Assembly: GCA_038087875.1 (NCBI GenBank)
Contig: JAXLNO010002656.1
Location: 62,001 to 121,100, forward strand
Direction: 5' to 3'
Origin: Malacoraja senta
Taxonomy: Eukaryota
Length of the DNA: 59,100 nucleotides
The notes under the pieces were generated by a model. It was not told where the DNA came from. It saw nothing but the letters and a program-made list of their open reading frames with translations, and did not search any database. The translations under genes and the position numbers were made by a program. Shown here piece by piece: positions 1 through 59,100 of this stretch (position 1 is its first letter; the number at the start of each line of letters is the position of its first letter).

Positions 1-83
1 GAGGGATCCCAGGATCCGGATGGTAAGTCCACGCCACGCCCGCGGTTAGAAGCTCCGCAGACCACAGCTCCACGGTGTCAACG
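1..83 (-). mobile_element. Fragment of the GC-rich non-autonomous retroposon family ('family X') also present at 2660-3345, 13685-14185 and 24956-25213
   Basis: Shares GATGGTAAGTCCAC (19-32) and GGGATCC/GGAGCTCC-type blocks with the other copies; cut by the window edge. Confidence 0.55.
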
Positions 84-519
84 TATTGAATCAATAGTAT
101 TGAATCATACATTGCCAGAACAATACATTTTTATGCTGTGATTTGACATTTTTCACAAAAAAAGGCCAGGAAAGCTCTTTATATAAAGTAAATTTATATA
201 ATAAATCTTTTACTTTTTACTAATAATTATGTCTTTTGATGATATGAACTGCATTGAAACTTAAAAGGATGTTTCAATGTGAATTCTTTCTCCTTATCTG
301 TATTGTAGCATAAACAAAGATGTTCAAAACAAAGGTAGATTAAATGCTGGAGAAACTCAATGGGTGAGGCAGCATCTATAGAGTGAAGGAAAACAAATGT
401 GCTTGCTGATCCTTTTATGTTATTTATATTTATTTATATTTATCATGGAGGGTGTATAGGGACATAAGGCCTCAAATGCAGAAAATCAACAGAGCGCCCC
501 ATCCCACCCCTCTCTCATC

Positions 520-2570
520 TTCCATACCCCTTTTTGCCGTGCAGGCTACAGCTCATGGCATAAAACTGTAGCATAGTGGATAAAAACAGGATGACTAATG
601 GAGAAGGGAAGGGGGCCCAAAAGATACTTTGTACCCACTGATAAAATTCCTCTGAGGCCCTGCGTATACACGCACAAACAGTGTGTGTTGTGAACCATGT
701 CTTCCAAGACGCGCACGTATAGTGAAACATTTCTCAAGTTCGGCTTCACAAGCATTGTTCAAAATCCGTGGTCAAGCCGCGATGTGTTCTCTGTGCCAAG
801 GTTTTGAGTCACGAGAGCATGAAGCCCAGCAAACTGAAGATCCATTTGGTGTCTTGTCACAGTAACCTGGCGGGGAAGAGCGTGGACGATTTCAAACGAA
901 AAGAAGCCGTACTCAAGGGATCCCGCATCTATTCAACGGGTCACTCGCTCATCAAAATGAAGCAGCTTTGGAGGCTTCATACCGGATTGCTTATCGAATC
1001 GCACAGACTAAGAAACCTCACAGCATCGGTGAAGCGCTTATCAAGCTATGCCTTCTCGAAGCAGCGAAGTTGGTGCTGGGGGAACAGCAGTCAAACAAGT
1101 TCAGACAGATTTCCCTTTTGAATGACACAGTCAAAAGTTGAATCTCAGATATGAGTAATGATATTCTGCTGCAAGTAGTGAGGGCTGTGACGAGCAGTCC
1201 AGTGTATTCACTGCAACTGGGTGAGTCAACAGATGTTGCCTCATGTTCCCAACTGCTAGTCTACGTTCGTTACCTCAATGGAGAAGTACCTGTTCTCGGA
1301 GCGATTGGCTACCACCACTCGGGGAGAAGATGTGTTCAGAATGCTGGAAGCCTTCCTCATCAAACATGAGCTTGGCTGGGAATGCCTTGTTGGGATGTGT
1401 ACAGTTGGGGCACCTTCCATGGTCAGTTGCAGATCCGGTTTCCAAGCCTTCGTGAAGGATGTCGCTCCCCATGTCTCCTTCACCCACTGCAAGATACATC
1501 ACCATGCTTTAGCGATGAAGACTCTCCCTCTTGGTCTTCGAGAAGTGCTTTCAGATGTGGTGAAGATTGTGAACCACATCCGAGAGCGCAACAAACTCAA
1601 GAATCTTCAAGCGATGTGTGAAGAAATGGGCGCCGATTTCACTATTCTGTTATTCCACACAGAAGTGCGCTGGCTTTTGCGTGGTAAAGTTCTCAATCAT
1701 GTGATTTGACTTCAAGAGGAAATAGCGTTGTTCTTGGAGAGATGGGGTACTGAGAAGGAGAATCAGCTTCATGAAAAGATGCAGGATGAACTGTTCGTGA
1801 TGAAGGTTGCTTACTTGGCTGACTTCTTCGCTGAGGTGAATTCCTTGAACATGTCACTTCAAGGAATCCTCCCAATGGCAAAGTGGCAGCATTCAGGAGG
1901 AACCTTTACCAGAGAAGATTCCAGGACGGTGACACGGATATCTTCCCTGAGATGATGACTCTCCTGGATGCTACGCCTGATGCTGAATGCCACATCCACG
2001 AGGAGATCTCAACCCACCTTCTGGCAATTAGTGAAGCCATCGAACGTTACTTCCCCGGACTGGACGACCGCTCTCGTGATCAGTGGATCATCCGACCCTT
2101 TTCCGTTGAAGAAGGTGCCATCAGTGATACTGACGTGACTGCGAAGGTTGAATTTTACCGAATTCGTGAAGATGCGCAACTCAAGAGTGACTTCATGGAA
2201 CAAGAGCTCGCCGCGTTTTGGCTGAAAGTGAAGGACTGTCCTGCTCTTTCGAAGAGGGCCCTGACCCTATTGGTCCAGTCCCCCTCAACCTCTCACTGTG
2301 AGGGTGGATTCTCAACTATGGTAACTCTGAAAACGAAGGTACGAAATAGGTTTGTGATCGACACTGACATGAGATGCTGCCTGTCGAGCATTCGTGTTCA
2401 TTTTGATTGCCTGATGACTGCGAAGTTATTTCAGCCATCCCATTGACTGAGCAATGGCAGACATGTTTTAATAAATCGGGCTGTTTTTTTTCAAATTTTG
2501 TTTCAGAGGTCACGGTACTGATCAAGAATGCCCGATGGGGTCGTGGGGCCAAAAAGATTAAGAACCACTG
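520..2570 (+). mobile_element. Degenerate hAT DNA transposon (Buster/Charlie, ZBED5/SCAND3-like transposase), frameshifted
   Basis: Consecutive ORF pieces 768-1121, 1151-1369, 1278-1709, 1728-1955 and 1883-2446 encode FLKFGFTS..KPRCVLCAKVLSHESMKPSKL, SLQLGESTDV, HTEVRWLLRGKVL and STSHCEGGFSTM..K.K.RNR. A Charlie-type 3' TIR (AAAAGATTAAGAACCACTG) ends at 2570 and is followed by CTCTAAAG, which fits the NTCTAGAN target. The 5' TIR was not found. Confidence 0.88.
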
Positions 2571-2659
2571 CTCTAAAGCTTAAAACTAAAGGGGCTAATA
2601 AAGGCCACAAAGTGGCTTTAGTGAGTCAGATTACAGAAAATCCCACATCTTTTTCAAGG

Positions 2660-3345
2660 TTTCATGGTTAGTTTATTGTCACATATACCAATTAAGGTAC
2701 ATTGAAATGCAGACTACCATACACCGTACAAAAAAAAAGCAACAAGACACACAATAACGTAAAAGTTAACATAAACATCCACAACAGAGGAGCCCGCACG
2801 TTCCTCACTGTGATAGAAGGCAATAAAGTCTAATCTCCTTCCTCTTTATCTCCCGCGGTCTGGGCAGTCAAACAATCTGCAGTCGGCGGTCGAAACCCCC
2901 GTTGGGGAATCGAAACTCCCACATCGGAGCGGTCGAAACTCCTGCGGCTTGGAGGTCCCGGATGTCGGTCTCGACTGAGGACCGCAGGCTCCGCAATGTT
3001 AAAGTCTTGCAGGCTCTCACAGTTGGAGCCCTAAAGTCGATCCCTGACAAGGATTGCGAGCTCCATGATGGTAAGTCCACAGGCTCCTGCGATGGATCTC
3101 CCGGTCGATCTCTAGCAAAGGCCGCCATTCCTCAATGTTAGGCCACATTGTGGACGGAGATACGATACAGAAAATATCGCATCTACGTCGAGGTAAGAGA
3201 TTAGGAAAAGTTTCCCACAACTCCCCCACCCCCGCCCCGCCCAAAAAACAAGCTTAAGAACACTAAAGAATATACATTTAACACGTACAAAACGGACACA
3301 AAGAAGGAAGGGACAGACATACTGTTGGCGAGGCAACCATTGCAG
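2660..3345 (-). mobile_element. GC-rich non-autonomous retroposon (family X), longest copy in the window
   Basis: On the minus strand it ends in GTGACAATAAA plus a short simple repeat, like local LINE tails. The block AAACATCCA..TTCCTCACTGTGAT.GAAGGC is shared with 13685-14185 and 24956-25213. No convincing coding capacity. Confidence 0.65.
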
Positions 3346-3358
3346 CAAAAGGTGGATT

Positions 3359-6351
3359 CATAAAATTAGAACAGAGACAGGAGAATTATTAAAAATGCCC
3401 AAGGACATAAATGATAGATTTCTCCAATACTATCATAACCTTTATTCAACTAAAACCGTAGGACAATCAGAAGGAATAGCAGATTTTTTACTAAAATGTA
3501 ATTTAAAAGGTTTAGATTCAAACGATAGAGAATTATTAGAAAGGGAGATTACGATAAAAGATATTGAGGAGTCTATTGGCTCTTTAAAAAATGGTAAAGC
3601 AGTAGGACCAGATGGTTTTGGCTCCGAATTTTATAAAAAAATTTATGATTTGCTTTGCCCACGTTTACAAAGACTATGAGTATATCTATACTCAACAGAA
3701 ACTTCCAGACACTTTAAATGAATCTATAATAACACTTATTCCTAAAGCTGATAAAGATCCGGAAGACCCGGGATCATATAGAGCAATTACACTTTTAAAT
3801 ACAGATCAGAAAATATTAACTAAAATACTAGCGCATAGATTAAGTACAGTGATGAATAAATTAATACACCCTGACCAAACAGGCTTTATTCAGAAACGGT
3901 ACTCATATTATAATCTAAGAAGATTATTTAATATTATATATTCCAAGAGAATTATTAATGAAGATCTAGCAATAATCTCACTTGACGCTGAAAAAGCATT
4001 TGATCAGGTCGAATGGTCTTATTTATTTTCGGTGATGGAAAATATGCAGCTAGGGGAGAAATTCTGTACATGGATAAAACTGTTATATACAAATCCCACG
4101 GCTAGAATATTTACAAACCAAAGGTTGTCATCTAAATTTAGTCTATCTAGAGGTTGTAGACAAGGATGCCCGTTATCTCCATTATTATTTGCGCTTGCTA
4201 TTGAGCCACTTGCAGAAAGAGTCAGGGGGCATCCGGAAATACACGGGTATAACACAAAGGACACAGTGAATAAAATTTCTCTATACGCAGATGATGTATT
4301 AATTTACATTACAAAACCAGAAATTAGTATTCCAAACTTATTAAAGCTAATAACCCAATTTGGTTCACTTTCAGGATACAGAATAAATTGGAATAAAAGT
4401 GAAATTATGCCAATAAGGGAACATAACAAACAGATAATACAACAATTTCCATTTAAAATAGTAAAGGAAAAATTTAAATATCTAGGTATTTATGTAACTA
4501 AGATATATACATCATTATTTAAAGCAAATTTTCCACCATTACTGAATAAACTACATAAGAATATTCAATACTGGAAAACACTTCCTATCTCAATGGTTGG
4601 CAAAATTAATGCCATAAAAATGATTTTTTTACCGCAAATATTATACCCTTTTCAGACAATTCCGATATATCTGGCAAAAAACTTTTTTTAAAAACTGGAC
4701 TCTATTGTTAATGATTTTATCTGGGATTATAAGAATCATAGGATAAACAAAAGACATTTGTGTAAATCAAAAATAAATGGAGGCTTGGTTTTACCCAACT
4801 TTTTGTTTTATTTCTGGGCAGTTAATATTAAAAATATGAATTTCTGGTTGGAAGAAATAGATCATCAACCAGACTGGTTAAAAATGGAAAAGGAAGATTG
4901 TTTACCTTTTGATATCGGTTCGATATTATTTGCTACGTCTAAATTAAACAAAAAAATTTATAGGGAAAACCCTATAATATTTAGTGCTATACGAATTTGG
5001 AAACAATTAAAAAATACACTAAAATTAGATAATTTATCACTTTTTCTTCCAATTGTGAATAACCCTTTGTTTAAGCCTTCATGGTTGGACGGGGGTTTTA
5101 CACAATGGAAGAATTATGGAATTAAAAATATGGGACAACTTTACAAGGAAGGCACTTTTCTGACATTTCGGGAGTTGCAACAGACTTATGGACTTCGAGG
5201 AAATGATTATTTCAGATATCTTCAACTTGGAGATTATGTAAAATCGAATACTCAAAATTTTTGAATTAGAAATTCAGAAATTCTTGATGAATGTTGGAAC
5301 AAACATCCTAATACAGAAAAATTAATATCTTATATATATAATATCTTATTAGACAGTGACATTCCATCGACGGACTTACACAGACAAACATGGGAAAAAG
5401 AATTAAATCAAATAATAACGAAAGATACTTGGGAAGAAAGTTTGCAACACATACATCAATGTTCATTAAACGCCAGACATTCTCTAATACAATTTAAAGT
5501 AATACATAGGTTACATTATTCAAAAACAAAACTACATAAAATCTTTCAACATATCTCACCTATATGTGATAAATGTCAACATTTAGAAGCTACCTTATCT
5601 CATATGTTTGCAAACTGTATAAAAATTAAAAAATTCTGGGTAAATATTTTCGGTATAATATCTAAAGTAACCAGCACACAATTGGACCCAGATCCAAAAT
5701 TAATAATACTCGGAATATTAGAATTAAATCAAACATTTAGAACAACACAAAGAAACTTTATTGATTATAGTTTAATAACAGGAAAAAAATTAATTCTAGA
5801 AATTTTGGAAAGGCCGTACGACCCCCACAATCAAAATGTGGATTACAGAAATGACGGAGACCTTAAACGTGGAAAGAATCAGATTCTCCCTGTTGGACAA
5901 ACAGGAATTATTCGTTGGAACATGGTCTCCTTTTATTGATTACTTAAAGGGTCAGAACAGTTCAGCACAGGATCCTGACTAGCACTCGGGCTAAAGAATG
6001 GATGAAATGCTATACTTAGAAATGTACGAATATATCTCGAATGAAGTTTTTTATTTTAATAAATTTTTCCATTCTTCTTTAACTATCTTTTTCCTTTTTT
6101 TTTTTTTTTTTTTTTTTTTTTGTTTTGTTTTTTGTTTTTCTTCTCTTTCTTTTCTTTCTTTACTTCATCTATCTCTTTAGTTCTGTTTAGTTTAAAATAA
6201 AATAAAAAAGGGAAAAGGTATTGGAGACAATGTAATAATAATTGACAATATTATCAATTTAAAAATGTAAGACTGTAATGATGTAAATAGGTTGTGTACT
6301 TATCTCCAATAAAAAATATTAAAAAAAAATAAATTAAAAAAAAAAAAAAAA
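3359..6351 (+). mobile_element. 5'-truncated L1/Tx1-clade LINE (ORF2 RT and C-terminal region), same family as 29230-35554
   Basis: RT motifs SLDAEKAFDQVEW, RQGCPLSPLLF and SLYADD. Poly-A tail ends at 6351. TSD GTGGATT at 3352-3358 and 6352-6358. Frameshifts near 3675, 4685 and 5790 and a stop at about 5262. Confidence 0.95.
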
Positions 6352-6449
6352 GTGGATTGCTTAAGGATATAGAAGGGAATATGTGCTTGGAGTTTGTGGA
6401 TATAGGCGAGGTTTGGTTTCACCAAGGAAGACATGTAGAATAGTAAGTA

Positions 6450-7020
6450 CATCATAAATTCCTCCAACATTTCTGCCACCTCCAACGGGATCCCACTACT
6501 GGTCACATCTTCCCATCTCCACCCCTTTCTGCTTTCCGCAGAGACCTTTCCCTCCGAAACTCCCTGGTCAACTCGTCCCTTCACACCCAAACCACCCGCT
6601 TCCCGGATACTCCCCGGATCTCAACCCACCTTCTGGCAATTAGTGAAGCCATCGAACGTTATTAAGGTACATTGAAACGCCTAACATTGTCAGAGTGAGG
6701 CCCAGCCCAAATTGGAGGAACATCACATCATATTTCGCTTGGATAGTCTATACTCCAGCGGTATGAGCTTTGACTTCTAATACTTTCGATAGCCCTTGAT
6801 TTCTCTCTCCATCCCCTCCCCCTTCCCAATTCTGCCACCAGTCTTACTGTCTCCGCCGACATTCTATCTTTGTCCCTCCCCTGACATCAGTCTGAAGAAG
6901 GGTCTCGACCCAAAACAATGCCCATTCCATCTCTCCAGGGAAGCTGCCTGACCCGCTGAGTTACGCCAGCATTTTGTGTCTCTCTTCGATTTTAACATCT
7001 GCAGCATCTGCAGTTCTTTC
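6450..7020 (+). mobile_element. Penelope-like element fragment (GIY-YIG region and end repeat) with an internal deletion
   Basis: Translates HFCHLQRDPTTGHIFPSPPLSAFRRDLSLRNSLVNSSL, resumes at CATTGTCAGAGTGAGGCCCAGCCCAAATTGGAGGAAC, then shows the CTGAAGAAGGGTCTCGACCC end repeat. Confidence 0.7.
6892..6920 (+). ncRNA. Decayed Penelope-type minimal hammerhead ribozyme motif (other decayed copies at about 15700, 18993-19020 and 19668-19697 minus)
   Basis: CTGAAGA-A-GGGTC-TC-GACCC-(G>A)AAA: core box 1 and stem II are intact, but G12 and the GTC cleavage triplet are mutated in this copy. Confidence 0.5.
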
Positions 7021-7149
7021 TTACACATAAAGAATCAATGTGGAGAATGCTAACATGCAGGGACACTTTGAAGTTAAGCAAGAAGGAGATGTTGGATCAC
7101 TTGAAGAGAAATGTGGGTAAATCCCCAGGACAGAGGGGTGTAGTGGATG

Positions 7150-7610
7150 ATAATAATAAGCGTTGAAAACATTAGTGCCGTGCTGGTTTCCGACGGGCAC
7201 GGTGACGGACGCACCACACATCTCTGTCCTCAATGCAGCTGGCAGGCACCTCGTTTATCTCTACACATGCGTCTCCCATCAACGTCTTCACCATCGTCTT
7301 GATTGTCCATCCTGGGTCAAGTCTTCCATGGGTGGGTTCCCACAGCACAACCTTGTTTGCTGGCATTTCTGGGTGGCGGAGCCAGAGACCTGCGAGCCTC
7401 ATCCTTCTCAACGTGATCTTCTCGGTCAGAGGTGGATTCTCCCCATAGAGCTGGGCGTTGGTGATGTGGTCCCTCCATCTAACATTTTGAACTTTTCCGA
7501 GCATTCGGGTGTAGGTACCATCGAGAGTCTAGGACAGTGCTGGAGTGAGAGTCCATGCCTCACACCCATACAATAATATGGTCTCTACAGTTGTACGGAA
7601 AGACAAATAT
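7150..7610 (-). mobile_element. RTE-clade LINE 3' fragment
   Basis: ORF 7172-7504 (-) encodes VRWRDHITNAQLY..RRMRLAGLWLRHPEMPANKVVLWEPTHG..DRDVW, typical of an RTE RT C-terminus. Short (TAT)n tail. Confidence 0.8.
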
Positions 7611-7762
7611 TCACGCTGTAGTTCAGTGACAAGTAGAGTTCTGCAGGGATCCGTGCTGTGACCCTTGCTACTTGTGACATATATAAATGACTTGGACCCT
7701 GGTGTTCAGAAATTACCCAGTCATAACAATTAATCAAATAATGATTTTTATTTTTATTTCAG

Positions 7763-8038
7763 ATTATCACGACGTTCAAGGACAGTTTGGTTGTGAGGTG
7801 AACGATCACAGTCCCACTGTAGGGATATTGAAGTTGGCTTTTGATGGAAGTTATGCATTTAGTTTTGATAAGGACAAATTAAAGTGGACGGTGCATGATC
7901 CAATAGCTGAGACCTTCAAAGAGAAATGGGACAAGAATGAAAAAATGAACCGTTATTTCAAGAGCTTGTTAGAACATGACTGTGTGGATCTATGGCTTAC
8001 ATACTATGCAATTGGAAAGACATACCTGACCAGAAAAG
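7763..8038 (+). CDS. Nonclassical MHC class I-like gene, alpha2 domain exon
   Basis: 276-nt phase-1/phase-1 exon, the canonical class I alpha2 size. Acceptor TTTTTATTTCAG| and donor AAAG|GTGAGT. Encodes DYHDVQGQFGCEV..LAFDG..KWT..AETFKEKWD..LLEHDCVD..YY..LTRK, with both cysteines (C101, C164), W133 and W147. Confidence 0.93.
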
Positions 8039-8749
8039 GTGAGTTCAGAACAAAGGATGTTGTTTTGTAATGGTAGGCAATGAGTAACATTATCTCTGAC
8101 CCAATCATGACAGAGGGAAAGGTCATTCGGCCCATTGATTCTATGCTAGTTTTCTACGCAATGTCGACAAACTGTTCCACAGCTCTCTCTCACAACTTGC
8201 ACTCAGCTCCCTTGGATACTCCTTGCATTCAGCTCCACGACGGATAATTTGCAATGTCCAACTAACTCACTGGCACGTCTTTGGTATATTGGACAAAACT
8301 GGAGCACATGGAGGAAGCCAACTGAGTCATCAGGTCATAAGTGATGGCTGCAGCATTAGAACATTCGGCCCATCAAGTCGACTTCACCAGTCAATCATGG
8401 CTGATCTATCTCTCCCTCCTAACCCCATTCTCCTGCCTTCTCCCCATAACCCCTGACCTGCATACTAATCAAGAATTAAAAATATCCATTGACGTACTCC
8501 ACAGCCTTCTGTGGCAAACAATTCCACAGAATCACCATCCTCTGACAAAATAAATTCCTCCTCATCTCTTTCCTAAAGGAATGTCCTTTAATATTGAGAC
8601 TATGATCTCTCGTCGTAGACTCTCCCACCATTGGAGACATCCTCTCCACATCCACATCTATCCAAGCCTTTCACTATTTGTTTAAAAAAATATATATATT
8701 TTTATTAGAAGCATGTGCATATCATAATACAAACATTTCTTATATATCT

Positions 8750-10810
8750 TCCTCGACGCATCCGGCAACAACATCGACGTGTACACTGACGTGGTGACGT
8801 CATACGTCCGCTACTGTGAAGAACTGTGCGTCCCCTACAAAACTGTCACAATACCCAGTAATGGAAAACCCTGGTTCAACAAGGACATACAACTTCTTCG
8901 CAAAAAGAAAAATGCAGCCTACACCAATGGAAACATTGATCAATACAAAATAGCAAAATATGAACTCAGGTCTGCAATACGGAAGGCAAAATTAGCTTAT
9001 TCAAAGAAATTGTAACAACAATTTAAAACTCATAATTCAAGAGAGGTCTGGAAAAATCTACAGAAGATGACGGACTACAAAAAAGTCCTGTTCCCATCTC
9101 AGATGAGGATCCGGACTTACCGGAAAAATTGAACACTTTTTATGCAGGCTTTGATAATGTCACCCCGCCATCCATGCCTCCCCCCCCACCTAACTCAGCA
9201 CCATTTACCATCTCTGAGGAGGTGGTGAGGGCGGCCTTCAAAAATCTTAATAAAAGAAAAGCGGCAGGGCCAGACGACCTCAGCCCCGCTGCTCTTAACC
9301 ACTGTGCAGCTCAGCTGGCTCCTGTGTTCACCTCCATCTTTAACACTTCCCTCAGCCAATGTAGAGTCCCGCAGTGTTTTAAGGCATCCATTATCATCCC
9401 TGTGCCCAAGTCCTCCAAGGTGAGCTGTCTGAACGATTTTAGACCTGTTGCACTAACATCAGTTGCCATGAAGGCCTTTGAGCACATAGTCCTCACCCAT
9501 CTGAAAACATACACTGTCCCCATCATGGACCCTTTTCAATTTGCATACAGCGCCAACCGGTCTGTGGAGGATGCTATCAACCTAGCTCTTCACTACTCCC
9601 TACATCATTTGGAATCACCGAACACTTATGCACGCATCCTGTTTATAGATTTTAGCTCGGCCTTTAATACTATACACCCAATTAAACTCTACAATAAACT
9701 GTTGGACATGGGCATTCACCTAGCCATGTGCCATTGGATTTTACATTTTCTTACAAACAGACAACAAAGAGTCAAGGTGGGTGAAAAACTCTCCAGCCCT
9801 CTGACTATCAATACAGGAGCCCCTCAAGGGTGCGTTCTGTCACCTCAGCTCTTCTCACTTTACACCAACAACCTCACATCTCAATACAGCTCAGTTAAAA
9901 TTTTCAAATATGCAGATGACACGACAATAATTGGCCTCATCTCAGACAACAATGAATCACAATACCATCAAACAGTGGACAGCGCAGTCAAATGGTGCGC
10001 AGAAAACAACCTCCAGCTTAACACCTCAAAAACCTTAGAAACCATCATAGATTTCAGACGCAAACAAAACCTCAAACCCGCGGTCCATGTCAACTCCCAT
10101 CCCATAACCTCCACGAACTTATTTAAGTTTCTGGGCACCTATATCTGCAATAATCTAAAATGGCACATCAATGCTGACCACATCATTAAGAAAGGACAAC
10201 AACGCCTATACTTCCTCAGACAGCTCAAGAAGTTCAGAGTCCACAAACACCTCCTGGTACGCTTCTATCAATCCATCATTGAAAGCATCATCACCTCCTC
10301 AATCACAGTCTGGTACGGAAACACTGACAGTCACTCACTACACAGAATACAGCGCATTGTCTCCAAGGCCTCTAGGATCATCAACTCTCCCCTCCCCTCA
10401 ATCCATTCCATTTACCTCCAACGTACCTCAAAACGGGCAACAAAGATCACCTCGGACCCCTCCCATCCAGCAAACCACCTTTTCCAGTCTCTCCCTTCAG
10501 GGTCACTTGCCTTAGGTCACTTGCTACAAAATCCACCCATTTTAAAAACAGTTTTCTTCCCCTCAGCAATAAGAACACTTAATTCCCTCCAATAACTTTT
10601 TGACTTTGATGTATACAGTGTCTTGTCTATGGTTTTTGTCTGTTCTTTTGCACTATGTATTGTTGGTGAGATTTGTGATTTGTGATGTGCTTTATTATTA
10701 TTGTTGATAGTGTTAATGTGCTAAAGCAGTACCATCATGTACCGAACCCAATTACCACCAACCCTGGTCGTGTGGCAAATAAAGTTTCTATTCTATTCTA
10801 TTCTACTTTG
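8750..10810 (+). mobile_element. Rex1/Babar-type LINE, 5'-truncated; RT ORF 9129-10595
   Basis: Motifs FRPVALTS, ARILFIDFSSAFNTI, GAPQGCVLSP and KYADD. Tail GTGGCAAATAAAGTT(TCTAT)n. Upstream piece is broken by a stop at 9013-9015. Confidence 0.92.
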
Positions 10811-10814
10811 CTAA

Positions 10815-12060
10815 TAGGTGGGAATCCAGCTATCAAAATAATAGTGGTCCTCCTTGATCAATTGTATATTAAATCTGCTTCTATTTAGTTTTGTTTTATA
10901 GATAGAAAGTGAGAAATTTAAAAAAAGGCATAATAAAGAAGAATGGAATAATTTACCAATAATACAACTTTGGAGATAAGTCCGTAAGTTATAAAACATA
11001 ACTATTCATCTAATCCTGAGCTTGGATTTCAGTCAGATTCCTGTGCTGAACCAATTTACCCTTTCAAAAAATCAATAAATAGAGACCTTATTCTATTAAA
11101 TAATTCAAGTTTGTCAATTAAGACAAGTCTAGTTCTTTCCAAATGTAAGGTCTCTGACATTTCCATAATCCACATTTTGATTGTGGGGGTTATAGGACCT
11201 TTCCAAATTTTAATATTAATTTTTTCCCAATTATTATACTATAATCAAGAAAGTTTCTTTGGTTTATTGTAAGTCTTAGGCTTTGTTCTGACATTCCTAA
11301 TATTATTAGTTTTGAGTCGGGATCCAATTGGGTATTGACTACTTCAGAAATTATTCTGAAAATGTCCTTCCAGAAATTTTTGATTTTTATACAATTTACA
11401 AAGGTATGAGTTAAATTAGCCTCTAAATGCTGGCATTTATCACAAATAGGAGAGATATGTGGGAAGATTCTATTTAATTTTGTTTAAGAATAATGTAATC
11501 TATGTGATACTTTAAATTCTATTAAGGCATGTCTGGCATTTAACGAGCATTGATGTATATATTGTAGACTTTCGTCCCAAATATCTTTCGTTATGGGTTG
11601 GCCTAATTCATTTTCCCATGTGTGTCTATATAAATCCGTCGGCGGGACCTCACTATCTAAGAGGGTATTATAAATATGAGATATTAATTTTTCTGTATTA
11701 GGATGTTTATTCAAACATTCATCAAGGATTTCTGGTTCCCTAGTTCTGTAATCTTGTGTATTTGATTTAATGTAATCTCTAATTTGTAAATATCTGAAAA
11801 AGTTATTTGAGTGTGGTCCGTAAATCTGTTGTAACCCCTGAAATTAAAGAAAAGTGCCTTTCCTATAAAGATGTCCCATCTTTTTAATTCCTTAATTTTT
11901 CCATTGTGTAAAGCCTTTATCCAACATGGAGGGTTTGAATAAAGGGTTGTTTATAATGGGGAGACAGTGATAAATTATCCAATTTTAAAGTCTTTTTTAA
12001 TTGTTTCCAAATTCGTATACCACTATATATTATAGAATTTTCACTATAGGTTTTTTAATG
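10815..12060 (-). mobile_element. Degraded L1-clade fragment (ORF2 C-terminal region); its 3' end is probably at about 8690-8750, on the other side of the Rex insertion
   Basis: ORF 11484-11714 (-) encodes HQCSLNARHALIEFKVSHRLHYS, homologous to the L1 copies at 3359-6351 and 29230-35554. Confidence 0.8.
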
Positions 12061-12094
12061 CAATTTTGTGGGAGCAAACATAATCGAACCAATT

Positions 12095-12360
12095 TCAAAA
12101 GGCAAACAGTCTTTCACTATTTTGTATGACTCAATGAGGTCCCCCCTTATTCTTCTAAACTCCAGCGAGTACAGGCCCACTGCCATCAAATGGTCATCAT
12201 ATGTTAACCCATTCATTCCTGGGATCATTCTTGTACACCTCCTCTGGACACTCTCCAGAGCCAGCACATCCTTCCTCAGATATGGTGCCCAAAATTGCTC
12301 ACAATGCTCCAAATGTGGCCTGACCGGCGCCTTATTGAGCCTCAGCATTACATCCCTGTT
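12095..12360 (-). mobile_element. CR1 (HER1-like) RT 3' fragment. Similar fragments at about 12530-12690, 22730-23300, 49500-49660, 53030-53700, 55856-56050 and 57405-57505
   Basis: Minus strand encodes VRPHLEHCEQFWAPYLRKDVLALESVQRRCTRMIPG..LYSLEFRRIRGDLIE, the CR1 RT C-terminus. Confidence 0.85.
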
Positions 12361-13684
12361 TGACAGGGAGAAAGTGTAATTGATGTATTTCATATTAGTT
12401 AACCATGGATTTTCTTGACCACAGTTGACAGCCCCTAATGGGATTGCATGTCTATCACACATCTCAAAAGAGCACAGCATTAAGCTTCGAAGGGCAAAAT
12501 TTACACGAGTTGTGCAGGTCAAGTGTTTTTTTGCACAGAGAGAGCTTGATACCTAGAATGCGCTACCAGGAGTGGTGGTAGAGGAAGACATGATAATGGT
12601 GCTTAAGAAGGTTTTGGACAGGCTTGTGAATGTGCAGCGAATACAAGGATATGGATCACATGCAGGCAGTGGAAATCAGTTTTGGTTTAGTTTAGAGATA
12701 GAGTATGGAAACAGGATCTTTGGGCCACTGAGTCTGCACTGACCAGCAATTGCCCATTCACTATTTTTGTCCTACAAGCTAGGGACAATTTACAGAAGCC
12801 AATTAACCTACAAACCTGCACGTCTTTTGTATTTGGGAGGAAACCGTAGCCCCCAGAGAAAACCCACAGGGTGACAGAGAGAACGTACAAACTCCGTCCA
12901 GACAGCACTCTAGTCAGGATCGAACCCGGGTCTCTAATGCTGTAAGACAGCCATTCTATCACTGTGCCACTGTGTTGCCTTAGTTTAACTTGGTATCCTG
13001 TTCGACATGGACATTGCAGGCTGAAAGTCCTGTTCTTGTACTGTTCTATGTTCTATATATTCTCATTGGACAGGGCAGAGTTTTTCACTCCTCCAGCCTC
13101 CATGTTGAATACTTACTCCCAGTTTAAATCTGATTCAATTAGTCAATCCATTTCTCCCCCCCCCCTCCTGCCCTGATCCCCATTCTATATCTTGAAGTAG
13201 TCATTCCCTTTTTCGCTCCCTGGTCTGTCTACTATCCCCACAACTTTCCTCTACTTTCCTGTCTTGGTGCATGCAACATCTATCCATTTACCTCTTCCCT
13301 TCCTACTGTCCATAGACCCAGGCAGTTCTTCAAAGTGAAACAGCGTGAAACACTTGCACTTCCAGTCAAATCTACTGCATTTGGTTTTCATGACGTAATC
13401 TTCCACATCGCATCAATGAAACAAATTGAGTGGCTGCGTTCTGGAGAACCTGCATTCAATCCATGGGACTTTCTAAGATTCCTAATTCCTGCCACTTTAA
13501 TTCTCCATTCAACACCCACCATGATCCATCCATCTGTACCTCTTACACTAGGATAACAAGGGTGAAAGTAACCTTGAGGACCAACAACTCAGCTTCTACC
13601 TTGACATGTTGCAGCCTTTCACACTCAATTCCACGTTCAACAAGTTGTATTCCCTGTCGATAAAAGAACTGGTCATTTCATAAG

Positions 13685-14185
13685 TTCATGTTCATTTATT
13701 GTCACATACACCAATTGGTGTAGTAAAATTCACTGGCCAGGTCAGTCATACAATTTAAAAAAGCAACAGACTCAAAAACACATTTTGACATAAACATCCA
13801 TCATAGTGACTCCTACACATTCCTCACTGTGATGGAAGGCGAAAATAAAGTTCCAAGTCCTTCCCTTGTTGTTCTTCCTTGGTCGGGGGCCTCGAGCCCC
13901 CCGTTGAACGGACGGTCTTGAGTCCCGTAGCCGGCGGCGTTCGGGCCCTCCGCGTCGAGGTGATCAGCTCCCGCATCGGGGGGATTGTCAGCTCCCTTGC
14001 GCCGGGCGATCGAACCTCGCGTCGGGGCTGGACGAACCTTCTGTGGCATTGGAGCTCCCGACTAGCCTCTCCCGAGACTGGGAGCCCTTGATGGTAAGTT
14101 CGCAGGCCGCGTTGGGAGCGATCCCAGGCAAGGGATCCGCTCCGATGGTAAGTCCACGCCCCGTGGTGGGGCTCACGACGGTCCT
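13685..14185 (-). mobile_element. Family X GC-rich non-autonomous retroposon
   Basis: Same TTTATTGTCAC tail and ACATCCA/TTCCTCACTGTGATGGAAGGC block as 2660-3345. Two GATGGTAAGT motifs at about 14090 and 14144. Confidence 0.65.
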
Positions 14186-15002
14186 TTTCAACTGTTAAGT
14201 TGAAGTCAGAAAGAACAGATGCAAGAAGTATGAAGAAGGACACCAAGCTGAAACATTACGTAACCATGTCTTCCAGATGCTGCCTGAGCCACTGAGTTAC
14301 ACCTGCACGTTTTTGTGTTTTTTTTAAATTACAGTAAAGTTATCCACCTGCAAAATCAGGACAGCCTGACCTACTTGAGTACTGCAGTATGTGCTGCATT
14401 TTATATAACTCTGTTTAGTTTCATGCATGCAGAGATGCAGTGAAATGGTTTGGATGGAACAGCAGATGCTGGACACCCCGTCCCTTCTCTCCAGAGATGC
14501 TGCCTGTCCCGCTGAGTTACTCCAGCTTTTTGTGTCTGTCTGCAGTGAAATGGTTGTTCTGCATTCTCCCCAGTCAAGTCATACTGTACATAAGTACAAT
14601 TCGTCCTCTTCTGGAACAGCACGCAGAGATCCACCACATTCCAGGACTATCTTGCAGCTTCCAAGTCTCTGAGAAGTCTGATTTTGCCCTAAGGAAATAC
14701 CCAATTTCACATTTTCTCATGTTAAGGCCCAGTGTCATAACAGCACTGGATTGATGAAGTAGAGGCGCCTGCCTCAGTTTAAGTTTTTCTGTTTCAAGAT
14801 TGTGATCAAACCCTCGTCACTGGAACTGTGTCGCAGTGCCACCCATTACGTATCAGTCCCAATTATCTTTCAACATGCTGGAATCACTTGTTTTTTATCC
14901 TTTTTAGACTTTTTTCATGAATTGTTCAGCTTAAACAGTTATGCTACAGCAGTTAAGCGCAGCTACCACTTAGTTCCAGAGACGTAACAACACAAGAGAT
15001 AG

Positions 15003-15188
15003 TGTTGGAAGAATGATCAAACTCACACATAGTGGTTAGAATCCATAGTCTTTTATTAGTAACTCTGCAGAGGAAACACAAGGTGCTTTCTTCTCAGCAT
15101 GCTTACTACCAGTCTACCAGAGAGAGAGAGAGAGAGATGTCTAATAAGCCTGTGGGCGGAGCCACAGTATGAGTGACACTAATCTACA
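15003..15188 (-). mobile_element. Solo LTR, 186 bp
   Basis: TG...CA termini, perfect 5-bp TSD GATAG (14998-15002 and 15189-15193), minus-strand AATAAA, internal (AG)n and GGGCGGAGCC box. Confidence 0.8.
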
Positions 15189-16823
15189 GATAGGCACAGG
15201 GATAAGTTTCGGTTTATTATTGTCACGTTTAGTTTCGAGGTACAGCATGAAAATAGGCCTTTTGGCCCACTGAACCTGTGCTGACTAACGACCACCCAAA
15301 TATTAGTTCTATCCTACACACTAGGGACAATTTACAGAAGCCAAAAAACTTACAAACCTGCACGTCTTTGAATGTGACGGAACTGTAGCACCCGGAGATA
15401 ACTCACATGGTCACAGGGAGAATGTATGAACTCTATATAGACAGCACCCATTGTCAGGATTGAACTTTGGTCTGTGGTACTGTAAGGCAGCAACTTTCCC
15501 TCTGCGCCACTGTGCTGCCCATGTACTGAGGTAGAGTGTAAAGCTTTGTTTTGCATGCTATCCAATTGGATGAGGTAACAAAATACATATATATGATCAT
15601 CAAACTCAAGTACTGTAGGTAGAGCAAAGGGGAAGGTACAGAGTGTGGCATGTAGTTCTCAGCAATGTAGCACAGCAGTTCCATTAGATAAGTGTTTCGA
15701 CCCGAAACGTGACACATTCCTTCTCTCCAGAGATGCTGCCTGACCCGTTGAGTTACTCTAGCATTTTGTGTCTATCTGCGGTTTAAACCAGCATCTACAG
15801 TTCCTCCCTACATAGTTCTATAAACAAAGTCCACTGTCTTTAATGGGGTAGTGGTCAATTGGACAGTACCCTAGCTTATGGAACGATCATTCAGAAGCCT
15901 GATTTTCTCCTCGGTTATTAAGTTTCCGAGTAAGCCATTTGGTCCTCTAACCTGCCCACCATTCAATATGACCATGGCTGACGTTCCTCAGGCATCAACT
16001 CCTGTTCGATATCAGTTCCTCATTGCACTCAGTTCTCCAATTTAAGTTTAATTAAGTTAACTACCGCCACATTAAATGCTTCCAATGATTTTGTCTTCAC
16101 AAATCTCTGGCGCCAGAGAATGACCACACTCTGCAAAAAGAGATTTTGTAAACAAATGACTGGTCTCTTTTATCTCTTATTGAAGAGGAGTGAAAATACT
16201 GCCAATTTTAAGCTTGTCCCCTCCCCAATTGACCCTCATTTCGTAACTTGTCAATTATTTATTATTGTCAATAATATGCCCTAGTGAAAAGATTTGCCGA
16301 TGGTATTAGTTTATTATTGTCACATGAACTGTGATATAGTCAAAAGTTTGTCTGTGTGTTATCCAATCAGATCATACTACACATGTGCAATCAAGCCATC
16401 CACAAGTAGAACAGTGCAAAGAGAAAAATTCTCAGAGTGCAGAATATCGGGTTACAATATCATAGCATTACAGTTACAGAGAAAGTGCAGATCAAAAAGA
16501 GTTGCAAGGATCACAATGAGATTGGTTGGAAGATCAGGGCAACATCTTATCTTACATGAGAACCATTCAGTAGTCCAATAACAGTGGGGAAGAAGCTGTT
16601 CCTGAATTTAATGGTACGTACTTTCAAACTTTCTTGTGCACTGTCTTAACAGGGAGCGTGCGATCCCTTTTAAACCACGTGGTTGGTTGATGGTGCCGAA
16701 AGAGGCAAAATGGGGCAGATGTGGACAGTGACTTGGTTGTTGTAGTGGACTGAAGAATATTTTGTGGTGGGTGACTGTGCAAGTTTTACTGAAGATGAAA
16801 ATAACCATCTTACTGTCTTGTAG

Positions 16824-17090
16824 TTTCCCCTGAGGTCACTCTCGCTGCCCGCCCTGATGATCATTCAGTCCTGTACTGCACTGTGTTTGGATTTTACCCA
16901 CCGGCCATCAATGTCAGCTGGTTGCAGAATGGTCAACATGTCTCTGAGACCAAATCTTCTGGGGTCATACCCAACAACGATGGAACATATCATCTAAGGT
17001 CTGTCCTTGAGTATGATCCGTATGATGGGAAACAGTATTCCTGTCATGTCGATCACAGCAGCCTGCCCGGTGGGAAGACCATCATCTGGG
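16824..17090 (+). CDS. Nonclassical MHC class I-like gene, alpha3 (Ig C1-set) exon
   Basis: 267-nt phase-1/phase-1 exon with acceptor CTTACTGTCTTGTAG| and donor TGGG|GTAAGA. Encodes VSPEVTL..LYCTVFGFYPPAINVSW..IPNNDGTYH..YSCHVDHSSL..IIW. In frame with the alpha2 exon. Confidence 0.94.
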
Positions 17091-17429
17091 GTAAGAACGT
17101 TAAATATTCTTTCATAGATAATCATTATCTTCTGTTGTTTCCATTTTAATCATCATGAATACATCCCATATTCCAAGATGCTTAAACTTTCTTTGTTTAG
17201 TGGTGTTGCTCTAAGTAATCACGTAATCAGCACCCACTCTCTGCATGAGCAGAAGACTTTGTCAACAGAACATTTATCAAAAGTAAATAAATAACTAATA
17301 TATAAGGAAGGAGTATTTGAGATTCTCAGTGGTGGAACTGAAATCTATGAAAGGTATGTTTAAATAAAAAATGAATCTTTCCTCATGATGTGATTAACAA
17401 CAAGGCACTGGGGGAGTACATGCCCCAAT

Positions 17430-18125
17430 CTGAATCAATGGTCCGAAGTGGAAATGATTGAGAGCTTCATGTTCCTTGGCATGAATTTATCCAATATTCT
17501 GTAAAGGACTGACCACATAGCCAAGGAGGCACACCAACACCTCTACTTCCTCAGGAGACTGAGAATATTCATCATGTCTCTGGTGACTCTAGCAAACATC
17601 TATAGATGCCGCTAGAGAAAGCATGTTGTTGGGTTGCATCACATCTTGATTTGGGAACTGCACTGCCCAAGACTGCAAGAATATACAAAGAGTTAAAGAT
17701 CATCACACAGGCCAGACTTCCCACTATTGGCTCAATCTACACTAGGTTGCCTTGGAAAACGAGACTTATCCCAACCTTCCTCCTTCTTGCTCCCATCAGG
17801 CATTAGGTACAGAAAGTTGAAAATATGCACTGCCAGACTCAGGAACACCCCCTTTCCACCTGTTAACAGGCTTCGGAAGGGTCCTTCCATAATGTAGGTT
17901 TAATGCCCGATTCACCTCAACCTCATTGAACATTGAACATTGTCCATGGAACTGATGTGTTACAATGCTGAGAACTATATTCTGTACTCTGTATCCTCCT
18001 CTTTGCTCTATCTATTGTTTTTGAGTTTGTATTTATGTATAGTTTTATAATTTGTTTGGATAGCATACAAAACAAACTTTGCTCATATTTTGAAACATCT
18101 GGCGTTAATAAAACTAAACCTAATG
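17430..18125 (+). mobile_element. Highly decayed Rex/L2-type LINE 3' fragment
   Basis: Degenerate SFMFLG / HLYFLRRL homology to 9129-10595 and an AATAAAACTAAA tail near 18107. Confidence 0.55.
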
Positions 18126-19780
18126 AAGTAAGTTCCATGACGCAAGTTACAGATTCAGCAACGAATAATATAACTGCCTGACAAACAGCGATCGTAGAAG
18201 TTTGATTCCAAGTATGCTGCACTAACCTACACAAATGCTCACTTTTGAAGATTCCCTCGAACAATGCACAACTAAGGAATCTGATGTTTCACTCTGAAGA
18301 CTGTTGACATACCCCAGAACTTAATTTCCAACCTATCTATGTATCATCAGCAATCTAGGCTACAGCGCCACCAGTCCCTTCATCTGCTCTTAATACCAAC
18401 GATAAGTAGTTCACTTTCTTGCATTGATTCCCAACCTGCAGTTGCAGTTTCCCAACCAGAACACTCCTTTAAGACAACTCTCTGCTTGCTCTTAATTGTT
18501 TTTCCATTCATGCTAATTATTACCCCCAATGTCATAAGCCATGTGCCTTTGCATCACTTGATCAGATATCTTATGAAAATCCAGATATTGTGGCGACATC
18601 TGGTGGTCAGGCCACTTATTGCTAGAACCCTCGTCAGGGGAGCTGGGACTATCACGTGAGTGACAGGGTTTTGGTGGGAGTTGGTGATGAGTTAATCGCC
18701 AGTCAACTGGTGTGCCCGATAACAACGGCAGGAACTTTGCTCAAGTCCTTACTAAACGCGAGTGGGCCAAAACTGTATTTCTTTAAAAAAAACATTGATT
18801 TGTTCACGACGTTTGGATCTCTACAATATATTGTATTTCTTTTGTTTCTCATTCCAATTTTGTTACCTATTCTGCTTTTCCATCATTTTGTTTATGAATT
18901 TTAGGCTTTTCACACCTGCTGCTCGAATATACATTGTCTACGGGTTCCTGTTGCATTTTCAAAGAGTTCTAATCAATTTCTCAAACAAAGTTTGAAGAAG
19001 GGTCCCAAAACGAAACGTCACCTGTCCATGTGTAAGAAGAAACTGCAAATGCTGGTTTACACCAAAGATGGACACAAATTGCTGGAATAACTCAGCTGGT
19101 CAGCCAGCATCTCTGGAGAAAAGGAATAGGTGATGAATCCATGTTCGCCAGAGATGCTGCCTGTTCCGCTGAGTTACTCCAGCATTTTGTGTCTATTATG
19201 TATATTCTTTCCACTGACTGGTTAGCATGAAACAAAAGCTTTTCACTGTACCTCAATACATGTGACAATAAACTAAACTAAAGCTTTTGTGTAAATCAGT
19301 ATCTGCATCTCTTTCTTTCTACAATTTTCCTGATAATGCCCTGATAATGCACTTTATTGTTTTGTTATTACTTAAATGTTCTGCCATTATTGAAAGGAAT
19401 CCAGCATTTTCCCCAAAACAAATGTTAGTTTATATAGGGTTAAAGCTTTCTGCTTTCAATTCACCTTCTTTCATGAATTAAGTTGTGGCTGTGATGGTGC
19501 CATATATCATAGAGTTGTACAGAACATATATTGTCCCTTTGCCATGCTGCAGAACTCCGTGATTCAAAACACCATATCATCTTATATACCTTGAAAAGCC
19601 CCAAATATAGACACAAAATGCTGGAGTAACTCAGCGGTCAGGTAACATCTCTGGAGAAAAGGAATAGGTGGCATTTCGGGTCGAGACCCTTCTTCACCCT
19701 GAAGTCTTCAGACAGTGCCCATCTATTTAGCTGCACAGCTTAACAATTGATTTGTAAAATTATGCATTCTTATTTTTCAG

Positions 19781-19888
19781 AAGGAAATAGGAAGAAAGAC
19801 AGGCACATAGGCCTTATTGCCGTGTGTGTGCTGATATTGCTGGCTATTGTCTTGGCAGTAATTGTTTTGTGGAGAAAAAAGAGGAGAG
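19781..19888 (+). CDS. Nonclassical MHC class I-like gene, connecting peptide/transmembrane exon
   Basis: 108-nt phase-1/phase-1 exon with acceptor TTCTTATTTTTCAG| and donor AGAG|GTAAGA. Encodes EGNRKKDRH-IGLIAVCVLILLAIVLAVIVLW-RKKRR: a 22-aa hydrophobic helix and a basic stop-transfer. Confidence 0.87.
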
Positions 19889-20549
19889 GTAAGATGGAAA
19901 AATTGTGATGCACTGTTGCTAGTAAAGGTATTGGGCTTGAAGAAATGATCGATCTCAAGTAGGATAAGGCAGCAGCTACACCTGAAATGCCTCGACAGTC
20001 ACCACTGTCAACTAGCCTTTGTGCTGTTGTTAAATGTTTCTGATAATCAGATATTTAAAAATTGTGAATTCAGTGTAAAAAAAAGTTAAACATTATGGAT
20101 TCACTGCCCCAAATCCTAGAAATATCAATGAGTCATTAAAAAGTACAGCATGGAAGCAGTCCTTTTGGCCCACCGTGTCCATGCCAACCACCAACCACCT
20201 GTTCTCATGAATTCTATCTCATTGCACCTTCTCATCCAGTCACCCACCCACTAGGGGCAATTTACAGTGGCCAATTAAACTATAAACTGACACATCTTAG
20301 GATGTGTGAGGAAACCGGAGCCCCTGGAGGGATCCAATGCGGTTACACGGAGAACATGCAAACTCCACATAGATGGCACTCAAGGTCAAAATTGAACCCG
20401 GGTCTGTGTCGCTGTGAGGCAGCAGCTCTACGAGTTGTGACACTGTGCTGCTCTGATGGGGGCTCGCACTGTTCATGATCCAAGTCAGCTACGAGGCAGA
20501 TTGGTTGCAGTTTAACATTTACTAGTTTTGTTTAGTTTAATTTAGAGAT

Positions 20550-20815
20550 ACAGTGACGAAATAGGTCCTTAGGCCCACCGAGTCTGCGCTGACCAGCGAT
20601 CCCCGCACATTAACACTATCCTATACACGCACACCAAGCCAATTAACCTACATACCTGTACGTCTTTGGAGTGTGGGAGGAAACCTTAGATCTCGGAGAA
20701 AACACACGCGGTCATGGGGAGAACGTACAAACTCTGTACAGACAGCATCAGTAGTCGGGATCGAACCCGGGTCTCCGGTGCTGCAAGCGCTGTAAGGCAG
20801 CAACTCTACTGCTGC
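20550..20815 (-). mobile_element. tRNA-derived SINE (HE1-like elasmobranch SINE), representative copy. Others at about 12690-12975(-), 15250-15515(-), 20150-20450(-), 20980-21245(+), 21752-22035(+), 41020-41250(+), 41290-41530(-), 53715-53890(-) and 57610-57915(-)
   Basis: tRNA-like head with A/B boxes (GCAGCGGTAGAG..GGGTTCGATCCC), a conserved body (GGAGTTTGTACGTTCTC, GGTTAATTGGC) and a (CTAAA)n tail. Family name is from recollection, not a search. Confidence 0.8.
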
Positions 20816-23447
20816 ACTCAGTAGCTGCCACCAAGGCCGCTGTTGCTGGAAGACTCTATGTTTCTATGACTCAAAATTAAGTGGGAATGTGAGTAGTGGG
20901 AGAAATGGTTCAATGTGGAAAGTCGAATGAATGAGCAACAACATGACAGGTGGACTACAATGTGAAACAGGGCAGCACAGAGCCAGAGACCTGAATTAAA
21001 TACCGACATCGGCTGTTGTATCTGTAGAGTTTGCATGTTGTTCCTGTGACCATGTGGGTTTCCCCAGGTGCTCTGGTTTCCTCCCACATCCCCAAAACAT
21101 TGTTTGGTAGGTTAGTTGTCCCCTAGATTGTGCATGATACAATGTGGGGAGAGCTGATGAGAATGTGGGACAAATATAGGATTAGTGTACATGAATGGTT
21201 GGTGCAGGTCAGTGGGACAAAGGCCATGTTTGTATGCTGCATATTTCCATGACTCTTTATGATGTAGAAAGATGTTGACTATTTTTGATTTATAAGATTG
21301 GGAAAGACTGTGAGGGACAGTGCTAGAGTAACTCAGCAGGTCAGGCAACATCCCTGGAGACCATGGATAGGTGACAATCTGGTTCGAGACTCTTCAGGCA
21401 AATTACAATGGGTATTCCTCCGCTTAAGTCTGATAGTAGTGTACAGATGCACCTCAACCACTGACTTGCTCAACAAGTGCTTAAATTAGTTGAATTAAAG
21501 TATGTTTGGAGTAACATGCAGCAGTCCTTAAAATCTACCATTTCCCAAATCCCAAGAGAGCTGGATGATCAGGGTTTTAGTGTAAATTCAAAGTCATCTA
21601 TATCACTGATTTCTTGCCTGTGATCACACTGTTGTAAGATATATTCTGGTGATGAATTGCAGTTCACTTTCCTCCTGTGTAAAGGAGTTATTGTGTTGAA
21701 TATAACAAGTGGAGGGAAAGTCAGTGTAGGATTTAGAGTTTGTACGTAATGCAGCATGGTAGTGCAGCTGGTAGAACTGCTGCCTCACAACGCCAGAGAC
21801 CCAGATTCAATCTGGACCTCGGGTACTGTCTACGTGGAGTTTGCATGTTCTCCTTGTGACTATGTGGGCTTCCTCAGGGAGCTCCGGTTTCCTCCCATAT
21901 CCCAAAGATGAGCAGGTGTGCAGGTAATCATCCTCGGTAAGTCACCCTGATAGTGTAGGGGGTGGATGGGAAATCTATTATGAATGGGTGATTGCTGGTT
22001 AGTATGGATTTGGTGGCACAAATGGCCTGTTTACACACTGTATCTGTTTTCAAGAGAGAGTTAGATTTAGCTCTTAGGGCTAAGGGATTCAAGGGATATG
22101 GGGAAACAGCCAGATCGGAGTATTAATTTTGGATGATCAGCCATGATTGTATTGAATGGCGGTGCTGGCTCAAAGGGCCGAATAGCCTATTCCTGCACCT
22201 ATTTTTTTATGTTTCTATCTTTCTATTAAATAAACTAAATTGGAAGACAGAAGGTATTTACTGATGCATCTTCACACCAGCTGTAAATGTCATCAACTGT
22301 GAGAATTGATTGCAAATGTTATACAATATTATAAACTAAACTGGGTGATCAAAATGACAAGATGGATGAAGAGCAGAGTTTTCATTGAAATAACAGACGT
22401 GCAGCTTTCTCGAGCACTTGGCCTTGGTTGTGTAATATTTCCTCTTCAAAATACAATGTTCCCTGGCATTTCTGGTCTGAGGCACCATTCAGCAAGTATA
22501 TTTCCTGAAACGGAGGTTCTGCTTTCATGGTATCAAGATGTCCAACAGCTCCAGCACCCAGATCAGAACCTTGCCAAAACTAAGAATGCAGCAACAATTT
22601 AGTCATTGAACATCAACGACATGCATATTTGAACTGAGGCAATGGTTAGCTTATTATCACTGTAAACCAGTCGTGGTCATGGGTCTGCCATTGTGGTCAC
22701 TATTAGTGAGGGTGATTAACTATCATGTAGCAGTGAAACGGAAAAGAATTGGCTTTTCAAGCCCACGGAGCCATAGAGTCATACGGCATGGAAATGGCCA
22801 CCTCAACTTGGCCATGTCAACCAAGATGCCATGTTTAAACTACAATTTACCTGCAATTGACCCATATCTCACTGAACCTTTCCTATCTACAGTATGTACC
22901 TGTCCAAGTGTGTTCTAAATGTTTTTTAATACCTGCCTCAACTCCTTCCGCTGGAATGTTCTTCCATATTTCCACTTCCTCTGGTTCCGAGTAACTCGTT
23001 TCCTTCTCACCTTAAACCTAAGTCCTCTGGTTCTTGATTACACAAGGCTGGTTAAAAGATTCCGTGCATTCAATCTATCTATGCTCCTTGATTTTATAAA
23101 CTTCTATAAGATCACCCCTCAGCCTCTTGCGTGCCAAGGACTAAAGTCCAAGCATTCTCATCCTCTCCCTGAATCACAGGCCCTGTTAATGACATCCTTC
23201 CGATAGTGGAGTGACCAAAACTTAACACATTACTCCAAATGTGACCTCACCAACATCTTGTACAACTGTAGCAGAACATCCCAACTTTTTTATTCAGTAC
23301 CTTTCTTTTAAAATCTTTTTATTGTTTTTTTTCAAAAAAACAAAAACAAAAATAAAACATAAAAAACAGAGCAAAAAGAATAATGATAAACATAACAATG
23401 GTATTGATACATAGGGATCATGATTACATTAATAACAGGTATAAACT

Positions 23448-26400
23448 AATAGTAAGATTAAACGAGAACTTACCTAAGTTTGAAGTTTGATCTTTATTTT
23501 ATGAGGAGTTACGTAGGTGATTACGTGAAGAACCCCGCCAGTGCGCCAATCTTCAAAGCAGCGGTGTGAAATCACAAAAAACAACAACCGAAGTAATATA
23601 GTCTCATAATAAAACGAGTAATACAAGAACTTCAATCTGACCTTTATGATAGAGGGTAGGGTCATGGCGGGCACGTAATCACCTACGTAACTCCTCATAA
23701 AATAAAGATCAAACTTCAAACTTAGGTAAGTTCTCGTTTAATCTTACTATTTTACTTCGGAGTCACGTGAGTTACTACGTGAAGATTTTAAAGCTTTGTG
23801 ATTTCATGCCGTAGATCAACCCCGGCTTCTCACTGCATAGATTGACTCGGAACGAGAATAATCAATCATGCATTCATAATAACATTTGTACCACAAATGC
23901 AGTCATTCATTTCAATAATGAAATTAATCAGATCCCCTTTAAACCAGAGGAATTTACACAGAACTTAAAATAGTTTCTGCACACAATCCCGCATTAACAA
24001 TAGGCCGATGGTAAAAATGTTGAAACATCAACTCATTGGACCATCGGCGGCTGCGAGGATATGGTCGACGAGGACGTCTTATGCCCTGGCCGCCGACATT
24101 TCTGCTGCCCTAGGCGAGTGAGACGTAAAAACATAAGTGTTAATATCAGCAGCTGTTATGACTTCTTTTATCCATCAGGAAATAGTCTGTATTGAAACTC
24201 TCTTGTGTGGTTTCTTGTGTGTGATTAACAACCCAGTTTCCGTATTTCTTAAATGCTTTGTGACCTCAATGCATTGTCACAAATATGTCTTAACACAGAG
24301 ACAAGGATCATTTGGATATGCTGCTAGCATAATTTTAAATCCTGTCACACCTGGCCTAATTTGCTTTAATAGGTCATAGATATAGAATGTAACCTTGTCT
24401 TCAGTTACTTCCATAGTATCTATTTGTAATTTTCTAAGTGTTTGCACTCGTTGTGCAGTCACTCATGCCATAAGCATGAATACTTTCATCCTGAGCTTGA
24501 CCAAAGGTAAAGACACACTTGGTGACCATTCACGAAGTAGTTTCAGTACCACACTTACATCCCAGATTGTCATGTACCTAGGTTTCGGTGGTTTGGAATT
24601 AAAGATTCCTTTCATTAGTCTGGAAAGAATTGGGTGTGACCCAATTGGGTTTATTTCTGAATCCAGAACCAAATATGAGGGCAATGCACTTATGGCTGAA
24701 TTAATTGCACTACAACTCAGACCTTCATCATAATAGAGTTTTGACAGATTTTCTAAACATTTGAAATATCTGCAGTACTATATTGCAAATTCTTTTGTAC
24801 ACAGAACTTTTCCCATTTCTTAATATAAGAAAGGTACTGTTTTTGGAGTGCTCTTCCTCCAGGCTGCCGTAAGCATGTCCACAGTACGCTCAGACAGTCC
24901 TCGCCCCAGAAAAGGCCTTCTTAAACCTGCAAATCAACAAATCCAAACAATCATTAGATTAGATAGATTAGATTAGATAGCCCTTTATTGTCATTCAGAC
25001 CGAAGTCTGAACGAAATTGCAACAGTCATACATAAAACAACAATAAACACATATTAACATCCACCACAGTGAGTCCACCCAACATCTCCTCACTGTGATG
25101 GAGGCAAAAGTCTTAGGTCTGCAGTCTCTTCCCTCCTCTTCTCCCTCTGCGCTGAGGCGATACCCCCCGGGCGATGTTTCCCGCGGCTCAAACACCGCGG
25201 CCCGGGGTGGTCGATATAATGGATGTTGTTTCCCTGTTACAGGGTGCAGCAATATATTACTCCTTTTGGGGACTTTCATCAACATTTGTGTTGTTAATTC
25301 TAATATCAACAGATACCATGGCTGTGTAGGCCAATCTGGTATTACCAATACACCTGAATCAGCATTTTGCCTGACTTTAAGCAAACACTGGCTTATAAGG
25401 CAGAAAAGTGGAAATATATATGACAACATATCACTCCAATGTAGCGAGAAAGAATCAATCGCCACTGCTCCTGGATCTGATTCACATGAGACATATCTCG
25501 ATAGCTGATGATTCAGCCTAGATATAAACAAGTCAATGTTGGGCATTCCAAATCTGATTACTATATCATTGAATACCTCTCGATTCAACATCCATTCTTA
25601 TTATCATGGAACTTTCGTGACCTGGTGTCTGCTATCGTGTTCATTCTACCTGGTAGATAGATAGCTGAAATCCAAATATTCTTTTCAATACACCCAGTCC
25701 AAAGTTGATTAGCCATTTTGTCACATGACCCTGACTTGATTTCATCCATATCATTAATATAGGCAATTGCTGTTGTGTTTATCAATCTGAACTTGGACAT
25801 GCCTTTTAGTTGTGTTAGAACAATAACCTTGGAGTCCATAGAAACATCCTAAAACTCCAAATAGTTAACTCCCCATGTCTGCAGTAACAATGACTCTTCC
25901 TGATTCCATCTGCCTCCGCAGCTAGATGCTAAGTCAGTTTCACCCCATCCTAGTGTACTGGCATCTGTTTGTAATATCATGGAAGGTTTGTTCAATCAGC
26001 ACTCTGCTGGAACTGCTTGAGACATGTAGAATCCACCACTGCAGATCAGAAACAGCATTTGTTGTCAGTTGCATGGTTCTATCAAAATGACCAACATGCA
26101 TTTTCAGTGCCTGTTCTTTAACTCTCTGCAGCTGTTGATAATGTAATGGTCCGAATTGGACTGCTGGGAATGCTGCTACTAATTTTCCCAGTACTCAAGC
26201 CACCTGTCTGATTGAGGGGTTTTGCTCGTTTACCAGATTACTGCAATCTTTAATCAACTCCACCCTTTTTTCACTGGGCAAAGTAATTTTCATTTGGACT
26301 GAATCAATTGTGAACCCCAAATAATCAATCGAGGTACATGGTGTTAACCTTGATTCCTTTGGATGAATTAGAAACCCCAAACTTTCAAAAGTTGATTTCA

Positions 26401-28467
26401 CAACTGCCACAGATGCTTCTGTTGACTGTTTTGTCCTTCCTATTATCAGCACATCATCCAAAATATGCCACTAGTACATGCCCCTGGCTTCTTAGCAACC
26501 CCAGAACTGGTTTTAATAATTTTGTGAATATTCTGGGAGCGGACGTTAACCCATTAGGCAAAGCTTTGAACTGCCATAACTGGTTCATCCATGTAAATTT
26601 AAGATACTGAATATGTATCTTTTAAATTTATAGTTGCCATATGACATGCTTCTGAAATAAGTTGTTTGGCAGTCACAAATATCTCTTTTAAAATGTTTAA
26701 ATTAAACAAAAGGATTCAGACTTGTCAAGTCTAGAATAATCCCACATCCTCAATCCTTTTTTGATCGATGGAATATATTTAACACAAATTGGTGAATTTG
26801 GTAGACTGATTCTTCAATAACACATTTTATATATAGGGTTTGAAACGCAGCTTGAACCTCCATCACTTCTTTTTGTGCAAACCATATGACAATTACAGCA
26901 GGAAAACAGGCCATCTCGGCCTTTCAAGTCCATGCCGAAGAAGTGGAGAATTCTGCTAGGAACATGCTGGACAGGCAAATCATAATTTGGATTGAATTCA
27001 ATTCGAAATCCTTGTATACTATTCAGAATTACCACATCTGAAGTAATCTTCCAATTGTTTATAGAAGAGACATAATCTGCCGCCAACTTTTGGACTTAAT
27101 CCAGTTAGTATGTTCCCATGAGAACCAGGTCCACCTACCTCTTGAGTCATTTGAGTACTCTGAGATTCCTGGATTCTCCCGGAAGCACCCTCACTGGTTC
27201 TTGCTCCCGCTGCAGGCCGCCAGCTACGTCCCTGCGTTAATGTGCGACTTGGTCCTGTCCAGGATCCGTATGACATCTGAAAGGATATTCCTCTTTACAG
27301 ACTTTTCAACCATTGATGTTTTCATCAATCCTGTTTTCGCTTCATCTTCCAACTCTTTAACACATCTCTCGAGATCCTCTCCAAAGAGTAAGTTGGGTAA
27401 TTGTACATTACTTGGTTTGCAGAGTGCTGCGAATTTCGGATTCATAATAGGCCGTATAGCACCTTTCCTCGGACAATTGATCTCGAAGTGGGTGCTGCAT
27501 AGCAACCCCAGTGCTTTCTGATGCAACTCCGTCATCTCTTGGCTTTTATCCGCTATTCTGGCAAAGCAGTTATTCCAGCAGCTTTAATATTCTCTGCCAT
27601 TTCAATTCTTGAGTTCTCATAATCATACTCAACTCATATTTTCTTGCATTCTCATTCATTTCCTGCTGTTCCAGCTGATGGGAAACCAAGTAATTTATTA
27701 GGGAGGCCAATTCTCTTCTAATGGCTCTCCTGACTCTGACGGGGCAGCGAATCATACTGCCAGGGGTGGAACATCTGTACATCACGTACATCACGGCTAC
27801 TGTGACAAATCACATAGAGCCTCACCGTCAGAATCAGGGTCTGAAATCTCATGACCCGTGGCACGCTCCTCATCCCTGAGGGTGCATTCTATCAGCCCTG
27901 AACCAGGAGCTGTTGAGCTGCTTCCAGCAGCTTGGTTTTCAGTACACTCTTACCTGAGTGTGCTTTGCTCCAACAGCCTATGTAGCAGGCTTTCCATTTG
28001 GGCAATACGCTTTAAAAGCAGTATCTAGCCCTGGAGCTTCCATTTCCTGGGACTCCTCCTCCGTGGCCCGTTTCAATTCGGACTTGGCCTTGCGCCCGAC
28101 AGGCGTTGACTGCCCCAGGTCCACAGTCGCTATGCTCACCGCTGACGACTGTACCGGGGTTAGAGGCGGTTGGTCGCTACCCGCAGACTCCCGACTTTCC
28201 CGACTTTCTGTCGGCTGTGTCGCTCGCCTCTTCCCCCTGCCTGTTTTTTCCCATGGCATCTGTGGAAGAAATCCCCACAGACCCACAGTAAACGGACATG
28301 AAAAAATACTAAAAAAGTTTTTACTTACCTTGTAGTTAAAAAACTACAAATCCACTGAGGAGCTCTGCTCCTCATGTCCGTTTGCGACAAGGCGTATGAC
28401 GTAATGACGCGCAGGCGCACTGGCGGGGTTCTTCACATAGTCACTCACGTGATTCCGAAGTAAAATA
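23448..28467 (-). mobile_element. DIRS1-type tyrosine-recombinase retrotransposon, copy 1 (complete ends, degenerate ORFs: gag, RT/RNaseH/MT, YR)
   Basis: ITR 23525-23547 / 28414-28436. ICR 23672-23785 matches the joined 3' and 5' termini. RT (PNGLTSAPRIFTK, DDVLI), MT (IDLFISRLNHQL..YIFPLF) and YR remnants (SHSPRAAEMS, AADGPMS). Confidence 0.93.
24956..25213 (-). mobile_element. 5'-truncated family X retroposon inserted at the pol/YR boundary of DIRS copy 1
   Basis: (CTAAT)n-type tail and shared ACATCCACCACAGTGAGTC..CTCACTGTGATGGA block. Removing it restores HPLYNDCLDLLICR, compared with HPLHNRIGLLICR in copy 2. Confidence 0.8.
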
Positions 28468-29412
28468 TGAGACCAGTGTCAAAATACACAATGAATATAG
28501 ACCTCTCCATCTCTATGTAAATATAGTTAAATCTTTAAAAGGAAACATAAATGTAAAAAAAAAGCAAAGATAAAAAGACAAAAAGAAAAAGAAAAAACAA
28601 AACCCCCCTAAACTAAAAAAAAATTAAAAAAATTGGATAATAATAAAATAAGAATAAAAATAAAATAAATAAATAAAACAAAACAGAGCAAAACCGAATC
28701 TGAACTGAGAAATTCAACAATTTACGTCTGTTTGTCGTCAAGTCCGTTCCACCCTATGAAGGTAAAATAATTTTTATAAAGGTTAAAGAGGGAACAATTT
28801 ATGTTGTATGAAAGTGTTCAATAAATTTTCCCCAAACTTATCAAATTGAACCAAGGGTTCAACAATGTCACTTCTGATTTTTTCTAAATTTAAACATGAT
28901 ATCGTTTCAGAATACCACTGGAGTGTGGTCGGAGGGTTGGAATCTTTCCATTTAATGAAAATAAATCTTCTGGCAATTAATGTGGTAAAAGCAATCAACC
29001 GATGGGCGGAGTGGGACAAATGAATAGAATCTAACATTGGTAACCCAAAAATTGCAGTAATAGGATGAGGTTGTAAATCTATACCTAAGACTACCGAAAT
29101 AGTATCAAAAATTTATTTCCAATATTTTTCCAAAAGAGGGCAGGACCAAAACATATGGGTCAGTGATGCCACTTCAGAGTTACATCTGTCACAGGTAGGA
29201 TTTATATGACCGTAAAAACGAGCTAACTTGACTTCCGGTGGCGCTATGGAGGCTTGAGTCCAGTACCAACTAGCTCCATGCCGAAGAATCTGAAAACGGG
29301 AGAAAATCGGGTCTTACCTGCAGCGATCGCGATCTGAACGGCTGCCTGCCGCGTGACGTCATCAGGCGCGCGACTTTGACGGTATGTCGACGCAACATAC
29401 CCCCCCCCCTGT

Positions 29413-30441
29413 GTGCCAAAAAAAACCGTTAAAGGGAAACCACCGATGGAAGAGGTAGGCCTAACTGAGGCCTCGGCCTCAGGTACAATGACGGCCCAGG
29501 AAGACCCAACGAAGAAATCAAAGCAGAAAAAGTCTGAAATTGAAGATCTTAAAACTTTTCTCGCTGTTGAAATTAAACAGATTCAACTACAGTTGAAAAC
29601 CTTTGAAGGAAAATTGAATTTTAAAGAGGAACTTAACTCTTTTAAGGTAGATTTTAAAGCAGAAATGCTTTCTACCGTTCAAGAAATACTGGAAGTCTGG
29701 AAGAGGTCCAGGGACGATGAGGTCAAGGAACAGATGGAAGTGCTGGAAGCCAGGTTCGTTTCGGTGGAATCGAACGCTAATATGGAGGTGGTCCCCATTC
29801 ATCAAGCACTTGATCAACATAGAACAGCGATAACCGAACTTGAGAAATGGGCGGCGACAAGTGAGGAAACTGTAAATCGACTCCTTATTGAAAACCAACG
29901 CCTCTCCGGTATGGTGATCAAATTAAGTGATAAGTGTACCGATTTGGAGGGGCGTCAAAGACGCAAGAATTTAAGAATTGTAGGGGTGAAAGAAGGAAGT
30001 GAGAGGGAAATGGGCCCTCGGGATTTTGTGGCAGACCTACTACAAAAAGCCTTAAAATTGGATCAAAAACCTTCACTCGGTCGAGCACATAGAGCGCAGG
30101 GGCGTCGTACACAAGATGATGCCCATCCAAGACAAATTATAGTAAAGGTGCAACTTGATCATGAATTTGACGAGATAATGAAGAAAATCGTCCGAAGCGG
30201 ACAGCTCTATTTTGAAGGTGCGAGGTTCAGTATTTACCGAGATTATCCGGCAGAGGTCTTCAAGAAAAGAGCACTGTTCACTGAGACAAAAAGAATACTG
30301 AAGAAGGTACCTGATTTGAGATACGGCTTGCTTTACCCCGCAAGACTAAGAGTCACCTACAAGCAGAAGGAGCAATTTTTTACAGACCATGAAAAAGCAC
30401 TGGAATATGCCAAAGAAATCGGGAACGTGACCACAGACTGA
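29413..30441 (+). CDS. L1 ORF1 (coiled coil + RRM + CTD; first in-frame ATG at 29446)
   Basis: Uninterrupted 342 codons with DLEGRQRRKNLRIVGVKE, RAHR, PRQIIVK and YPARLRV, typical of L1 ORF1p. Confidence 0.9.
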   Translation: MPKKTVKGKPPMEEVGLTEASASGTMTAQEDPTKKSKQKKSEIEDLKTFLAVEIKQIQLQLKTFEGKLNFKEELNSFKVDFKAEMLSTVQEILEVWKRSRDDEVKEQMEVLEARFVSVESNANMEVVPIHQALDQHRTAITELEKWAATSEETVNRLLIENQRLSGMVIKLSDKCTDLEGRQRRKNLRIVGVKEGSEREMGPRDFVADLLQKALKLDQKPSLGRAHRAQGRRTQDDAHPRQIIVKVQLDHEFDEIMKKIVRSGQLYFEGARFSIYRDYPAEVFKKRALFTETKRILKKVPDLRYGLLYPARLRVTYKQKEQFFTDHEKALEYAKEIGNVTTD

Positions 30442-31397
30442 AGAATTTACATTACTCCTCAGGAGTCAAGGATTAACGGGACTTCACCAGATTTAAAAGG
30501 ACCTTTAAAGTTCTTTTAAGAGCTTTAAGGACATTCGAAAACCGAAATGGACGGTGGACATTGGAGAAAACCGTGTTTTTTTTTGTGTTTTTTTTAAATC
30601 TTTTTTTATTTTTAGTATAAACTTTAAGAACAATAATATCATAGTTGTGACCAATTGTTATTAATCACTATTACTATTTAGTATATTCATATCTAACTAT
30701 ATATGTAACTGCTAATACTTATTAAATATCTATATTACTACTAAAATTATTAACATTTATATTACTCATAAAAATTTAATACTGGGTATGATCGATAACA
30801 ATGATTAATAACTAACAATCTCTGGTTAACGTAGAAATGAGTTACATACTTATATTCTACAGGAAGATGTGCAAGAGGTAATTCAGCCTACGTCATAATA
30901 AGGTTTGACGGTTTTTCTCTTTATTTTTCAATTTAAAATTAAATTTATAGATTTAGCGAAGATATATATATGTATATATGTATGTATGTGTGTGTGTATG
31001 TATGGGTATATATATATGTTTGCTACTCCCAAAGAAGTTAATTGATTGTCAGAAATATTCTTTCTTTTTTTTTTTGGGCACGGAGCTGGGAATTTTTTTT
31101 TTACAAAGGCTACGGAAGTCTTTAGAATTCTAGCCACGTTAGTGTGGCTATCACTAACTACACTAATTGTAGATGTAGTTTTTTTTCTTTCACCCTATAC
31201 TAACCAATTCTATCACTTTTTTCACTTTAAATATTTTTATAACTTAATGTTTGAATGGAACAACAAGACTAATTCAAGGAGATGTGTTCGGAAGAGCGAT
31301 GTATATGATTTTAAATTCATCTATTCGAGGTTCGGGAGCAGGGTCAGGTTTTATGTGTTGCACCTTCTGCTCGGTTATAGACCACCTTAGAAACAAT

Positions 31398-34300
31398 ATG
31401 CAAGATGTTAATATGACAAGAGGGGGTCAGGGAATAACATTTTGTAGTTGGAATGTTAAGGGAATCAATGAACCAATTAAGAGAGGTAAAGTTTTGGCAC
31501 ATCTAAATTCAATCAAAACAGATATAATATTCCTTCAAGAAACACACCTTAAAAAGGAATCTCAACATAGACTGAAAGCTAAGTGGATCGCTGAATCATA
31601 TCATTCCTCTTTTTCCCATAAGTCCAGAGGAGTTGCAATATTAATTCGTAAAGGAATACCTTTTACGAATTCATCAACAATAGCGGATATTGATGGTAGA
31701 TATATTATATTAGTTGGAGAGTTAAATGGAGAGAAAGTGATTCTTCTTAATGTATATGGGCCTAATTTTGATAACCCTATGTTTTTTAATAAAACATTTA
31801 ATATAATTCCTGAATTTACACAATATAAATTAATAATTGGAGGAGACTTCAATTGCACATTAGATTCATACTTAGATAGATCATCAAGGCAAAAAAAAGT
31901 AAAATCTCAATCAAGTGTATTTTTAAATTCATTTATTAATACCACTAATATTAAGGATGTCTGGAGAATTGAAAATCCAACTGGACGGGAATATTCATTT
32001 TACTCACCAGTACATAAAACATACTCAAGAATAGATTATTTTTTAGTTGACTCCACGTTTATCCCATTTACTTACAACTCAAAACACCATAATATTATAA
32101 TCTCAGATCACGCACCTGTAACATTCATGATTAAATTAAATGGAATGTCCGAGAAACAAACATATTGGAGATTTAACCCACAAATTTTGAACGAAAGATC
32201 ATGCGAAGAATATCTTACTAAACAGATTCAAATATTTTTTGTGGTATATGACAACCCTGACACACCTCTTATGTGGGAAACGTTTAAAGCGTTTGTTCGA
32301 GGTGCATTAATTTCTGCTCAAGTATTTTATAATAAAGAGAACAGGATTAAACAACAAACATTGGAAAGGGAAATCAAGCAACAAGATATAGAAAATGCGA
32401 GAATGCCATCTATTTTAAAACATAATAAAATTGCTGTATTGAAATATAAATTAAACAAAATGTATTCAGAACAAGTAATAAAACTTTATCAAAAAACAAA
32501 CAATTACATTTTGAGTTTGGAGACAAACCACAAAAACTATTGGCACGTCAGTTACGAAAAATGGAAGGGGAAAAAATAATTCATAAAATTAGAACAGAGA
32601 CAGGAGAATTATTAAAAATGCCCAAGGATATAAACGAAAGATTTCTCCAATACTATCATAATCTTTATTCAACTAAAACTGTAGTACAACCAGAAGGAAT
32701 AGCAGATTTTTTACTAAAATGTAATTTAAAAGGTTTAGATTCAAACGATAGAGAATTATTAGAAAGGGAGATTACGATAAAGGATATTGAGGAGTCTATT
32801 GGCTCTTTAAAAAATGGTAAAGCAGTAGGACCAGATGGTTTAGGCTCTGAATTCTATAAAAAAAATTATAACTTGCTCTCCCCACGTTTACAAAGGCTGT
32901 ATGAGCATATCTATACTCAACAGAAACTTCCAGATACTTTAAATGAATCTATAATAACACTTATTCCTAAAGTTGATAAAGATCCGGAAGATCCGGGATC
33001 ATATAGAGCAATTGCACTTTTAAATACAGATCAGAAAATATTAACTAAAATACTAGCGCATAGATTAAGTACAGTGATGAATAAATTAATACACCCTGAC
33101 CAAACAGGCTTTACTCAGAAACGGTACTCATATTATAATCTAAGAAGATTATTTAATATTATTTATTCTAAGAGAATTATCAATGAAGATCTAGCAATAA
33201 TCTCACTTGACGCTGAAAAAGCATTTGATCAGGTTGAATGGTCTTATTTATTTTCGGTGATGGAAAATATGCAGCTAGGGGAGAAATTCTGCACATGGAT
33301 AAAACTGTTATATACAAACCCTACGGCTAGAATATTAACAAACCAAAGGTTGTCATCTAAATTCAGCCTATCTAGAGGTTGTAGACAAGGATGCCCGTTA
33401 TCTCCATTATTATTTGCGCTTGCTATTGAGCCACTCGCAGAAAGAGTTAGGGGTCATCCGGAAATACATGGGTATAACACAAAGGACACAGTGAATAAAA
33501 TTTCTCTATACGCAGATGATGTACTAATTTACATTACAAAACCAGAAATTAGTATTCCAAACTTATTAAAGCTAATAACCCAATTTGGTTCACTCTCAGG
33601 ATACAGAATAAATTGGAATAAAAGTGAAATTATGCCAATAAGGGAACACAACAAACAGATAATACAACAATTTCCATTTAAAATAGTAAGCGAAAAATTT
33701 AAATACCTAGGCATTTACGTAACTAAGATATATACATCATTATTTAAAGCAAATTTCCCCCCATTACTGAACAAACTACATAAGAATATTCAATATTGGA
33801 AAACACTTCCTATCTCAATGGTTGGCAAAATTAATGCCATAAAAATGATTTTTTTACCGCAAATATTATACCTTTTTCAGACAATTCCGATATATTTGTC
33901 AAAAAACTTTAAAAAAAAATTGGATTCCATTGTTAATGATTTTATCTGGGATTATAAGAATCATAGGATAAATAAAAGACATTTGTGTAAATCAAAAATA
34001 AATGGAGGCTTGGTTTTACCCAACTTTCTGTTTTATTTTTGGGCAGTTAATATTAAAAATATGAATTTCTGGTTGGAAGAAATAGATCAACAACTAGATT
34101 GGTTAAAAATGGAAAAGGAAGATTGTTTACCTTTTGATATCGGCTCGATATTATTTGCTACGTCTAAATTAAACAAAAAAAATTGTAGGAAAACCCTATA
34201 ATATTTAGTGCTATACGAATTTGGAAACAATTAAAAAAGACATTAAAATTAGATAATTTATCACTTTTTCTTCCAATTGTGAATAACCCTTTGTTTAAGC

Positions 34301-35205
34301 CCTCATGGTTGGACAGGGGTTTTACACAATGGAAGAATTATGGAATTAAAAATATGGGACAACTTTACAAGGAAGGCACCTTTCTGACATTTCAGGAGTT
34401 GCAACAGACTTATGGACTTCAAGGAAATGATTTTTTCAGATATCTTCAACTCAGAGATTATGTAAAATCGAATACTCAAAATTTTCGAATTAGAAATTCA
34501 GAAATTCTTGATGAATGTTGGAATAAACATCCTAATACAGAAAAATTAATATCTTATATATATAATATTTTATTAGACAGTGACATTCCATCGACGGACT
34601 TACACAGACAAACATGGGAAAAATAATTAAATCAAATAATAACGAAAGATACTTGGGAAGAAAGTTTACAACACATACATCAATGTTCATTAAATGCCAG
34701 ACATTCATTAATACAATTTAAAGTAATACATAGGTTACATTATTCAAAAACAAAATTACATAAAATCTTTCAACATATCTCACCTATATGTGATAAATGT
34801 CAACATTTAGAAGCTAACTTATCTCATATGTTTGCAAACTGTATAAAAATAAAAAAATTCTGGGTAAATATTTTCAGTATAATATCTAAAGTGACCAGCA
34901 CACAATTGGACCCGGATCCAAAATTAATAATACTCGGAACATTAGAATTAAATCAAACATTTAAAACAACACAAAGAAACTTTATTGATTATAGTATAAT
35001 AACGGGAAAAAAATTAATTCTAAAATTTTGGAAAGGCCCTATAACCCCCACAATCAAAATGTGGATTATAGAAATGACGGAGACCTTAAACGTGGAAATA
35101 ATCAGATTTTCCCTGTTGGACAAACAGGAATTATTCGTTGGAACATTGTCTCCCTTTATTGATTATTTAAAGGGTCAGAATGGTTCAGCACAGGAACCTG
35201 ACTAG
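31398..35205 (+). pseudogene. L1 ORF2 (APE endonuclease + RT + zinc knuckle), three lesions
   Basis: Motifs SWNVKG, FLQETH, GGDFN, SDHAP, DAEKAFD, YADD and CDKC..SHMF..C. One-base shifts in A-runs near 32500 and 34170, and an in-frame TAA at 34624-34626. Confidence 0.9.
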
Positions 35206-38200
35206 CACTCGGGCTAAAGAATGGATGAAATGCTATACTCTGAAATGTACGAATATATCTCGAATGAAGTTTTTTATTTTAATAAATTTTTCCATTCTTC
35301 TTTAACTATCTTTTTCTTTTCTGTTTTTTTTTCTTTTTTTTTTTTCTTTCTCTCTCTTTTCTTCTCTCCCTTTTCTTTCTTTACTTCATCTATCTTTTTA
35401 GTTCTATCTAGTTTAAAAAAAACAAAAAAAGGCAAAAGGTATTGGAGACAATGTAATAATAATTGACAATATTATCAATTCAAAAATGTAAGACTGGTAA
35501 TGATGTTAATAGGTTGTGTACTTATCTCCAATAAAAAATATTTTCAAAAAAAAAAAAAACGAGCTAACTTATCTTTTGACATATGAGCTCTGTGAACCAC
35601 CTTGAATTGTATCAAAGCGTGTCTGCACACATTGAAGAGGTATTAACTAATTGAAGGATCCTCTCCCATTTCTCTATAGATAAAGACATTTGGAGTTCTC
35701 TTTCCCAGTCATTATTAATTTTATCAAATGTATCTATTTGTAATTTTAAAATCAACTCATGAATAGTCGTTATTAATTCTTTCTGATAAGGGTTCAACTG
35801 TAAAAAAAAAATCAAAAATTTCGGGTTGATGTGGTAGCGGAAAAAGGGGTAGTTCCTTTTGTCTAATTTGTAAATATCTAAAAAAGTGTGAATTAGGTAA
35901 GTTATTGGAGAGTTGTTCGAAAGACATAAAACAACCCTCCAAAAACAAATCACAAAAAGCTACTAATCCTTTCCTCTTCCATAACAAAAAAACTTGATCA
36001 GTACTAGATGGTTGGAAGAGAAATTTGGATAAAATCAGATAGTCCAAAAAACGTATGAAATTGAAACCGTATTCGGAACGTATGTCTTATTATTGGGTTC
36101 GTCATATATTTATTCAATCTCGTAATTGTAAAAGGTAACGAGGTCCCTAGAATAGAAGCCAATTATAGCCCTTGTAAGGAATCACGTTCTAGGTTTATCC
36201 ATCCAGGGCATTGGGTATCTTCTAAATCTTTTGTCCAAAATGTTAAATAACGAACATTGACTGCCCAATAGTAGAGTCTAAGGTTCGGCATTGCCAAACC
36301 ACCAACTTTTTTTGATTTCTGTAGGTATTTTTTACCTAGTCTGGCATTTTTATTCTGCCATATATATGAAGAAATTTTAGAGTCTATAATATCAAAGAAA
36401 GATTTGGCAATACAAATTGGTATCGTCTGAAATAAATACAGAAATTTAGGTAAAATGAGCATTTTAATAGCATTGATTCGGCCAATTAAGGATAAGGACA
36501 TTGGTGACCATTTAGTGAACTGATGTTTAATATGGTCAATTAAAGGAATAAAATTAGCTTTAAATAAATCCTTGTGTTTCTTGGTGATCTTAATACCTAA
36601 ATAAGTAAAACTTTCGGTAGTCAATCTAAATGGAAACTGTCCATAACTCGAAACAAAATTATATAATGGGAAAGCTCACTCTTACTAAGATTTAGTTTAT
36701 AACCAGAAAAACTACTGAATTGATTAAGTAATGCTACTATTGCCGGAATAGATTTCTCAGGGTTAGAAATAAATAATAACAGATCATCTGCATAAAGGGA
36801 TAGCTTATGTGTCTTATTCCCACGGACAATACCAAAAATATTAGGGGATTCCCTAATAGCAGTGGCTAAAGTTTCCAAAGCAATATGAAATAGTAAAGGA
36901 CTTAAGGGACAGCCCTGTCTCGTACCTTGAAAGAGCCTGAAAAAAGGGGATCTCTGATTATTAGTAAATACAGAAGCCTGAGGTATAAGATATATCAGTT
37001 TGATCCAAGAGATAAATTTTGGACCAATCTTAACTTTTTCAAGTATATTGAATAAGTATTCCATTCTACTCTATCAATAGCCTTCTCGGCATCAAGTGAG
37101 ATGACACATTCTGGGGTTTTATTAGACGCTGTATGTACAATATTTATTAATCTCCTAACATTAAAGAATGAGTAACGATTTTTAATAAAACCTGTCTGAT
37201 CTTCAGAGATAATTTGCGGTAAAATCTTTTCCAATCTCATAGCTAATATTTTGGAAAGAATTTTAAAATCTACATTTAACATTGATATAGGTCTATATGA
37301 TGTCACTTCAGTAGGGTCTTTATCTTTTTTTTAAATTAAAGAAATAGAAGCTTCATAAAAAGATTGTGGTAATCTATTCCTTTAAAAAAGCTTCTTTAAA
37401 TACCTTGCATAACCATGGAGACAATAAATTTGAGAAATACTTTAAAAATTCTACTGTAAACCCATCTAAACCGGGTGTTTTACCAGAATTCATTGAAAAA
37501 ATTGCTCTCTGTATTTCTTCTTCCGTGATGGGTTCATCTAACAACAGAGACTCATTGTATGGTAAATTTGGTAAGTTCAGTTTCTTTAAAAACTCATGCA
37601 TTATATTGGAATCAGTAGGAAAATCTGATTGGTATAGGGAGGTATAAAATTCCTGAAAGGATTTATTAATTTCGTCATGGTCTACAGTTACTGTACCATC
37701 CCGTTTACTCACTTTAGTAATCTGACTCTTGGCCGACACTGCTTTCAATTGATTAGTAAGTAATTTACCAGATTTTTGCCATTTATATAAAATTTACTTT
37801 TGGTTTTAAGTAACTGGTTCTCAATCGGTGATACTAATAACAAATCATATCTCAATTGAAGTTCAACTATTCTTATAGAGCTCTAAACTAGGAGCTTTTG
37901 AATATTTTTTATCAATTTCTTTAATCTCGTCAGCCAATGTGCGTATTTCTTTTTGTGTTTGTTTTTTTAATCCCGCGGAGTATGAAATAATTTGTCCATG
38001 AATATATGCCTTAAAAGCATCCCAAACTATATCATTCGATATCTCTTCATTAGAGTTTGTCAAGAAGTAAAAAGCAATCTGATCTTTCATAAACTTAATA
38101 AAGTTTAAGTCTTGAAGCAAAGTAGCATTAAATCGCCATTGTTTAGCACTAAACTTGGAATCAGGTAGTTTGATCAATAGTTTCACTGGTGCATGATCAG

Positions 38201-41200
38201 AAATAGCAATTGCATCATACTCACATGCAATGACGAATGGAATTAGCCGAGAATCTAGTATAAAATAGTCGATCCTAGAATAATTATGATATACATGAGA
38301 GAAAAATGAAAATTCGTTGTCATTTGCGTGTAAGAATCTCCAAATTTCTAACATTCCCGAGTCAAGTAAAAAAGAATTAATAAAATTAGCTGATTTATTT
38401 GGAAGCACATGATCAGATGTAGACGTATCAATCGAGGGATTCAAACAGCAATTGAAGTCTCCACCCATTATTAAAAAGTGTTCATTTAAGTTAGGAAAGG
38501 ATGCAATTAACTGTTTAAAAAACTCAGGGTGATCAATATTTGGTGCATAGACATTCACCATAGTGACTTTTTGCCTATAAAGGACACCGGTAATCACCAA
38601 GAATCTGCTATATGGATCAGAAATTGTTTCATGGTGAACAAACGGAATTGAGGGGTCGATAAAAATAGAGACTCCTTTCCCCTTAGCCTGTGAATTTGAA
38701 TGAAACTGCTGTCCTCTCCAAAACTTGAAAAATCGTGACTTGTCATCTTGCCTTACATGAGTTTCCTGAACAAAGATAATCTGAGCATTTAGTCTGTGAA
38801 GAACTTTTTTAAAAAATCCTCTTAATGGGATGGTTCAAGCCATTCACATTCCATGAAAGGAACTTTATCCATATTGCTTGTAAAAATCATGTGGGATGTA
38901 ATGGGTTAATTTCTTGAAGCCTAAAAGTTCATAATACTGGAAGAAGAAAAATCTAGGGCGGAGCCAGGTGACGACATTTCAGCCAATTTTGTAGTTCAGA
39001 ATTTGCACAAATGGAGATCACTAAATAGGGAACAAAAGACCCCTCCCCCCTCCCCCCTCCCCCCTCCCACCCCTGTAGAACCCCAAACTGACCAAAAGAC
39101 AGTCAGCAAACTACCTAATCCCCTCCCCGATCCCATCTCTCCCAGTAACAGCGCTCAGCATAAAATGAATAATATTTAACCACTACGTCATAGCACATTC
39201 GTTATTATCTCTTTGAGAGAGAAGAAAAAAAATACAGACTGGCATGGAATGCTGCTTATTATTATCCAAGGTCAAAATATGAAAAACAAGAACTGCGTTC
39301 TCTTAGTTTGTCTAACGACAGGGGAACACGAATTAACAAAGAAATTCTTAAAAGAATATATATAAAAGAAAAACAACTCGTCCAGTTAAATTCTTAATCA
39401 TTACCAAACGAAATGTTGTCAAAAGAGGAACAGTAAATCTCCAATTATAACTTAATCAGCTATCAATTACTCCCCTTCCTCGTCGTAGCTCTTCAGACGC
39501 AGCTGGAGGCGTCTTGAGGACTGTTAAAAAATCGAAAGTTACCATTGAAAAGCCGAATACGCAATCTAGCTGGTGATAATAGAGCTGGGCGCAGTTTTTT
39601 CTTATACAAATCAGACATTACATTATAAAAAGTCTTTCTTATTTCCAAAAGCTCGTAACTATAATCAGGGACAAACCGAAACTTACATCCTTCGTATTCA
39701 ACCACACCAAACTTTTTTGCTGCCTGGAGAATATTCTCCTTCATTTGAAAAAAATGAAACCGAATGATCAAGTGTCTCGGTTTATTACCGGATTTCTTCC
39801 CAATCCTGTGTGCCTTATCCAGGAACAGAAGGTTTTCATTGTGCTCAATGTTGAATGTTTCCTTTATCATTTTAGAAGCATATTTTATAACGTTATCTCC
39901 TCCTTGGCCTTCCGGCAAACCAACAATTCATCAATTCAAACGACGGCTTCTGTATTCTAAGTCCATATTTTTAGACTTGTATTGCTGAAGTTCTCAAGTG
40001 TTTTCATTCATTCTCCGTTCCAATTTTTCAAATTTCAAATCTCTCTCCTGTCCCAGGGTGCGCAAGATATCAATTTGATCCTTTTGTTCACGAAGTTCAT
40101 CTTGTAACAAAAACAGTTTTCCTTGGACTTCCTTCAATTTGGTCAACTCCTTTCACCATTTCTTCCAAACTGCCAAATCTTGTTTTCGTTTCATTTTTCA
40201 GCTCATTTTTCAATTCATCGTTCATTTTCGATATTGCTTCTATGATGCTGGAATCAGAAGCTACAGCTGTGGTTGTGGCTTTCCCCAGTTCCTTCTTTGG
40301 GGATCCTCCTTTCCTTCTTGTCTCCATCCTTTTCACGATTAAGGCGTGTAAATGTGTTATCAACACTTTATGAACAGTTAGACGATGTCTTGAAGTCAAA
40401 TAGTCACCAGTAACATTGAAAGAGTGGTCAGTGGAAGTTAAAAGTTAAGGGAGCAAACGAGTTTGCAACCTTACAGCATGCTGCCACTAGGAGAGTCTAG
40501 TTATTGACATGTTATTGATGTTCATGATTATTCTGTTCTTTGTGCCTGGCCATTTTGACTTTGTCACATTTTACTTGGTTTATGATATTGTACAAGATTT
40601 GCAATCACACCTCCCAATTGACTAAAATTATCCCAATTAACTAAATGCCTACTATGGCATTTAAATTATTGCATTATATTCAGTGCAGGGTAGAAGCTGC
40701 AGTTTTTAAAAGGGCAAGTTTTTATTACATACTATGTGGTGTGTGCCTGGAAAGCACTGCCAGGGATGGTGGCGTCTGGGGTGCACCTTTGTGGTGCATG
40801 GAGATGCAGGGGTTTGAGGGACATGAATCATTTGCAGGCAGATGCTGCCTAACTGGTGTCTGTCCGACTGATCTGGAGGGATCTGATGGTCAGGCAGGGA
40901 ATATTTCCAGTGACCCAATGGTGCTGAGTTCGCTGAATTTTACGGTGAATGGGAATGCCCCTGTAATAGAGGAACAGGTCCTTTGTCCAACAACGTTTGT
41001 GCTGAACATGACGCAACCTGAGGCAGAGTGGCGCTGCTGATAGAGCTGCTGCCTCAGTGCGTCATAGACATCAGTTCAATCCTAACCTCGCTTGTCGGCT
41101 GTGTGAAGTTTGCACGTATTCCCTATGACCGCATGGGTTTCCACTGTCCTCCAGTTTTCACACACATACTAAAGATGCCAGGTTTATGGGTTAATTGGTC

Positions 41201-41663
41201 TCTGTAATTTGACCCTAGTGTGGAAGCGAAAGTTAGATAACATAGAACTTGTGTGAACGAAACTATTTGAAGGAGTATTGAGTTTTTTGTTTAGTTTAGA
41301 GAGAGAGCATTGAAACAGACACTTCGGCCCCACTGAGTCCGCACCAACCAACGATCACCCACATAAGCTAGGGACACAAGTCAATTAACCTACAAACCTG
41401 CACATCTGTCTTTGGAATGTGGGAGGAAACTGGAGCACCTGGAGAAACCTATGCAGTCACAGGGAGAAGGTACAAATTCCGTACAGACATCACCCGTGGT
41501 CAGGAGCAAACCCAGGTGTCTGGCACTGTGCCTTTATATCTGGAAGGAAGATGTTATGTGGGATGAATCAACAGTTAAAGCGAATAAACTAGTTGCATCT
41601 TTCTGAGTTCTGTTCTCTGCTATGCCATTTCTTTGTTGTCTAATATTTAATTTCCCTCCTCAG

Positions 41664-41704
41664 ATTATCAAAATATTCAACCAAAGCAGAACGTGCACTG
41701 CTAA
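41664..41704 (+). CDS. Probable terminal cytoplasmic-tail exon of the MHC class I-like gene: (D)YQNIQPKQNVHC*
   Basis: Strong acceptor TTTCTTTGTTGTCTAATATTTAATTTCCCTCCTCAG| with a CTAAT branch-point candidate. Phase 1 matches the TM donor. Contains a YxxI motif, TAA at 41702-41704 and AATAAA at 41756-41761, in non-repetitive sequence. The splice junction is inferred, not observed. Confidence 0.58.
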
Positions 41705-42683
41705 CCAATCGCTGAGTAGAAGATTTCATGGATGTGATTAAAATGCAGGAACTGAAATAAATGGAAAGAGTTAAATTAAGTTTATCAAACATGACAGAAA
41801 TTCTCAATAGACTGCCCTGCATTTGTACAAATTAGAGCTATCTAGCAATTTATGTTGATAACAGCTGATATGACTGAGGCCTCAACTCCTTTACTGTGCT
41901 TATTCCACATAAGACACAATTCCCTGTTCTTTTAGAATATATCCACGCATTAGCCATCAATTCACCACCACATCATGCCTCTTTAATACATTCATAAGGT
42001 TAACTCTGTTTCTTGTCATCTCCAAGGGACACAGAACCAGTGATTTCAGCCATTCATGGTTAGGTAACACTTGCTTATTCCAGAAATCTCTTCTAGCTGA
42101 TATCCAATATTAATATATCCTTTCTTAAATTTGAGGACCAAGCTGTGCACAGTGCTCCTGATATGTCCTTAGCAACATCATGTACCATAATTACAATAGT
42201 AACCTACCTTTGAATGCTAATCACCTTCTGAGTTGTGTGCTGCATCTACCTGCTGGCTTTTTGTTTTGCACTTTAAGCACTTGAATCTCTTGTACTCCAC
42301 TCATTTGCAATTTCACTCCATTTAGATAATAGCTTCCTTTGAATTGCTCTTACCAGAGTGTGTGAGCACATATTTTCCATTATTAAACTCCATTTGCCCT
42401 GTTTATGTTCATCTAACAAAGAGTCATAGAGCCATATAGCATGGAAGTAGGTACTTCAGCCTAATGCTCCAAGCTGAACAAGATGCTACATTTAGGTTAG
42501 TCACATTTGCCAGCGTTTGGCCCCACATTCCTCTCAACATGTTCTATCCATGTACCTGTCCAAGTGTCTTTTCAATGTTGTTATTCTGCCTTCGCTGGCA
42601 GCTCATTCCATACACCCAGTAACCTCTTAGTAGAAAAGGTTGCCTCTCAGGTTCCTACTAAATCTTCCTCCTCACCTTAAACC

Positions 42684-43321
42684 CAGGGGTGCAGTGCTGC
42701 CGGAGCTCACCTGAGCACCGATCCCGCACCTCTGTTAAAGAAAAAATAAACAGGGTGGAATTTTAACTAGCGGATGTGTGGTCGGGGTAACCTGATTAAA
42801 AGAGGGGTAAGGGGAAGATCCATCACTACTGAGGTTCCCTGTAGGAGGAGGGGAACACTATGATGCAGCAGAGACAGACCATGTGATGTGTGCATCGTTT
42901 GTGGTTGTGGGCCTGGAGCTGAGCCTGGAACTCTGGTGGGTGGATGAGTGGGTGGGTGTGTAGGTGAATGGGTGTGAGGGTGAGAGTGTGTGTGTGTGTG
43001 TGTGAAGGGCCAGAGCTGTGGGATAGTCAGGGCGAGTCGGTGTCTTGCCGGCACCTCTGTAAAAATACATGATAACAGTCTTTTTCTTTACTTGCTTCAT
43101 AATTATATTTCATGATAATCAGTGAGTGCAACCGTGCAATATTTTGTCATAATTAAATTAAGTATTATATGTTTTAAAGTACTAGCTATACACTGGGATG
43201 TAGTAATAGGCTATAATCTTGTTTGACCCTCTAGGGAAACTAGCTTGCCCCCCCCGCCAGCAAAATCTGAAATGCCCCTGTTTGACAGCTCCGACACCTA
43301 AAAAATTAGCATTGAACACAG
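42684..43321. mobile_element. Non-autonomous hAT-like element (MITE)
   Basis: 8-bp TSD CTTAAACC (42676-42683 and 43322-43329) interrupting a CR1 fragment. Degenerate TIRs CAGGGGTGCAGTGCT vs (reverse complement) CTGTGTTCAATGCT, and a subterminal CGGAGCT at both ends. Confidence 0.62.
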
Positions 43322-44150
43322 CTTAAACCTGTTTTTGCTGGTTCTTGATTACCCTACCCTGGGTAAAATAAATCCTGATCAATCGCCCTCATGATTTTAG
43401 AAAGCTCTCTAAGCACCAATTAAATGGTTTCAATTATAGATAGAGTAAGACTTTGTGGTTATTTCCAACAAGAATTTTAGACTAAAGAAAGGCCAGTGGA
43501 AGTACTTGGTCAAACAGCATCTGTGGAGGCAAATGACATATACCAACATTTCAAGGCAAGGCACTGCATTAGAATTGAAGGAGAGGATGGGAAGATTCTA
43601 ACAGTTTGAAGGAGGAATGGGGCAGAGGCTGGTATGTGGCAGGTGGAATAGTAAGATTAAACGAGAACTTACCAAGTTTGAAGTTTGATCTTTATTTTAT
43701 GAGGAGTAACGTTGAGGGATTACGTGAAGAAGCCCCGTCCAGCCGCACACGCGTCAATCTTTCAAAGCAGCGGAGTGACAATCACAGACGATAATTACTG
43801 AAGTATGATAGTAAGATGCATAAAGACTTAGAACTACCAGCTTGATCCTTTTATGAGGGTGGGAGCGGAGGGCACGTAATCCCTCAACGTTACTCCTCAT
43901 AAAGTAAAGATCAAACTTCAAACTTGGTAAGTTCTCGTTTAATCTTACTATTTTACTTCGGAGTCACGTGAGTGACTACGTGAAGATTTCAAAGCTCTGT
44001 GATTTCACACCGTGGATTCAAATCCAGGTGTTCACTGCATCGATTGACTCTATTTGAGTAAGCACAATCAACAATGCATAACCACAACATTTGAATGTAA
44101 TCAGTTTATGGTTTTATTTATTTTAATAAACGTAACAAAATTAGGCCCAT

Positions 44151-45141
44151 TTATAATGGGGGATTTAATACTGTATCCAGCACGGCATTACCAAACCCTC
44201 TGAGATCTTTAATCTCCTTATGGTAATACTTGTGAAACATCTGTTCACTTGCCCATCCTGCGGCCGCGAGAATAAGGTCTATTGTCTGAATCCCAGGCCG
44301 CTGATGTTGATGCCGCCCTCGTGGAATGAGATTTAAATTTATCAGTATCAATACCTGAATATCTCAACACCTGTTTCAACCATCGTGAAATTGTTTGTGT
44401 TGACACTTTCTTATGAGGCTTTTTATGACTAATAAAAAATGCCAATTCGGTGCCTCCTAAAACTTTTGTTGTTTCTATGTAACATTTCACATATGTTACT
44501 ACACACAGTCGTGAATCTGTAGGATATGATAAAAATTCCAACTTGCATCCTGTGAACCCAGGTCTACTTTGCTTCAGTAAATCATAGACATAGAATGTCA
44601 CGGCAATTTGTCCTACTTTCATTCTATCAATTCTGAGTTTCTGTAATGTGTGAACTCTCTGTGCTGAAACTAATGCCATGAGCATAACCAATTTCATGGT
44701 AATTTTGGATAATGACAGAGTTTCAACTGGATTCCAATTCCTTAGGAACATCAGTACATCTTTTACATTCCAAATTTCTGTATACCTGGGTCTGGGAGGA
44801 TTAGAGTTGAAAATTCCTTTCATAAACCTACAGACCCAAGGATGTGCTCCAATTGGAGTTTGTTCTGATTCACTGCTTAAATATGCAGAGAGTGCACTTC
44901 GTGCAGTATTAATTGCACTATAACTTAATTTCAATTCATAGTGTTGAGTTGAAAGAAACTCTATTACATCTGAAATTTCTGCTGTGTTATATGCAATATT
45001 CTTTCCTGAACAAAACACCTCCCATTTCTTTATATAGGAAATGTACTGCTTCTGGGTACTATTCCTCCAGGCTGCTGTCATAACATCCACCGTACGGTCT
45101 GATAATCTTTTTCCAAGATATGGCCTTCTTAGAATCTGCAA
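44151..45141 (-). pseudogene. DIRS tyrosine recombinase (one frameshift near the C-terminus)
   Basis: 298-aa ORF 44245-45141 with AINTARSALS, SAQRVHTL (catalytic R) and KSHSTRAAST (HxxR). Continues in ORF 44151-44351 with AAAGWASEQMFHKYY (W, Y nucleophile). Confidence 0.9.
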
Positions 45142-45184
45142 ATCAACAAACCAATACGATTATGTAAAGGATGTGATTCATTAG

Positions 45185-47114
45185 TCACAGGGTGTACAAG
45201 CAGTTTAATCTGCTTTGGAATAACCATAAGGGTTTTGGGTTTTTTCCCCCCATTTTTAACACCAGTGGGTACCACACCTGTGTAGGCCAATCTGGTACTA
45301 CCAAAATCCCTGAGGCTGAATCTTGTTTAATTTTCTGTATGCATTTGTGGATTAAACAAAATGGTGGAAACGCATACAGAAACATACCACCCCAATGTAG
45401 CGAGAAAGCATCCACCACTACTGCACCAGGATCAGGTTCCCATGACACATACTTAGGCAACTGGTGGTTCAATCTTGATGCAAACAGATCAATTTCTGGC
45501 ATTCCAAATTGTGTGATAATTTGTGTGAATATTTTCCGATTTAACATCCATTCTGTATTATCATTAAATTTATGTGATCTTTTGTCTGCAATTGTATTAA
45601 TTTTTACCTGGTAAATATTGCTGACAGCCACATTTTTCTGGCAATACCCCAGGTCCAAATTTCATTTGCCAATTTATCACATGATTCTGATTTTATACCA
45701 CCCATGTGATTTATGTATGCTACAGCTGTAGTATTGTCAACCTGTACCTGAACATGCACATTTCCCATATCAGTGCAATAAGCTCTAAGGCCGTAAAATG
45801 CGCCTAATAGCTCTAGGTAATTGATTCCCAGTTTTTCCAGCAAAGGTACTTCATTCACATTCCACCTACCTCCACAGCTGGAAATCATGTTAGTAGCGCC
45901 CCAACTCAGCGCACTTACATCAGTCTGTCGAGTGACGGAAGGTGTTTCTACCAGAACTTTTCTGGAAGCATTAGAAACATTGTTAATCCACCATTCTATT
46001 TCTGTAATGGATTGAATTGTTAATTTCATGGGCCTATCAAAATGCCCTCTATTCATTTTTAACGCTTGTACCTTAGCTCTCTGTAAACATTGATAATGCA
46101 ATGGTCCAAACGTGACCGCTGGAAACCCTGCAATTAATTTGCCTAGCAAGCTTGCCACTTCTCTAATTGAAGATGTGTCCTCGTTAATGAGTTTTATGCA
46201 ACCTTCAATTAACCAGCTTTTTATCTTTTGGCAAAGTGATTACCATGTGTTCGGAGTTAATTGTGAACCCTAGGTAATCAATCTTTTTGCTTGGTAACAA
46301 TTTAGATTTTTGTAGGTGAATAATGAAACCTAATTTCTCAAAATGTATTTGACTGGATACTGACAATTTTGCAGCAGCCAAAGTGTCCCCTACAATGAGG
46401 ATATCATCTAAATAAGCCATTAATACATGGCCCTCAGCTCTTAACAGAGCTAAAATTGGTTTGAGCAATTTAGTGAATAATCTTGGTGCTGAAATCAGAC
46501 CATTGGGCAATGCTTTAAATTGCCATAACTGACTCATCCATCTAAATTTCAAATATCTTTGATCATTACCATGCATTGCCACAGAATAATATGCATTTTG
46601 CAGATCTATGCTTGCCTTGTAGCAATTCTTTGTGACTAGCTAAATGGCATTAGTAAATGTTTCCATTTTGAAATGTTTCTATTGTACATAAAGGTTAAGA
46701 TTTGTCAGATCGGAAATGATTCTACGTCCACCATCCCTTTTCTAGGAGAATATTCCTAGGAGAATATTTGACACAAACTGATGGTGTTGTTCTACTGACA
46801 TTTATATCATCCTTTTCTGCATAACATTTTTCAATTCTCCTTTGATCTACCCATTCTCTTCCTTTGAAAAAAATCTGTGACCAGTTTGAATTATGCTGAA
46901 TTGGAGGATCCAAAGGTGGAGAGAACTCAATTTTGAATCCAACAATGCTACATAGAATAAATGAATCATTTGTTATTGATTGCCATTCTTTTAGGAAGAA
47001 TCGTAACCTTCCCCCTATTTGTGAGTGTGAAACATTTGTTGTGTTTCTTACCAGACCAAGCCCCCTAACCTCAGGGTTTGCCACCGGCAGTTGTTGTCCC
47101 CTTCTAGTAGGCAC
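45185..47114 (-). pseudogene. DIRS pol: RT (47114-46205), RNase H (46158-45604), Dam-like methyltransferase domain (about 45560-45185); frameshifted
   Basis: IGGRLRFF..W, ALPNGLISAPRLFTKL, AYLDDILI, IDYLGF, QTDVSALSWG, INYLELLGA, VDNTTAVAYINHMGG, IDLFASRLNHQL..YAFPPF..LVVPDWPTQVW. Confidence 0.9.
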
Positions 47115-50100
47115 ATTGTAACCTCCACGTATCCTCGGTGCAGCATGTCAACGTGTATACGAGAATGATAGGATTGTTCCTTCTCCAGCACCACATTTCG
47201 CCTGTAGGGATACTGCCTTCTCACCGCTCTGCTCAGCATAGGTGATCCTTTAGTTTCTTTGTTAGATTTTCTCCAAAACAGATTTAGGCATTTGTATATT
47301 GGATGGTTTGCAGAGCCTGCATACTTAGGATGAATATTTGGTCTTATTGCATTTTTATGAATACAATTTATTTCAGTGCGCACTACACATGAGTGCTAAG
47401 GCATTTTGTTGTGAATACGATATATAACCTTCATCCAAACCACTGACCCCAGAAATTTCAGCACTTGTGTAATTTCAATTCTTGTGAGCGTAAACCACTG
47501 CTCAAATTACCCATATCAAGTTTATTCACTGCTGTAACTGCTACAATTTCCCGGGTCTCAAAGGTTCCCCTGTTACTCTGGGAACAGCAAAGTTTTGTGC
47601 CAGCCTTGGAACATTTGTGGCTCTGATAATGGGCTCTGGTCCTCATTTAAATCATCATCTAAATTTAAATATTCATTTTTATGTTGGGTAATTTCTGGCT
47701 CCCCTGTTTCAGGTAAGTCTCTGCCAGATTCCCCCTGCGCGGGCTCTCTTGTAGGCCCACGGACAGGCAGCCCTGCTTCAGGTGCTGCTGGCGCTGGCTC
47801 AATTCTAGGCCAACGCTTCATTATTTTTACTCTTTATATTTGTCGGTGCTGGCACATTTATCATTGCACGTTTGTGCTGCCTTTAGTTCAGGCATTTCTA
47901 GTACTGGCTCTCCAATAGGCCAACACATAACTTGCCTTTTTTATGGCATTTTTGGGCACTGGCTCCCCTGTAGGCCAACCTCTTTAATGTTTCTGCACAG
48001 GCACTGATGGCTCTCCTGTAGGCCACCCTTGTGCCTGTTCCAAGGCACCTCCTGTGCTATACTTCATTGGCCAACACCGACTTAAATCCTCCTGTGGGGG
48101 TTCTTTACAAATCATCTGCCCCATAAGGAGTTATAACGTTTTTGACCCTTGCAGTGTAATACTCTTTCCTGCCTCAGGAGGGCATACCTCCGGGTCTGAC
48201 TCATCCGAGTCTACAGGTCGGGCCGATTTTTGCCTTGCGCCCGCCCGCGGCGGTTTAACGCACATTCGACCACAACTGGAGTTAATGGCTTCGCTGCCAC
48301 TGACTCCCCTGACTGACGCCCGCTACCCTTAGGATCTGGGGATTTACTACAGTGCGTCCGTGGCCGACTCTCCTTCCCATTTCTCCATAATAAACTTGTG
48401 TGGAGTTCCATCAAACAAGTCTAAACGGGAAGGAAACGCTCCTGTAAGTGAAAAGTAACTCACTTACCTTCCAACTTTTGTTTTACTCACCGGCTGGAGG
48501 AGCTCCTGCTCCTCCACACACGGTCATGAACGCTATGCGTCTGATCGATAATGACGCGTGTGCGGCTGGACGGGGCTTCTTCACGTAGTCACTCACGTGA
48601 CTCCGAAGTAAAATCAGCTGGGGAGGGGATGATGGGCAGATGGAGCAAAGTTGGTGTATGGGTGGTTGTGGGAGAACAAATGAACACCAGTGGTATGGAT
48701 AAGCTGAAATGTGAAAACTTTATATTCATATAAAGTTACCCAGGTGGATTATCAGATATTTTACTTAAAACTTTCTGTGCCCAAGGTTAACGACAGATGG
48801 GTGAGTGTGTGAGTGGGAAGGGGTATTAAAATACCATACAACAGATCTCAGGATGATCTTTACTTCAAAGGGATGTGCTGTACAAAATGGTTGACATCTA
48901 AGCTAGTTTCTCCACAGTGTGAGCAATGATTGCAGTATAGAAAGTTGAAAGAGGTGCAAGTGAACCTCTGTCTCATTTGAACAGTTTATTCTCCTGTTGT
49001 TCACCTCTTCCTCCTCCTCTCCTACCTGTTTCCATCTACCCATTATCCTCTCCCCACCTGGTTCTACGTTTGATCTAGCAGCCTCTGTCCTATCCCTCCC
49101 TGATTGCTATATATTGGCAATTCATCCTCTTCCCTCACAGGTCTGGTGCAGGTTCTTGACCCTATTTGTGACATCAACCATTTGTCCCAATAATTTTGCT
49201 TGAGCCATTGAATGCTTTCAGTCTTCTGTTTTTAGTTGCAGATTCCATTAGCTACAGTCATTATTGGATAGAATATATTTTGTTTTAACACTGCATTTAG
49301 TCTGAGACACAGCACCAATAAATGTTGTTACATAACGCTTGGTTATTTGATGTCAAAAGTCTTGATTGTTTGTACTTTGTACATTTCTAATCTAATGCAA
49401 AGAATTTATCATCCATATGAATATAAAATTGTCCACAGTGACTGGTGGCACAGTGATCAAGTTCATTTTATGTGGCTCATTTGGTACAAGTTCTGCTCTT
49501 GAGATTTCACCTAATAATAGTTGCCTGTAGAATGTGTTTGATGAATAGACCATTGCGTATAAGATTTTTGGAAATAGCTTGGCATGAAATCCAAGTAAAC
49601 ACATTGGATTGCACCCTGTTTTATAGTGGCTTCATGTTGCCAAGTAAAGGCAAGATATATGGAATGTGCAAGATATAATATGAAAGATATAATATGCAAG
49701 GCGCAAAATTAAATTGTTGTTAAGAAAATGTAAGGCCTCCATTTATTTGCAACAGCATCAATCACAGTATTCTTACGTCAAAGTTGATTTTGTATTTTTT
49801 AAAGAATGAATGGGAACAAAATGATCAAAAATGAATTGGCAGTCAAAGTAATACAAGGTTGTAGTAGAGACAAGTGTGTAGGAACAGGCCACTCTGCCGA
49901 TCCTGCCAATACTGCTGCATATGGTCCACATGACCCTCTTCCCACCTTATGCGATCTGCAACATGGTTGGCAAGTCTGTGCTGGATTCTCCAATGTAGAA
50001 CCGACTATTCTTTTCTCTTTTGTGTTTGCCCAGCCTTCCCCTGAATGCAATTCATTGATCTGGATCCTCATTCTCACCTGTATTGGGTGGGAGGGGAGGA

Positions 50101-50858
50101 GAGGGAGCATTCTCTGTCGAATTCCCTGCTGGATTTTATGGTGGAAAAGTTTTCACCATAGTGATTCATTTAAAAGCTTTATGTATTTTAATATCTCCCT
50201 TCAGCCACTTCTCAAAGGGGTGGAGGGCAGGGGGTGGACAACTTACCCAGGGACATTCGATGACCGTGTTTTGTTTATTTTATCCAAACATTTTTTAATA
50301 TAGATTAATATAGTATTTTTTTTTGTATCTTGGGTAAGCACATTGAAATAGCAATGGATGGCGTGTTCAGAAAATTATTTCTGATTTGTCCTCGCTTTGT
50401 GAACACCAAACCAATGTATGCAGCTGCAAAAAGGCATTGGCAGCAGGGTCTCAGTTCCTTTTAAGCATCCCAGTTATCATGTTCTTCGATGCAGAGGAAA
50501 TGTGGCCACGATAAATACAAAAATGTTGAAATGCAGAATATAAAAGTAATAGGAATTCAGGCATTTGAGCCTCAACTATTATTCCATGTGATCAATTGTG
50601 ACCTAAAATTTATACCTTGATCCTTTTATTTCTCTGATCCTTTGACCATACAAATAACATATAACTCCTTGTATAAATTCAATGATCTGTGTTCAACTGC
50701 TTCCAGTGGTATAACATTCCACACCTTCATCATTCTGTGGGAGAAGTAATCGCTCTTCATCTCAACTTGAAGCCTGATCATCAGATTGTGACCACTGGGT
50801 CCTGAACTGACCGGATTTCCCTCTTGAATATATGTATTCGTACTTTTCTACACATATA

Positions 50859-50889
<31 letters not shown>

Positions 50890-53800
50890 GTGCACATTGA
50901 TTTTGTTTTTCTCTTTCTCGTTTTTCATATTGTTTACCATGTACTATGTTTACATATTCCATTGTGCTGCAGCGAGTAAGAATTTCATTATATTATCTGG
51001 GACATATGACAATAAAATACTCTTGACTCTCTTCAATCTGTACAGACCCATAAGAATGTTGTAGTTGATTTTGAATGGTCCTAATCACAATGTAAAACTA
51101 ATCGCCCAAATCGCCCTTCATACATTAGTCCTCCCATCCCTGAAATCTGATCAACCTTCACGGCACTCCCTCCATAACAAGAACATTCTTCTTAAGATCA
51201 GGAGACTAAAACTGCAGATGCCATGGTCTTGGCAAGCACATTTCTCAGAATAACATGATGTATCTTTAGAAAGGGATAAGGAGGAATCTCAAGAGTCAGA
51301 GGGTGGTGAATCACATATTAAGTTCTTGGAGCTCTGGAAAATTATCAATCTTTGATGGGAAGAATGGATAGGGAGGCTGCTCACTTTGCTGGAGGGTTTG
51401 AGAGTGGACAAGGAATTCTATGCAACGTGCGTTTGGAATTTCAAGTGTACGGCACGTAGATGTTGTGTAATTGGCTCCATTATGCCCTTAGTGCATTGGA
51501 AAAGGTAAACGGGGTTTTCACCTAAGATTACATTTTCTGCTAACTGCACTTTATGGTAAGCAAGTAGGCTGGCTTTGGGAAACAATTAGATGATTGAGGG
51601 CTCACTTAGAATAACTGGGAAATGATGGAGCAGCCTACAAGGATATTTACAGTGTAGCTAAAGGATAAGTTAAACCTTTCTTTTCTCTGAGACATGCAAG
51701 AATAGCTCGGTGCTTGATTTAATGCAGAATCTTTGAAGGACAGTGGCTGGGCCCGCAAGATCTCTACACCAGCCATCATAAATAGGAGTCTCCAATGGGC
51801 AGAAGACTGTGAGACTTGATGGTATTTGCCATGGCTTCTATCATTTAACACATTGAGCTGAAAGCCATGAGATTCATTGCTTTTTTAATGCTTTATCTTG
51901 TAATTTGACATAATAAAGATAGTCATTTGTACCCTTGAAATTTTCTTTCTCCGTTCATTGATCCAAATCCTATTTATGTTTCATCACAAAGAGAGAATTG
52001 GATCAACTAATTGTGAGCAAAAACATGCAAAACTACAGTCGAAGGGCTGGGGTTGAACAAGTGATTTTCTCCAGTAGAGAGGTGGCATTGGCCTGATAGG
52101 ATGAATGGTCCCCATCAGCACAGTAAACATTTAAATGATCCATTGATTTGTATTCATCATCGTATATCAAATAAACTTAGGGATACGGAAGGAGAAATAT
52201 TTTGGCCTGTTTATATGGTGCAAAATAACCCACCCCAGAACAATAAATAGTTGTGAATTTACACTTAATATTATCTGTCACTGAAGCAGAGTGCAGAGGT
52301 TCTCAAATTCATTTAAGAAATAGTATTAAGGCGACTGTATAGAAAATGGTGGGTATTGGCTGCAAGATGGGAGTAGTATTGTAGAGTAGTGATGAGGTGT
52401 TTTGATGGCAGTGATCATAATTTAGCATGATTAAAGTAGCAATGTACACTAGGAACGCAGGTTCGCAGCTGAGGTGAAAACATTTCCAAGACTGCAACAT
52501 AATTTAACAGAAATGTAATACAAAATGTAATAAAATAGGGCAATTAAATGGTAACAGTTAACAGATCTCTGGGGATACTAGAAACTGCAGATGTTGGATC
52601 GTTGAGCAAAACTGTTGGAGGAACACAGTGCGTCAGGCAACATCTGTGGGATGGAATGAACCAACGACAATTCAGGCTGGAACTCTTGTTCAGACTGGTG
52701 ACTTCAAAACGTTGTCAGTCGATTCCCACCACAGATGCTGCCTGACACACTGAATTCTTCATGCACTTTGTTTTTAACACACCAGCTGGAAAGAGTCCAG
52801 AGAAGATTTACAAGGAGACTTGATAGTGGCATTTGAAGTCTTTAGAAAGGCATAGATATGCAGGGAAAGGAGGGATATGGAACATGTGTTGGTGGAGGAG
52901 ATTAGTTCAACTTGTCATCACGTTTGGAACAGAAGGTGTGGCCCCAAGGGCCTGTTCCTATGCTGAACTGTTCTGCATGTCACTGAGTCTATGTTCAGGG
53001 AGGGTGAGGTTGAGAAGGCTCTGATTTCAATAGAAAATAGGTGCAGGAGTAGGCCATTCGATCCTTCGAGCCAGCACCGCCATTCAATGTGATCATGGCT
53101 GATCATCCCCAATCAGTACCCCGTTCCTGCCTTCTCCCCATATCCCCTGACTCCGCTATTTTTAAGAGCCCTATCTAGCTCTCTCTTGAAAGCATCCACT
53201 GCCCTCTGAGGCAGAGAATTTCACAGACTCACCACTCTCTGTGAGAAAAAGTGTTTCCTCGTCTCCGTTCTAAATGGCTTACTCCTTATTCTTAAACTGT
53301 GGTCCCTGGTTCTGGAAATGTGGCCCCTGGTTCTGGATTTCATTCCTTAGAGTGCAAAAGGATGGGGTGATCTGAAAGAGGTTTACAAAATTTTGTGAGC
53401 AATCAATCAGGTAAATGCGCATGAGTTTTTTGCCCACAATAGGGGACTCGAGAACCAGAGAATATATATTTACGGTGAGAGGTGGGTGAGTGTGGAGATT
53501 TAATAGGAACCTGGGGATAACATTTTTACACAAAGAGTGGTGGGTATATGGAACGAGCTGCCAGAGGAGGAGGTTGAGACCGGTACTATCATAACAATAA
53601 ATAGACAATTGGACAGGTACATGCATAGGATAGGTTTAGAGGGTTATGAGCCAAGCGTGGGGAGTTGGGACTAATGTAGATGGGGCATGCTGTGCCGAAA
53701 AGCCCGTTTCGACGCAGTCTTACTAGGGGCAATTTACAGGGGGCAATTAACCGATAAACCTGCACGAGTTTGGAATGTGGGTGGAGACCAGCGCCCGGAG

Positions 53801-54223
53801 AAAACCCACGTACGACGTTCACACAGACAGCGTCCGTAGTCGGGATCAAACCCGGGTCTCTGACGCTGCGAGGCATCCGTTCGACTGCTGCGAATTTTGT
53901 TTGTATTTTCTGATTTAAATCAAAGATGTTGGTATAGATATGAGTTCCATGTTTAGGAAATGTGTGAATGTCAGCAAAGTTGTTTGCAGGTGTAGTATTA
54001 GGCAAGATGTAAACTGCCTTGACATTCAATAACATTACCAAGCTAACTCCTCCGCCATCAATCTCTGTTCAAATAATAATTGAATCACCGTCTTTTTGAC
54101 CAGACAGTAGGACTCGCGTGAACTTGGAAGCTGCAGGGAAAATGACTAATTTGGACGGGTGTTACTTTTGGCCACTGAATGGAAGATTATAATCATTTTC
54201 CTCTGGACGGTGGAATCAACACC

Positions 54224-54235
54224 CTTTCGCTTTCC
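54224..54235. promoter_or_regulatory. ISRE/IRF-type element in a short CpG-enriched unique segment (about 54030-54420)
   Basis: CTTTCGCTTTCC (GGAAAGCGAAAG on the minus strand) matches GAAANNGAAA. Motif match only. Confidence 0.4.
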
Positions 54236-54843
54236 AAGCGGGCAATTAGTGCTCTTCTCCCTTTGAAATCTACCGTGTAAAAATAGCACCTGCAGATCAA
54301 GATCCAAATTGACCGCCATTCTGATTTGGAAATATGTCCTGATCCTCAGTATTGCAAATGCCGAATCGCCCCACGCCGACAGAATATTGTACTGGCGCCA
54401 GGAGGTCTTCAGCGGTGGAAAAAAGGATGGCTCTTCACTGTAGATGAAATGTGCATGTACCTTTAACATAGTGACCTCACCACTACTAACCACTCCCCAC
54501 ATCACTGGTATAATTACAACCTTCCCACCCAGTTCTCTCTCTCTCTCTGGTTCCAGTGACAGACCACGGACAGCTAGGGCAGCAAAGTATGTTTATTATG
54601 AATAAACAGTAGTAACGATACAGTGCATTATGACCCATCTTTACATTCACCACGTAGTCAAAGGCAAAAAGGAAATTTTAATACAACCTTGCTACCTGCT
54701 TAAAATAAACACTGGGTGCTGCAATCGATAGATACAACGTGTTGGTTTATTATTGACACGGGTAACTAGATACAGTGAAAACCCCTTTGCGTGGTATTCA
54801 GCCAAATCATACTATGCATGAATACAATTAAGCCATACATAAG

Positions 54844-55397
54844 TGTGAGATGCAAAATCACAAACGCTTTTAGAGGCAAAGTCGGCAAAGAAGCTTTTTA
54901 TTTAAATCATATTCTGCAGAATAGGTGCCTCTCCTCTGATGTCCCCTAGAGGCACACCGAGGATCGGGATGTCTTCTATCTTTATACATTTCATGGGTAT
55001 CATTGTCACACCCTCATCCATCCCCATTGAGCTTCTTCCAATCATAACATAAAGCCCACATTCGCACGAGAATGTCCTGGAACGTCCACCCGACGTCAAA
55101 GACACCTCCCATATCATGCATCGCATGTGCATTTAAATTAGGCATCTTGTCATAGTGGGTGTGTGTACATATTCATGTAAGTTCATTAGGCATGCACAGA
55201 TATGTTTGACCTTATGTACTTTCTCTCTTTCTACTTCTCAAATCTTCTGCTGAATTTGCTACTTTTTATCTAGAATTTCTCTCTGTTCTATATATCGTTA
55301 TTTTCTATTTTACCAGCAGTCTGGCTTCTGCTGACACCCCAAGCCATTTTTCTATCCCTAGTCTAAATCAACCATGTCTGTTAACTCTTTCCTCACA
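54844..55397 (-). mobile_element. Endogenous retrovirus 3' LTR (554 bp)
   Basis: Termini TGTGAG...CTCACA. Preceded by polypurine tract AAAAAAGAAAAGGGTGAAT (55416-55398). On the minus strand: inverted CCAAT at about 55040, TATAAA 54986-54981 and AATAAA 54902-54897. Confidence 0.85.
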
Positions 55398-55812
55398 ATT
55401 CACCCTTTTCTTTTTTGCTACGCAACCTTTGATTTCTACTATCTTCCTTTTCTAATGCTAGCAGCAGATTCTTCGCCTCCCTATCCCCCTCTCGTTGGTT
55501 ATACTGTGTTCTGAAGGCCATCATGGTGGCAGCGCTGTTCTTTGTCAGGGCTGTTTCTATCAATCGCTGAGCCAATCCCCGTACGCAGGGAATGATACAA
55601 CATCCGAACAAACACAGTAACCCCACCATGACTACCACTGATGTTAGAGCTGAGGTAAAGCAGTGCTTCCATTTCCCAAACCAGGATTCTAGAAACCCAG
55701 TCCAGGAGTTGTCTACTCCAGAGTTCTCAGCCAATTCGATAGTCAGAGAGGTGAGACCTGCTAGGGCTCTTGACACTGACCCATCCGGAGCAGTGTTGTT
55801 GGGGATGAATCG
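55393..55812 (-). pseudogene. ERV env, C-terminal part of the TM subunit (fish class-I/epsilon-like type)
   Basis: FIPNNTAPDGSVSRALAGL..LAENSGVDN.WTGFLESWFGKWK, membrane helix SVVVMVGLLCLFGCCIIPCVRGL. Frame is open to a stop inside the first LTR bases. Confidence 0.82.
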
Positions 55813-56049
55813 CCCGTTCACACACGCGCGGGTGGAGGGCGTGCGTGTGTGCGGGCACACAATACTTCAGGTGTGGTCTCACCAGGGCCCTGTACAACTG
55901 CAGAAGGACCTCTTTGCTCCAATACTCAACTCCTCTTGTTATAAAGGCCAACAGGCCAAAACTGCACACAATACTCCAGGTGTGGTCTCACCAGGGCCCT
56001 GTACAACTGCAGAAGGACCTCTTTGCTCCTGTACTCAACTCCTCTTGTT

Positions 56050-57400
56050 ATTCAGATTCAGATTCAGATTATTTAATGACCACACAGTCAAGCTGGTGGA
56101 ATTCATGTTCAGTACAGGATGTTACACAATAGGCTGATTCCCGTCAAACATAACATAAAACACAACAACATACAGTATACAGTACATGCACGAGGTGGCT
56201 ATGTGATGTTGTCATAGAGTGTTCAGATTTCGAATTGCATATGGGTAGAAACTGTTTTTAAATCGTGATGTTTTGGTGGGCAGTGAGCTGTAGCGCCTTC
56301 CTGACGGCAGCAGGTGGAAGATGTGGTGAGCTGGGTGGGAGGGATCAGAAATGATTTTATTCACCCTTGACACAGACCGTTTGAGATTGAGTGATTCTAT
56401 TGATGGGAGGGAAGTGCTGATGATTTTGGATGCTTTGTTGACAATGCGCTGTAGTTTATTACGGGAGTGAGTGTCTAAACTGCTGTACCAAACTGTTATT
56501 GATGAAGTGAGCATGCTTTGGATGATGGCTGTGTAAAATCGGATTAGGAGATGTTTCCTCACTCTGAACGTCTTGAGCTGACGGAGAAAGAAAAGTCTTT
56601 GGTTGGCTTTTTTATAAATGTGATCTGAATTGATTTTCCATTTGAGGTTATTGCTTATGTGAGTGCCAAGAAATTTGAATGAGTCAGTGGTGGATATGGG
56701 TTCGCCAGAGATGAGTAGGGTGGTCTTGGGTTGTGCCTTCCGTCTGAGATCAATGATAAGTTCATGTGTTTTTGATGTGTTGAGTAGGAGGTTATTATCT
56801 GCTTTGTTTGTTTGAGTGCGGTATTCTGTTTCGTTGTTGTTAGAGATGAGACCTATAATGGTTGTGTCATCTGCGTATTTATATATTTTGACTGAACTAT
56901 ACTGGGATGTGAGTTGATTTGTGTAGAGTGAGAATAACCAGGGTGACAAGACGCAGCCCTGAGGGGCTCCTGTACTGAGGTGCAGAGGGTGAGATATGGT
57001 GTTATGTATCTTCACCCTCTGTTGTCTGTTCCAAAGGAAGCTATAGATCCAATGACAGACGCAGGGGTCAATGTTCATGTCCGTTAATTTATGGAAAAGT
57101 TTAACCGGGTTGATGGAGTTGAATGCCGAACTGTAGTCCATGAACAGGATGCGGGCGTAAGTGTTGGCGGTTTCCAGGTGTTGCAGAGTGTGATGGATGG
57201 CCAGGTTGACTGTGTCTTCTACTGACCTGTTTGCTCTATATGCGAATTGATGTGGATCCATGTTGGATGAAGTGCTGGTTTTGAGGTGAGCGAGAATAAT
57301 GCGCTCAAATGACTTCATGGCCACAGATGTAAGGGCAATCGGTCTGTAGTCATTGAGGCAGGATGTTGTGTTAGACTTGGGCACAGAAATGATGGTGGAT
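56050..57400 (-). mobile_element. Rex1/Babar-type LINE, 5'-truncated; open RT ORF 56212-57384
   Basis: YRPIALTS, ARILFMDYSSAFNSI, GAPQGCVLSP, KYADD, RFKNSFYP. (TCTGAA)n tail at 56050-56070. Confidence 0.92.
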
Positions 57401-57944
57401 TAGGAAGGCGAACAGGTCAAAACTGCACACAATACTCCAGGTGTGGTCTCACTAGGGCCCTGTACAACTGCAGAAGGACATCATTGCTCCAATACTCAAC
57501 TCTTTCTCTGTTTTCTTTAGTGGCCTTTCCAAATAAAATGAAAACATATTTTACACTTTGTGGACACCTTGATGTTTGAAATATGTTCTTCAACCAGTTT
57601 AGTCTAGTTTAGTTTAGAGATACAGTACGGAAACAGGCCCTTCGGCCCCACCGAGTCCGTGCTGACCAGCGATGCCCGCACACTAACACTATCCTACACA
57701 CACACAGGGGGACAATTTACAATCTTTACCAGAAGCCAATTAACATACAAACCCGCACATCTTTGGAGTGTGATAGAAAAACAGAGCGCCCGGAGAAAAC
57801 CCACACAGGTCACGGGGAGAGAACGTGCAAACACCGCACAGACAGCACCCGTGGTCGGGATGGAACCGGGGTCTCTGGCGCCGTGAGGCGGTAACTCTAC
57901 CGCTGGGTCACCGTGACGACCAGAGAGGGAGGGAGAGGTGGATA

Positions 57945-58082
57945 CTTCTCTCTACCTCTCTCTCTCTCTCTCTCTCTCCCTGCTTCTCTATCTCTCTCTC
58001 TCTCCTGCCTCTCACTCTCCCCCCCCTCTCCCTCTCTCTCTCTCCCTCTCTCTCTCCCTCCATCCCTCCATCCCCCCCTCCT
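57945..58082. repeat. (CT)n / C-rich low-complexity tract
   Basis: Directly visible. Confidence 0.9.
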
Positions 58083-58099
58083 TTGTTCTCTCCATTCCA

Positions 58100-58315
58100 C
58101 CCTCAATGCCCCAAAAAACAACAACAAAACACCCGGAACCAAAACTGCGGCGTTTCGCCCTCCACCCGGAGGCCTGAGACCCGCCGTCCCACTTTGCCAG
58201 CGCTGGTGCGCCGCCCTAAACCGTCCCCCCTTTCCCCGGAAGCGCCTTTGTGGACGAGAGGTTCGCCACCCGACCGGAAGTGGTGCGGGAATCCAGCTGT
58301 GAAGAGCAGGTAAGG
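58100..58315 (+). promoter_or_regulatory. CpG-rich promoter and probable non-coding first exon of an unidentified + strand gene
   Basis: High CpG density, ETS/GABP sites CCGGAAG (58236-58242) and CCGGAAGT (58274-58281), then a strong donor CAG|GTAAGG at 58310. Confidence 0.6.
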
Positions 58316-58346
58316 ATAAAAGCGCTGTCATGCAGCGGGAGGCAGC

Positions 58347-58954
58347 AATGCAGCCAGTGATGCATGCATTCCCTTTAATGCAGCCAGTGATGCATGCATT
58401 CCCTTTAATGCAGCCAGTGATGCATGCATTCCCTTTAATGCAGCCAGTGATGCATGCATTCCCTTTAATGCAGCCAGTGATGCATGCATTCCCTTTGATG
58501 CAGCCAGTGATGCATGCATTGCCTTTAATGCAGCCAGTGATGCATGCATTCCCTTTAATGCAGCCAGTGATGCATGCATTCCCTTTAATGCAGCCAGTGA
58601 CGCATGCATTCCATTTAATGCAGCCAGTGATGCATGCATTGCCTTTAATGCAGCCAGTGATATATGCCTTCACTTTAATGCAGCCAGTGATGCATGCATT
58701 CCCTTTAATGCAGCCAGTGACACATGCATTCCCTTTAATGCAGCCAGTGACGCATGCATTCCCTTTAATGCAGACAGTGATGCATGCATTCCCTTTAATG
58801 CAGCCAGTGATGCATGCATTCCCTTTAATGCAGCCAGTGATGCATGCATTCCCTTTAATGCAGCCAGTGATGCATGCATTCCCTTTAATGCAGCCAGTGA
58901 TGCATGCATTCCCTTTAATGCAACCAGTAATGCATGCACGCCCTTTAATGCAGC
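58347..58954. repeat. Minisatellite, 20 x 30 bp (AATGCAGCCAGTGATGCATGCATTCCCTTT) plus a partial unit
   Basis: Counted directly; head-to-tail units without spacers and with few substitutions. Confidence 0.97.
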
Positions 58955-59100
58955 AGGGGGAACATGCACAGGCACTTGCAGGCCGATCCCCGCATTTTAT
59001 AATTCACACTATATTCACACTTAATATAGCCCTTAAGGCCGATTTCTGTCTTATTTCCAAACCATTTCCCCAAACCCCTCCCCAAACTCACGAAGCCGAC

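Follow-up and report, generated by a model that had tools for sequence, protein, structure and literature searches.

A probable skate member of the UGA lineage of nonclassical MHC class I, with a hydrophobic alpha2 half-groove, in Malacoraja senta

The window analysed here is a stretch of 59,100 nucleotides from Malacoraja senta (positions 62,001 to 121,100 of contig JAXLNO010002656.1, assembly GCA_038087875.1), and four coding exons of an MHC class I gene are found on its forward strand. The alpha2 domain is encoded at 7763-8038 (276 nt, with full codons at 7765-8037) and the alpha3 domain, of the Ig C1-set, at 16824-17090 (267 nt); both were read directly. A 108 nt exon at 19781-19888 encodes the connecting peptide, the transmembrane helix and a basic RKKRR stop-transfer sequence. 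The first-pass annotation had described these three as in-frame exons with the sizes and phases of class I, and they are indeed found at exactly those positions, all of them open, all in phase 1 and all with canonical splice sites (acceptors tttcag, ttgtag and ttttcag, donors gtgagt, gtaaga and gtaaga, in the order of the exons). That annotation ended with the transmembrane exon at 19888; the gene extends further, to a last coding exon at 41664-41704, also read directly, which encodes D-Y-Q-N-I-Q-P-K-Q-N-V-H-C and a TAA stop. The reading frame is intact in all four visible exons. Judged by its motif, an AATAAA at 41756-41761 on the same strand, 52 nt past the stop codon, would be the polyadenylation signal. 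Pfam assigns MHC_I to alpha2 (4e-13) and C1-set to alpha3 (3e-20), and both conserved disulfide pairs (C101/C164 and the alpha3 pair) are present in the translation. The locus therefore shows the features of the MHC class I superfamily, namely an alpha2 platform and, next to the membrane, an Ig C1-set domain, each encoded by its own phase-1 exon, and both disulfides.

The introns contain mobile elements. A LINE-type retrotransposon on the forward strand at 8700-12100, outside the gene product, lies in the intron between alpha2 and alpha3; its open reading frame at 9129-10592 matches Pfam RVT_1 at 6e-33, and the stretch is without counterpart at the collinear A. radiata and Rhinoraja loci. The last intron is swollen to 21.8 kb by about 17 kb of transposon insertions at 23303-40503, a gap in collinearity relative to all five related loci, which includes endonuclease and reverse transcriptase reading frames at 31251-34198. 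No match to alpha1 or leader exons was found in a six-frame scan of positions 1-7800, nor by tblastn of seven full-length relatives against the whole window (E 10, word size 2). In the A. radiata ortholog, alpha1 lies 11.3 kb and the leader 43 kb upstream of alpha2, and the alpha1 exon of the window gene is therefore placed beyond the 5' end of the window. A GPR139-like gene, which is fused to UGA in the L. erinacea gene models, is absent from the window as well as from the A. radiata locus.

The four exons (alpha2, alpha3, transmembrane and tail) are very probably the last coding exons of a skate gene that belongs to the UGA lineage, an MHC-linked branch of nonclassical class I found in sharks, rays and skates; the leader and alpha1 exons lie further upstream, outside the window. 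The best match among solved structures is chain A of PDB entry 9CH4, both for alpha2 (E 6e-33, residues 90-179) and for alpha3 (E 8e-35), while the runner-up for alpha2, MR1, reaches about 1e-12. This entry, released 2026-03-18, is titled 'Crystal structure of shark nonclassical MHC class I, UGA'. From alignment we estimate its chain to be about 88% identical to a homolog in Stegostoma tigrinum, and its source is therefore taken to be an orectolobiform shark. When the A. radiata ortholog is modelled with AlphaFold (pLDDT 86), the model superposes on 9ch4_A with TM scores of 0.91/0.94 and an rmsd of 1.8 Å. The first-pass annotation had also called for a phylogeny; in a quick tree search that included a sister lineage and other class I, with SH-aLRT rather than bootstrap support, the window is placed among skates in a subclade with SH-aLRT 100, itself nested within a UGA clade of 26 rows (SH-aLRT 100). 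Its call of a nonclassical class I gene is thus upheld, and the lineage that it left unnamed is, on sequence, elasmobranch UGA.

The closest relatives are RefSeq models of other skates, which are orthologs or co-orthologs of the window gene. The window protein shares 93.5% of its amino acids with A. radiata XP_032898133.1, 90.7% with L. erinacea XP_055521885.1 and about 88% with ten models of Rhinoraja longicauda; none of the protein collections searched contains an identical protein. The window and the A. radiata gene are collinear across introns and 3' flank at 85-94% nucleotide identity (mean 89.6%), rising to 96.0% in the alpha2 exon and 97.2% in the transmembrane exon, and the A. radiata tail exon aligns with that at 41664-41704. 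Nucleotide identity to Rhinoraja is 86.5-87%. It is worth noting that the skate models carry automatic RefSeq names such as 'class I histocompatibility antigen, F10 alpha chain-like', which conceal their UGA identity. This type of gene is already known, and the window adds a further skate ortholog while knowledge of the lineage is unchanged. Compared with shark UGA (9CH4), the window gene is a skate (batoid) ortholog with very large introns, and the two proteins share about 60-65% identity in alpha2 and alpha3, as judged from the alignments.

The groove was studied in an alignment of the window with peptide-type class I of sharks and fish and with MR1, where HLA numbering was set from what we take to be the landmarks C101, W133, W147 and C164. 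The alignment contains two indels that are also seen in MR1, a one-residue deletion in the 102-118 loop and a one-residue insertion between 147 and 164, and positions 150-156 are accordingly uncertain by a single residue. The residues found are V95, G97, F99, L114, L116, Y122, A123, F143, K146, W147, M152, F156, L159, L167 and Y171. The by-eye readings of the first-pass annotation are reproduced here: the anchors T143, Y159, Y123 and W167 have become F, L, A and L, D122 has become Y, and K146, W147 and Y171 are kept. Both the losses (with A or I at 123) and the three retained residues extend throughout the UGA lineage. The window gene accordingly lacks part of the classical peptide-terminus set (Y7, Y59, Y/R84, T143, K146, W147, Y159 and Y171, plus Y/F123 and W167). 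The hydrophobic character that had been attributed to the alpha2 groove also holds, since 14 of 21 positions are non-polar (mean Kyte-Doolittle +1.18), compared with 6-10 of the same positions in peptide-type class I (-0.2 to -1.0) and 10 in MR1 (-0.20). The half-groove conserved across UGA consists of G97, F99, L114, L/F116, A/I123, F143, M152, F156, L159, L160 and L167, and every lineage-conserved groove residue is present in the window copy. It is identical to shark UGA at F99, L114, F143, K146, W147, M152, Y155-F156, L159-L160, L167 and Y171, and the groove differences between them are conservative (V95 against L, L116 against F, A123 against I and W168 against L). In the orthologs, alpha1 keeps Y7, Y59 and R/K84, and its groove positions are no more hydrophobic than those of peptide-type class I. 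The groove is thus asymmetric, greasy on the alpha2 side and classical-looking on the alpha1 side. The CD8 loop of alpha3 had been described as not acidic, which is true (one acidic residue), but there are no more than one or two in the same loop of peptide-type class I from sharks and fish, and as a marker of nonclassical class I this loop is uninformative.

The cytoplasmic tail of the window gene, DYQNI..., carries YxxI, a sorting motif, and rays, skates and three sharks whose tails are complete have Y-x-x-I/V as well. The window tail is longer than the short xYNxI/V tails of the sharks. The tail of human CD1b also contains YQNI.

Lipid presentation is the best-supported function of UGA, resting on a personal communication in a 2025 review, which states from unpublished data that UFA and UGA bind CD1d-type lipids according to crystal structure and mass spectrometry, and which calls both CD1-like (PMC12562908). 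A CD1-like MHC-Ib lineage has been described in elasmobranchs (PMC10751288). In the literature only this review and a 2023 MBE paper surfaced, and no primary paper on UGA structure or lipid binding; the supplements of the 2023 paper contain no UFA or UGA gene labels. The first-pass annotation had proposed a lipid or other hydrophobic ligand, an idea that gains from the reported CD1d-like lipids and is tempered by the alpha1 side of the orthologs, which goes halfway towards the refuting pattern named there (Y7, Y59 and R84 retained in a polar groove). Its comparison with CD1 would hold as far as function is concerned. The CD1 molecules of mammals, birds and reptiles share with UGA a hydrophobic groove, reported lipid ligands (PMC12562908) and a YxxI/V endosomal tail. 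Family membership does not follow, as MR1 and classical class I are closer to UGA in sequence and overall fold: the CD1-type Pfam family MHC_I_3 scores 20 bits on alpha2, below its cut-off of 35 bits, and has no match on the full ortholog; no CD1 is among the top 50 PDB fold matches; and in the Swiss-Prot fold search CD1c ranks 22nd (TM 0.79, 22% identity), behind chicken class I, MR1, ZAG and HFE. Unlike CD1, UGA has also retained the C101-C164 disulfide together with many class I anchors.

This nearness to peptide and metabolite presenters raises the alternative that UGA presents something other than lipid, either a small metabolite in the style of MR1 or a peptide of a specialised kind, hydrophobic or lipidated, bound through the retained Y7, Y59, R/K84, K146, W147 and Y171. 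Six of nine classical terminus-binding residues are kept, the alpha1 side of the orthologs is not hydrophobic, and MR1 and classical class I are, after UGA itself, nearest by both sequence and fold. MR1 is the nearest tetrapod protein by sequence, and it has the alpha2 indel pattern in common with UGA. However, K43, the Schiff-base lysine of MR1, aligns with T in the UGA orthologs, and the equivalents of its R94 and W156 are G and L. Classical shark class I UAA (PDB 6LUP) has the same fold as UGA (TM 0.87) and the same exon plan and phases, but compared with UAA, UGA has lost T143, Y159, Y123 and W167 throughout the lineage, and its alpha2 groove is far more hydrophobic. Together with the lipids reported by mass spectrometry (PMC12562908), this makes a non-lipid ligand improbable. 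Much more improbable still is that UGA works without ligand presentation, as a receptor or regulator like FcRn, HFE or ZAG. ZAG and HFE do rank high in the Swiss-Prot fold search, which reflects general class I fold similarity only, whereas the conservation of groove-lining residues across the elasmobranch lineage argues for a ligand, and the tyrosine sorting tail and transmembrane anchor suit the trafficking of an antigen-presenting molecule.

The UGA heavy chain would pair with beta2-microglobulin, and its YQNI tail would route it through endosomes, as in CD1b-d. It would load a lipid or other amphipathic ligand, with the acyl part along the greasy alpha2 side and a polar or anionic head near the retained set of R/K84, K146, W147, Y7 and Y59, and such a ligand might then be displayed to T cells.

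A separate question is whether this particular copy is functional, or a dead or silent paralog whose visible exons are open only because duplication or inactivation was recent. Relative to A. radiata, dN/dS is 0.51 overall (based on just 27 substitutions), which indicates moderate constraint only, with 0.38 in alpha2 and 0.43 in alpha3, and 1.4 in the transmembrane and tail exons (on 6 changes). The best RNA-type sequencing run, X22, has a species label that differs from that of the window. Its contigs match alpha3 at 99.5-100% and end where the exon was predicted to, at 16822/16824 and 17090, with zero depth in the flanking intron, and a 585-nt contig matches 19810-19888 and then departs from the genome sequence at the donor site. 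The run contains 68% of the alpha3 words and only 13% of the alpha2 words. Given the species label and the few alpha2 words, the X22 transcript may derive from an ortholog or paralog instead of the window copy. None of the sequencing runs searched holds all alpha2 or all alpha3 words. In the DNA runs X1 and X2, which are apparently of the same species, intron contigs match the window without differences. The scarcity of alpha2 words would fit a silent copy, as would the multicopy state of UGA in another skate, and with alpha1 and leader outside the window the integrity of the copy rests on four visible exons. On the other side, none of the four exons is interrupted and their splice sites are canonical, both extracellular domains have dN/dS below 0.5, all lineage-conserved groove residues are kept, and the locus is collinear with a single annotated A. 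radiata gene, as expected of an ortholog. We consider a dead copy unlikely.

Among MHC-like molecules, no older candidates for lipid presentation are known than UGA and its sister lineage, and both bear on the question of whether a CD1-type function originated with the first jawed vertebrates. The sister clade (for example L. erinacea P0014 and S. tigrinum P0192; SH-aLRT 97) may be UFA. It shares with UGA the motifs 'AGFHG..KG' in the alpha1 helix and 'MNKYFK.LLEKDC' in the alpha2 helix, and on a single contig of L. erinacea one of its genes and a UGA copy are about 42 kb apart. Its identity to UGA is only 36-43%, and it differs in that both groove sides are hydrophobic (13-14 of 22 positions in alpha1), D122 is kept, the linker before alpha3 is longer and the YxxI tail is missing. 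What the window contributes is evidence that batoids as a group have kept the hydrophobic half-groove of alpha2, K146/W147/Y171 and the tail with its tyrosine sorting motif; for specialists, the points of interest are the asymmetric groove and an apparently raised UGA copy number in skates.

In sharks and rays, UGA has been described as having one copy or few. At least two UGA loci are present in L. erinacea, and in Rhinoraja longicauda there are at least ten near-identical UGA gene models. UGA may therefore have expanded to a dispersed multigene family in skates, with the window gene as one constrained member of this expansion of a lipid-presenting lineage, a tentative reading that we hold to be slightly less probable than its opposite. 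If true, it would be a skate-specific expansion loosely parallel to mammalian CD1a-e. Word depths of contigs differ inconsistently between the sequencing runs, and no copy number was drawn from them. Four of the Rhinoraja longicauda models were located, all on the same chromosome, at 26.4, 38.5, 39.7 and 41.4 Mb.

The lineage that the first-pass annotation had left unnamed is UGA. When the alpha2 exon was compared with all PDB sequences, a single chain, 9ch4_A, was found at an E-value of 6e-33, the next group being MR1 at ~1e-12, and alpha3 matched the same chain at 8e-35. The PDB title of entry 9CH4 reads "Crystal structure of shark nonclassical MHC CLASS I, UGA" (release 2026-03-18), and this title verifies the name. 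The crystallised chain is ~88% identical to the homolog from Stegostoma, as estimated from the printed alignment, which places its origin in an orectolobiform shark. A structure model of the ortholog from Amblyraja radiata (mean pLDDT 86) likewise ranked 9ch4_A first in a Foldseek search of the PDB, with TM-scores of 0.91/0.94, an rmsd of 1.8 Å and 58% identity. When 1.84 billion representatives were searched exhaustively with phmmer, only three clusters scored below 1e-30, after which identity falls to 39%; a search seeded with the top match recovered homologs in skates, sawfish and rays as well as in six genera of sharks, and every one of these is automatically named (e.g. "F10 alpha chain-like" or "MR1-like"). 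In a tree of 65 rows, 26 rows form a UGA clade (SH-aLRT 100), within which the window gene falls in a subclade of skates (100). Sister to UGA (97) stands another conserved lineage of elasmobranchs, with P0014 from Leucoraja erinacea and P0192 from S. tigrinum as its representatives. Protein identity is 93.5% to A. radiata, 90.7% to L. erinacea and ~88% to Rhinoraja longicauda. As no relative is identical, the copy of this species is not in the protein collections searched. A structure of UGA had been solved before and the lineage described as CD1-like; the window gene is a further member.

Four coding exons are visible, all on the forward strand. The first-pass annotation had seen three in-frame exons of class I size and phase, and direct reading bears this out: alpha2 at 7763-8038 (276 nt; acceptor tttcag, donor gtgagt), alpha3 at 16824-17090 (267 nt) and the connecting-peptide/transmembrane exon at 19781-19888 (108 nt) are all in phase 1, as is typical of class I, and the codons split between exons rejoin cleanly. 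Pfam assigns the translations to MHC_I (alpha2, 4e-13) and C1-set (alpha3, 3e-20), far beyond chance. The fourth exon, at 41664-41704, encodes the tail D-Y-Q-N-I-Q-P-K-Q-N-V-H-C and a stop codon, and is followed by an AATAAA at 41756-41761. The observation of a nonclassical class I gene is confirmed, and the interpretation put on it is supported.

No leader or alpha1 exon was found in a six-frame scan of positions 1-7800, and tblastn at permissive settings, queried with full-length relatives, gave none in the whole window. Reverse-transcriptase ORFs fill the sequence that precedes alpha2. The closest annotated relative, XP_032898133.1 of A. radiata (P0167), has a gene span of 77.7 kb, with its leader at 10001-10102 of that locus (L001), alpha1 at 41880-42143, alpha2 at 53464-53739, alpha3 at 74156-74422, the transmembrane exon at 80755-80862 and the tail at 87708-87748. 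Positions 6441-53001 of the window are collinear with this locus, introns and 3' flank included, at a mean identity of 89.6%. Since alpha1 and alpha2 lie 11.3 kb apart in A. radiata and only 7.76 kb of sequence precedes alpha2 here, alpha1 is expected just past the start of the window. It is off the window, and nothing points to its absence from the gene.

All four visible exons have canonical splice sites and open frames, and it is rather unlikely that this copy is dead. They differ from the exons of A. radiata by 9 synonymous and 18 non-synonymous substitutions. The overall dN/dS is 0.51, with 0.38 for alpha2 and 0.43 for alpha3; these small counts suggest moderate constraint. Two DNA-type sequencing runs (X1 and X2), apparently from the window's own species, gave intron contigs that match with zero differences. 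A third run, X22, is RNA-like, with a depth of zero across unique intron stretches. Its contigs match alpha3 at 99.5-100% and end at 16822/16824 and 17090, and a 585-nt contig departs from the genome sequence exactly at the donor at 19888. These ends at exon borders support the splice sites. However, X22 is labelled as a different species and contains just 13% of the alpha2 words, and is no proof that the window copy itself is expressed.

The groove was examined in an alignment that joined the window to members of UGA and of its sister lineage, to peptide-type class I of sharks and fish, and to an MR1. All residues called by eye were reproduced (V95, F99, L114, L116, Y122, A123, F143, K146, W147, M152, F156, L159, L167 and Y171), in an HLA numbering that is set by landmarks and has an uncertainty of one residue at positions 150-156. 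G97 is an additional feature throughout the lineage. The hydrophobic alpha2 groove holds up as well: 14 of 21 groove positions are non-polar in the window (mean hydropathy +1.18), against 6-10 of 21 in peptide-type class I (-0.2 to -1.0) and 10 of 21 in MR1 (-0.20). Conservation of these residues extends from skates to sharks of the hexanchiform and heterodontiform groups, which argues for a role in ligand binding. The first-pass annotation had named an alpha1 domain with Y7, Y59, R84 and a polar groove as evidence against its reading, and in the orthologs, where alpha1 was judged, half of this is found. Y/F7, Y59 and R/K/Q84 are kept there, and 6-9 of 22 positions are non-polar, which is not above peptide-type class I and compares with 13-14 of 22 in the sister lineage. 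With hydrophobic alpha2 positions and an alpha1 at peptide-type level, the groove of UGA appears asymmetric: its alpha2 side is greasy, and its alpha1 side resembles that of classical molecules. The alpha3 CD8 loop, earlier called non-acidic, has one acidic residue in the window, and this carries little weight because fish peptide-type class I has one or two. In alpha1, nearly every UGA sequence has a cysteine at position 30 of the mature chain (motif L-D-G-C-E-I). It is missing from the sister and peptide-type lineages and has no obvious partner within alpha1.

UGA lies outside the CD1 and MR1 families, as judged from Pfam score, fold ranking and MR1's Schiff-base lysine, which is not conserved. 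The CD1-type Pfam model MHC_I_3 gave 20 bits on alpha2 (cut-off 35) and no match on the full-length A. radiata ortholog. No CD1 was found among the top 50 PDB fold matches, and among Swiss-Prot models CD1c came 22nd, after chicken class I, MR1, ZAG and HFE. On the published account UGA is nevertheless CD1-like in function. An unpublished CD1-like MHC-Ib lineage, UFA, that maps to an MHC-Ib cluster was mentioned for elasmobranchs in 2023 (PMC10751288), and a personal communication in a 2025 paper (PMC12562908) describes both UFA and UGA as CD1-like, MHC-linked and single- or low-copy, with crystal structure and mass spectrometry suggesting that they bind lipids similar to the ligands of human CD1d. 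The primary paper behind this lipid claim was not found by literature search. Batoid tails, where complete, carry a Y-x-x-I/V motif, as do the complete tails of three sharks. The best-supported mechanism combines the published account with the conserved hydrophobic half-groove and this tail motif. Exon structure, lineage and conserved residues are demonstrated directly by the sequences; we infer in addition that UGA would be a type I membrane protein associated with beta2m, that its tyrosine motif would let it cycle through endosomes, that it would load an amphipathic ligand and that it would then display this ligand to T cells. In classical molecules, the R/K84-K146-W147 set holds the peptide carboxylate. 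We speculate that, retained here, it may grip an anionic lipid head group.

In one skate, Rhinoraja longicauda, the copy number is at odds with the published "single- or low-copy" description. Its UGA gene models number ten and are nearly identical (P0151, P0177-P0185), and the four located loci (L002-L005), each 30-35 kb long, lie at 26.43, 38.52, 39.67 and 41.36 Mb of chromosome CM130181.1. On L. erinacea contig JAMYXN010000384.1, a second UGA locus (P0170) lies ~42 kb from the sister-lineage gene P0014 on the same strand (L006, L007), making the two greasy-groove lineages tandem neighbours. The copies in these two species suggest that UGA is not low-copy in skates, and only this possible expansion adds to the existing record. 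Differences among skate UGA copies are slight and mostly outside the groove. Private alpha2 residues of the window copy are D3, S29, T50 and L78 (codons 3, 29, 50 and 78); position 29 is R in nearly all other UGA, and position 78 is N, R, K or H elsewhere. In alpha3, the window has six states common to the Rhinoraja copies and not found in Amblyraja or Leucoraja. Gene conversion or lineage sorting could explain this mosaic of residues. The sister lineage (P0014, P0186-P0196) is hydrophobic on both sides of the groove, with 12-13 of 21 positions in alpha2, has sub-threshold MHC_I_3 matches and lacks a tail of the YxxI type. This lineage may correspond to the published UFA; no source giving it that name was found in the literature. 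In L. erinacea, the RefSeq isoforms XP_055521880-83 (P0165, P0166, P0168, P0155) join UGA exons with a seven-transmembrane gene resembling GPR139. The fusion is probably an artefact of read-through in the annotation, and neither the window nor the A. radiata locus contains the GPR139-like gene.

The span from alpha2 to the tail is 34 kb in the window versus ~11.6 kb in Rhinoraja, the introns being inflated by reverse-transcriptase elements. Long open reverse-transcriptase ORFs lie at 3612-4688, 9129-10592 and 31251-34198 on the forward strand and at 56215-57384 on the reverse strand. One of the four is preceded by an endonuclease ORF, and in two an ALKBH8_N-like segment follows the reverse-transcriptase domain. 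Another ORF on the reverse strand (44248-45141), with weak phage-integrase/SAM-like matches, would fit the tyrosine recombinase of a DIRS-type element.
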